NCBI RefSeq assembly: GCF_006345805.1 | Contig: NC_042998.1 | Coordinates: forward strand, 124,496,001 to 124,560,000 | DNA length: 64,000 nt | Source of the DNA: Octopus sinensis | Taxonomy: Eukaryota | Reading direction: 5' to 3' | Part shown: positions 1 through 64,000 of the stretch, one piece after another | How the letters are laid out: every line of letters begins with the position of its first letter | How positions within the stretch are numbered: the first letter of the stretch is position 1 | Made by a program: the position numbers and the translations under genes | The notes under the pieces: model-generated | Seen by the model: only the letters and a program-made list of their open reading frames with translations | Database searches by the model: none | What the model was told of the DNA's origin: nothing

Positions 1-1606
1 CTGAGAATATATCGTATAGACTTAGATTACGGTAACAATGAATAGGATGTCATGAGGTTAACATTGAAAAGGATCCGGCAGTCTTTTGATTTCCTACTGT
101 TATGAGCAACTCTTTTATTATCGTAGCATTTCAGGTTGATGATGGAGATACGACAACAGTCAGCAGAGATTCATTTCTATCAGTTGATCGATATCTGCCA
201 ATGAAAATTACCAATGTATGAGCTATTTTGAAGAGGAAGCACTGGACAGACATCATTACATATAGTGTTAAGAAAGTCCAAACAACAGAGAAAACAGAGC
301 TTGTACACACACACACATGCACACACACACACATTCATACGGAGAAAGAAAGATAAAGACCAAGAGAGATGTAAAGGAGATAAAGATGTAAAATGAGAAA
401 GAGAGAAAGATGGGGAAGAGAAAAGGTAGGAGCACTGAGTAAGCATAAAGACAGGCGACTGTTATATATTAATTTAGATTTATACTAAATAAAGTCGTAC
501 ATGATGTATATCCCACAAACATTATATACACACCTTATAACTATAAAAGAGGTGTATATGTTGTTTGTAGTATATGCGTACATATTCATTGCTTTTGACA
601 ATGTTCAATTTCAAATTCTTGAATGAAAGCGTTACTTGTTTTAGCAAAGCGATAAAAGGCGATGACCATTTCGGTGAGATTTGGCAATAAATGTTTTGTA
701 AAAGACTATGTAATCTTATTGTCATTTGTCTCCAATTTTAATAGGCATTTTTATACGGCAGTATTTAATAAGTTTCATGGCGCAATTCTTGATTATATCC
801 CATAGAGAAGCTAGGGATGACAAACCATCATTGCTTCACACTACCATTTAATTTCTTGGGTAACGTAAGCAGAGTTCTCAGAGCAGCAAGTATTTTGTTC
901 AAGTTTCCCTTGTGAGGATAACTAACTCGCATCTTTCTACCAGTTTTGAAAGCCTTACACAGATCATGGACACAGCCCTCCCTCCTACAATACAACTATT
1001 AACATAGAAACTTTTGATATTTTTTCTTCATAGTTAATTAACTGTTCATATTATAGTGCATCATATCGATATGATATGTTAGTGACGTTTATATGGCCGC
1101 CTGGAAATTAAAAGTTTGAGAAATAGATTTTTCATAGCAAGAGAGTTTATGTTTCTAAATTGGATACTCACCTACTCCGGCGTTCTTCTCGTTGCTCTTA
1201 TTGTTGTTGCTACAGCTGCTGCACTTGTGTGCTGCTACTGCTGCTGCTGCTGCTGTTGTTGTTGATGATGATGATGATTTACATTATTGAACTGGATGAA
1301 TTTCATAATGCCATCATTATAGAACTGGATGAACTTCATGATGCCATCACGATCAAGATCATAATATTGGTTGTGAAGGGGATTGTGGTGGTGATGGTGG
1401 CGGTCGCGGAAGTTGGGACATTGTTAATGGCGGTATTAGTAGCAGGGGTGATTGATGGTAGTGGGGATGATGTCTTTCGTATTACTAATGATGAGAATGA
1501 TAAAGAGGTTAGTTCTGCTCGAAAAGATTTCTGATAAAAATAAAAAAAAAACAATTATTACTACAGACCTTTTCAGACATATCATCTTGAAGGCTTGCCG
1601 ATATTA

Positions 1607-1827
1607 CTAAACGTAGCCTTCGTTTTTCTTTTTTTTATTTTCTAACATTTCTTTTAAGTCATCGGTGTCTGATTTGAGGAATCTTTGACTTTCCTCTTTA
1701 GCAAATCGATTTATAGGAATACCACTGCCTGGTTGTCTAAAGGTCTGCGATATTTCAGGCAGCCGTGGTAGAACACTAGAGTGGAAATCGCCAAAGAACA
1801 AAATGTAAGCATGCGGCGAACCGATGT
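1607..1827 (-). CDS. Candidate terminal coding exon of an unidentified gene (xIGSPHAYILFFGDFHSSVLPRLPEIS...KKKKNEGYV*)
   Basis: TTGCAG acceptor at 1828-1833, then 72 open non-repetitive codons to TAG at 1607-1609. No homology recognised; the polypyrimidine tract is weak. Confidence 0.4.
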
Positions 1828-2126
1828 CTGCAATGTATTTTTGATAAGTGATTCAATGATTCATTTCTAAACAAGATTTACCATAAAGAAGCGTATTCAT
1901 TAATTATTAAATGTGATGTGAGTAATAATTTTCGCTTGAACTACTATTACATATACAGTAGAGCTCAGTGACAATTATATATACTGATAATTAGCAATAT
2001 GTTTTTTTAATATTAATTTTAGCAATTTGAGTTGTTTCAGAGCTGGTTGTGTCACAGAGTTGTTCACAATTCCTTCCTTTCAGGTTAACATTTTATTTCA
2101 TCTTTAATACTTTCTGCAAATAATCT

Positions 2127-2333
2127 GGCGAGTTGGCAGAATGGTTATTTCGCCGGACAAAATGCTTAACGATATATCTTCTGAGTTTACGTTCCGTGTT
2201 CAGATCACGCCAAGGTCGACTTTGCTTTTCATCCCTTTGGGATCGATAAAATAAGAACCGGCTCAGAACTGGGGTTGATGCAACCGACTTAACCCTTCCC
2301 CTGAAATTGCTGGTCTTGTGTCAAAATTTGAAA
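2127..2333 (+). mobile_element. SINE family 1 copy (tail-a)
   Basis: GGCGAGTTGGCAGAAT head, GTCGACTTTGCTTTTCATCC body and ...CTTGTGTCAAAATTTGAAA tail, repeated many times in the window. Confidence 0.85.
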
Positions 2334-2399
2334 TTAATATTTTGTTTATTGTGTATGATTACAAAAGAATCTGCCGCGGTGCACGACAAGATAGGACTA

Positions 2400-4190
2400 C
2401 TGTTTGAAGAAGACACATTTACTAACTGCAGTCACCAGGAGTATAAGTGAAGTGCTAAATAAACAATCCCAAAGTATCTTAAATACTTCACTGGAAAATA
2501 TGCAAATATGCATGCTTGATGAGTTCTTCGTTACTGCATATCTACACGGGAAAGAGTCAACCATAGATTACATCGACATAAAGGAGAAAGATGTAAAATC
2601 GGCTATCGATGAGAAGAGCGCAAATTCAGCAATGGGCTGATAAGGAATTTCGGCTATTGAAAGACATGCAAGACCCCTCTCGCAAAACTACTGCAAATAT
2701 TTTTTCAGTGTTTTCTTGTATGCTACAAACTTTCAAAACTGTTAAGAAAGGGTATCATATGCCTTATCTATAACAGAGAAAGCAGAGCGGATGTTAAAAA
2801 TTATAGGCCTGTCTCTCTGACGTCGCATGTTAGCAAGGCTACGGAACTCGTTTCTCAGAAGGTGGCTGAACATGTTCCTGGAAGAAAATAACTTAATCAC
2901 AAATAAGCAATACGCCTTTCGTTCAGCGATGAGCTGCCCCACGCCACTACAAAATCACTATGACTGAGTACTAAAACAAAAGCTCAACCGCTCAAATGTG
3001 GATGTAATATATCTCGACTTTGCGAGGGCCTTTGACAAGTTGATCATGGGGTGCTATGTCACAAACTGCGTGACGTTGGTATCGCTGGAAAATTAGAAGA
3101 GTGGCTGCATGACGTTTTGAAAGGTAGAATCCAGAAGTGAAACACCTAACGGTACTCTCTCCAGGAAGTTATCAAGCCCTCACGGAACTGTACAAGGAAC
3201 ATTACTTGTTTGTGGTTGCTTTCTCAGACATGCCCTCAGCAATACTGTCAGCAACTCTAAACCAGCTATGCTGATGATACAAAAATATCACAGGCGGGCG
3301 AAGGACCCTGATAGACCTGAATGCAATATACAGGTGGGCTGATGAATATAACAGGCAGTCTCAAGTATTCCACTATCGGCTCACAAACAGATAACAACTG
3401 GAATACTAGGACCAGGGGATGGTGTAATCCCAGAGTCAGGACTGGGACCCGACCTAGGAATCCGCATGAGTAAATGATGCAACATTTCATGTGCGTATTT
3501 CCAAGATGTTAACATTGTTCAGGCGAGTAGTCGGATCGATTCTGGGTTCTTTCAGAACCAGGAGAAAGTGTATCACGCTACTCTTGTGGAGAACCATCAT
3601 AATCAGTAGTCTGGATTACTGCTTCCAATTATGGTCGCCGCAGAGCATCAAATTGATGGCAGAACACGCGACAATCCGTTGCCACTGCTCAAAGGAGATT
3701 GATCCGGTGAAATACATGAACTACTGAGAAGCACTAAAGGAACTGAAGCTCTACTCCCGAGATATAAGACGTGAAAGATATGAACTGATATACATATGGA
3801 AGATCCAGAAAGGTTTAGCTCCCAACTTTGGAATCAAAATCTATACTAACCACCGAAATGAACGACACTGTATAGTACCAAAGATCCAATTTCTCCGTCT
3901 AGGATAAGGATTTAGTACTGTAACAGCTTGGGTTTAATAGTTAATAACTATTCAAAATTCAGCCAAACAGCCTCAGAGATTTGCGAGGTGTAGATGTCTA
4001 AGTCTTCAAAAACATCAGGATAAATTTTTATTTGGGATACCAGATCTCCCATCGCTGCAGGAAGAAAAGCAGCTCCGTTCAACTCGCTACTTCATCTAAA
4101 ACAATACTGAAAAGAAACCTAATGACACTGAAAAGTGGTGCTCCAGCAAGGCCTCGGTCTTTGGTTAAAACCAATAAAGCAAATAAAACC
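2400..4190 (+). mobile_element. Degenerate CR1-group (CR1/L2/Crack-like) LINE, RT region to 3' end
   Basis: Broken frames give NYRPVSLTSHVSK, VDVIYLDFARAFDK, YADDTKI and LDYCFQLWSP. The 3' end runs into an (ATGT)n tail. Confidence 0.9.
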
Positions 4191-4193
4191 ATT

Positions 4194-4320
4194 ATGTATG
4201 TATGTATGTATGTATGTATGTATGTATGTATGTATGTATGTATGTATGCATGCATGCATGTTTGTATGTATGTTTGTATGTATGTATGTATGTATGTATG
4301 TATGTATGTATGCATGTATA
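4194..4320. repeat. (ATGT)n microsatellite; similar arrays at ~5175-5290, 20905-20990, 31870-31920, 37990-38150
   Basis: Direct inspection. These arrays generate the spurious MYVC/HTYI ORFs in the track. Confidence 0.98.
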
Positions 4321-4914
4321 TTTCGTTCATTTCATAATTCTTAGTTCAACAATATGCTTATATTGGAATACTTCTCGTATATTATGTACTATTTGCAATC
4401 GCTACTATATCGATAGCTTAAATCAATGACATTCCTGCTTGGAACTATGCTCGCCACAATCATTGCGAGCAACGTACATTGTACAAATTTCAAATAGCTA
4501 TTGCTTGACGATCACCCACAGACTTCGAATGTTCAACTTTTACTTTGGCTTTCCATCTCCAACTCTAATATCTACGATAGCACCCCGACACCACCAACCA
4601 TAAATCTAAATACGTAACAAGCTTGTATTCTTTCCTTTTAGAATCGTGACAAGCTCTAATATATCACCAGTGTGGTTAAAGCTGAATTTCGAATTTTGAT
4701 AAGAGATAGCAAGACATGTCAGATGGGATTCAGTTCAGGATTGTTAGTAGAACTGACGACACACACGAACACGCAAACACACACACATACACACCATACA
4801 CATACCACATACCACCACACACATACACTACATGCACACACTAATACACACTATACAGCACGGGAAAACTAGTTGAGATTAACAGGAAAACAATGTCAGG
4901 GTCAGGTTTCTTAC

Positions 4915-4941
4915 AATATATCAGGCCCATGTTACGAATAT
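4915..4941 (-). CDS. Candidate 27-nt micro-exon (xIRNMGLIY)
   Basis: CTTCGTTTTCAG acceptor and GTAAGA donor. Phase 1-1 and compatible with the 1607-1827 exon (joined reading ...IRNMGLIYYIGSPHAY...). Could be chance. Confidence 0.3.
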
Positions 4942-5170
4942 CTGAAAACGAAGTTGAATTTCCGATGGCTGACATTCTCCATCTTTCTGGTAACTTCATA
5001 AATACATATAATAGAACAGCATTAACTGATAAATCTTCACCCATGAACATACACATATATACACTCATATGCATATTCACACGCAAATACAGTTATCTAA
5101 ATTCATGGCATTGGCGAATTTGAGTTATTCCTCTTGGTTTATATTTTATTATATATATATATATACGTGT

Positions 5171-5202
<32 letters not shown>

Positions 5203-5236
5203 TGTATGTATGCATGCATGCATGCATGCATGTATG

Positions 5237-5270
<34 letters not shown>

Positions 5271-5689
5271 TGTATGTATGTATGTGTATGTATTTATGTG
5301 CTATATGTGCGTAAATGCCTGTATATAATTATGGGTAAGCATGTAGATGGTGTGACCTTTAAAACATTCCACAATCACAATCACAAATACGTATACAGAC
5401 ACACACACGCGCACATTAATACATATGCATACATTCAGCTTATATCGGATATCTAGTGATTTACGAGCCAGTACTGCCGTGTATTTGAATTGCTTGTCTA
5501 TACATATATGTTCATGTGTATTAGTATTTGCGTGTATGTGAGTGCGCGTGTGTGTGTGCGCATGCTTGCATATATCACCGTTACAAAACAGTGATACAAT
5601 GTTTTTCACTACAAGTAAACTACAGTAAAAGAAATCCATGTCTACTGTCAGTACAGACTGACTCCTAGGTTGTTCCACTGATGTTACTA

Positions 5690-6600
5690 AAGTGATTTTA
5701 TTGTTTCCTGTTCTTTGATTTGTTTAGCCAGTTGTCGAATTGCAGACATTCTGGTGCAGAGTATTTGTGAGCATGAAAACGTTTACGGCGGATGGCTATA
5801 ATTAATAAAAGAAGAAACTGTTCTAGTAATATGTCCGTGATAATGCCGCTAGCTGAGTCAACTAAACATGGAATAATCAGATGGGCAGTCGGCACCACAC
5901 TACAACATCTCCTAGGCCAGGTTACTTTGCACTCGACAACTCAGTAGTCACATAGTTGTGTAATGGTAGCTATTGTGATGATATAAATCAATTCAGCATT
6001 TGTGTAATGCACTTTGACGAAAGAGATATCGTTTTACACTCATCTGTTCCTTTCTGTCTGCAAAGAAATGTAAATCTTTGTGACCGAAGGAGGAAGTTTA
6101 ACTATCATGTACTTAACAGTTTGACATCAGAGGAAATCACCAGTCTGTCGAATGAAACAACTTCTGATATTAATGTGATCGACTAAGTCATTTCTGCTTT
6201 AGCAATGTTATTTTATATATTTGGTCAGAAGTAAAATCCAGTAGCATGCATGAACTTTGCTGTACTTTCAGACTGATGGGATTTATGCAGCCGGTTGCCC
6301 AACTCGAATATCTCCCAAATAAAATCTGCAAAGGAAAAGAATCAGGACAGCAGCCTGAATGCTTGTAATAGAGTAGACAAGTAAAAGTACCCAAATGTTG
6401 GTATCTAACTGGGTAGATAATCATGGTGTTGTTTATGCACAATCAAGTCTTCATTTTGCTAACCTATGATCACAAGCTTTCCTGCCATGAGATACCATTT
6501 TTATATATATTGGCGGCTATTTCTAAGAAGGTTGAATATCCTTGTGGGAGCTACCCCATGGCAAAGGACTTCTTATAACGCAGCGATGATATGTCATAAG
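5690..6600 (+). mobile_element. Heavily decayed piggyBac-like transposase relic
   Basis: Fragments in the expected piggyBac order: FFDLF..ADILVQSICEHENVY, LSQLNME*SD...ARL, FDE, SSMHEL..DGIYAAG, NWVDNHGVVYAQSS, YIGG. Many stops and frameshifts; no TIRs found. Confidence 0.45.
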
Positions 6601-7895
6601 GAGGGAAAGAAACTAATTATTCCTCTTACTTTTTGTAAAGCACAGTAGCTTTCATTCCATATGTGTATCAGGAGATTACATCAGTTTTATCTAAGTCATT
6701 ATTCAAGTTACTGAAATTAAATGATTTAAACCGGAAATCAAATGTATGACTCGCTTTCTCGACGCCCCTGAGAAAAACTGAAATCCATCTTTTTTATATT
6801 AAGTTCGTGCCTTATATCATGTATAAAGCAAAATTGTATTTTATAATAATATAGAGTAAATATGTCGGAATTACGTCAATTCAATATAGACTTTATTCAA
6901 CTATTACAATAACTATATGTAATACTTTATAGTGCCATATCAAATTTCGTTATTAAGATACCGATGTGCCTATCATTTATAATGTATTTACGATAGTAGA
7001 ACGGCGTTAGCTGCAAATTTTTGTGTTAGGGGAATTTCTCTTTGAAGATTTTGTATGGAAAACGAGCATGCTTTGGATAAGGGTAGAGAAGAGTTGTCGC
7101 ACAGTGATCCTTTGACTAAATTACATCTCCTCAGTGACTAGTCTCGCCATCTGCAGCCTTTCGGCTTCGACTACAGAATGCAGGAATTTGACTTAATCCT
7201 GGCCTGTGTCCCCATAAATCATTAAATGTTTACTTTGAAAAATACGTCAAACGGAACGACTGGAGGTTTCTGTCCCTGAGGAAACAAATCTTAAACGGAA
7301 ACACCTGTGTCTGAAGGCCCTCCAGTGCTATTTGAAACATACTCTGTAGTTAAAATACAAATTTCTAAAGAAAACTTTCTTTGAAGCATAATCCTACTGC
7401 TAGCGCTTATGAATATAATATAAATGATATACATCTCGTTATTTTTTTAACAGAATACTGTTCCAAATGCATAAATGCATATATTTCTTTCGCTGTTGAT
7501 GGGGTTTATTAAAAACTATGCATAAAATCACAGTTAATGGCAATTTCGTAACCGTAGTAAATCATTAACGAATAGTAATACAGCAATACATACTAATATT
7601 GTTAGCAACATCATAACGATTTCCACAATCAACCGTTTTATCAGCAACGACGATATCGTCAGAATTTTCACATTTTCAGGCATTGTACTTTCACTTTCTA
7701 GAAGGACACATTATTACTATGATGATAATTGCAAACTGACGCTACAACAACAAAAAAACACTCTTCAATAATATGAGTAACAGAACAACCTAATTATATG
7801 AATTATGAATATGTTCATCGTGGATAACTCTCCAAAACCAGCGAACGAAATTTTCATTGTTCTTAGTATATTCTTCATAATATGAATATATTTTT

Positions 7896-8037
7896 CTTTA
7901 CTACCCACAAGGGGCTAAACACAGAGGGAACAAGCAAGGACATACAAACGGATTAAGTCGATTACATCGACCCCAGTGCGTAACTGGTACTTAATTTATC
8001 GACCCCGAAAGGATGAAAGGCAAAGTCAACTTCGGCG
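7896..8037 (-). mobile_element. SINE family 1 (tail-b), 5'-truncated
   Basis: Reverse complement of the family body plus the CCCCTTGTGGGTAGTAAAGAAA tail. Confidence 0.85.
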
Positions 8038-8162
8038 AGGTCGACTTTGCCTATCGTCCTTTCGGGTCGATAAATTACGTACCAGTTGCGTTCTGAGGTC
8101 GATCTAATCGACTGGCTCTCACCCCCAAAATTTCGGGTCTTGTGCCTAGAGTAGAAAAGAAT
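8038..8162 (+). mobile_element. SINE family 1, 5'-truncated, head-to-head with the previous copy
   Basis: GGTCGACTTTGCCTATCGTCCTTTCGGGTCGATAAATT...CTTGTGCCTAGAGTAGAAAAG. Confidence 0.85.
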
Positions 8163-8189
8163 ATGTATATATGAAGAAAGACGACAAGC

Positions 8190-8395
8190 TAACAGAAACG
8201 TTAGCACGACAGGCGAAATGCTCAGCGGCGTTTCGTCTCTTTTCACGCTCTGAGTTGAAACTCCGCCGATGTCCACTTTGTCTTTCATCCCTTTAGAGGT
8301 TCCATAAGATAAATACCAGTTGAGTATTATAGTCGATGTATTCGACATATCACCTCACACAAAATTGCTGGCCTTGGGCCAAATTTTGTAATCAA
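8190..8395 (+). mobile_element. SINE family 1 (tail-a)
   Basis: CAGAAACGTTAGCACG head through the AAATTGCTGGCCTTGGGCCAAATTTT tail. Confidence 0.8.
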
Positions 8396-8766
8396 CATTA
8401 ATATCCTGTATTAATTTTCTAAAATGATCGTGGGAAGTATCACACAGGGACTCGGATGACTAACCTTATACGCCAAAATGATAAAATAATCGAATTTAAG
8501 ATGTCATATCAAGGACAATATATTTTGCACCCTCGTACATATTATTGTATTATATAACGATTATACTTTCACTCTCCTTATCTCTTACTCTCCCAGCCTC
8601 TCCTCTGCATACCCACCTCTCTCTCTCTTTCTCTTTCTCTCTCTCTCTCTTTCTCTCTCCGTCTTTCTGCCCCTTCCTATCTTATTCCCTGATGACACAT
8701 TAGCAATAATATATTCATAGAACAATAAAAGTTTCGCGATATTTCTACAAACACAGACACACACAT

Positions 8767-8811
<45 letters not shown>

Positions 8812-8958
8812 TACGCGCGCGCGCGCTCATACGATGCCATCAGGCGACTGCACTAACACAGGCATAGCCCTACTCACAAGCAAATACACGTTTGAACACA
8901 TTCCCTGAGTAGGGACGTTATTGTGTGTACCTGTAATAAAATATGTGAATGTTTGCGC

Positions 8959-9157
8959 GCAGGCGAGGCTGTATGGTAAGAAGCTTGGTCCTTACGCACA
9001 AGGCTCTGGGTTCAGTTCCACTGCGTGGCATTTTGGGCAGGTATCTTCTACAATGGCCTTGGTCCCACCAAAGCCTTGTGAGTGGAATTGGTAGATGGAA
9101 CCTGAGTGAAACCCGTCATTTGTGTGTGTGTGTGAACATGCGTGCGTATGTGTGTGC

Positions 9158-9194
<37 letters not shown>

Positions 9195-9405
9195 TGTATT
9201 TCTGCTTGTTCATCACCAGTACTTGAGAATTGATGTTGGTGTGTTTACTTTCCATAATCTAGCAGTTCGGCAACGAGTATCAACAGAATAAGTACAAGGC
9301 TTTAAAAAAGTACTGGGGTCCATTCATCCGACTAAAAATTCTTCACGAGGTATCCCAGCATGGCCACAGTCTAATGAGTGAAATAAGTAAAACATAAAAG
9401 ATAAA
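8959..9405 (+). mobile_element. SINE family 2 (tRNA-like head, internal (TG)n, GTAAAA-type tail)
   Basis: GGCTGTATGGTAAG A-box-like and GGGTTCAGTTCC B-box-like motifs; same layout as 11382-11817. Confidence 0.8.
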
Positions 9406-9419
9406 ATAATATTTGCATA

Positions 9420-9842
9420 TTCTTTTCTACTCTAGGCACAAGGCTTGACATTTTGGAGGAGAGGACTAGTCGATTAGATCGACCCCAGCACGCAATTGGC
9501 ACTTAATCTATCGAACCCGAAAAGATGAAAGGCAAAATCGACCTCGGCGGAATTTGAACTCTGAACGAAAAGACAGAAGAACTACTGCTAAGCATTCCGC
9601 CCGGCGTGCTAACACTTTTTATTTCTTTACTGCCCACAAGGGCTACACACAGAGGAGACAAACAAGGACAGACAAACGGATTAAGTCGATTATTAAGTCG
9701 TAACTGGCACTTATTTAATCGACCCCGAAAGGATGAAAGGCAAAGTCGACCTCGGCGTAATTTGAACTCAGAACGTAACGGCAGACGAAATACCGCTAAG
9801 TATTTCGCCCGGCGTGCTAACGTTTCTACCAGCTCTCCTCCT
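9420..9842 (-). mobile_element. Two tandem SINE family 1 copies (9420-9620 tail-a type; 9620-9842 tail-b type); a third fragment at ~9995-10128
   Basis: Each contains CGACCCCGAAAGGATGAAAGGCAAAGTCGACCTCGGCG or a close variant (reverse family body). Confidence 0.85.
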
Positions 9843-10612
9843 TAGAACACGAGCATGTTATCTGAGTTATGGTAGTGCAGAATGTTATGTGGGAAAAGAA
9901 ATATGGAGTATTATGCTATAATTTTTTTATTGATTCACAAACAAAAAGTTACAATGAAAAGACTTGTACCACAAGTTGATGTTAGTTTCAATTTTTAGAA
10001 CAAAGCCAGTAATTTACCATTAAGTCAGTTAGATCAACCCCAGTGCTCAGCTGGTACGTATTTTATGACCCAGAAAAGATGAAAGGCAAATCGAGCTCGG
10101 GGGAATTTGTTCTCAGAACGTAAAAGGGGCGTATCCGTTTCGTTCTAAGAAATTTAACAAAATTTGGTTTTTGGGTTGAGATATCATTTCTGAAAATATG
10201 TCAGTGAATCATTAGATGATATTTGCAGCTACACACTTTCCTCGGTGGTATTTGAACTCATAACGTGTATCTACACTAAGTAACCGCGCCAACACCAGTT
10301 CTCAAGCGGTGGAGAGGAACAAACAGAGATACAAAGACGCATACAAATACACACGCATAAACACGCACACACAAATACACACACACACACACACTACAAG
10401 ATGCAATTTACAATCAGTAAACAGACATAAAGTCTGTTATCAATTATATTGTCGTATATCTTAAAGACATTGCCAAAAATGTTGTATATATCGAAACAAT
10501 AAAGAGTTCGATAAGTATAAACTAATTTCATCTTTAGTGCAAGAATATAATAAAATATAGTAGCATATAATGGTAATTCACTTGCAAATATACTCTTGAC
10601 ATTCACATTATG

Positions 10613-10614
<2 letters not shown>

Positions 10615-10672
<58 letters not shown>

Positions 10673-10790
10673 CATATATGTATGTCTGTATATATATATA
10701 TATAATATATATATATAATATATATATATAAATAATTTAAAGCAACATATGTATATATCTATCTGTCGATCTATATATGTACATATATAT

Positions 10791-10874
<84 letters not shown>

Positions 10875-10880
10875 ATTAAT
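10615..10880. repeat. (TA)n microsatellite; many others, e.g. 11817-11888, 27325-27386, 31045-31120, 31797-31868, 41860-41932, 46595-46797
   Basis: Direct inspection. Confidence 0.98.
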
Positions 10881-11208
10881 GTACATTTAATGTACATCTA
10901 TAAAGATAAAAGCTACTAATAGTTTCTTTCTATGAGGATACATGACAAGCCACCTGTCTTCATAGCAAGAAATTATAAGTAGCTCTTATATTTAGACAGT
11001 GTACAATCGAATGTATTCTGTCCGGACACACGCTCGGATTTTACCACACGTACTCGTAAATAAAATGGTGCATAACATTTATATAAATATATATGCGTGT
11101 GTGTGTATGTGTGTGCTTGTGTGTGTGTACCTAAGTATATATGTATATATATATATATATATTAGAGAATAAGGTGTACGTACGCCGCAATAATATATAT
11201 ATATAAAA

Positions 11209-11363
11209 GTACGAAAAGGACAAGAACGCAAAACATTCAAGATTTATCTGCCGATATTGCGAGGATGATCCGGTTCTTGACTGAAGATTAGAAGCTTCGA
11301 ATGACCCGTCCGTGTTTTTTGTATCGTCTATTTGAATGTTTTGCGTTCTTGTCCCATTTTGTA
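11209..11363. mobile_element. 155-bp fold-back element with ~27-bp terminal inverted repeats, inside (TA)n
   Basis: AAAAGGACAAGAACGCAAAACATTCAA ... TTGAATGTTTTGCGTTCTTGTCCCATTTT. Confidence 0.7.
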
Positions 11364-11381
11364 TTTATATATATATATATA

Positions 11382-11543
11382 GGCGCAGGAGTGGCTGTGT
11401 GGTAAGTAGCTTGCTAACCAACCACATGGTTCTGGGTTCAATCCCACTGCGTGGCATCTTGGGCAAGTGTCTTTTGCTATAGCCCCGGGCCGACCAATGC
11501 CTTGTGAGTGGATTTGGTAGACGGAAACTGAAAGAAGCCTGTC

Positions 11544-11577
<34 letters not shown>

Positions 11578-11815
11578 GTATGTGTGTGTGTGTTTGTGTG
11601 TCTGTGTTTGTCCCCTAGCATTGCTTGACAACCGATGCTGGTGTGTGTTTACGTCCCCGTCACTTAGCGGTTCGGCAAAAGAGACCGATATAATAAGTAC
11701 GGGGCTTACAAAAAATAAGTCTCGGGGTCGATTTGCTCGACTAAAGGCGGTGCTCCAGCATGACCGCAGTCAAATGACTGAAACAAGTAAAAGAGTAAAA
11801 GAGTAAGAGTAAGAG

Positions 11816-11817
<2 letters not shown>
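11382..11817 (+). mobile_element. SINE family 2, full length
   Basis: tRNA-like head (GTGGCTGTGTGGTAAG, GGGTTCAATCCC), CTTGGGCAAGTGTC, internal (TA)n(TG)n, GGTGCTCCAGCATGACCGCAGTC and (GTAAAAGA)n tail. Confidence 0.92.
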
Positions 11818-11890
<73 letters not shown>

Positions 11891-12326
11891 GTATTGCATA
11901 TTTGAGAATATTTCCCCTGTCAATTATCAATTCTTTATCTTTACCTCAAAACCTTTCTTCTCTGCTCTGCAAGTGAATCACACTTCACTTCATTTAGATA
12001 CATACGCAAACATTCACATGTACCTGCGTACAAACATTTATACGCACTTACACACACACATACACACACACATATATATATGTTCTGGTAGAGCTATGAC
12101 AGCAGAAACGACGTAAATATTTTGAATACCACTATTGATATGAATATGTTAAAGCATTGGTTTTATCCTTTATGTTTTAAGTCTATGTGGTCATCTGACG
12201 AGAACGGTTTCTTTCAGATGATATAATGTTTTCATTAATCAATGAAGAAGTCGCTTGAAACGGCCCTGATGAATTTACACCTGTACATAAACTTAGATAT
12301 GTTTCGACCAAAGATTGGTCCAAGCC

Positions 12327-12378
<52 letters not shown>

Positions 12379-12589
12379 TGTTGTGTCTGGGGAGAGTCAT
12401 TTTCTTTTTGTGCCTTATAATGTAACACACTCACCGGTAAAATTTCCACTTATTTCTTATTTTTATTTTCCTAAAATTTTCGTGGCGTCTTGCAACCTTT
12501 TCAATAGTCTTGACTTTGTCCGTTATTTACACTGCGTTCCCTTTTGTTTGTTTGTGAGCTATATATATATATAGTAAATTTTATTCTGC

Positions 12590-12836
12590 AACTTGTTTCA
12601 GCGGTCGTGCTGGAGCACCGCCATGAAGGGTTTTTGTCGAACAAATCTAGCCCAGGGCTTATATATTAAACCTAGTACTTATAATATTGCTTTTTTGGGG
12701 GGTGGGGGCCGAACTACAAAGTTACGAGAATGTAGACACACTAACATCGGTTGTGAAGCAGTGATTGGACAAACACAAACACAAGGACACACACAGGCAT
12801 ATACATGTATACATATACACGACGGGCTTCTTTCAG
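12590..12836 (-). mobile_element. SINE family 2, 3' half
   Basis: CTTGTTTCAGCGGTCGTGCTGGAGCACCGCC ... GACGGGCTTCTTTCAG. Confidence 0.8.
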
Positions 12837-12897
12837 AAGAAGAATACTGATGATGATGATGATGATGATGATGACGACAACAATAATAATGATGATA

Positions 12898-12943
<46 letters not shown>

Positions 12944-14775
12944 TAATAATAATAATGAATAAATAAATAAATAAATAAATAAATAAATTTTAAAAATCTG
13001 TATGTGAAATGTAGTAACTCTTTCAACTTTTTAGTACATAAAAATTCATAATACCCGAATTTCCAGTTTCCAGTACTGTAATTATAGGCTTTTATTTATG
13101 ATTAATGAAACGTCAAACAAGTAAGCTAGGAAAAAAGCCAATGGGAATTCTAATTGGTATATATTTTACTAAAAGTCATACGATGACTCGCTGACATAGT
13201 TTCAAAAATTGTACGTTGATCCAGAAGTCAAATTTTTACGAAATTTCTTGAAACGAAACGGATATATCCTCTTGTTAAATGCCACGCTAAAATATTAGTG
13301 AACAATTTCTATCTGCACAGTGAAGGGGATATTGGAACTGGAACTGTACAGGTCAAAATGTGGAATCTTAAACATATTGCATCAGAAGATGTCATCTGAA
13401 TTTAAATAATATCAATTTTCTGACAGGAAAAAGTAGAGAAAATACTAAAGTGAAGCCAATATTTTGCTCCGATACCTTTATAGCTATGTGGTTAAATTTT
13501 GAGGGTCATTTTCAGGACAGCATAGCACCCTTTTATGCGCATTTCTAATTGAGATCGTACTTAAAGGAATTATCTTGAAACTGAAGAAGACATTATACTT
13601 TGAAGAAAGGTTTTCTTTTTAGTTAAGCTTTATATAATTCAGAGTGTAAAGAGGATTATTATTTTTTTTTTTTTTGAGAGCCTTGGTTGTTATGCTTAGT
13701 GACAATATTGAGGCATTCTTCATTTCGTTTCCTTATTTGACAAACATCCATGAATAAGAAAATGTGCGATCAAATTTCAATACACGTGAAATATTGGTTT
13801 CAAAATTTGTCTCAATCTCGGGGGAGGTTCACATCCGATTGAGTAAGGAACAGGCTTTAAAAACATGAGTACTGGGTCGATATATTCGACTAAATAAAAC
13901 GCTATGTCCCAGCATGGCCGCTGTCAAATGACTGAAAAAATAAAAGATAAAAGATAAAACTACAGCGTTTGCTCAAATTTGACTTTTTTCGTCATAGCTC
14001 ATCCATGTTTGAAAATATTTTATCCTATTTTTTACCCAGTAATTTTCTATTAAAATGTCTCAGAATGAAGTAGAGAGCTGGATTTATTCAGTGAATTTAA
14101 TCGCATATAATTCGTTCAAGATTTAGGTTATCTAGATGGGCTAGAATTGAGCATGAAGTAGTAAATGTTGACCTTACGTATACTATTCACTCACTGTCCT
14201 AATGAAAGATATACACGTATTTCTCTAACACGTAATTATACTAGTAGTAAAGTCTAATTGTAAATTAAACAATAGATCCATCTTTGTCAAAACACACCCA
14301 TACTCATTTCACTTACTATATCAACTGTTTGCTTTATAAATTGCATAGTAGAGCTCATATGATGTATATCTCCGTTTACTTTTAGTGTAACATTATATTT
14401 TAACCAATTAAGTCAATGACACCCAGACTCAAACTAACACGTCATACAAGATAGTCATTACAAATTCATCACGTCTTTCCGTTTACATATGTGCGTATGT
14501 GTACATTCGTGTATACATATGTGTGTGTGCGCGTACGCGGGCACGAACGCGTGTGAGCGTGTGCGTATTTACACGCACACGATCACACAGACATACATGA
14601 GTACACTGATTTATCTATATATATATATATATATTTATTTATACGAACACGAACAAAGATATACTCACACACACGCACACATATATACGCACACACATAC
14701 ATAAAAATGTGGTCTCATACATATACATATGTATGATCTTGATTGATGTATAATTATACATATATGCATATGTGT

Positions 14776-14776
<1 letters not shown>

Positions 14777-14857
<81 letters not shown>
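14777..14857. repeat. (GATA)n microsatellite; another at ~39130-39260
   Basis: Direct inspection. Confidence 0.98.
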
Positions 14858-15104
14858 GCATGTATAGACATTTATGTATGTAGTTATTTAGTAATCTTCC
14901 TTGGATTGAGTTCTTTGTTCGACTTTCTCATCCAATATTTATATGTGTGTGTGTGTGTCTGTCCGTATCTGTGTGTGTATGCGTGCGTGTGTCTGTGTAT
15001 CTGTGTCTGCATGCGTGTGTGTATATATGTATATGCATGTATACCATTCACGCTGACATATAAATAGGTATAATTTAATTCTGCAGAGAACAAAATTGAA
15101 AACA

Positions 15105-15330
15105 GCGACCTAGTAGAAACGTTAGCACGCCGGGCAAAATGCTTAGCGGTATTTCGTCTGTCGCTGCGTTCTGAGTTCAAATTCCGCCGAGGTCGACTTT
15201 GCCTTTCATCCTTTCGGGGTCGATAAATTAAGTACCAGTTACGCATTGGGGTCGATGTAATCGATTTACTCCGTTTGTCTGTCCTCGTTTGTCCCCTCTA
15301 TGTTTAGCCCCTTGTGGGCAATAAAGAAAA
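15105..15330 (+). mobile_element. SINE family 1 (tail-b), full length
   Basis: Head GAAACGTTAGCACGCCGGGCAAAATGC, body, and tail TTTGTCCCCTCTATGTTTAGCCCCTTGTGGGCAATAAAGAAA. Confidence 0.92.
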
Positions 15331-16110
15331 AGGTATAATTTTGTTCCACAGTTTTTCTACAAATCTATTCAATTCTCTAATTCTTCCCCACCTCTCTCCC
15401 TTACATATGCATCCGTGTACAAATACACACTCACAAATATATATGCATCTCTGTATGTTATGTAATTATATGTATGCATGTTTTTTTTCCCTGTATATAA
15501 TGGATTTATCGCATTATGCATATGCTGCACATTTCCAAAACCGAGTCTGCAGGCAGAAAATGGACATACACGTATGCCGATATTGATTGCGTAGATAAGA
15601 TCTGTCGACATCGAAAAGAAGATAACTACACAATTTTGACTTGGTTGGGATATCATATATAAATATTGAATTATTTGATTCAATCAGTAAAGTATTTTAG
15701 GCATAATCTGCTGATGTCAACAAAAATATCGGAATCTGCTAATATTCTAATATTATATCCAATCTACAGATATCGACTTAGTTGGACACAACGTGAAGGT
15801 GTGAATCGCTGTGGTAAAATATGTATATATCATTCGGTGACTTATAAATTATATGTTGTAAACAGGCTGTATGTCAAAGTTTTGTAGATGTCGACAGGTC
15901 AAAGTCATATAGCAGAAGAAAATTAAAACCGACTTCGAGAAAATTGGTGATGATCTACGTCGGTAAAAACTATACAATAACATTGGTGACTTTGAATAAG
16001 CTTGTTTTGCAGAGAATAATTTTGGATCGAATTCTTCTGAGACTAAAGAAATATTTTAAGAGAAACATTTACTATTAAAAATAAAAAATGACTGGATGTC
16101 GGTAATGATC

Positions 16111-16154
<44 letters not shown>

Positions 16155-18849
16155 TATAAACATACAAAGCAGTTGTAGATGATATATTAAGAAGTCAAAA
16201 AAATTCTAAATTAAGTTTTGAATTTTCGTGTAGTTAGAAGATCTGGTCCGCCTGCGATCAATCTCCTGAAATGAATATTCCCAGAAGAAGCGTCTATGCT
16301 TAAACATAAGCTTTTCCTTACCACGTTATACGAACTTAAACTCAAATCTCGTTGATATTAAGAACCAAAATAATATAAGTTCCTTATGTGTATGTACACC
16401 TTTTTATCTATCCCTGCGTCTCCAGCACCAATTCGTTTGTATTTTTTGTCTTTTAATCAGGAACAAGTGTTATGCCCCTGACCTATAACAGCACCTCTGG
16501 GACCAGGGTTACGGAGAGAGGAATATATCTATAAATGGAAGATCTGACCCGAATACTTGCAACAGTATCTATTTTAATGAGACTCCATATATCAGATAGT
16601 GGTATTGAACAGGACGCAAGTATTAAGACTGTTTCTGAACTAAATGCTGACGTAATTTGAACTCTATTCAATTCAGTGGAATAAATTTTCAATGAATTCA
16701 CTCCGACGGTTTTACATTCACCAATCCACTGAACTAGAATGATGCATATATTTGAACCGCAAAAGAATGGGGACAAATTTGACTTCAGTAAGATTTGAAC
16801 TCAGAGCACAGGAACTCAGACGCAGGAACTCAGGCGCACTAATGACTCTGCCAATTTGCTACCTCAGCAACAATGTAACTGTTTCCTTTAAATTTTTATT
16901 TTAGATCACAAGTAAGTAGAAAACGACAATACTCGAACTACTTTCGTTTGAAGTTATTCAGTAACGTGTAATAAAGTTTATTGTTTCCAGCATTCACCTC
17001 CTCTTTAGTAGTTCATGGAAGGACTTCGTCTCAGGAGATGACAAGCCGATAAAATGCTATTGAATTCTTTCATTGCTTTAACTGAAAGAATTAAATTCGG
17101 GGAGAAAGTCATTTCCACAGCATAATGAGGTGTTCAATTTAGTTACACCTCACATGTGAAGCAACTTTTTCACGCCTCTAATTTAAATAATACGTCGTGG
17201 TAACTATTTATATTTAGGTAAACTGGTTTTCAAAAATTTAATTGACTATGCTAGACTCATTTCAGTGTAGGTGATATGTACGAAACAATGACACTTTATC
17301 CTGTATTCCAACAAGCTACAGCTACACCTACAGCCGCAGAATCGGCGCTTTACAGTCGTTATTGCTGGAATATAGTTTGTCTGGAGATGCTACAGATAAA
17401 CATAATTAGATAAGCATAGCCTTTAGAAATTTAATCGAGAGCGATTGGTTTTGAATGTTGTCTCTCTATATAAGACAATTTGTAACTATATGTCAATATG
17501 TAGCCATTAATTAGCGTGACGTAAATCGGAAAGATTCTCATTAGATATTACATAACCCGCAGGCAGCTTTTAGTTATACACATCTAAGTATCAGATAGGA
17601 AGCCAAAATTTATAGATTTGTAAATTTGGTATTTTCTAGATACGAAGCTGTAATTGAATTCTAGACTATAAGGGATTTTCTAGAGTATATTATTATGCTC
17701 ATCTGTATTATCAGACTTGAAGACGGTAGTCAATATTTTTGAAATATATATTTACACACACACAAAACACACACAACACACACACACATATATATATATA
17801 TGTGTGTATATATATATATATAATAAATTTCTGAGCGAGGTATAATAGACAATATACTTAACGATGTATATATATATATATATTTGAAAATGTCGTTCTA
17901 GGTATAAATATACCATAAACAATGATAGAAAAATGGAGGAGAAAAATATGTTGAATCAAAATTAAATTTAATACAAAATAGGATTCAATACATATGCGCG
18001 TTTCAAAGGAAAATACAAATATGTAAGAAAAAAATTATAATAGTAATTATAATTAAGCTTATGCATTGTCATTTTCATCAGAGTGAGGAATTTTTGTAAG
18101 GACATCAAAAAATGTTTAATAAAATAAAGTAAAATAAGATACAATAAGGGAGAATACAAATGGGTTAATAAGGAAAAAATCGGATACTAGCAAGCAAGTT
18201 ACAAAAGGGAAAAACAATAATAATAGCAGGCGAGACGAAAGAGCAAAGATGACAGACATATCACTGTGTATTCACGTCTAAATGCGCGATAAAATATAAC
18301 ATAAAAATAAGAATAAAAATTGAACGGATATGTTTAAAAAATGGTAACACGTCGAGGCAAAGTATAATAAGCGGGGCCACGTGTGCATTGTAGAATATAA
18401 CGTAACAGGTTGACTAGTAGAAAAAAACATAGAGAGTTCTACATATACATATTAATATTGAAAAACGAAATATATATACATATATATATATATTTTTTTA
18501 CACGAGGCTAAAAAGTGATATGTTTCAAAAAGGTTACAATATTTAAGTAAAAATGTACACCGGCCGGTGTCCTTCTAAAATTTGAGCGACATGCGTGCTA
18601 AATTGTGGATGTGCATAACCTACAATCACGTACACACACACACACATCTTGCCGTATATATATACAGATATATTTAAATATATATGTTTTCCCAACCACA
18701 TGGTTCTGGGTTCAGTACTATTGCGTGACACCTTGGGCAAGTGTTTTCTGCTATAGACTCGGGCCGACCAAAGACTTGTGAGTAGATATGGTTGACGTAA
18801 ACCGTAAGAAGCCCGTCTTATATATGTATATATATAATTATAGTATATT

Positions 18850-19380
18850 CTGTTAAGAACATAGTAGAATACAGTATAAAGCTCGCTCGTCCACTTTCAC
18901 ATTTAAACTGTGCTTTCCAGTTGTAATATTATATGTATTTCCAGGTTTGCGTTTGGGCATCTGTCGTGTGTGAGTAGATAATTGAAAAAATTGGAGTCAA
19001 AAAGAAGGGTACGGTTGGACATTTATGTTTTAATCACTAAAATTGTTTGCACGCAACGTAGTTCTCCAGATGTGCAGGTACTTGATTAAGAAACTATTTC
19101 CCTGCATTATGAGATCTAGTTGTGTTTCCTCAGGTGATATGTAAATATTGTCTCTGTAAATTTAAAATATTCGGCTTCAAGAACATCCTATCTCTCTGTC
19201 GTGGCTTTAATTTAGTAGTAATCACAAAGCTTATCAGGGTATGTTGTTGGTGAAGGGCCGTTGGCAAACTGCTTTGAATGCGTAAATGTAGTGGGATGGT
19301 AATTCTCGTACTCTTAAAGTGGTTGCCGTTTTAAAGAGACTGGTATTTTATTTCTTCGTATTGTTGATTTGTTCTTCATG
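18850..19380 (-). mobile_element. Decayed Penelope-like element fragment (RT-EN linker and Cys-rich start of GIY-YIG)
   Basis: Broken frames give ...QMPKRKPGNTYNITTGK / QFKCESGRA / LYCILLC, resembling the Zn-knuckle linker before GIY in Neptune-type PLEs. Confidence 0.4.
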
Positions 19381-19895
19381 GCTGGTTACACATATGATTC
19401 TCCTTAGCTGGCCTTTAAGATTCAACACTCGGACACATACACGCATATATGCGCGCGCGTGCACACACACACACGTATATATATACATTCACATACACAT
19501 ATATAAAATCTACACACACATATACATACGGCTATATACACACGCTCACATATACGGATATGTACGCGCACTCACGTACATATATATAAGCACACATACA
19601 CTCGCTCGCATAAACATACACAGATGCTCGCGTGTGCATACACACACTTACACACATGTATACATATCTACTTACACACACACGCACACCCACTCACACC
19701 ATACATATAAATATATATATTCACTCACAAATTAAAAAAAGAGTAGCTTATTAGCAATTAAATAAAGGCGATTTTATAGAGGTCAAAAAAGTGACAGATG
19801 GTACTGACTAGCACAGTTTTTGTTAGAATAACTCAAAACCACAAGAGCACTGAACTTAATGACTGATAAAGAGAGGTAAGTCCCCAGCTTGCATA

Positions 19896-19949
19896 GCCGG
19901 ATCGCAATTTTGGATTTTGATGCAGGCCATCTTAATCTTCATCAGCGAC
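19896..19949 (-). ncRNA. Type I hammerhead-ribozyme-like fold (one core lesion)
   Basis: GTCG-CTGATGA-A-GATT aa GATG gcctg CATC aa AATC-CAAAA-TTGCGA-TC-CGGC. Stems I, II and III can be drawn; the GAAA box reads CAAAA. Confidence 0.55.
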
Positions 19950-20113
19950 TCTTAAAGCCTAGAGTTAAACACGACTGCCTCTATCAGTCTTACAAGAAAA
20001 ACCGTTGAAAACGTGCTGATTTTCAAAACGGTAAAAGTGTAAACAATAAATTAAAAAGTGGGGCTTATTAGCAATTAAGGCATAAAGGCAAAATTAATAG
20101 AGGTCACAAAAGT

Positions 20114-20161
<48 letters not shown>

Positions 20162-20167
<6 letters not shown>

Positions 20168-20250
20168 TATATAGAAGGAGCTTCTACAAGACTAGTACTG
20201 TTTCATTGAAACAGTACTAGTCCTGTAGAAGCTCCTTCTATATAATAAAT
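20162..20250. repeat. Near-perfect palindrome, 44-bp arms, 1-nt spacer, 1 mismatch
   Basis: ATTTATTATATAGAAGGAGCTTCTACAAGACTAGTACTGTTTCA-T-TGAAACAGTACTAGTCCTGTAGAAGCTCCTTCTATATAATAAAT. Confidence 0.97.
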
Positions 20251-20342
20251 TAATTTTACTCTGCTATGTATTGAGTACCTTACTTACTGTGGTTAACCCC
20301 GAATCAACCCGGGACCTACATATATATATATATATATTTCCC

Positions 20343-20490
20343 TCCTTGTTTTTTCTGTGTCCCTTTCTGTAGAAGAGCGTAGGCTCGAAACGTAAAAGAC
20401 TTTTTATATTCCTGAGCGTTATCCTAATACACCTGTTTGTTTTGTACACCATCTGTCTTCGTCTTTTGTTTTTTTCGTAAACTCTCCCTA
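20343..20490 (+). mobile_element. ~140-bp element with a minimal hammerhead-like motif (20359-20400); other copies at 20690-20830 (+) and 37812-37945 (-)
   Basis: CTTT-CTGTAGA-A-GAGC gtag GCTC-GAAACGTA-AAAG. The three copies are alignable by eye and flanked by (TA)n. Confidence 0.7.
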
Positions 20491-20862
20491 TATATATATA
20501 TTTAATTTGGGGCTACAAACTACAGTAGCATCCACCCTTACGGGTTAGCCATATTCAAATGGCAAATATACGTCACATATATATATATAGTTATATACAT
20601 ATAGATATGGTACATATATAAACAAGGCATGAGAAACTGCATGTTTGACTGCTAAATCCACAATTTTTTTTCAATTTTCTGTTTATGTCCTCCTGTTCCT
20701 TTCTGTTGAAGAGCATAGGCTCAAAACGTAAAAGACTTTCTCACCTTCTCGAGCGTTAAACTAATACACCTGCTTGTTGTTTATACACCTGTCTTCGTCT
20801 TTTGCTTTTCTGTTAATTTCAACGGTCTATATATATATATGTATATATATGTATATATATAT

Positions 20863-20903
<41 letters not shown>

Positions 20904-20994
20904 TGTATGTATGTATGCATGTATGTATGTATGTATGTATGTATGTATGTATGTATGTATGTATGTATGTATGTATGTATGTATGTATGTATAT

Positions 20995-21620
20995 AGCAGC
21001 GCATCAATGCTACCTCAAATCAACACCCAACTAAGACAGATGTATTCTTCAAGACACTGGGAGATGCCCATTTTGCAGACCCATCTGTTCAGCAGAGATG
21101 AGACTCTCTCAGGGACATCATCCATAGAACTGCCCTGAGAGCCTTTGTTAGTAGAAGGAAAATGACGGAATTTCTTCATCCAGATCGTTTAGTCAGTCTC
21201 TCCAGAAAGAAAACTCCGATGTAATATGTGCAATTTTGTCTGCATCCAATGATTTAGACAACTCTTTAGTTTTTGGTAATTGCATACGTTATTTAGAGAG
21301 CTAGATCGACCTTGTACGAGGCCTTTCCTTATTACAAAATGTTTCAGGTACACGAATCGCTTGATTAACGTCTCCATTATGAGTTGCATCATATGACTGG
21401 CTATAACCGAAAAAGAAAAAAATACTCAACGAAAAATTCCATGATGGAATGAAAGCATGCGTCAATGGGTGATATGTTCTCTGAACAGCTGCATCAAGAG
21501 GCATCCATCATTGCCACATCTATGCAGATATGAAGATCTCGAGCGGTAATGGAAAGCCATAACCATTCTGTTTATGCTTAAGCAATGGCATTGATCAAAA
21601 TTAAGTTGCAATCATCAAAT
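20995..21620 (+). mobile_element. Decayed RTE-clade LINE RT fragment
   Basis: KFHDGMKACVNG, matching the RTE/BovB-type ..FHDGM.A.V motif, preceded by a degenerate DL.KAF region. Confidence 0.65.
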
Positions 21621-21912
21621 ATGTACATATGTACATTCCTGATGACTGTTTCTTTCTTTGTATGCATGTATGTATATGACACACACACACACACAGAGAA
21701 CTCGTAGCAGTAGCACCTAGTATCGCTGGGGTTTATATTATATAAAAGGATCAGAAACAGTTACAAAGCCTGAGGCCATTTCTTTAAAGTGATTTGTCCT
21801 TACGCATATTTGATGCACCAAGGTCTAAAATTGTAGCCTACAATTTCAAGCATCGAAAATACATACATACATACCTGCATGCATATATACATACATTCAA
21901 CAGAAATGCATT

Positions 21913-22945
21913 ATTTTTCAAAAATTTTAGGGGAAAAGTTTCAAGAAATTTTTGAAAGATTTTCAAAAAATTTTTGAAAAATTTTTTAAAATTTATTTTT
22001 AAATTTTTGGGGAAAATTCTCAAAAATTTTAAAAAAAATTTGGGGGGAACATTTTCAAACAATTTTTCAAAAATTTTTGGGGAAAATTTTCAAAAAATTT
22101 TTCAAACATTTTTGGAGAAAATTTTCAAAAATTTTGGGGAAAATGTTCGAAAAAGTTTTGGGGAAAATTTTCAAAACTTTTTGAGGAAAATTTAGAAAAT
22201 ATTTTCAAAAAATTTGGGGGGAACATTTTCAAACAATTTTTCAAAAATTTTTGGGGAAAATTTTCAAAAAATTTTTCAAACATTTTTGGAGAAAATTTTC
22301 AAAAATTTTGGGGAAAATGTTCGAAAAAGTTTTGGGGAAAATTTTCAAAACTTTTTGAGGAAAATTTAGAAAATATTTTCAAAAAATTTTTGGGAAAAAT
22401 TTCAAAAAATTTTCATAAAATTTTTGGAGAAATGTTTCAAGAAATTTTTGAAAAGTTTTTGGGGAAAATTTTCAAACATTTTCATTATTTCACTGGTAAG
22501 CACACTGGAGCTATTTTTCAAAAATTTTTGGGGAAAAATTTCAAAAAATTTTTCGAAAATTTTTGGGGAAAAATTTCAAAAAAATTTTTCAAAATTTTTC
22601 AACAATTTTTGGGGAAAATTTTCAAAAAAGTTTCTCTAAAATTTTTGGGAAAAATTTTCCTAAAATTTTTCGGGAAAACTTTCAAAGGATTTTTCAAAAA
22701 ATTTTCAAAAATTTTTGGGGAATATTTTCAAAAAATTTTCAAAAATTTTTGGGGAATATTTTCATAAAATTTTTCAAAAATTTTTCAAACATTTTTGGGG
22801 AAAATTTTCAAAAAGTTTTTCAAAAATTTTGGGGAAAATTTTCAAAAAAATTATCAAAAATTTTTGGGGAAAATTTTCAAAAATTTTTGAGGAAAATTTA
22901 GAAAATATTTTGAAATTTTTGAAAAGTTTTTTGGGGAAATTTTCA
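21913..22945. repeat. ~1-kb phased A-tract/T-tract array with a 174-bp internal duplication
   Basis: Built from AAAATTTTC / AAAAATTTTTGGGG modules. The GGGGGGAAC landmark lies at 22042 and 22216 (period 174). Confidence 0.95.
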
Positions 22946-23170
22946 TTATTTCACTGGTATTCCAGGTAAGCACATTGGAGCTATAAAGAATAACTGGTAC
23001 TGCTAGTCATTTATAGCTAACACGATATTATATGCATTCAGCTCAGACTTCAGGACTGCACGAACTCTTCTATAACATTCCTTCGTAACCTTCATTTGAG
23101 GGAAAAAATAGTTGCCATGCAAACTCACCAGCCCTTTTAACATAGGTGTGCATATTTTCAGCTCAACTGA
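22945..23170 (-). mobile_element. R4/Dong-like LINE RT fragment
   Basis: KVTKECYRRVRAVLKSELNAYNIVLAIN, typical of the post-RT region of R4/Dong-type elements. Confidence 0.75.
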
Positions 23171-23649
23171 CCACATAATGCACACATTATATGTATATAT
23201 ATATATATATACGCATTAAATATATATATATATGTACATATATACGCATTATATATACAAATGTATACAAATTATATATATATATATATAAATACAGATA
23301 TATACACTTTGTATATATACATTATATATACATATTTATATATAGAACACACACACACATATATATATATAAATTAACCCAATAAATATCTGATTCATAA
23401 TATTTGTTCTCATGATTGTGTGGTGCTGGTGGCGATAATAATTCTCTCTATGAATGCTGACAGACGTAGAGAGAGAGAGAGAGAGGGTGTGGAAGAAAGA
23501 GTGAAGGCGGCGGGGGAAAGATAGTAGACACTGTCAAACGGCGTTATAGAGAGAAATTGAAAGGAAGAGAGGAAAGAGAGGGAGACGGAGGAAGGCAGAC
23601 ACATAAAAGAATGAGAGAAGACTTGTCAAAATGTGCATTTTTTGCCCTA

Positions 23650-23820
23650 TTAACCACACCTTTTAAGATATGGATTTCTACGCTAGCCCACTGACATCCT
23701 CACCTCATTGTACATGTACCTGTAAATTTTGGAGTCAATCCGACGGGATCTAGTGGCCTTTAACCCGTTCCAATGCCAAAATCAGACAAACAAACTTTTC
23801 GCATTTCAGATTTATAGATA
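23650..23820 (+). mobile_element. Helitron-like non-autonomous 3' segment; second copy at 37640-37806
   Basis: The two copies share CTAGCCCACT..CATCCTCACCTCATT...GAGTCAATCCGACG...(CAAA)n..GCATTTCAGATTTATA. The repeat is certain; the class is inferred. Confidence 0.55.
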
Positions 23821-24689
23821 TTGATGAAAACACACAGCCTTTTAATAACGACATACCGTCAGATATATTTATATACTGAGTTACGGACACTTTTTATTCA
23901 GACTTACCGTCAGAAATCCAGGGAAACTGCCTGGTGGAAACTTCTAAACCAATGATGCTTTTGATTAGAAATTGTCATAATAATAATAATCACTATAATA
24001 ATAATAGTAATATATAAAATAATGCTATTAATTGATGCAAATGCAACGATGCAACGATTTGGGAATAATAAACTGTGAACAATGATGTTATGTCTGTTTT
24101 ATTTAGTTTCCAAATACCAAAATTACATATGTCGACATGACATCTATATTTTTCACTCCCTAGAAATGTACCCATTTTAATAAATCATTTATTGTGATAC
24201 TAATATCTTTACATGTACATCGTACATCCTATTTTACTTTCGTGAAGCGTAGAGCTTTTGTTGGGAATCAAAAACGAAATTAATATTAAGTTTGGAGTTC
24301 CTTATATAATAAAAAAAATCATAGTAGTCTCAGATATTCAATGGACATGTGTCACAAGAGATGCTTATATTATAATTGAACGTACGTCGCGACTTGTACA
24401 TAGTTTAATGAAAAATATTGATTTTATTATAGGAAATATTTAACAGCTAAAGATAGCATTGCCAAGCAGAAATCATGTACATACAGAGTTAGCATAACAA
24501 AATGAGGAACATCTTTTCAAGCTTTGGGCATAAGTTAAAGTAGTTCTGCGCCGTGTGTAGTTATATATGGCGCGTCATAAGTAAAAATAAATTATATATT
24601 AGGGAAGACCGATATTTCGAATACGGTTTAAGTTACCATGTAATAGGCGAAATCTGGAAACTATTGCACCTGATTAAATTCTTTTGTTT

Positions 24690-24909
24690 CAGGCATTTCA
24701 CTGCGGCCATGCTGGAACACCACCTCGAAGGGCTTTAGTCGGGGAAATCGATCCCATGACTTAATTCTGCAAGCTTAGTACTTATTCTATCGGTTCCTTT
24801 TGCCAAACTGCTAAATTACGTGGGAGATAAATGCACCAACACCGGTTGCCAGCGGTGATGGGAGACAAATACAGATCCGAAGATAAATACACATAGACAC
24901 ATACACACA

Positions 24910-24949
<40 letters not shown>

Positions 24950-24959
24950 CATATATATA

Positions 24960-25006
<47 letters not shown>

Positions 25007-25105
25007 GACGGGCTTCTTTCAGTTTCTGTTTACCAAATTCACTCAGAAGGCTTCAGTCGACCTGATGCTATAGCAGAAGACTCTTACCCAATGTGCCACA
25101 GACAT
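24690..25105 (-). mobile_element. SINE family 2, diverged, with internal (CA)n/(TA)n
   Basis: Reverse tail CTGCGGCCATGCTGGAACACCAC and reverse head GACGGGCTTCTTTCAGTTTC. Confidence 0.8.
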
Positions 25106-25506
25106 TCAAGTATATATCTATATTATGTATTTTATTTTGTTACTTTTCACTCTTAATAGTTTTCAAGTCAATATAATACGGTGATTTTATCGTCTTTTCC
25201 ATTCCTGGAATATTGGCAAAACCTAAATTTCTCAGTTTGGACCAGGTTAGTTGAATGTATAAAGTATGAACCTATTGGGGTTATTAGATCGTTTATTCTG
25301 TTTCGAATCTTATTCACAAAACTCGTGTTTCGTGTCAGATGAAGGGGTATACATCAGCGTCGAAAGTTAAACTATGTAATTTCTTCAAGTTCAATCAATC
25401 TAGTTGCATATTAGTGCCGTTGGTGGACAAAATTTGTTTCTGTAAAAATCTCTGAAGAAATAAAAAGCACTCACATAATACACAATAATATAGGCAAATC
25501 TTTAAA

Positions 25507-25690
25507 GCGGTGAGCTGGCAGAATCGTTAGCACGCCGGGCAAAATGTTTAACGGCATTTCGTCCGTTTTTATGTTCTGAGCTTAATTTTTGTTCAGGACG
25601 ACTTTGCCTTTCATCCATTCCGATTCGATAAAATGAGTACCAGTTGAACACTCGGGATGTCGATGTAATCACTTTACTCCCTCTCCGAAA
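25507..25690 (+). mobile_element. SINE family 1
   Basis: GGTGAGCTGGCAGAATCGTTAGCACGCCGGGCAAAATG head. Confidence 0.85.
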
Positions 25691-26022
25691 CTGGTACCAT
25701 AATTAAACATCAATATTATATTCAAATCCTTAAAGTGTTCTACTTTTACGAAATGCTACAAGTTATTTATTTCCAGTGTCAGTAGTGGCCTCCAATCCGA
25801 TGATTGGTAAGGAATAATCGAGTTAAGTCACACCTGTATATCATTGAAATTGAGTTGACAGGGTCAGACACAACGCCTTGCGGTATTTGTCCCAGTATTG
25901 CATGTCTTAAGTTCAAATCTCAGCTAGATCAACATCGTCGTTCATTCTAAGGAATAGATAAAACTAAGAACTGCCAGGCCAGTGATGAGAATTGCCGGCA
26001 TTGTCATCTTTAAAGAAAATAC

Positions 26023-26104
26023 CTTCTGCTATTCGTTGCAGCTCTTTAAGTCCCGCAGACTCCTGCCACGCAACTGCTGCCAAACCATATCGGATCTTGG
26101 TTTC
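26023..26104 (-). CDS. Candidate 82-nt exon (ETKIRYGLAAVAWQESAGLKELQRIAE)
   Basis: CT-rich tract plus AAAG acceptor, GAAG/GTATTT donor, open frame and locally raised GC. Family not recognised (only a weak vWA-like feel). Confidence 0.4.
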
Positions 26105-26244
26105 CTTTGATCAACAGAGTGAATGAGAGAGAGAGAAAACATATAGTAAAGTCGAATACTTGCCTCCCATAATAATCATTTACCCAGGTCTGCACTCTGA
26201 ATATAAACTTTTCAGACACAGATCAATGATCTCACGCAACATAC

Positions 26245-26283
26245 AAATGTTAGAAATTGACTTAAATTCCGAACGAAGCGAAT
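26245..26283 (-). CDS. Candidate 39-nt exon (IRFVRNLSQFLTF)
   Basis: ATATTCAG acceptor and GTATGT donor. Phase 0-0 and joins in frame to 26023-26104 across a 140-nt intron. Confidence 0.35.
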
Positions 26284-27316
26284 CTGAATATTTTAATACA
26301 ATAAGTTTGGTGTTCTATTGCTTCATACATTAGGTAACTTTTATAAATACATTATCAGATATATTAGGCTCTATGAGAATCTTAGTGTTTATATCGATGC
26401 ATTGAATTTCAATATAAAATATTATCTTCTTTTAGTGCAAGTCGTTTCTGTTTGAGAAAACTCTGTTATGTTTTATCAAGTAGAAACACAAAATGTACTT
26501 GATCTCCAAGCAACTGAATATGTGAATTTAAATAATGTAAAATATTATTTCCAATATTTCATGACTAATCTCTTTAAAGATGTGAAAAATATATTTAATA
26601 ATTGATCTTAAATAACTTTATATAAGTCTGGTTTTATAATGGATTGAGTAGCACCCATATTAACCGTGGAGGTCAGTAATAGTAGCTAAGTCTTCCCTAA
26701 GGCAGATCTTACCGACATAAAAAGAGAAAGAATACATTGAAAAGTATAGATAATGGATCCCTATATACACCATGCCTGAATAAATAACTGGATTCTTGCA
26801 AATACAATACTTTTGTTCATGGGTTTCCCCAAACAGTACTGATGTAAATCCAAATAACGGTAACCATTATTTTCTAAAATACCAAAAAAGGAAGTACACT
26901 TTAGACAATGCTGTCATATATGACTACATATCAAACTGGTTGGTCATGGATGGAAATCATCAGAGTAAGCCTAATGCAGAACATCAATAACATCAAAATA
27001 TCTAAAAATTGTTACAGAATATAGTACCATAGGTATTTTAAATGGATTTTATAGTGTCAGTGAAAGATTATTAAATTATTGCAAATACGTAGAAAGATAC
27101 TCGTGCAAGAGGGAAATGAAGGGAAAAATGTATTCATTTTTACCAGTACAAGATTCATTTGTAAAAAGAGAAAAACATACAGTTTAAACTGCCTTAGTAA
27201 TTATATTACATTTATGTGCATTTCAATAATTCAGACAATACATTCACACACACACATACACACACAAATATAGATGCTAATGTCCATCGAACCAAATGCA
27301 CACAGATTCATTGTAT

Positions 27317-27388
<72 letters not shown>

Positions 27389-28014
27389 GTGTGAACACAT
27401 GTACATGTATATACACACATATATACGTAGGCATACACACAAGTGCACGGACGAGGTTATGTGGTTCTACGTTGTGGATGATCTAAATCGCGATCAGTAC
27501 TAATGATTTGGGTGAGAGAAATGACGTATTTGAACTACTGCACCACCCTAACCCTGAATGAACTATATTTGTCTGCCAACATTTCCAATTCACTTATTTC
27601 ATTCTTGGAATTCAAACTGAATGTAATTACATTAGCTTCACTAAATCATACATCCATCATATTTCAAGAATTTGCGTAAGAGAATGTAATATCTCCGCAG
27701 TCACATGCACTTCTACAGTAAATATTGACTGGAGGAAACTTCCAAATACCTCGTATATTCAACTACATAAGGAAATAGTTATCTACCCCAGAGATAATTA
27801 TGATATTCATGCATTTCGTATGATCTCAAATAAGCGAAAACAAAGCAACAAGAGAAACTCATCATATTTTCTTTTCTGTTTTGCTACAAATAACAGCCAA
27901 ATCTCTTACCCATCAAACGTTATCAACTAAAGTATTTTCCTTTTTACTAATTTATATATGTATTATTCATATTCATTTGCAAATCGATTTCATCCTGCGC
28001 AAAGATAATATTGG

Positions 28015-28180
28015 TTTCAAATTTTGGCACAATGTCAGAAATTTCAGTACACGACTAATACTTAATTTATCGACCCCGCAAGGATGAAAGGCAGAATTCG
28101 ACGGAATTTGAACTCAGACCGTAGAAACGGACGAAATTCCGCTATGCATTGCCCGGCTTGCTAACGATTCTGCCAACTCA
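28015..28180 (-). mobile_element. SINE family 1
   Basis: TTTATCGACCCCGCAAGGATGAAAGGC...GCTAACGATTCTGCCAACTCAC. Confidence 0.8.
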
Positions 28181-29850
28181 CTGCCTTATAAACTATATAA
28201 TAATTGGCAATATAAATATTGGCTAGTCGGTTGATTGAGTCCCCAGTCACATTTTACATTGTATCGAGAGAGGACCCGAGAGGGAGAGGATAAAAGCGTG
28301 ATATACAAAGATTTAACATAAGACGTGTAGGATCAGTGTCTACTACTTTCGAACAAATACACACTTTGTAATGAAATTTTGCCGAGATGGGTTTTAATAG
28401 ATTAGATTACGATTGTACTGACAAAATTGAGAAATTAATAGCATATTTATTGCAAATTTGCAAATGAGAAAAAATATGTTCTATTTAATTTCAATTTGTT
28501 CTTTTTTTTTTTTGGTTGGAAAATTAATGTTCGTCATTTCATTTAAGCGCTAAGAAATTTGATGAAAGTTAAATTATAATTATCTTATGTATGCAACATT
28601 TAATGATATTACACCTGCTATCATAAAAAATACTACCAAAGTTAACGCCATTTGGCGAGTAACACAGTACATCTATATTTCATTCTATATATTTTAAGTA
28701 CGTTGTGCATAGGAGATATTGTTGCAGCATGGGTGAGAACCCTTATGTGGTTGTTCGATGCGCTAGTGACATTATAAAACATGCAAGATAATATTGAAAA
28801 TGGTGGCCTGATATACAAAGAACATAGATGTTCGTGGTTGTGATGAATAGCTTTTTAACTGTACTTCATCAGATGAAGCTTGTGTGTGTGTGTGTGTAGC
28901 TTATATGTTTGGCCACAGAGCTTTCCTTAACATTAGAAAAAATAAATGAAAAGCAAAAGAAATTTATAATATAACAGACCTTGCAGGCTTTCTAGCTAGA
29001 ACAGTCAATAATCGATTTTGATACGATAAACAATACAATGAATTACACACATACACCCAAGTTACAGTATATTGTTTGTTGTATAATTATAATGCACTGC
29101 TGTGTCTTGTTTATTACTTCAAATACCAAATCCCGCCTTCTCAATCCAAATTAGTTCGATCTACTTTCTGCCACAGGAAATGTAGACACATCGTCCACTT
29201 CATGATTTCTATTCATTTTCATAGATAATACTTTATTCATATTAACGTCTAGAAATGGCTTTCACATAACGTAGCGTTAGCATTTAAATATATGTTTTTT
29301 ATACTTCCTCTCTTATTTCCCCCGTAGGTCACAGAAAGGTGACTGTTAAAAGACAAATTTCTAAAGAAGACATAATATACTAATCACACAATATTCAATG
29401 ACCTCATCTTAAATCCCAGGGTGCCAACGAGTCAATACGTGTAACCATTGAAAGAGGAAACATCTGCATTTGAAGTATTATTGAGACGCTAAAGTTGAGA
29501 ACTTTGAATGCATAGATAAATGCAACAGCAACAGTAGCAGAAGTGTTTCTCGAGAGAGTAAATAGTTACACGTTGATAGGTATAAACGCTAGGATGTTGT
29601 TCGCTAATTTGAATTATTTGATGTCTGAACTTTATGGTTGTCGCCAGAGGTCAAAGAAATGAAATATTTTTCACGTAACCTGTCTGCTTTACTATTCACA
29701 GGAAATAATTATTTGTTGCAATCCATTTAAAATGTGACTTATTCCAGTATATATCTCAGACTTTACAAAGCTTCTGGTATATTTTCCACGAATTTTGCAA
29801 CAAAACGTCATGGCAATATGTGCATATGTTTATCGTTGTGCATAAATGTA

Positions 29851-31040
29851 TTGGATCATCCCATAAATAATGCACTTTTTTAATTGCATGAGCTAAGAGT
29901 CGGAGGGGTCGGGGTAAACTACCAGCATAAACTTACTATAAACGCAGGTAGTAATTTTACATTGCACTTATTCTTAGTGCAAGTTTTGAAGAGTGCAGGT
30001 CGACTTTAACAGTTATTTTTCCAAAGCTATAATGGAAGTAATACAGGAGCATTTTCGGCATATTTTGCTTTATGCGTTCAATAAAGGCAACAACGCAATG
30101 GAAAGTACGAGGAATATATGGGGATCGGACAATAAGCGTAAGCCAGTGTCAATGGTAGATCCAAAACTTCCGAGCCGCAAATTACAGCTTAGAAGACGAG
30201 TCTTGTCCTGGAAGATCTGAAGAGCTCGTCGAGGCCTTCCTGCAAACCCTGGTAGAATAAAATCCCATCCTAACTGTTGAGAAGCTTGGATTTAGTCATT
30301 CAACTATCCATAGATACCTGTGTGTCATTGGAAAAGGCATCAAATTGGCTTAATGGGTTCCTCACAAACTTTCAAAGTCTAATCGTGCGCAGAGAGTGAA
30401 TATATGCTCTTCTTTGCTGTCAAATCTCAAGAATGAACATTTTGTGGACCGAATAGTGACTGGTGACGAGAAATGGATTCTCTATAAATATGTCAAGCGC
30501 CGAAGGGAAAGTGGAAACACCAGCACCCCATGCTAAAGAAGATCTTCACTCACGTAAGGTGTTGTTATCTGTTTGGAGAGATATGAACAGTTCAGTCCAT
30601 TTTCAACTTTTAAACACAAGCCAAACGATAATAAAAATCTGCTGCGAGCAGCTTGAGTGGCTTAAGAAGAAAACCGTTTGGTTTTACGAATAAAGGCTTT
30701 CTTTCACCGGGATAATGCTCGGCCACATACAGCAAGGATGACAAACAAAGGCTGGAGTAGTTTGAATGGGAAACGATGCCCCGCCCAACATATTCGCTGG
30801 ACATCACCCCAGCTGATTATCATTTATTCTGCAGTCTTCAAAATCATTTGGACGGACAAAATAGGAAATCCCTAGACGAAGTCAGAACAGTACTGGAGGA
30901 GTATTTTTCGTCACGGACAACAGAGCATTGTAGAAAATGAAGGAGAGTATATTTTAGAAAATAAAAGAGAGTCTGTAGGTATCTTAATTTTGAAAAAATA
31001 AAAAAATTATAAAAAGCCGAATTATTTATAGGATGAGCAA

Positions 31041-31041
<1 letters not shown>
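29851..31041 (+). mobile_element. Mariner (DD34D) transposon, TIR-complete, transposase pseudogene
   Basis: TIRs TTGGATCATCCCATAAATAATGCAC / GAATTATTTATAGGATGAGCAAA with TA flanks. Motifs HFRHILLYAF, WVPH, TGDEKW, HRDNARPH and YSLDITPADYHLF; multiple frameshifts. Confidence 0.95.
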
Positions 31042-31126
<85 letters not shown>

Positions 31127-31236
31127 AAAATCATATATATTATTGCAATACAACAGTATTATTTTTCAACTAAATAAGGCACCCTAAAGGTACAATTATA
31201 GATTGGAAATAGTGGAACAAGACACCAGCGTTTGTT

Positions 31237-31550
31237 GAGGCACATGGCCTAGTGGTTAGAGAAGCGGACTCGCGGTCGAGGGATCTCGGGTTCGAATCTC
31301 AGACCGGGTGATGTGTGTGTTTATGAGCGAAACACCTAAGCTCCACGCGGCTCCGGCAGAGGGTAATGGCGAACTCCTGCTGACTCCTTCGCTACAACTT
31401 TCTCTCACTCTTTCCTCCTGCATCTTGCAGCTCACCTATGATGGACCGGCGTCCCGTCCAGGTGGGGAACTTATATGCCAAGGAAACCGGGAAACCGGCC
31501 CTTATGAGCCAGGCATGGTTCGAGAAGGAACAAACAGTGTTTGTTGGAAA
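31237..31550 (+). mobile_element. tRNA-derived SINE with Meta/V-like central domain
   Basis: A box TGGCCTAGTGG, B box GGTTCGAATC, then GATGGACCGGCGTCCCGTCCAGG...GGAAACCGG, resembling the MetaSINE/V-SINE core as recalled. Confidence 0.75.
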
Positions 31551-31793
31551 TAATAGTCGATAACCGTACAACGCTATGTAAAGCTTCACTGAATGTATAC
31601 AGGCAAAGATGTATGCGGGCGGCGAACATGGTAAATGTTCGTCTTACTTGTAGGAAGAACGCCGGATAAGTGGACAACTTATTACTTGAGTTTCGGGCTT
31701 TGCAGAATTTATTTGTCCAGTTCTATATTTCAGTGATGAAGAATTATTTACATTAACATTACTTACATTATTTACATTCGACGGATATTTGTC

Positions 31794-31883
<90 letters not shown>

Positions 31884-33003
31884 TGTATGCATGTATGTAT
31901 GTATGTATGTATGTATGTATGTGTGTGGGTGTGTGTATGCATATATATATATAGATATGCATATGTGTGTGTATATATGTATATGTATATATAACATCGT
32001 TAATAATTCTAGTCTAGTGCAAAGGTTGTTGCAGTTTCTTCTAGAAATCTATTTAACAATTAAATTAAGGAAAGAGCATGAAATTCAGCTCATCAGAATT
32101 TAAGCTGACATTTATGATCCTCAGCCTACTGATTTCGTTTAACAAAATGATCCTCAGCGTACATTTGTTTAACGTCGAACTTTTAACAAGTTGTATTTAG
32201 TATTATTTATACCAAACTTCTGTATTTGTATGCTAAAGTCGGTTACAGAGAAATTGCACATTAATTATGCATAGATACTCAAAGATAAATGAAAAAGTTC
32301 TTTCTATAGATTACGTTAACTTAAAGTGCATTTTGTATGGAGAAAATTGTTATTAATATTAATGTACCAATATTGGACTTGGTTTTACTGGCGCTAGATA
32401 CTTCAATGAAGATATTTGTCCCTCCTAGCATTATACCCACGTGTTTACTAAATATTTCTGCAGTGTGCACACAGTTAATCTAAGTGTGCATCTTATTTGC
32501 TTAGAACGTAAAATGAAAGAAAAAGAATACAATTATGATGTTATATTGTTTGATATTGCAATAGTTCTACATGCAAGCACTATATTAGGATGTAGCTTAC
32601 ATGTATTGAATAAATTACAGTACAGGTCAACCTCTTTTGAGTCAATCAAATATATATGCGAACTGAATATACTTAGACTTGTACTCAGACGTGGAAGAAT
32701 TTGAATTTGATTGTACGTTGCTTGCGAACGAGGAGTCCGGAACAAATCCTTTCAATATACTGTGTTGTAGCATCAACTTTTAATTTAATAACAAAAAAGT
32801 TCAATGCAATTAGTACAGAGGATGAGGTTGCGTAAGTGTTGTGTAACAAGGTATATGAAGTGAAATAAACTACATCGTAGAATAGAATTTGAACTACACA
32901 ATCAAGTTGAACAAAGTTTTCAGTATCCATAAAGTTCTTCAAAATGAAGTTCAGAGAATATAGATTTTTGACAGGAACTACTGTTTAACTCAGTTATATT
33001 CAA

Positions 33004-33790
33004 TACTAGCAGCATAGCCCGGCGTTGCCTGGCAATGACTAATCCCAATCTAGTCCTTTCCCTCTAGGGAACGAAGGCGCATGTGTAGGTTGCAATGTCT
33101 TCTCTTCACTCCCAAATCACTATCAAACAGCTATCGATAATTCAACCCAACCAATTCCTACCAGGAAGAAATTACATTCGAGACTTTACCCCCAACACCG
33201 CCACTTCTGCTAATAGCTGCTGCAGCCGCAAGTTATTCGAATACTTTTTTGTTTACACTTTCTTTATAACTACCACCCCAAACTTTTTACCTTAAATTTT
33301 TGACGTACCCTAAGGGTCCTCGGACGCTACTTGCAAACACTTGGTTTATTATAAACCGCTTTTGTCGTGTGCATCAAAAAACCTTTTCCATTCGTTTGTT
33401 CAGTTTGGTCACTTTTGACTTTTTCGTTGTTGTCACTCACATTGCTGCCCGCTTTTTGCCGTTTTTGTACATTTTTATACATTTTGGGATACTTATCCCA
33501 CGTGTTCGGAGAGTTAAAAAGGTCGAGTTGCGCCCCCTAGACAGTCTGTAGAAAATGTGTTGCATATAAAAAGCTTAGATTCTCGACCCATGTCGAATTT
33601 ATCGATTTTTTTTTCAGAACTGGGGGAACTTTTCAAAATTTTCGCTGCGTTAGTTTTGAATTATGACATTGGGCTATGTGTGTGTCAAGTTTCATCAGAA
33701 TCGGTTGAAAGCCGTGGTCAGGGTGAGGGTACAACCTGACAGACACACAGACACACAGACAGACAAACTGCCGTTTATATATAGAGAGAT
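33004..33790 (+). mobile_element. Non-autonomous Helitron-like (Lep1/HINE-type) element
   Basis: 5' TACTAGCAGCATAGCCCGGCGTTGCC subterminal hairpin; 3' GTCAAGTTTCATCAGAATCGG..(GACA)n..TTTATATATAGAGAGAT. Confidence 0.6.
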
Positions 33791-36480
33791 TTTCGAAAGA
33801 ACTCTAATGAATGAAGAGAAGTAAGTAAATAAAACTGATATCTTTATTAGTTCTATTTTAGTACTTTCTAGATAATAGCTCTATTTTAACAGATTAGAAA
33901 AATATTGTTTTATTATTTGTCATATGAAAATTATTTAAATATTTTCAGAGCATATACTGGAATAGATTCCAAAATTAATTTCTAAATATTTTGGTCAGTA
34001 ATTGTCGAAGTTATTGAAGAAATATGCAAATCATTTACTCCATAAAATTTCTACATCGTTTTCGTTATTGACATACAGTAAACCAGATCTCTTTTAGGAC
34101 ACTAATACTGAACTTTTATTTCTTAATTTATTAAAATATTAAACTTTTATATGTATGTTTGAACTCCATGATTTAAAGATCTAATTTGACGATTACATGC
34201 TTAGAAACCTAATGAAAGCAATTATTTAAAGTATTTGCTTTTAAGGAACAAACATGTTTTAAAAGAGAGCTAAAAGTTTTTTAATATTTAGCAGAACGTA
34301 ATACGAAGCGGTATAGCAGAATTCATGAATTCTTCGCGATAATTATTCAAATATAACTGTCATTTCCCGCACAACAAAATAATATATTCCTTCACAACAA
34401 TCATAATATCCTCAGATGTAGAAAGGAAGGGAAGCGAGATATAACCTGTTGTTTTCGGTGATAGACAGAAACTTGGAGAGCATTAAACGAAGTCAAGTTA
34501 ACACTTGCTCAACAAGTTATATAAAGACTAGATTTCAGTGGTGACCAATTAATAATTAAGAAATATCATTTAATTGTTACTCGTTCACACAGACCTAACA
34601 CAATGAAGAGAGGAAGAGCCTTAAAATACTGCAGGTACCATCAATATGGCACTAGGAATAATAATATCTTGAAGACAAAATATTCGTCATTCATGAATAC
34701 TATCTTGATTATTTCGGAACAAACGACACACAATTTCAAGTTTAATTCTAATGAAATTTTTTTCTGTAAGTCAAGCAAATAATTGAGTAAGTATACAATG
34801 AAAGGATGGAAAAATAGAATGTTTTTGCAGTAAATTACATAGGAAACAGTCAGTACAAAACATCATTTACATTAGCTTTAAGATATTCAATTCAGGAGTC
34901 AAAAAGCACCTTTGAAGGGGTATTTGGCCATATTCAGGAATGTAGAATGTTTTGCCAATCTGACAGTTTATGCGGCGTCATTTCCACATTCTTATAACCT
35001 GTTCCTAACGCAGCAAGCAAGCAGAATCATTATTGCATTGTTCAATGTGGTTAGAGACATTTCTTCTGGCTCTTCAAGTTTTGAGATAAAGTTCCACTGA
35101 GATTGATTTCATTCTTTTGCGACTGATGAAATAAGTACGAGTTTAGCACTAGGGACGACATAATCAATTAAATCCCTCCTCCAAAATGTCAGGCTTTGTG
35201 TCTTGAATAGAAAGGATTTTTAACTCTTCCTACAAAGATTTCGTGGTTCAAGTGATTTATCAGTATTGTCAAGTATGTTATCTCTTCTCCCTCACATTCT
35301 CTACTAACTTCAGTATACTACAACTACTCAACTCATTACATGCTCACAGTCGTTAACATTACATTCGTAATCTTCTAGATCGCCTCTCTCCCGTACTTTT
35401 TCCTTCGTATTGGTGCTCAGTATAGAAACATTTGAGCTCATTCTCATTTGTATCGACACGAATATTTCCGATGGCCTAAAAGAGTATATGCATTTGCTCC
35501 TTTTTTATAGACAAGATCGTTTTTTAAAAACATAGGAGGAAGGTGTAGATTATATCGACCTCGGTGCTCAACTGGTTCTTTATTTTATCAATCCGGGAAG
35601 TATGAAAACAAACTTGACTTCTGCCGTATTTGAACTCTGAACGTAAATAGTTAGGACAATGAGTGCTTAGCCTCTTCTTTGGTGTTCATTACGATTCTAC
35701 TCTCTCTAACTAATAACATTAAATGATTTCCATTTTTGAAACAGTGGTTTGTGTGATCTTTTAATTCACATCTGAACATATATTTGTATGCATTTTTCGC
35801 TAAAGTAAACTAAGCTTTTTGTAACGTTATAAAGTTAACCTCTCGCAAACTTCATTTATTTCTTATTTTTTTCCGACACCACCCAAATGAAACTTTCACG
35901 GAATTAACAAGTGTAAGCCCTGCAATCTTAAATGATATTTCATATCTACTACATATCAAAAACTTAGGCTCAGAGACTACTTTGTCTTTGCTGGGAGGGA
36001 ACAGTTTATACACACGTCGTTACTTAACTTTATTGAAGAATATTGCATTGCATACATGAAGCTATAAAATTTCACGAGAAACCTATATACAAATGTAAAG
36101 TTAATTTCTTGAAGTTACGTTAAACGGGTTTGAAACTGACAAAGTAATAATGCGGTTTTAAAGAAGTAATTTTTCCATGTAAATCACATATAATTGCACA
36201 TGCTAACTGTAATGGAAACAAACACTGTTGGAAATACGTTATTAACACGTGCCACGTGTAACAGTAATTAGCATCAATTATTTTTAGTTAATTACTTTAA
36301 ATCGGAAATAATAAGTGATGATATACATATGACACGGAATACAATCTCTACATTATATAGGTTTCATGTACGCCAACACAAAGAAAGATTTACGGTGCCT
36401 ATGCATATAATTATAAATAGTTGTGTATATACATATATATTTATATATACATATATACATGTGTGCATGCATATATATAT

Positions 36481-36575
<95 letters not shown>

Positions 36576-36769
36576 GAAACTAACGAATGAGATATCATAT
36601 GTACAGTTATAATTGTCCCATTTCGTTACAAGTCTTTATTGTGATGTAAACATGATTCAAACAGGTATTCAGTATACCCATCATCAACAAGTGAAATTTC
36701 TAATGAGAATTACCAACAATATAAGAAATGAAAAGTGGGTCTGTCAATTACGATGATAGGTAGCTTGCT

Positions 36770-37610
36770 GGGGACAAATGTACCACCATGCATTTTGGGA
36801 GGAAAACCCAGAGTCTATTTACTTCCTTCACAACACTAATCTCAAAAAGTCTTCTTGTGAACGTGACCTGGGCATTATTGTCGACAGTGAATTGCATTGC
36901 ACAAAACGCATTGCTTAAATTGCCAAGAAGGCTGAGGATGCCTTGGCATCAGTTACCAAGTCCTTTGTGAGCTACTCTCCGGCTATCTATCTGAAGCTTT
37001 ATATAGCTATGGTGCGGCCTCACCTGGAATTTGCATCACCGATCTGGAAACCCTATCTTGCACAGGATATTTATCGTCTGGAAACCGTTCAGCGACGTGC
37101 AACCAAGAGAATACCCTCCATCAGGCATTTGCCATATTCTGAACGCCTTACTTCTCTGGGCATGGATACATTGAAACTCCGATGTCTGACACCCACAAAA
37201 TTATTAACCACCTTACTAGAAATAACCCTGAGCACCTTTTCAAACTCCACCTGTCTAACACCCGTAGACATGTTTACAAAGTCAGAAAACAGGACCGCTC
37301 CCATGACTTTCGGAAACATTTTTTCACGCTAAGAATTGCTGAAGTATGGAACAAACTGCCGGCATCAGCTGTTAGTTGTCGGAGCACTGCATCCTTCAAA
37401 ACTTCCATGCTTCCTGAGATTCGCCAACACTACACCTGTTTTCCTCCCTCCATACACACACAAGCATGTATCTGACTCTGGAAAGTAAACATACACTGTT
37501 CACTTTCCAGACATTTGTACATTACTGCATATGCTTTATACGCACTTTTGACAAGTTGCAGTGCACCTGGGCACTATATACAATAATTTCCTTGTTATTA
37601 CTATTATCAT
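36770..37610 (+). mobile_element. CR1 LINE, 5'-truncated 3' portion
   Basis: KCTTMHFG, ERDLGIIVD, MVRPHLEFASPIWKP, LETVQRRATK and FFTLRIAEVWNKLP, followed by a (TTA)-like tail. Confidence 0.92.
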
Positions 37611-37943
37611 TATAGCAAACTGATGTAGAAAATTTAAGATGGGGATTTCTAACCTAGCCCACTAACATCCTCACCTCATTTTACATATCCCTGTAAATTT
37701 TGGAGTCAATCCGACGAGATCTAGTGGCCTTTAACCCGTTCTCAATGCCAAAACCAGACAAACAAACAAACAAACTTCTCGCATTTCAGATTTATAATAT
37801 AGAGATATATAGGGAGAGTTTACGAAAGAAACAAAAGACGAAGACAGGTGATGTACAAAACAAACAGATGTATTAGTATAACGCTCAGGAATAGAAAAAG
37901 TCTTTTACGTTTCGAGCCTACGCTCTTCTACAGAAAGGGACAC

Positions 37944-37994
<51 letters not shown>

Positions 37995-39137
37995 CATACA
38001 TACATACATACATACATACATACATACATACATACATACATACGTACATACACACAGACATACATACATATATACATATACACATACATACATACACATA
38101 TACATACATATATATATATACATACATGCATACATACATACATACATATATATATATATCCTCATATTTATTTGTATATTTTATATATGAATAACGTAAC
38201 CTGATACTGAGTAAGACATGAATACATATACATATATTTAAGCAGCTACGTAGTTAGCTTCGACATCCTCGGACTACCAAGCTCTGTTTCGCCGTTGTTA
38301 TGCCTTTCAAAGGTAGATATTGCATTGCTTTTCGTTGCATGTCATGAACTGACTTTCAGTATATATATAAAACAAGCACACAATGTAATTGTAAGTCTGT
38401 ATTACGGTTTTGCCTAACTGATATTCGTTCAGTGCAATGTCATGAAACAGTGAAGTTCAAGGTTCGATGTTGTCTACTTTATACACGTAATCTAAGAAAA
38501 AAAATTTTTTCCGACTCAAATCTGTAGTGAATGCCATTCACGTTCAAGTACGTAAGAAAGCGTTAAAAATATATGTCTACTTCGTTATTTGGATATTTGC
38601 ATCTATTTGTGTTTATACTGAGTATATCTAGGTTGGTAAGTACATATACACATACATATACACGCATTCGCATGCACACAGTTGCACACACTTATATATG
38701 TAGTCCTATATGTGTATAAACATGTAAAGGTTTATTTGTATCCGTACGTACTAGTCTGTGTATGTGTGTATGTGCGTGAGTATTGCACAACTGTGTTGTT
38801 GCTATTGTAGTAATTGCATCTGTCACTCAAAAATTCACTGTAATCTGTTCACATATTTTTCGAAATTTCCTAGTTACATGCCAAGAATATTTGGCCCTGT
38901 TGTACAGTTTTATTGAATGAAGCAGATTAATTCACTCGGTGAAAATACTAAAATATCTTTTTCCACAATCTATTATGTAACTTGTGCAATATTGCAGAAC
39001 GCTTAAAATACTTACATATCTCTGCCAATGTTTTGAATATTTTGCATATATTCTAAGATTCTGAAACTACACAGACACACACACACACATACACACACAC
39101 AAACATACTCATACACACACACAAACACAGATAGATT

Positions 39138-39190
<53 letters not shown>

Positions 39191-39212
39191 AAGTAGATAG
39201 GTAGGTAGGTAA

Positions 39213-39261
<49 letters not shown>

Positions 39262-39341
39262 AACTGAGATTTTGTACTAGTCAAGTTTTACATCACTCCA
39301 AAATTCAATCGAAAGCTGTTACAACACCCTATTGTTGAGTG

Positions 39342-39372
<31 letters not shown>

Positions 39373-39829
39373 GTGTGTGTTTGTTCATTGCTCGGCTTCG
39401 CGTGTTTATTGATGCAATGGTTTCTGTTTAGAACTTGTTGATGCGTTAGCGTTTAGGTATTTTTGTGTCTGTGGGTTTGTCAATATGTGTATGTTCACGT
39501 GTGTGTGTAAGTTTTGAAAAACCTGACACTTTTGAGAAAGGTTGCACGAGCACACACCATATACATAATAGACCTTAAACCCGTGCATAGTATACAAGAC
39601 ATACGCCCACTACTGTAGCAGCACTTCCAGAAAACTTTATACATATAATGTGCCTACGCATTTGTATGCATATGCCGACATTTAATCAAACTCTAAGGAT
39701 TTCCAAAGAACAATAAAGTCACTACAGTTTTTCACAAAAACATATTGTTTCAAAGTAAGAAAAGAATATTTCATCCGACGTAGATACAAAATCAAACAAC
39801 AACTACACCAAACACACAATCGGGTGAAT

Positions 39830-40122
39830 AGACTGGTACGTATTCTATAGGTCTTGTTTGCTGGAACGTTAAGTTACGGAGACGTAAACAAGCCGATACC
39901 GGTTCTAAAGCGACGGTGGTGAACAGGGACAAAGATACACACACACATAAATATATGTGTGTGTATACATATATCAGTTTCCATCTACCAAGTCCACTCG
40001 CAAGTCTTTGACCGGCCCGATGATATGGTAGAAAATACTTGCCCAAGGTGCCATGCAGTGGGATTGAACCGGGAAACTTCAGGCTGGAAAAGCAAACTTC
40101 TTACCAAAGTCACGCCTACGCA
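39830..40122 (-). mobile_element. SINE family 2, diverged
   Basis: CTTGCCCAAGGTGCCATGCAGTGGGATTGAACC (reverse head). Confidence 0.75.
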
Positions 40123-41856
40123 TTAGAAGTATAAATCGCAGATGCTTATTCTTGCTTTGTCGTGTACTTGTTCTTGAGATAAAGTGGTGCTGTTGCTTTT
40201 GTTCTGAGCAAGTAAATGCCTCCCCAGCAATGCGCACTGGGGTAAAGCAATCCCAACCCAGCCACAACATGTCTTTTCCAAAGTTAACTCTGATTAAGTC
40301 GTCTCAAGAAAATATATTTTATAGGTGGTATAAGGACCAGTTTATCACGTACCGAGTTCTCATCATATGCTCTAAGAATTTTTCATAGATTTCGCAGCAT
40401 ATATTACATATATATATATATATGTTCATATACATATATTTGCATACAAATATACATACAAATATACATACAGCCAATATTTCTCACTGACTTCATATGT
40501 TTATCTGTACGTTGGTATGTAGCTTGGTAGTTAATGAGATAAATATATATTTATATAAACCTATACCTCTCCTACATATATGTGGTAAACTGTGTGAAAC
40601 ACTTAGTTATGGGTCCATGATTCTAGCTTCTACATGCAGCCATAAAGAAACACGCGTAGCAATTTATCTATGATGGCGCTAAAGTAATATAATGAATAGT
40701 TTTAGAATTGCTATTAGCCACGGTTGTTCGAGAAATACAGGAATTTTGTTTGCTGTCTTATCTTCAAATGAACTTTCCTCCTGTTTTTCTTTCTGGGCGC
40801 GGGGTGGGGGGCATCTGAGATTAGTCTTAAGCCTTTTAACATCTTCCAGTTATTTAGCCAAGCTATAGAGAAAAATATTCCTTGTGTATAACCGTTGGAT
40901 TGTCTCCAGTCATATAGCTGCTGGATTATTTCCTGTAATAATCATTTAAATTTATTTATTTGCATTCAATAATTCCGAGTTTTGCGCAGATTCTAAGTCA
41001 CGGATTACAATATTTCGTGATTTGTGCATCCAGGCTGAAATTTGTTAGAAAATTGATAGCGAGGTTCTTAAAACATCCAGGATTAATTTGCAAGAGTTGT
41101 TCTCAGTTTGCTTGCATCTGGCATTGAAGTACTTTCATATCGTAAGAACTCTTGATTGCTTTGAGATTTGGCTTTCATCAAAGTAACTGTGAGAGTGGCT
41201 TTTCTGTTATCTGAGGGTATATCAGAGATAGAGGTTTCAAACATTAATGGTACCCAAGACAGCTGGCTTTTAAACAGATCCCTCTGCTTGCACAAATTAA
41301 TTTCCGGGATCTAACCAGGGAATTTTAATGAGATCTTTTTGACCTCCAAATCACAGGTTGCCTTATTAACAAAAGAAACGCAACTCAACCATGTCTGACA
41401 TGGAGCTAAATAACGTCACTTTATTTGCTTAACATGTACACACAACCAAGCTCTATATAAGCTAAACAAGTGTTTGTATGGTAGAAGAATGGCGTATGAA
41501 ACACGTAACTGATGGAGTATAGATTGTAATGCTGAAAACAAAATCATTTATGTTTTTGCATAGCGGAAATTTGGGAAGAGCTGAATTTTCATATTATTTA
41601 AACATTTCGATATCAATGGGAGCTTGAAGCAGCCGTTTTTGCACGTACCGTTCACAAAAGTTTCTTATACAAAAGAACATAAGGATAAGCATTTTCTTTA
41701 AACTTTCATTTCATCTTTGAAAAGATATTCAGACAGTATTTAAAAAGAAAACAAGCCTCGGTTTACCAGATGATCGGAAACAAGTAATTCTGATTAGTGG
41801 AAATTGAAGCCTTTCAGTTACAATGTGTATGTATGTATGTCTGTATGTACATATGT

Positions 41857-41935
<79 letters not shown>

Positions 41936-42168
41936 AAATAGAAAGATGAATAATCTTGTAGCAGATTAATCAAAAGTTTAACCGATACCTTGGTAGCAAA
42001 AATCACAGCAGAAAACAGCACGGTTGGAGGTACAACCATATGGTGTTGCAACCGTGCGTTGGTGCGGATAATTGAAAATTCACCAATAATATATATATAT
42101 ATATATATAATATATATATATATATGTATGTATGTATATATGTATGTATGCATATGTATATGTATCTG

Positions 42169-42238
<70 letters not shown>

Positions 42239-44313
42239 ATTGGCAATAGCTAACGACCGTACAGTGAGATCAAAATGGAAGCCAGTTAGTTTAAATCCCA
42301 TGATATGCGATTTGTTGTGAAGAAAATATGTATACTATCGTTTATTTAACCTGATATATTTTTCGTTAATGTACCAAATGTGTAGGAACATTGAATGAAC
42401 TTTTCCCGAAAATAAATTACGACAGCAGTCTTTGATTTGCGGGGTGGAGGGGTTAACGTTTTCTCTGCAATTATATCAGCCATATGGTATAAATAACTCC
42501 CATATATAAATAATTGTACTTTACGTGATGGAGGAAGTGAGATTTTAACAATAGTTATCCATTTCTAAATTATATTATTAGTGTAATTCAAAGGACTATT
42601 GCAACAAAGAATGTAGACTTTTATGGATACTGCACGCCGTTGTATTACTTTCACTCTAATTTCCTCACTATAATATTACAGGGCTTTACATGCTTAAGAA
42701 CAAATAGTATTGTGAAGTTTAAAGCAACGTGGTTAGATTCCACACGGCACTTGATATCACCCTACATATCAGAGTGAACAGTGAAGTCCAACTGAGCAAA
42801 ACGCAATTTTAAATTTGTTCATTTGACTGCTATCAGCGTGTCTTAGTTCTGCCTGATCAGAGTTAGCATAAGCTGCACAACAACATCAACAACAAACAGT
42901 ATTACATTTCAATCGTCTTTTTACAAGTCAAAGATATGATGTATCAAATCTTAGTATAAAACCGATGCATCACAAATTTGATGGTTCATAAAATAAAATT
43001 AATCAATTATTCCACTCAATGCAGGTTACCATAATGGATATAACTGTCATGATATTGAATTATAACACAAATTGAAATAGTTTCATCCAACCTTACATCT
43101 TCAATTGTCGCATTACTAATTTGACGATTATCTCTATCGAGATACAGAATATTTATCGCTAATCATAAATATATAATATATCATACAAAATTATTTTTGA
43201 AAATTCTTTTTGTGTCTTTTTACAGATTTTACAATAATAAAAATGAACTGACAATAAAATAATTATTTTAACAGGTTTTTCTACTTGGAGTACCTATTTA
43301 TAATGCATAAATTAATAAAGAAGAGGACAGTAAATTGATGATGTTTCTGTTACTGATCAGAGTTTTCAATGTGAATGAAGCAGATTTGATCTTATTCGGC
43401 ATTCATTTTCCCCATCGAGAAGATATGAAAATTATTTCAGATCGAGAAATATCTACAGAATATCAGATGAACGCATCAATGAATAAATAATTCTTTACAC
43501 TGCAAGTATTACATTATATTCATACTGCCATGCTTTGATGCTGGATTTTATTAAGAAGACTAAAACTAAAAATAAAAACAGAAAGAATATAAACGTACAT
43601 GAGGAAATATTGATACAAAATTAAAAATTTAAAGCGACCGATAATAAAATAAACAGTTGAAATTAGACCTTACAGCTCTGGGGAATCTCGAAAAATGTTT
43701 GAATTAATGCAAACAGCATTCAACACAAAATATCGTACGAAGGTTATAAAACCAATAACAGATTTTATTTGAAGTCCAAAAATTTCTTTTATAAAGACCA
43801 TTATGTTATATGTCCCCACCACATCCCTCAAAAAATCCTGTCAATATATTGCGGCATCAAGTGGCAGAATCATTGTTAGAGAAACGACAAAAGAAAATAG
43901 AACAAAAACAGCGAGGAATAAGCTAATTATATTTCAATGATAGCAAGAAACACTCGGGAATATACTGAATATATCTATGTTTTCTCTCTCTCTTTTCCTT
44001 GCTTTTCTCTCTCTCTCTCTCTCTTCCCCTCTTTCTTACTCCTACTCTCTCTACGTGAAAGCCTCGTTGATTTGAAGTTATGAAAATTAATTCTATAAAA
44101 CGACATCTAACGTCGATAAATACCACCATCTATGTTTAATGGATTTTGTTATAAAACAGACCAAAGTTAATCATATAAACAGACCAAAATATCTCGATTG
44201 AAATTTTACGATATAGTGCAATATTATATTTATATATAGCTATAAATTTGATTATATCAGCTGGATGTGCTATCGAATGTATATGTGTGCGTGTTTGTAT
44301 GTATGTGTAAGTG

Positions 44314-44372
<59 letters not shown>

Positions 44373-45046
44373 ATTATGCGCGTACTTGCAATTATGTATG
44401 TATATATATGTGTGTGTGTTGTATGTATATATGTGAATATTTTCTTATGACATACATCTATTTTCTATAAATTTATCAACACTTTTATCTGTACCCTTAT
44501 GTTTCGAAATATATTCGCAGATATTATGATATGAGCAAATATGTGTTTATTTATGTCTGGTAAGGTATATAAAATCTATATATGTTTGTATGTGTGTGTA
44601 CATATGTGCATATGGATGTATGATATATATATATGCGTGTGCTTCTTTTTCTGTATGTTTGTGTGTGTGTATGCGTGTGCATATGTGTGTGTTTATGTGT
44701 GTACATATATATGCATACAAATATACTTACATGACATACGTAGCTGTATATATTATATTTAATTTTTATATATGCACTCATAGCTATGACAATTGGTCCT
44801 CTTTCTTTCCATGATATTTACATTTCTATAACAACCCGTCTACATATTCGTTTTCTCTTCCTCTCATCTCCTCATTCGCTCTTTGTTTATTTCCTTGTGT
44901 CTATGTTATATATGTATATAGCATAAATATGCGCGTGTGTATGTGAGTGTGCAGGGCTGTGAATATATATATCTTGGTCTCTTTCCCTCTCTGCGTACAC
45001 TTACGCACATACATATTTACAGTTATGTGTTGACATATATGTATAT

Positions 45047-45098
<52 letters not shown>

Positions 45099-45939
45099 AT
45101 ATATGCATACACACACACACATATATATATATACATACATATGCATATACATTTTTCTAAAGATCTGTCTATATATAGGATTGTTGAATAAGAAAAACAC
45201 ATACGTATAATGTAGTTTGTCGCACACATACATATGTGTGAGTGCACGTGTTTGTCAATGTGTGGGGAGACTAATAGATTGGATAAACAGTACATTTCTG
45301 TTATAAATATGCTATTAGTTCTATACAAGCAACTTTACAAAACATACCCACATCAACAAAGTGAATGTGTGACTTACCACACAATTCCTCGAAATGTATG
45401 TTGCTTTCGCCAACAAGAATATCAGGAAATTCAGTTAAGTTTCAGCTTGACATCACTTAGTATTACATCCGATGCCTAATGCACCAACGCAGCTCTCTTT
45501 AGCTTGCTTAGTCTCTGCTTCATTGACTCCATTGCTGATCGCAGACAAATTCCCGGATCAATTGCCGAATTTCAAACAGAAATTTTTGGTCTAATTATTT
45601 TTGACAATCGATAAGCTCTAAGATTATATTTGATTACATCAGAACTTTAAGTATTTCTGGCACATTTCCTTTAAAATTTTAGTTGTTTATTCAAACGGCG
45701 TATATATTTGACCCAAAGTGGGAAATAATCGGAATTAAATGAAATAGAATTGTGTATGGTTGTAATTTTGTCTCTGTGAAGACTAATTAGTAGAACGAAA
45801 TAGAAAAGAATTGCTCTTTAAATAAGCATCCACCTGAAGTATATCTTAGTAAAATTTAGTAGAATTACAATTCAGCTAAGAGACATAATCAGTGGAATAT
45901 TTGTATTTGAAAACTGTTCATAATTAAATATGCGCCACT

Positions 45940-46330
45940 GAGAAAGTTTGTTCGTGGTCGCACGCTTTGCTAGAATTAGCAACCATATCTCTCTCAAATC
46001 ACCTCCTATCATCTGAAAAACGGATAAGACTCTTCATTGTATAAGTATATCGACCAGACTATCGGATGTTGTTACACACAGCTGGTCACAGTATACCTCT
46101 TCGCGTTGTTGCAGCTTTTGAATGATGTCACACCGCTGGCAAGGTGGGCAAGCCAACATTTCCTCTTAACGGAACACCAGTCCGTCAAAATGTCACCCGT
46201 TTACAGCTTAGTGGACAGAAGCAACACGAAATGACTTGTTTTGCACCAGAACAGAAACAACCACCGGTATGGGAATCAAAACAACGCTCTTACGATCGTA
46301 CGAGCAACACTCTATCCATTAGACACTTCA
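45940..46330 (-). mobile_element. tRNA-derived SINE of a further family
   Basis: Reverse strand gives GTGTCTAATGGATAGAGTG (A-box-like) and TTTGATTCCC (B-box-like). The tail resembles the fragment at ~28740-28800. Confidence 0.6.
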
Positions 46331-46595
46331 TAATGTATGCATTGAAAAACTAAACAGATGGGCTAGTCAAGTAGGAATTCTTTGATCATAGTTCATCTCG
46401 ATTTCACCTGGGGCAGTCGCTATTTGTCTAAGATGTATATGTGCATTTATTAGACTAAACATATACAACATCCTTTGTTCGGTGTACACAAGTGTTGGTT
46501 CACTTATTGAAACATACATATTACGTTAATGTTTATTTGATATAGTCTTAAATAGACTGACTTAACTCCTGTCGACTGCATTTAATATTAGCATG

Positions 46596-46690
<95 letters not shown>

Positions 46691-46695
46691 TATAC

Positions 46696-46801
<106 letters not shown>

Positions 46802-47252
46802 CATATTTAATATTCCTGTTTTACATTCTACATTGCGTAGGAGTATTACTATAATTCTTGCATATATTAAAAGAAAGATACACTGAAATATTCCATTTCC
46901 ACTTATTGTTATTTTGTAATAATATAATATATTATTAAGTATTATAGTCTTTCAATGTCTGGTCATTGATACAGTTCTACATTCTATCTCTATGATATTA
47001 ATACAATATTGTTGTTACTGTTGTTGTAGTTGCTGGTAGTTGGAGGGTTAAGAAGATTAATCTCAATGTCTTTCCATCTTTTGAGAAATAATGCTGCTAA
47101 ATTCATTCAATGGAAAACAGATTGCAGTCTCCAAATGTTATGGTATAGAATTTACGTTTTTCGAAAGAGAATTAAGCAGTTGCATAATGTACATACTAAT
47201 AATAAATGATACAAATATTCTAATATCTGTCCTCTCAAACTTTATATACATG

Positions 47253-47310
<58 letters not shown>

Positions 47311-48526
47311 TGTATCTGTATAGGTATGTATCTATGTGTGTATCTGTGTGTGTGTGTGTTTGTTTGTGTGTGTGTGTACACATACAGGTTTTGCTGCCCG
47401 GAACTTCGAATTCACAGTCAATATCATTCTGCTCAAAGAATAATAAATGTGTAATCCACAAAAGTACGGAATAACCTTTCAGATTCATTTAAAAATTGCT
47501 TTTCTTTTTATTATAGCTAAGCTTAAAAATATCAATCTACATATACATATATATACACATGTATATTATATATATACATGATCACGAAACATATGTCTGC
47601 GTATGTGCGAGCAGGAGACAGACAATGAGTGAAGGTCTGTGTACATGTTCGTGTGTGTCTGCCTGTATTTGAGTGATGTATCTTTTGGCGGAGGGATTAT
47701 TCTATTTGCATCCTTTTCCCATACCGCAGAGTTGGGCGAATTAAAAACGGATTGATGTATGCCAAGATTTTAACATATGCAAACTTTCATTATACAGGTA
47801 GCTGGGCTCATTATTATACAGCAATACCAATCTATATTCAATGTTGTCATTGATTTTATCCTTCATACCTTAGTTAAGGCGGTTAGCAGCCGGGCAAAAT
47901 GCCTACTGTCATTTCGTCTGTTTTGATGTTTTGAGTACAGATTCCGCAGAAGTCGACTTTGCATTTCGTCCTTGGAGGCGATGTAATCGATTAGCCCTCC
48001 ACCGAACTTTCAGGCTTTGTGCCTGAAATGGAAAGGAGGATTCATCTCCAAGTCAACACTTAACGGACAGAATCTTGTCCAAAGGCATTACATCTACAAC
48101 ATCTCATCTTGAAGAAAATTAGTCTACAAGTTGGCTGTGCATATGAATTTGGATACGATTTGGATGAAAGAGCGACCTAATAAAGTTAGCATTCTTGGCG
48201 TTCTGTGACCTGAGATTAGCGTTTCCTTTCTTTAATACGCTTCTCTTCTATTTCGTATATCGCACTTATAAACAGACTAAAATGATATACAATTGTTTGT
48301 AGGAACCATAGAGAAACGGTTGACAATGAAATAAGTTTATACAGAAACACACACATACACGTGTGTTTGTGTGCTTGTGTGCCTGTGTGTCTATGTCCGT
48401 ATGTCTGTGCGTGTGTGTATATACAAGAACAGAAAGATAAGGCAGAGACATGGCTACTTATACATATGTGTATGTACATATTTAAAATATTTATTCGTTA
48501 ACGATCATTATTATTAATATTATTAC

Positions 48527-48740
48527 GCGGCACTCTGACAGAATCGTTACCACCCCGGACGAAATACTCAGCGGTATTTTGTCAGATACTACGTTCTGAG
48601 ATCAAATTCCGCCGAGGTTGACTTTGCCTCTAATCCTTCCGGGTCTATTAAATAAGTAACAGTTATGCACTGGTGTTGATGTAATCAACATAACTTACCC
48701 CAAAACTTCTAACCTTATGTCTACAGTAGAAAGGATTATT
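48527..48740 (+). mobile_element. SINE family 1 ending in (ATT)n; another diverged copy at ~47875-48030
   Basis: CAGAATCGTTACCACCCCGGACGAAATAC...CCGCCGAGGTTGACTTTGCC. Confidence 0.8.
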
Positions 48741-48790
48741 ATTATTATTATTATATTATTATTATTATCATCATCATCATCATCATCACC

Positions 48791-48830
<40 letters not shown>

Positions 48831-48844
48831 ATAGTGCATTTGTA

Positions 48845-49135
48845 CAGCTTCTAATACTACGGTGTCAGCTGTTCACTACCAATACTTCTCGAGATTTTTA
48901 CTCATTGTTCCCATGGCTCCAACAATTATTGGTACAACTACCACCTTTTTCATCCACTGCAACTGCTTAACTTCCCAAGCTAACTTGTCATATATATCGA
49001 CTTTTCCTTCTATCTTATCGCATACTTTGATGTCAGCTAGGTATTCTATATCAGCTAGGTACTCTATATCTATGATCCAGCATAGTTTGCTTTCTTTCTC
49101 AATTACCATTGAAGACAATCTATTGCATTTCCTAC
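48845..49135 (-). mobile_element. R4/Dong-like LINE, RLE endonuclease C-terminal fragment A
   Basis: KLCWIIDI...YDKLAWEVKQLQWMKKVVVVPIIVGAMGTMSKNLEKYW. Confidence 0.85.
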
Positions 49136-49139
49136 ATGG

Positions 49140-49563
49140 ATAGTAAGCCAAGGATCATCCTCAAATAATTTTCAGTCCCTTTTTTTAATCATTCCAAGTG
49201 CGCCTACAATCTATGGTATTGTAACCATCTAGAGAAGCCATATTTTTTTTGATTTCAATCAGTAATATTTTCTCAGCTTATCAAATATTTTTGCCGAGAT
49301 CACAAAGTACGCTCATGTCAATCTATAAACACACTTTATTGTATTGGTCTTTCACTAAAATATCTGGTTTATTAGCTTTGATGGTTCAGTCCGTATGTTC
49401 TGGAGAGTCCCAAAGAATGGATACATTTTCTCCCTCAGTCTCAGGGTGGCGCTTATACAATTTGTCAGCAGTTTTGATTTTATGATGCTGACATATCTAG
49501 TATAGATATTGCCGAATTCTGTCATGTCTTGATTTATACTCTACATGTGCTAAAACCTTACAC
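49140..49563 (-). mobile_element. R4/Dong-like LINE, CCHC/RLE fragment C
   Basis: CKVLAHVEYKSRHDRI, ENVSILWDS, TIKANKPDILVKD and IDMSV (RHD and PD motifs). Confidence 0.85.
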
Positions 49564-49569
49564 CTGGTG

Positions 49570-49573
49570 TATA

Positions 49574-49645
<72 letters not shown>

Positions 49646-50165
49646 TTATTATTATTATTATTTTATGTTTGACTTTTGCTTTACATTTGTACAAGTTGGC
49701 TCCAAGTCTCACCCAGAGACCTCATGAGACAACAAGTTGGAAGTTCATGTTGGTGTTATGCTTAGGGTGCCATATATTTGGTTTTGTACATAGTGTTGTT
49801 CTAGAGAATGTTTAAGAAGCCACAAGAAAATTATGTTTGTTTTAAAACTTGAGATTACATAGAAAGTATTTTGCTTAGGATATGAGCAGTTCCCATGAGC
49901 ACTATCTTTTGAATTTCTGCTATTTTGGGGTTTCCTGGCATCTGAGCTAGGTAGCAATCAGCCCCTTTTGCTATCATTCCCAGGGCACCTATGACAACAG
50001 GTATTGTTTTAGTCTTCAGGTTCCACATTTTGCTCATTTCTATTTCAAGATCTTTATATTTGCTCAGTTTTTGGTAGGTCGTGACAAATACGTTTATATC
50101 GATTGAGACAGTCATATCAATGAGGAGGCATGATTTTTTGAGGAGGCATGATATTTGTCTGAAGT
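49570..50165 (-). mobile_element. R4/Dong-like LINE, 5'-truncated 3' end B with 3' UTR and (TAA)n tail
   Basis: CLLIDMTVS..KLSKYKDLEIEMSKMWNLKTKTIPVVIGALG...LMGTAHILSKILSM*. Tail at 49570-49665; trinucleotide array 50167-50345 upstream. Confidence 0.9.
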
Positions 50166-52670
50166 TTATTATTATTATCATCATTATCATCATCATCATT
50201 ATTATCATCATTATCATCATCATCATTATTATCATCATCATCATCATCATCATCATCATTATTATTATTATTATCATTACTACTACTACTACTACTACTA
50301 CTACCACTACTACTACTACTTGTAGTATTATTATTATTACTACTACTAATAGTAATAATTACAATAAAATAGTAACATTACTATTACTGCAACAACAGCA
50401 AAAGCAACAGAGTAGCTTTGGTTTGAATATCGATAAAGATACTGACAATCACTTCTATTGATGTTCATTATAATCTATGAAATAGTAAGGAGAAATAACG
50501 AAGGAAAGCTTGTGTTAACGGAGACTTACACATGTTAGTTACTAACATGTTAAAACTATATTGCTCTTTCACTTAGTACAAGATTTCTGTGACTAGTGTT
50601 AGCATTATTTACCGAATTGTACGCCGAAAAATCATTACAGTAACGAATCACAAGTAAAATTGATGTGATAAAATTAATTACCAGCTACGATTTTTAAGAA
50701 CCAATTTGGAAAAGAAAACATTACGACCAAGTGGACTCGAATAATTTATGGATTGTTTTTATGACGTTAAATTAGGTATTATAAAATATTTTTACTATTT
50801 AATTGTACAGTATTGTCTAAAATATAATTCGTTTGTCGCTAAGTACTAACAGGATAGGCTACCTTATGAATGTGCATCTGCGTGTGCCACTTTGATTTCA
50901 AGAAAAGTAACTTCATGAAAACAATTCATTTAACAGCTAAGAATTAAGTGTGATATGATATAGTACCACTAATTTGTTGCCAAAATTGGCAGAGCCGTCA
51001 GAATTCTTGTGGTAATTATTTTTGTCCGGCTGAGTTAAAATACTACCGAGATCAATATGGATTTCCATTCATTCTCGATACATAAGTAATGTACAATTCC
51101 TATAATGTAACGACTGTATCCTGTACTGAAGTGAGATAACGGTTAGGAATTTAACATAATATTATCGTAGAATCTATAAGCGGAAATTAGATTAAGAGAA
51201 ATCATGTGACTGGAGTCTCATGAAAGTTTCTGTTACTTAAACAATTGTTACTAAATTACAGAACATTCCATCGACATGAAAATTAAAAGCATTTCTTTGA
51301 ACAGAACAAATGGCAATTCTAAATGGAACTAGATAATAAAAGAAGAGAAAGCAGTGCCAACACCAAGCAATGTACAAAGTTTGTGGTGGAGGAGGATTGT
51401 GAAACGGTATAGGAAGGATCACATCATTTGAATAGACAATGGCAATCAGTAGTAAAAGTCCTAAAAGTATTCCAAGTATTACAGAACAATTTATTTAATT
51501 GGAAATCTAAAATACCAAAGTGCTAGCTATCTCAATAAAATATATTGCTGGTGCACGCTAAGATATTTACAAATAAAAGAGTCGTGCGAAACAGCTCACT
51601 TTCTCACAAAAGAAAAACAAAAATGTCTTGACTTCCAAAACTAAATTGACATAAAATTCTCTTAAACTTCAGGCCAATCCCAATATTTAAAATATACAAA
51701 GTAGTAATAATAATAATTTTACAGTAAAGGATAAATGTCTATTTTAGAAGGCATCAACAGTTGAAGGCTGGTATGAATGTAAGTAGAAGTTGTCGATTAC
51801 CAGAGCCCCGAAAACTATAACAGAAAAAGGAATCAGACCAATGTTAGGCTAGTGTATGACGCAAGAATTTCTTTTATTACAATTATTTTGGTAGCGATAT
51901 CGTACATGTCATAATAAATCGAAAATAGCCGTAACAATTAAGCAAAAAGAGTGGATTTTAAAAACGTTACGAATACCCGACTGAACATATTCACTCTTTC
52001 TGCCCTGCTGTCTGGTATTATTACATTTAATTAAATATCTATTTGGAGTTAATGCGGATGTCTGTCATATTCCATATAGAGTTCCGTGTAAGTATGGATA
52101 TTTGTATGAAATTCTATATGGAAAAGTATGCCACTGCAATGTTCAAATTCAAAGTTAACGAAAAGCACTAGTATCATTTTCGTCAAAGAAATAAACAGAT
52201 AAAGATAGGAGAATTTGGCGAGACTAAATTAAGATTTCAGATGCTTACTCTTGAATTAACTAAACAGAATACGGCATTCATAAATGCAAAATAATTTTAA
52301 AAGAGATATTATAAGCGTATTAGTGTAATACTGAAAACTTAGCTGAATCCCATCAAATTGATCCAATAACTATGTATATTAATATATGACAAGTCTGTTT
52401 CTTTTAAATTACATGTACATACCAATCGATGGGTCTATATACTGATTTTATCCAACCAACTTCATTTACAAGGTATGAGTCAATCATCTGCCCAAGATGC
52501 CAGGTAATAATGGCTAAACCATTAACTTAACAATTTATTCATTATGTATATATACATATGTATACATAATGCACACAAACTCACACACTCACGCACACAT
52601 ATATGTACACACGCGCACATGTGTATATATATATCTATATACACAGCACAATATCATTTTGTATATATTA

Positions 52671-53375
52671 CTTAACGTGGATATTGTGTAGAAAGCTACG
52701 AAGCTACAGCATTCGTATCCAGGAAGCATCCTGTAAAGATTTATTCTACTAAAAGCACTGAAAAATATCTGCAGGAGAAAACATTCGTCCAGTAGCAGCA
52801 TTGTAATTGTTAAATCCGGGTTTCTGCGTAAATGCGCGTCATAAGCAGCAAGCATCCTCTAACATCTACATGCTTGCAAAAGTTTAGTTTCTACTGATAT
52901 AGAGCAAAGGGTATTAACTATTTACTGTCGCAAATAACCAGCATCTTGAATAACATTTCGTGATTAGCGACATTATCAATTCAAAACTGCTTTCAGTATA
53001 TCTTAGCATGGATATAGAAAGCCTCATAGCTACGACATTTGTCATGAGGAAACATCATGTGTAGACGTATAGTGCTAAAAAGTATAGAAGAATATCCGTA
53101 TCAGATGAATCTTCCAGCAGCGACGGAGGAATACCTAAGTCTGTATGCTTACAACTAATGATGCGCAAATATGCAGGAATTGGATTTAACAATGACACGG
53201 CGGCTGCTGCACCATTTTTGCCTACTACTGATATTCTTCTGTTCTCTTTTAGCACAATCCGTCTATATGAGATGCTTTTTAAAGAAGAATACCTGGCCTT
53301 CTACAGTGTATCCATGTTAAGTATGATACACAGAATACTATTTAGAAATGATACTACTTCCGCCGCTAATAACGA
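52671..53375. repeat. Three diverged copies of an unclassified ~190-bp unit: A 52671-52860 (+), B 52956-53126 (+), C 53145-53375 (-)
   Basis: Shared CTTA(G/A)C(A/G)TGGATA..TAGAA(A/G)GC, TAGACG..T.GTGCTAAAA..GAAGAATATC and ATTGTTAAATCC. Confidence 0.75.
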
Positions 53376-53596
53376 ATATAAACATGAGATTTATCTTTTA
53401 ACCAGTTACCTCCCCTAAATTTGAAAGTGTTTACCCTTTTCGTTCACATTTTGAAAAGATTGGTGCTATGTTTTATTTTCCTTGTATATATGTATGATTC
53501 TATGGACTGATGGAAGAATAAATGGATGATGGTTGTGTGAATTTGTAAATACGTACCTATACTTACACACACGGGAACATACACAAGCACACACGC

Positions 53597-53646
<50 letters not shown>

Positions 53647-53784
53647 AATCTTTATTAAATATATTCAAGGATAATATTATATACTGAATTTATATTGAGT
53701 CCTCAATTGTATCAAATTATTAATACTATTAAATTATTTATATATTTAATACGAGCGATATATACATATATGTTTTTTTAAATA

Positions 53785-54230
53785 ATATTATTAATAATAT
53801 TACTAACATTAGGAAATCGATATCAAAATTCCTCAGAAAGATATACACATATGAAAAACAATTGTTGTATTAAAAATATATAAATGAATAAATATAAATA
53901 TGTATAAAAATATATGTAAGTATTATAAGTATAAATATATATTGTATATGACAGTTTAAAAGTTTTGAATTAATTATTTAAAGCATCTTACAATCGTTTC
54001 ACAGAAGAATTGTCCCTATAATGAAATCCTATATTGATAAGCATTTATAGACAACGCTTCTGCTCTTCAGAGATATAAAATTTGAATTCTGTATAACATG
54101 TCGAATGGTAGCTTTTTAAAAAAAATTGAAGTAAAACTATAAAATGGTTTGTTTGAAAGATAAATTAAAAATTTTTTAATTACTACTTTTGATGAAAATC
54201 TTTAAATCCATATATACTTCCTTGGTTATT
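53785..54230 (+). mobile_element. Decayed GIY-YIG unit with ~195-bp leader (inverted relative to 58596-59200)
   Basis: The leader matches the reverse complement of 59005-59200. It is followed by broken QKNCPYN..ILISIYR..LYNMSNGSFLKK (C-P-x-N-G / IY / YIG-like order). Confidence 0.55.
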
Positions 54231-54532
54231 CTTCTTCAATAATCCGTAATATTCATATGTAAAATCCGTTATATTATCTTGTATTCCAAATGTAGTTCAT
54301 ATAGTTACTTTAGAAATATGAAATTTGTATATACTTTAGTATGAGACTCTTAAAATTCGTATGTCTTCTTGGTAATTCCTCCGTAGCAACCCATAATAAT
54401 TTTGTCTTGGTAATTCCTCTATAGCAATCCATAATACTTTTGTATAAAATTCATTATATTATCCAGTAATCCAAATATAGTTCATAATACAAAATCAAAT
54501 TATATTTTAAATTATATGTGAGTTGTAAAATT

Positions 54533-56214
54533 GATTTTTTATTATCCACAAGGGATTATACATAGATGGGACAATACAAACAATACAAACATAAACTCGG
54601 GAAACTTAAAATACAAAAAGAGGATGAATTAAGACGAAGAAATTTTTAAAAATCGAATGAAATATGAAAGATATAATAATGAAGCGCAATGCCCACTCGA
54701 CCCCCGAAGTCGAGTGGTTACATTTCGACAGTTTTTTTTTCCTATTTTCATAAATGAATTACAATAGAATTTTTTAAACAAGTTTTTCTTTTTTCATAAA
54801 TGAATATTACAAAAGAATTTTCGACAGTTTTTTCCCCTTTTTTATAAATGAATTTCCAACATAATGCATTTTTCCTTTCAGATTCTCATATCCTATTATG
54901 GGAGGTGTGTATTCCAGTAACCGACACCAACTGTCCAGTTTTATGTACTTTTTGAAGACCTCCTCGAATTTGACGTAACTCTCCGTATGTACCAAAACAC
55001 CGACATCATCTACGTCAAATTTGTCTCCCAGCTTTACTCTTATCATCCCCTTCATTTTCGATCTCTTTTCTCTAATTCATAAGAACTTTTGTATGTTATA
55101 AATGATCCATAATATTTATACGGATCATCTTCTGTTTCTTCAAAAATCCTCTTACCTTTGTTTTCTTCTGAATGTTCCCTCATCCTCATCTCTCTCTACT
55201 TTGGGGGCTAATAACTCCTTTGCTCTCCTCTTTTGATTAATTCATTTCACTCTTCTTGTTGTCTTTCTTGCTGTCTTTCTCTTTCTTGACTAATTGTTCT
55301 GCTTCTGTTTGTACTTTCTCCTGCATCTGTTCTTTCTTTTCCACTTTCTTTTGTTCCTTTTCCGTTGTCTCTTTGCTTTGTGTAAATTTATATAAGAGAC
55401 ACTCTGTCCTTATGTGTTCTCGTACTCCGCATAGATAGAAATTAGGTCTCCTTCCCTCGACTACAACGTTTAACGTCATTTCATTCTCAACCTCGATCTG
55501 GAAGTGGATTCTCTCGATGTCTTCAGCTGTGGCAACAAGCCACATTTCGACTCCGAATCCTCGCCAGTTCAACGTATTTGTTTCACCTACTGGACCTAGT
55601 TCGGGATCGTCTACTGTAGACGCCAGTTTCGCTGCAACCAGCCATTCCGTTTTTATTTCCAGCGGCACTGTGGAAATTTTGACCCTGACGCTTCGTCTTC
55701 CTCTGTAGGTGGGCAATAATGCAATCCTTTCCGTTTTTAGGATGGTGGTGGAGTGCGAGGCCGCCTCTTCCTTTGTGGCAAACCGTACCGAATTTCTACC
55801 CCTTGCCAACGTAGGTTGTCTTTTCCATCACTTCTCCAAGGCACTCTTCAATTTTTTCCTCTGTTATTCATCCAATTTTCTTTTTCCACCTTCTTTCTAT
55901 ACACAACCGTTTTGAGGTTCTTTTCCTCTGTTGCCTCTGTCGGAGAGATCAGCTTAATGCTTTCTCCCTCCCTCCCCATGTACTGTTCACGTCTCTTAAC
56001 TCCTTCCTTATTAATCAGGACATTCCTTGTTACCAGTGACGCGACACCTCTCGCCGCAGCGACCTTCGCGTAGCTCTCTATTACGGAGAGACTACGTCTC
56101 TCTCTTTCACTAAAAATGGGGAAAAAGAACAGCAAAGCAGCAGCAAGCAGCACGCGCGAAGCGTTTTATCAAAAACTTTTTCCCAATTCACCAAATAGTA
56201 CAACCAATTTCAAC
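54533..56214 (-). mobile_element. ORF1-only non-LTR element (half-L1-like) of Tx1/L1 type
   Basis: Frameshifted ORF1 from ~56000 to 54807: NSVRFATKEEA, RVKISTVP, knuckle (N)FYLCGVREHIRTEC, K/E-rich block. Then a ~270-nt 3' UTR and the shared tail; no APE or RT; bounded by target duplications. Confidence 0.75.
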
Positions 56215-56230
56215 GTGTAGTTGTAAAATT

Positions 56231-58277
56231 GATTTTTTATAACCCACAAGGGGCCAACGAAGAGGGGACAATACAATCTGATTTGGGGGTCAGATGAGCG
56301 AATGATTATACAAAACAAAATGACATTAAGAAGTTTACAAAAAATAAGAAAATAAAATAAAATAGAATTGTTGGACAGACCGGAAGACATTATGGATGGA
56401 GTGGGGGGGGCGTGTTTAATTCGGACCCACGAGCCCCGCATCGCCAATGATAGCCGAATTGCATCGAAAGGAAATCAGGCGGGTCAATTTTTACTATAGA
56501 CTCAGTCGATAGCTGTACACTTCCTGCACTTGACAACAGTTGTTCAGCATAAACCCACACATCTGACACCTCCGAACATTGAACAATAGCATGCGGGGCG
56601 GTTTCCCTATCCTGTTCGCATCTTGGACAGGTCGAAGTGCCACAGCCACCATGCCTTGTGAGTTTGTCCCGAACAGGGAAGGCTTCTCTGTAACACTACC
56701 ATGCCAGAGACTTCTGAAAGTTGTCCAGGGTCTTCGGCCCGAATGTACGTTGGAACAGACTGGCCAGCTGATTATCGTCGAGACCTAGGGTTTATCCTAA
56801 GGTATCGTCACATTCCGCCTCTAAGAGCCCTCTATAAAAGAATGCGGTAGAACCCCCACCGCAGGCATTGCCCGAACGACGGAATAGCAGGAGAGCCTTG
56901 ATACACTTTGTAAGCCATGTACCTAGCTTCGATCTTCGATAGAACCAGGATTCCCGTCCACTTAAACTAGTGAACCTGGGAAACATCCGTTTCGCCAGCG
57001 GAGACCACATCCAGGTAAAGCCACAGATGCCTCAACCTCAGCGCACGTCTGCGCATCAACAGCCAAGGCATCCGTAGCCCACACCCTTTAACGATTGTTG
57101 GCAGCAAGTAGAGCGTTTCACAAGAGGTTTCGAGCCCTTCTACAAAACGTGGAATAGATGTCTTTCCAATTTGTTCAACCACAAATCAAGGCAAGGAACG
57201 ACAGTTAGGCGGTAGGTGATGACTGATGCGATGAACACATTGGCTACCTCCGCCCTCCCTTTCAGGGATAGCCACCGCCAAGACCACGCCTTGATTGTGG
57301 TTCACCCTGCTCGATACCTTGGCCCAGTTCTTCTCTATTTGGAGGTCTGGTCCAAACCAAACTCCAAGCAACTTAATCGGACCCTCCGTCCAACGTCCTA
57401 CGACGCTGTCAGAAGGCATCGACTTGCCTCTCCAGGTGCCGAGCTGCAAGCCGACTGACGTTTCACGATTAACCTTTGCTCCTGCTACCGTCTCGTAAAC
57501 CTTAATGGCCTTGCCTACCCTCTGTAGGTGATCCATGTCGATGTCATCCGCGTAAGCTGAAACCGACTTTCCACAACCTGGCTGTCTCGGGACGCCGCTC
57601 AATTTTCGCAGTAATGGCTCAAGAGCCATCACGTACAAAAGCGGGAAGAGCGGACACTCTTGACGAACCGAGCGTTTGATGTTGAACGCCCTTGATAAGA
57701 AGCTGTTCACCCGAACTATCGAGTCGACGTTGTCATAAATCTGAATGGTCCACCTCAGGAAGCCAAAACCCAGGTCGAACTGTGCCAGAACGGACACCAG
57801 GTCGCGATGGTCAACCCTATCAAATGCCTTAGATTGGTCGAAATGGACCAGTGCCCCACCCTTGCCAGAATCACTATTAAACCCATCTAAATGTACCGCA
57901 TAAGATTGAGATTATCCTGGATGGTTCTGCCGCGAACGGCACATGCCTGTGCCTCCCCGATCAGACCATCCACGACATGCGCCAATCTTTTCGATAACAC
58001 TTTGGCCAAATTTTTTAACTCTGCGCTCAGCAGAGTGATGGGCAGAAAATTATCAACAGACTCCCCTTTGTCCGGGTCTTTCTGACAAGCGTCACCACTC
58101 CCCGGTGCACAGATCTGGGAATAAACCCGTTCTGCTGCCAGTTCGCGTAGACATTCGCCAGCAGGTGCCCGAACAAGTCTGGCATATTCTTATACAACTC
58201 ATAGGGTAGACCGTCCAGTCCCGGCGCCTTACTCGCGCCGCAGTCTGACATAGCCTCAATCACCTCCTCGGGCCAAA
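56231..58277 (-). mobile_element. 5'-truncated Tx1/L1-clade LINE (RT plus C-terminal zinc finger)
   Basis: KAPGLDGLPYELY, PITLLSAELK, DQSKAFDRVDH, SVRQECPLFPLLY, SAYADDI, IKLLGVWF and CPRCEQDRETAPHAIVQC. Confidence 0.95.
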
Positions 58278-58595
58278 GTGTAGTTGTAAAATTATTAACT
58301 GGTCAAAATATTTTTTATTTCTTTTATATTTTTATTTCTGTAATTGGAAGATGCCAATTAAAATTTTAGATTTTTAAATTTAATGCAATTATAACTGTCC
58401 ATTTGTTATTGATTAGATGTACCCGGGTTCTAATTCCAAGAATATCTATTCAATCTTTATTTAATGTATAATTTATAATTTGTCTTGTAAATTTACTTAT
58501 AGTTCAATAATTCTAATCAGTTTATCTATTTATCTATTTGTAAGTATCACCCTATATTTTAATATCACAAAAATGGAAGAATCTATATATATTTA

Positions 58596-59200
58596 TTAAT
58601 CCAAATGTTTATTAGATTTCCTATAATATTTAAAAGTTTCACAAAACCTATGACTACATGTTGAAAATGCTCCTGATTGACAATTTATTAAGTTCTTATG
58701 TTTATATAATAATATATACAGTGATTCTTTCATACCAGGAGGGCAACTATTAGATTTATGCGTGTATGGTATGACTGAATCTATTATATACCATTCCAAT
58801 TTATAGTTAATTTTGTTTTTCTGTAGTTTATGTATATATGTATCTAATGACGTCGTATTAGTGACTGTATTTGGCTTAAAGGCGTGTATATGCGCTAAAA
58901 ATCTTTGCTTAAAATTAACGGAACTACCTATATACACCTTACTTTGTGAATTATTAATTAATGTAACTGCATTTGTATATTGCATTAAATCTTCTACAAT
59001 TGCCTTTTCAATAATTAATTCAAAGCTTTTAAACTGTCATAGACATTATATATTTATACTTATACATACTTACATATATATTTTATACATGTTTATATTT
59101 ATTTATTTATATATTTTTAATACAAAAATTACTTTTCACATGTGTATATCTTCATGAGGAGTTTTGATATTGATTTCCTAATATTAATAATAATATATTA
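58596..59200 (-). mobile_element. GIY-YIG endonuclease unit (Penelope-like) with ~195-bp leader and no RT
   Basis: KGNCRRFNAIYK/fs/VTLINNSQSKVYIGSSVNFKQRFLAH...EWYII...CPPGMKESLYIL..NLIN...FSTCSH. Confidence 0.8.
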
Positions 59201-60328
59201 TCAATATATATATATATATACGTATGTAAGTAAGTTGGTAGGCTAGTAGGTAAGTATATGCATGTATGTCTGTGTATACAAATGTAAGTACCCTTACACA
59301 TATGCACACACAGACATACATGCATATATCTATATACATGCGCCCCAGAATATCAGCAGTTCTAATGACTGAAAGAAGTAAAAGATAAAAGTTTTATATA
59401 TATATATATAACATTTTGTTTTAGAAACGGAAAAAACTCAATACATAGAATAGAGTATAGATAAAGGAATAAAAATGTCGCTGTTGTTATTGTAGAGAAT
59501 AGATCTCCATGCTAAGGCTAACAAGTGCCATGGCATAAAAATCTAGGCTATTGTGTAACTCTTGCTACATCATCATATATTAAATTTAATACCTATGTAT
59601 GTATGTGTGAATGAGTATATATATGTGAAGGTATATAATATTTGTAATAAAATTCACAAAAGATAGTTAATTACTTATTATACATTCACATATTGATATC
59701 AAAACCGTTGCCTTTTACTGTAGTATCAGAAGCGACACAATGGGGCGTATTTCACAGCATGTAGCGAATATGTCGACGCTGCTTTGTCGTGATAATTAAA
59801 TTTTCATAAATTTATTACATAGCTTATCAGAAGCATTATTTGCATTCCACTGATGCTGTCGATGAAAGATTGGTAATTATGAAGATGAATCTAAAAGCTA
59901 CTAATTTAATTATTGTGTAAATTATTATCGATATCTCATACTTGGATTCTTTGTAAGTAGTACTATATAGGAAGTGTATACACCATTAAATACAACAGCT
60001 AATCATTTGTACATGAAAAGATATTTGGTAATATTTCTCGATTCATACGACTTTGGCTCTTCCTACACCGTTGTATTTCATTATAGTTCCCATACCTCTG
60101 ATAATTCTGACCATACAACAAATTTTCATATTTAAGTAGAGATAATATGAATTGGGTTATACTGCAAGCTTGACATAAATGGATTATATAATTTAGTTAT
60201 GAAAAGAGGGAAAGTAAATAGTAAAATTCTAAAATATTAGAATTACGTACGCATATATGTGGGTACGTCTGTGTTTAACAATGGCTATACTCCACCTCTC
60301 TGTTTCACTCTCTGCCTCTGTCTGTCTC

Positions 60329-60368
<40 letters not shown>

Positions 60369-60479
60369 CTGTGTATATATGTGTGTATATATATATATAT
60401 ATAAGTGTGTGTGTGTGCTACCTGATAATAAACAAGCAAGAGAAATCAATGCCGACTGCAAGATTATCAAGTTCTCGTA

Positions 60480-61345
60480 TTGTAAGAACAGATAATAGTA
60501 AAACCAACACCGATAACAACCACCACAGCAACAAAAACAACAACAACCACAACTATAACAACAGCAACCACGGCCACAACTAAAACAGCGAAAACAATGC
60601 TAACAGCGACAGCAATGACATTAACTGGCCTGTCACCGCAAAAGTAAACGGCGGAAGGAACGGCAACATTAATAAAAAAGAACAGAGAGCAAACCAACAG
60701 AAGGAAGAATGAACACTGGTTCTACGTTGACCTGCCCTACTACTGGGAGACGGTGGAGAACCAGTTAAGAAACAACATCAAGAGATCTGAGTTCGTCACA
60801 CGAACAAGCACCATTTCGCTCACACCAACGCAACAGATGCATGCTGCTTAAGTCAGTGGTTCTCAACCGAGATCCATACGGCACTTGAAGGTTCGTATCA
60901 GATTTTGTTAAAATTCATCCGCAATAAATTCGTTATACTTCTGCAATGCACAAAATATTTTAACAATTTTTTAAATACAATTTCTTAAAAAAAAATAATT
61001 ACAAAAATATAATAGGACTTTTTACACATCGAATAAAATAAGAGTCAAGGGGATCCGTAGATAAAAAATGGTTGAGAAACAATAGCCTAAATCAATGTCC
61101 AATACATAAAACCCAACCAACGGACAACACTCGGTTATGTTTTAAATCTTACGTGGTGTGCCTGAGGAAGTGTTCCTGCAGGGAAGCATAAGTAGGATCG
61201 ATCAGTAGACGCCGTCACTTTAGGGTCAAGGAACATTTGTACAAAGCTACACCGTCCAACGCCGTGTTGTAATACCGACGATATTGTAATGAAGATTTCT
61301 CCACTATCATAATAGCGAGGCAAAGGGATGGATGGAGGTCTGGAA
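60480..61345 (+). mobile_element. Penelope-like element fragment (linker plus GIY-YIG), interrupted by a MITE
   Basis: FYVDLPYYWETVENQLRNNIKR before the MITE; NQCPIH..YVVCLRKC..*VGSISRRRHFRVKEHL after it. Confidence 0.6.
60854..61084. mobile_element. hAT (Charlie-type) MITE
   Basis: TIR CAGTGGTTCTCAACC / GGTTGAGAAACAATA; imperfect 8-bp flanks GCTTAAGT / GCCTAAAT. Confidence 0.75.
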
Positions 61346-62163
61346 AAGCTAGCCCACATGATTTGGATTTTTTTCGTTTTCACAGGGTATTTTCCAATTC
61401 TTTTTTAACCATGCACTTCAAAATGATGGGGGGGGGGAACTTTTGGGGGGAAAATTGGCGGACGTCTGGAATAGTTCGCTCGCGTAAGTCAAATTTTCTC
61501 CGTTATCATGGGGATTTTGCATTCTTTTTTTCACCACACACTTCAAGATGATGCGGGTCTCCGAGAATGGACTTCTCCAAGTTTCCGTTTTGTACTTCGC
61601 TCCTAAAAACGATGTGCCACCAAGCACACACACCGAATGAGAAAAATAACTTGTATGTTTTTCTTCGTAAAACCATAAATGTTCGTAGCTATCAAATCCA
61701 CAACCTCACTGACTAATAAATATTATAACATTATAAATGTTACTGATATTATTCATTTGCAAAGACTCGGAGAGAAATTAAAGTCTGAAAGTCAGAGAGA
61801 AAAGGTCTTGAAAGACTGAAAGAAAAAATGATAAAAGATAAAGTTTGCGAAAGTATTGCATGTTATATATACCAAGGTTATATGTAACAGTTTGTGTTGC
61901 TGAAAAAATACAGGGTGAATATGGTTTCAGTATTGTTTCTAAATTTTGCATTTTGCTGTAGAAGCTGGAAAAAAAATTATGTTTAATTTTCTGTTTAAAA
62001 AAGTGGAGGGAGAACTGTAATAGTGATCACTGGAGTGATGGTGACGGTGGCGGGGATTCCAAAATAATGGATTTCCTTGGATTTCAAGGAACCCTTATGA
62101 TTTAGCAAAAACTATGTCTGCACGTATACATAAAAACACACAACTATTCACATATATATGATA

Positions 62164-62455
62164 CGAGGGTGTACCCAAAAGAACTAGAATTTTGCAATAT
62201 TATTTCATTCACTTAGTTTTACATGTTTACACTTTTATCGCTTTCAAAGTATTCTCCAATTGAAGCAATGCATCGGGACAGATGCGTTGCTCACTGTTCG
62301 AAGCAGTCCTGAAACTCTTGCGAAGTAATGCCTTTTAACGTCTCCGTCGTTTTCTACTTCACCTTTTCCACATCTGCACAACGTTTTCGTTTAAGAATTT
62401 GTTTTCATTCAGGGGAACAGAAAAAAATTGCAGAGTGCAAGATCGGATTTTAAGA
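62164..62455 (-). mobile_element. Mariner 3'-end fragment with one TIR
   Basis: TA-CGAGGGTGTACCCAAAAG terminus; reverse translation PDLALCNFFLFP...EFQDCFEQ...RCIASIGEYFE. Confidence 0.85.
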
Positions 62456-62465
62456 CTAGTATTTA

Positions 62466-63769
62466 CGAGGGGCGTTCAGTAAGTAATGCCTCTGACCCAC
62501 TTGCAGTTGTTTGATCTAGCTGAAATTTTGCATGTGCAATTATTCATATCTCTATGGCAACTTACAGGTCTGAACTCCTGGCAACTTACAGGTCTGAACG
62601 AATTGTAGTTTCTGATTTACAGGTATTTGAACTGAGTCAAGTGTGAAACAGAGCCTGTTGAGTGTCGATCAGTGATGCGGTTTTTGTATTTGAAAGGACG
62701 CACACCACGGGAGTCTTTTGATGAAATAAAAGTAACTTATGGTGATGATGCCCCATCATATGACCTTGTAAAACTCTGGCATCGTGAATTCAAACATGGT
62801 CGGAACTTTGTGGAAACAGCTCCCAGATCTGGTCACCCCCTTCTGCCATTGATGAGGCATCTGTCCGTCAAGTTGAGGCTGCCATTTTGGAAGATCGACG
62901 CATAACTATTCGCTAAATAACCCATGAGGTCAAGATTAGTACCGGGTCTGTGGAAACTATCATTCATAACCATTTGCATATGCAAAAGGTGTCTGCCAGA
63001 TGGATTCCCAGGCTGCTCACACCTTTCCAGAAGCAAGAACGCGTCGATTGCGAGGATGAATTTGAAGATGTGCCAAGAAGATGAGTCAAAATTTTTCAAA
63101 AGACTGATTACGCAGGATGAAACCTGGGTCCATCACTATGATCCAGAGACCAAAGCCCAGCCAATGCAGTGGAAGCACCGTGACTCACCTCCTCCAAAGA
63201 AGGCAAGGGTACAGCCCTCCGCTGGCAAGGTCATGCTAACAGTCTTCTGGGACCAGGACGGAGTAGTGATGACAGATTTCTTGGCAAAGGGTGTCACAAT
63301 TACAGGAGTCTATTATGCTTCACTTTTGAGGAAATTAAGAGAAGCTATGAAAATCAAGAGGCGGGGCAAGATCAGCAAAGGCATCCTCCTCCTGCAGGAC
63401 AACGCTCCGATCCACAACTCGCGTGTCGCCAGATCAGAAGCACAGGCGTGCTGCTATATACTCTTCCCCCATTCTCCCTACTCTCCTGACCTGCACCCTC
63501 TGATTTTCACCTCTTCCCAGCCATGAAGTTGTCTTTGAAAGGAAAGCGTTTCCCAGATGATGCAGCCTTGATTTCTGAAGTCACGTCGTGGTTGGAGGAC
63601 CAAGCTTGGGTCTTCTACAAAAACGGTCTTCAGAGCTGCATTAAACAATGGGAGAAATGTGTAACTCTGGGTGGTTCCCATGTAGAAAAAGACTAATAAC
63701 TGTGCCAAGTTTCGTTGCTCTACTGCTATGGGAAGTGGGTCAGGGGCATTACTTATTGAACGCCCTTCG
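62466..63769 (+). mobile_element. Mariner (DD34D) transposon, TIR-complete, lightly disabled transposase (~62640-63697)
   Basis: TIRs CGAGGGGCGTTCAGTAAGTAATGCC / GGCATTACTTATTGAACGCCCTTCG with TA flanks. Motifs RWIPRLL, TQDETW, QDNAPIH and HSPYSPDL; a few frameshifts and one stop. Confidence 0.97.
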
Positions 63770-64000
63770 TATGGCGTATATTATGAGCAATCCATATTTT
63801 TTAGGTATGACGTTCATCGTACAGCCAAGCTCTGATCTTTTGCGTTAGTACCCTGTAGATATCTCGAAAAAGCTGAAATACAGGCTACTACAACCTTCTG
63901 ACTTTCTTAAAAGTATTAATGAAATAAGCGAAGCGAACAAACTATTAATGGTAGCAAACGTCGGCTACAAACATAGATTTCTGAAAATTTAGAATACATT

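What the first reader, a model, noticed from the sequence alone, without database searches (positions are those of the whole stretch)
15281..15330. SINE family 1 tail-b matches the 3' end of the Tx1-like LINE and the ORF1-only element
Seen: SINE TTTGTCCCCTCTATGTTTAGCCCCTTGTGGGCAATAAAGAAA (also reversed at ~7900-7935 and ~9622-9665). RT element end ATTGTCCCCTCTTCGTTGGCCCCTTGTGGGTTATAAAAAAT (reverse of ~56232-56272). ORF1-only end ATTGTCCCATCTATGTATAATCCCTTGTGGATAATAAAAAAT (reverse of ~54534-54575). Known: SINEs borrow the 3' tail of the LINE that mobilises them; L1-clade tail donors are uncommon because mammalian L1 needs only poly(A). Inference: a three-tier system (autonomous Tx1-like LINE, ORF1-only derivative, abundant SINE) sharing one stringent recognition tail.
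Basis: partly seen in the sequence, partly recalled or inferred. Interest (0 to 1): 0.75.

Follow-up and report, generated by a model that had tools for sequence, protein, structure and literature searches.

The report
Octopus SINE borrows L1-type LINE tail
A short parasitic repeat (SINE) in this octopus sequence ends in the same roughly 42-base tail, with a small conserved RNA hairpin, as an L1-type LINE retrotransposon of octopods. This is the classic sign that the LINE copies the SINE; the principle is known, but this pairing was not described in the papers I could search.

Summary
A ~42-nt tail (TTGTCCCCTCT..GT..CCCTTGTGG..ATAAA) ends three SINE copies and two LINE-derived elements on the minus strand. 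A covariance model finds exactly these five copies in the window.

The tail belongs to the LINE lineage and is not a captured SINE end. It closes the 3'UTR of independent LINE copies in Octopus sinensis, in a near-intact full-length element of Argonauta hians, and in a metagenome relative. In Argonauta a SINE with a different head carries the same tail.

The tail contains a 4-bp hairpin with a CUUGU loop. One stem pair occurs as G:C, C:G, A:U and U:A.

Both window LINE elements end without poly(A), directly against target-site duplications. This fits stringent tail recognition.

The LINE belongs to the L1 superclade (APE endonuclease, RT, zf-RVT; best solved-structure match human L1 ORF2p). 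Tx1 subclade membership could not be tested.

The "ORF1-only" element shares ORF1 homology and the tail and has no ORF2 remnant. It is one decayed copy, so a third tier is not shown.

Unexpectedly, both LINE-derived elements sit in the same 16-bp target (AATTTTACAACTACAC, present three times).

Verdict: a new member of a known kind, of moderate interest.

The parts
15077..15330 (+). SINE copy with tail-b. The tail is 15289-15330. The hairpin is G15307-C15310 / G15316-C15319 with loop CTTGT at 15311-15315.
   Evidence: Flanked by the 11-bp direct repeat AGGTATAATTT (15066-15076 and 15331-15341), read.
7891..8037 (-). 5'-truncated SINE copy with tail-b (tail about 7936-7891), abutting an inverted SINE fragment.
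   Evidence: 92% identity to the 15k copy.
9622..9829 (-). SINE copy with tail-b (tail about 9665-9620), followed head-to-tail by a 5'-truncated SINE with a different tail.
   Evidence: 88% identity.
56231..58277 (-). 5'-truncated, frameshifted L1-type LINE copy. It has RT motifs, a zf-RVT CCHC domain and a 3'UTR, and ends in the tail (56272-56231) at ...ATAAAAAATC with no poly(A).
   Evidence: RVT_1 6e-9, zf-RVT 5e-7.; 52-62% aa identity to Argonauta ORF2.
58278..58293 (-). Copy 1 of the 16-bp target AATTTTACAACTACAC (5' duplication of the RT element).
56215..56230 (-). Copy 2 of the 16-bp target, lying between the RT element tail and the start of the ORF1 element.
54533..56214 (-). ORF1-only element, 1.68 kb. 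It has a 5' region and a LINE-type ORF1 (N-terminal piece 56165-55851 in one frame, 55827-55240 in another, first Cys of the CCHC knuckle lost). About 0.5 kb with 47-bp tandem repeats follows, then a LINE-like 3'UTR and the tail (54575-54533). No ORF2 remnant.
   Evidence: O. bimaculoides A0A0L8GL55, 63% identity; 34% aa identity to Argonauta LINE ORF1, 2e-19..
54518..54532 (-). Copy 3 of the 16-bp target (AATTTTACAACT-CAC, one base missing).

Best explanation
The window is octopus DNA. The closest named relatives of its repeat proteins come from Octopus bimaculoides, O. sinensis and Argonauta.

It holds an L1-superclade LINE lineage whose RNA ends in a conserved ~45-nt tail. The tail has a box UCUAUGU, a 4-bp hairpin capped by a CUUGU pentaloop, and then AAUAAA(A)GAAAU(C).

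The most likely mechanism is the stringent type of LINE reverse transcription. The LINE ORF2 protein recognises this tail, mainly the hairpin, on its own RNA. It starts target-primed reverse transcription at the end of the tail rather than on poly(A).

One subfamily of the abundant octopus SINE has acquired the same tail. Its RNA is therefore accepted in trans and copied into the genome.

The ORF2-less, ORF1-bearing element with the same tail would be mobilised the same way, if it was inserted in that form.

Shown here: tail homology, its terminal position against target-site duplications, its antiquity in the LINE lineage, covariation in the hairpin, and absence of poly(A).

Inferred: recognition by ORF2p, trans-mobilisation, and the direction of transfer from LINE to SINE.
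For: 1. Tail shared by 3 SINE and 2 LINE-derived ends in the window.
2. The tail ends exactly at target-site duplications:
   - 16 bp for both LINE-derived elements.
   - 7 bp (ATTGGAT) for the O. sinensis copy.
   - 11 bp for the SINE at 15 kb.
3. Independent LINE copies carry the tail after the ORF2 stop and 3'UTR:
   - O. sinensis L017, 11025-11070.
   - A. hians L018, 11145-11190, in an element with intact ORF1, APE endonuclease, RT and zf-RVT.
   - Metagenome contig L001, 1973-2018.
4. In Argonauta a SINE with a different head carries the tail at more than 20 sites in 21 kb. The tail is thus the constant part and the heads vary.
5. RNAalifold predicts the 4-bp hairpin without prompting.
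6. 92% of cells are paired against 51% or less when the partner is slid. One pair occurs as GC 11, CG 3, AU 1, UA 1. 0 of 500 shuffles reach the count of double changes.
7. The ORF1 of the ORF1-only element is homologous to the ORF1 of the full-length Argonauta LINE.
8. Established knowledge: SINEs share 3' tails with stringent partner LINEs (Ohshima et al. 1996; Kajikawa and Okada 2002, as cited in PMC4824008 and PMC3472496).
Against: - No functional test was possible.
- The hairpin is only 4 bp and weak (consensus -3.7 kcal/mol).
- Single-sequence folds are not more stable than shuffles for most copies.
- The lower stem suggested by folding has no compensatory change.
- Covariation rests on one pair, and many Argonauta rows are near-identical copies.
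- The two LINE-derived copies in the window are dead, and their tails are only about 72-74% identical to the SINE tail over 46 nt. They are therefore not the donors.
- The genome-wide abundance and age of tail-b SINEs and of this LINE could not be measured.
- The SINE head is not recognised as tRNA by ARAGORN or Rfam.
Confidence: 0.8

Rival explanations
1. The direction is the reverse. The tail arose in the SINE, and the two LINE-derived copies in the window (or the LINE family) picked up a SINE end by template switching or by a SINE inserting at their 3' end.
For: Only two decayed LINE-derived copies exist in the window. Head-to-tail SINE/LINE junctions are common here.
Against: - The tail follows a continuous, alignable LINE 3'UTR in four LINE copies from at least three sources.
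- No SINE body sequence lies upstream of it.
- It is present in LINEs only 50-69% identical in protein.
- Octopus and Argonauta SINEs with different heads share it.
Confidence: 0.04
2. The tail is shared by descent but is no longer what drives mobilisation. Tail-b SINEs would be copied by another LINE clade that is abundant in octopus (RTE, CR1, Dong-R4), or in a relaxed way through the A-rich end.
For: RTE, CR1 and Dong-R4 are the most active LINEs reported in O. vulgaris (PMC13282606). The tail ends in an A-rich stretch containing AATAAA. No assay was done.
Against: - None of the insertions has a poly(A) tract between tail and duplication.
- The loop and the two loop-proximal pairs are invariant, or nearly so, across LINEs and SINEs of two genera, while flanking bases drift. 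This indicates selection on the tail in both partners.
- The duplications of 7-16 bp fit L1-type integration.
Confidence: 0.1
3. The 'ORF1-only element' is not a separate non-autonomous family. It is a single full-length or partly truncated LINE insertion that lost ORF2 by internal deletion after it inserted.
For: Only one copy was found. Its ORF1 is frameshifted and decayed. A deletion after insertion would leave the flanking duplications intact. A Logan contig with a related ORF1 (L023) gave no information on what follows ORF1.
Against: - No trace of endonuclease or RT sequence remains on either side of a putative deletion.
- About 0.5 kb of unrelated sequence with 47-bp tandem repeats lies between ORF1 and the 3'UTR.
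- ORF1-bearing non-autonomous LINEs are a known kind (HAL1, HeT-A, Ag-Sponge; PMC5786205).
Confidence: 0.45
4. The similarity is chance resemblance between short AT-rich sequences.
For: None beyond the short length.
Against: 0 matches in 100 shuffles. BLAST E-values of 1.9e-4 to 7.8e-9. Covariance-model E-values of 1e-8 to 1e-10.
Confidence: 0.005

Closest known systems
Stringent-type SINE/LINE pairs with a common 3' tail (eel UnaSINE1/UnaL2; tortoise Pol III SINE/CR1; zebrafish ZfL2 elements)
   Same: The SINE 3' end is homologous to the LINE 3' end. A small conserved stem-loop lies near the end. There is no dependence on a long poly(A). Some relatives end in short terminal repeats, here (ATT)n in Argonauta and L001.
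   Different: The partner here belongs to the L1 superclade, not to L2, CR1 or RTE. The hairpin is only 4 bp with a CUUGU loop, and an AAUAAA box lies immediately 3' of it. No assay exists.
L1-clade LINEs with stringent tails: maize/sorghum LINE1-1_ZM with ZmSINE2/3, and Chlamydomonas L1-1_CR with SINEX-3_CR (Ohshima 2012, PMC3472496)
   Same: An L1-clade LINE shares a conserved, structured 3' end with SINEs, and compensatory changes occur in the stem. The case is rare within the clade (3 of 58 known pairs).
   Different: Those are plant and algal lineages that end in poly(A). This one is an animal (cephalopod) lineage without poly(A), and it is linked to a SINE that makes up a large share of octopus genomes.
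Tx1 clade LINEs and their SINE partners (Tx1-Mar and SINEU in crocodilians; Kojima 2015, PMC4494074)
   Same: An L1-related LINE with ORF1 and APE/RT/CCHC ORF2 is proposed to mobilise SINEs. There is a hint of target preference: the same 16-bp site was used twice here.
   Different: The SINEU/Tx1-Mar link rests on shared target preference and shared 5' heads, not on a shared 3' tail. Here the link is the tail. The SINE and an O. sinensis LINE copy sit in unrelated targets. Tx1 clade membership of the octopus LINE was not tested.
ORF1-bearing non-autonomous LINEs (HAL1 of the L1 clade, HeT-A, Ag-Sponge; Kojima 2018, PMC5786205)
   Same: The element has LINE 5' and 3' ends and an ORF1 homologous to that of the autonomous partner, but no ORF2.
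   Different: Only one decayed copy was seen, so family status is unproven.

Membership tests
SINE/LINE pair with common 3' tail (stringent type) | The SINE 3' end is homologous to the 3' end of a LINE in the same genome. | tested here: met
   83-88% identity over 41-42 nt; covariance-model E of 1e-8 or lower.
SINE/LINE pair with common 3' tail (stringent type) | The shared segment is the extreme 3' end of the LINE, adjacent to the target-site duplication, without a poly(A) tract. | tested here: met
SINE/LINE pair with common 3' tail (stringent type) | The tail is a stable feature of the LINE lineage, independent of the SINE. | tested here: met
   present in O. sinensis, A. hians and metagenome LINEs. 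SINEs with different heads share it.
SINE/LINE pair with common 3' tail (stringent type) | A conserved stem-loop supported by compensatory changes. | tested here: met
   a 4-bp stem, one pair with four Watson-Crick types, 0/500 shuffles. The stem is small and the lower-stem extension is unsupported.
SINE/LINE pair with common 3' tail (stringent type) | The LINE mobilises the SINE in trans, and this requires the tail. | not testable with these tools
   Needs a retrotransposition assay.
SINE/LINE pair with common 3' tail (stringent type) | The SINE has a pol III (tRNA-type) head with A and B boxes. | tested here: inconclusive
   ARAGORN and Rfam find no tRNA. A B-box-like GAGTTCAAATTCC is visible in the sequence.
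L1 superclade LINE | APE-type endonuclease, RT and a C-terminal CCHC (zf-RVT) domain in ORF2. | tested here: met
   - Window copy: RVT_1 and zf-RVT; the endonuclease is lost by 5' truncation.
- Argonauta relative: Exo_endo_phos, RVT_1 and zf-RVT.
- Best solved-structure match is human L1 ORF2p, 2e-53 over endonuclease plus RT, against R2 at 4e-24.
Tx1 clade | The RT groups with Tx1 elements in a phylogeny (RTclass1-type test). | not testable with these tools
   No Tx1 reference sequences were available. The only support is indirect: L1-Tx1 is the only L1-type group reported in octopus repeat annotations (PMC13282606, PMC8967140).
Tx1 clade | Target-sequence specificity of insertion. | tested here: inconclusive
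   Two independent elements used the same 16-bp site. The O. sinensis LINE copy (ATTGGAT) and the SINE (AGGTATAATTT) lie in unrelated targets.
ORF1-only non-autonomous LINE (HAL1-like) | ORF1 is homologous to the partner LINE's ORF1, ORF2 is absent, and the 3' end is the same. | tested here: met
ORF1-only non-autonomous LINE (HAL1-like) | Multiple copies share the same internal junction, showing that the element was amplified in the ORF2-less form. | not tested
   Only one copy is in the window and no octopus genome could be scanned. L023 was uninformative.

The most novel reading that the evidence does not exclude
A single L1/Tx1-type LINE superfamily, recognised by a CUUGU-loop hairpin at its 3' end, may be the engine behind the octopod-specific SINE explosion. 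SINEs make up about 12% of the O. vulgaris genome.

On this reading, different SINE subfamilies (tail-b, and the tails ending GGCCTTGTGCC...) and different SINE heads in Octopus and Argonauta have repeatedly swapped onto tails of sister LINE lineages.

The LINE would also have a real target preference. This is suggested by two independent insertions into one 16-bp site, and by head-to-tail arrays next to existing tails.
Probability: 0.3. Interest if true: 0.65.

Novelty: new member of a known kind. Interest (0 to 1): 0.45.

Why it matters
SINEs are the largest repeat class in Octopus genomes. They have been linked to the octopod-specific genome expansion (PMC8967140, PMC13282606). None of the papers I could search names the LINE that copies them.

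A shared, covarying tail points to an L1-type lineage as the partner of at least one SINE subfamily. L1-clade LINEs with a specific tail are rare (three SINEs with L1 tails among 58 SINE/LINE pairs in Ohshima 2012). An animal example therefore bears on whether stringent recognition is ancestral in this clade.

The hairpin gives a small, precise target for mutational tests.

Tried and rejected
- **Viral contig scan for the tail pattern.** No matches.
- **Four short contigs with close ORF2 C-termini (L019-L022).** Three end before the tail. L020 has only a degraded version (CCTCTTGTGGCCAATC).
- **O. bimaculoides ORF1 relative P0121.** It has no contig on record.
- **Logan contig L023.** It holds a related ORF1 but says nothing about an ORF1-only family.
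- **Rfam and ARAGORN on the SINE heads.** No tRNA. The Rfam hits are microRNA models matching microsatellites, which I take as false positives.
- **Tandem duplication of one LINE insertion as the source of the triple 16-mer.** Rejected. The two tails differ by about 16-21%, and the two 3'UTRs are otherwise unalignable. They therefore come from different source elements.
- **One insertion with template switching as the source of the pair.** Rejected, because a copy of the target lies between the two elements.
- **Strict site specificity.** Rejected, because the O. sinensis copy and the SINE lie in other targets.
- **Extended lower stem (UCU.UGUU with AAUA.AGA).** It can pair, but no compensatory change supports it.
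- **L003.** A distant LINE locus of unknown organism has CGGCCTTGTGCCAAA three times in 9.7 kb. I could not show that this is the LINE's own end.

Full report
**1. The observation**

- The SINE at 15077-15330 (+) ends in TTGTCCCCTCTATGTTTAGCCCCTTGTGGGCAATAAAGAAAA.
- Two more SINE copies on the minus strand, 8037-7891 and 9829-9622, end the same way.
- On the minus strand a reverse-transcriptase-bearing element ends at 56272-56231 in ATTGTCCCCTCTTCGTTGGCCCCTTGTGGGTTATAAAAAATC.
- An ORF1-bearing element ends at 54575-54533 in ATTGTCCCATCTATGTATAATCCCTTGTGGATAATAAAAAATC.

The similarity is well beyond chance.

- BLASTN of the whole SINE against the window picks up both LINE-derived tails, 83% over 41 nt, E = 1.9e-4 each.
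- A degenerate pattern has no match in 100 shuffles.
- A covariance model built later from 17 tails finds exactly these five sites in the 64 kb and nothing else.

**2. Anatomy of the LINE-derived elements**

The RT element runs 58277 to 56231 on the minus strand.

- It is 5'-truncated inside the RT domain and is broken by several frameshifts and stops.
- Its pieces match Pfam RVT_1 (6e-9) and zf-RVT (5e-7).
- It is flanked by a perfect 16-bp direct repeat, AATTTTACAACTACAC, at 58293-58278 and 56230-56215.
- The tail therefore ends exactly at a target-site duplication, with no poly(A).

The ORF1 element runs 56214 to 54533.

- It starts immediately after that second repeat.
- It ends in the same ...AAAAAATC and is followed by a third copy of the repeat (54532-54518, one base missing).
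- The 10-mer TTTTACAACT occurs exactly at these three places in the window and nowhere else.

The two tails differ at about 16-21% of positions. The two 3'UTRs are otherwise barely alignable. The two elements therefore come from different source copies.

This excludes a tandem duplication of one insertion. The copy of the target between the elements excludes a single insertion with template switching. Two independent insertions used the same 16-bp site.

**3. What the LINE is**

The stitched RT has hundreds of relatives.

- The closest are two metagenome proteins, P0024 and P0045, at 58-61% identity.
- A search with the C-terminal half of P0024 found annotated proteins in Octopus sinensis (P0129) and Argonauta hians (P0127).

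The Argonauta locus L018 holds a near-intact full-length element.

- ORF1 is 5558-7477 (639 aa), with a CCHC knuckle.
- ORF2 is in two pieces: 7468-9099 (Exo_endo_phos, 5e-11) and 9191-10969 (RVT_1 2e-18, zf-RVT 6e-8).
- A 220-nt 3'UTR follows.

A 1096-aa Argonauta ORF2 of the same cluster (P0137) aligns with human L1 ORF2p across endonuclease and RT at 2e-53, against 4e-24 for R2.

The element is therefore an L1-superclade LINE. Whether it falls in the Tx1 clade could not be tested, because no Tx1 reference sequences were available. Indirectly, L1-Tx1 is the only L1-type group reported in octopus repeat annotations (PMC13282606 and PMC8967140).

**4. The tail belongs to the LINE lineage**

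Independent LINE copies carry the tail at the end of a continuous 3'UTR.

- **O. sinensis L017:** ...TTGTCCCCCTCTATGTTTGGGCCCTTGTGGCTAATAAAGAA. A 7-bp duplication, ATTGGAT, flanks this 5'-truncated copy.
- **A. hians L018:** ...CGTCCCCTCTATGTTTTTGCCCTTGTGGCTAATAAAAGAAATA(ATT)5.
- **A second Argonauta LINE-type end:** at 4804-4849, followed by (ATT)n.
- **Metagenome contig L001:** ...GGGCCCTTGTGGCCAATAAAAGAAATC(ATT)n, 270 nt after the ORF2 stop.

The four LINE 3'UTRs align over the last 70-130 nt.

In Argonauta a SINE with a different head (GGCCGACAACAGCTCAATTGGTAGAGCG...) carries the same tail. It occurs at more than 20 sites in 21 kb, partly in head-to-tail arrays.

The tail is the constant part and the SINE heads are the variable part. 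The direction of transfer is therefore LINE to SINE.

**5. Structure of the tail**

RNAalifold on 19 tails predicts one hairpin: a 4-bp stem closing a CUUGU loop, immediately 5' of AAUAAA.

Counting pairs on that structure gives the following.

- 92% of cells are paired, against 51% or less when the 3' partner is slid by 1-3 columns.
- The two loop-proximal pairs are C:G in all but one sequence.
- The third pair occurs as G:C (11), C:G (3), A:U (1) and U:A (1).
- The fourth pair occurs as G:U, G:C or A:U.
- No shuffle out of 500 reaches the observed number of double changes.

Some cautions apply.

- The stem is short and weak.
- Many Argonauta rows are near-identical.
- Single-sequence folds are mostly no better than shuffles.
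- A lower stem pairing the conserved UCUAUGUU box with AAUAAAGA can form in 87% of cells, but no compensatory change supports it.

**6. The ORF1-only element**

- Its ORF1 is homologous to the ORF1 of the full-length Argonauta LINE (34% over 138 aa, 2e-19).
- It is also homologous to an O. bimaculoides protein, A0A0L8GL55 (63% identity).
- Its last 130 nt or so resemble the LINE 3'UTR.
- No endonuclease or RT remnant is detectable, even at E = 10.

This fits a known kind, the ORF1-bearing non-autonomous LINEs such as HAL1, HeT-A and Ag-Sponge (PMC5786205).

However, this is a single copy. Its ORF1 is frameshifted (N-terminal part in another frame, 56165-55851) and has lost the first Cys of the knuckle. 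A deletion after insertion would leave the same flanks. The 'third tier' is possible but not shown.

**7. Mechanism**

The best-supported reading is the stringent SINE/LINE partnership.

- The LINE ORF2 protein recognises the tail, with the CUUGU hairpin as the most likely determinant.
- It starts target-primed reverse transcription at the very end of the tail.
- SINE RNA that carries the same tail is accepted in trans.

The evidence is indirect.

- The tail sits at the terminal position, and none of the insertions has poly(A).
- Duplications of 7-16 bp flank both partners.
- The loop is conserved and the stem covaries in LINEs and SINEs of two genera.

The AAUAAA box may also serve as the LINE's polyadenylation signal; this is inference. 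The (ATT)n run after the tail in Argonauta and L001 resembles the short terminal repeats of other stringent LINEs; this is also inference.

**8. Comparison with what is known**

Shared SINE/LINE tails are textbook knowledge (Ohshima et al. 1996; Kajikawa and Okada 2002).

Within the L1 clade they are rare. Ohshima 2012 found three SINEs with L1 tails among 58 pairs, all in plants or algae, also with a covarying stem-loop.

Tx1-type LINEs have been proposed to mobilise SINEU in crocodilians, but on the basis of shared target preference and heads, not tails.

The octopus repeat papers I could search report abundant SINEs and L1-Tx1 elements but do not name a partner LINE.

I therefore rate this as a new member of a known kind. 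Repbase could not be consulted, so the pairing may already be recorded there.

**9. Wider context in the window**

A body-motif search finds 12 SINE copies in the window, and only 3 carry tail-b. The others end in different tails:

- ...CCCCCAAAATTTCGGGTCTTGTGCCTAGAGTAGAAAAGAAT
- ...CTGGCCTTGTGCCAAAATTTGAAA..AATATT

These again contain a short stem around a CTTGT loop. This suggests repeated tail swapping among sister LINE lineages. No LINE with those tails was found in the data to hand. L003 is only a lead.

**10. Verdict**

- The SINE/LINE tail partnership is strongly supported (confidence 0.8).
- 'Tx1-like' and 'three-tier' are only partly supported.
- The double use of one 16-bp target is a real, unexplained extra. 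It hints at target preference, but other copies lie in unrelated sites.
- Interest is moderate (0.45).

Noticed in passing
window 58293-58278, 56230-56215, 54532-54518 (minus strand): The same 16-bp target AATTTTACAACTACAC flanks two independent LINE-derived insertions in tandem. This means repeated use of one site. It hints at target preference or at a preference for inserting beside an existing tail, but it remains unexplained.
   Followed up: partly
window 53782-53982 (+) and 59211-59006 (-): A 206-bp inverted repeat (89% identity) brackets the LINE pair. With the two insertions removed, the repeat arms would enclose a unit of about 1.7 kb, possibly a DNA transposon that served as the target. 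No other copy was found in the window or in the fetched loci.
   Followed up: partly
window 58985-58596 (-): An intact 129-146 codon ORF in AT-rich DNA has a borderline Pfam GIY-YIG match (1.2e-4; motif VYIGSS...R...H). It lies just inside the left inverted repeat. It may be a Penelope-like or other GIY-YIG remnant.
   Followed up: partly
window 2312, 8136, about 8390, about 9440, about 28000, about 48000, about 48720: Other subfamilies of the same SINE end in different tails (GGGTCTTGTGCCTAGAGTAGAAAAGAAT, or GGCCTTGTGCCAAAATTTGAAA). These also contain a short stem around a CTTGT loop. One copy ends in (ATT)n.
   Followed up: partly
L003 242, 6392, 6807: A contig of unknown organism carries a distant relative of the LINE. 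It has CCCCTCCCCCATTTTTCGGCCTTGTGCCAAATTTTTCTCATT three times in 9.7 kb, once 630 nt after the ORF2 stop. This resembles the second octopus SINE tail type.
   Followed up: no
L018 4897-5360 and many other sites: Argonauta hians has a roughly 155-nt SINE with a different head from the octopus SINE but the same LINE tail. It is very dense (more than 20 tails in 21 kb) and forms head-to-tail arrays.
   Followed up: partly
window 7891-8111: A 5'-truncated tail-b SINE abuts an inverted SINE fragment, forming an inverted pair with a junction near 8030.
   Followed up: no
window 62924-63526 (+); inverted repeats 62464-62502 and 63771-63733: A mariner-type transposase fragment (Pfam Transposase_1, 2.3e-24) lies between 39-bp inverted repeats.
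   Followed up: partly
window 49855-50307 (-): A 150-codon ORF. Its C-terminal half (KYKDLEIEMSKMWNLKTKTIPVVIGALGMI...) looks like the conserved end of another retroelement protein. It has no Pfam match, and its N-terminal half is translated microsatellite.
   Followed up: no
window 10600-15070: Rfam matches below threshold to mir-297, mir-1277, mir-466 and similar families all fall on (TG)n and (TA)n-type microsatellites. They are almost certainly false positives.
   Followed up: no
window 15077-15103: The SINE at 15 kb has about 27 extra bases (AATTCTGCAGAGAACAAAATTGAAAAC) between its 5' duplication and the point where other copies begin. These may be a 5' extension of the source transcript or untemplated filler.
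   Followed up: no
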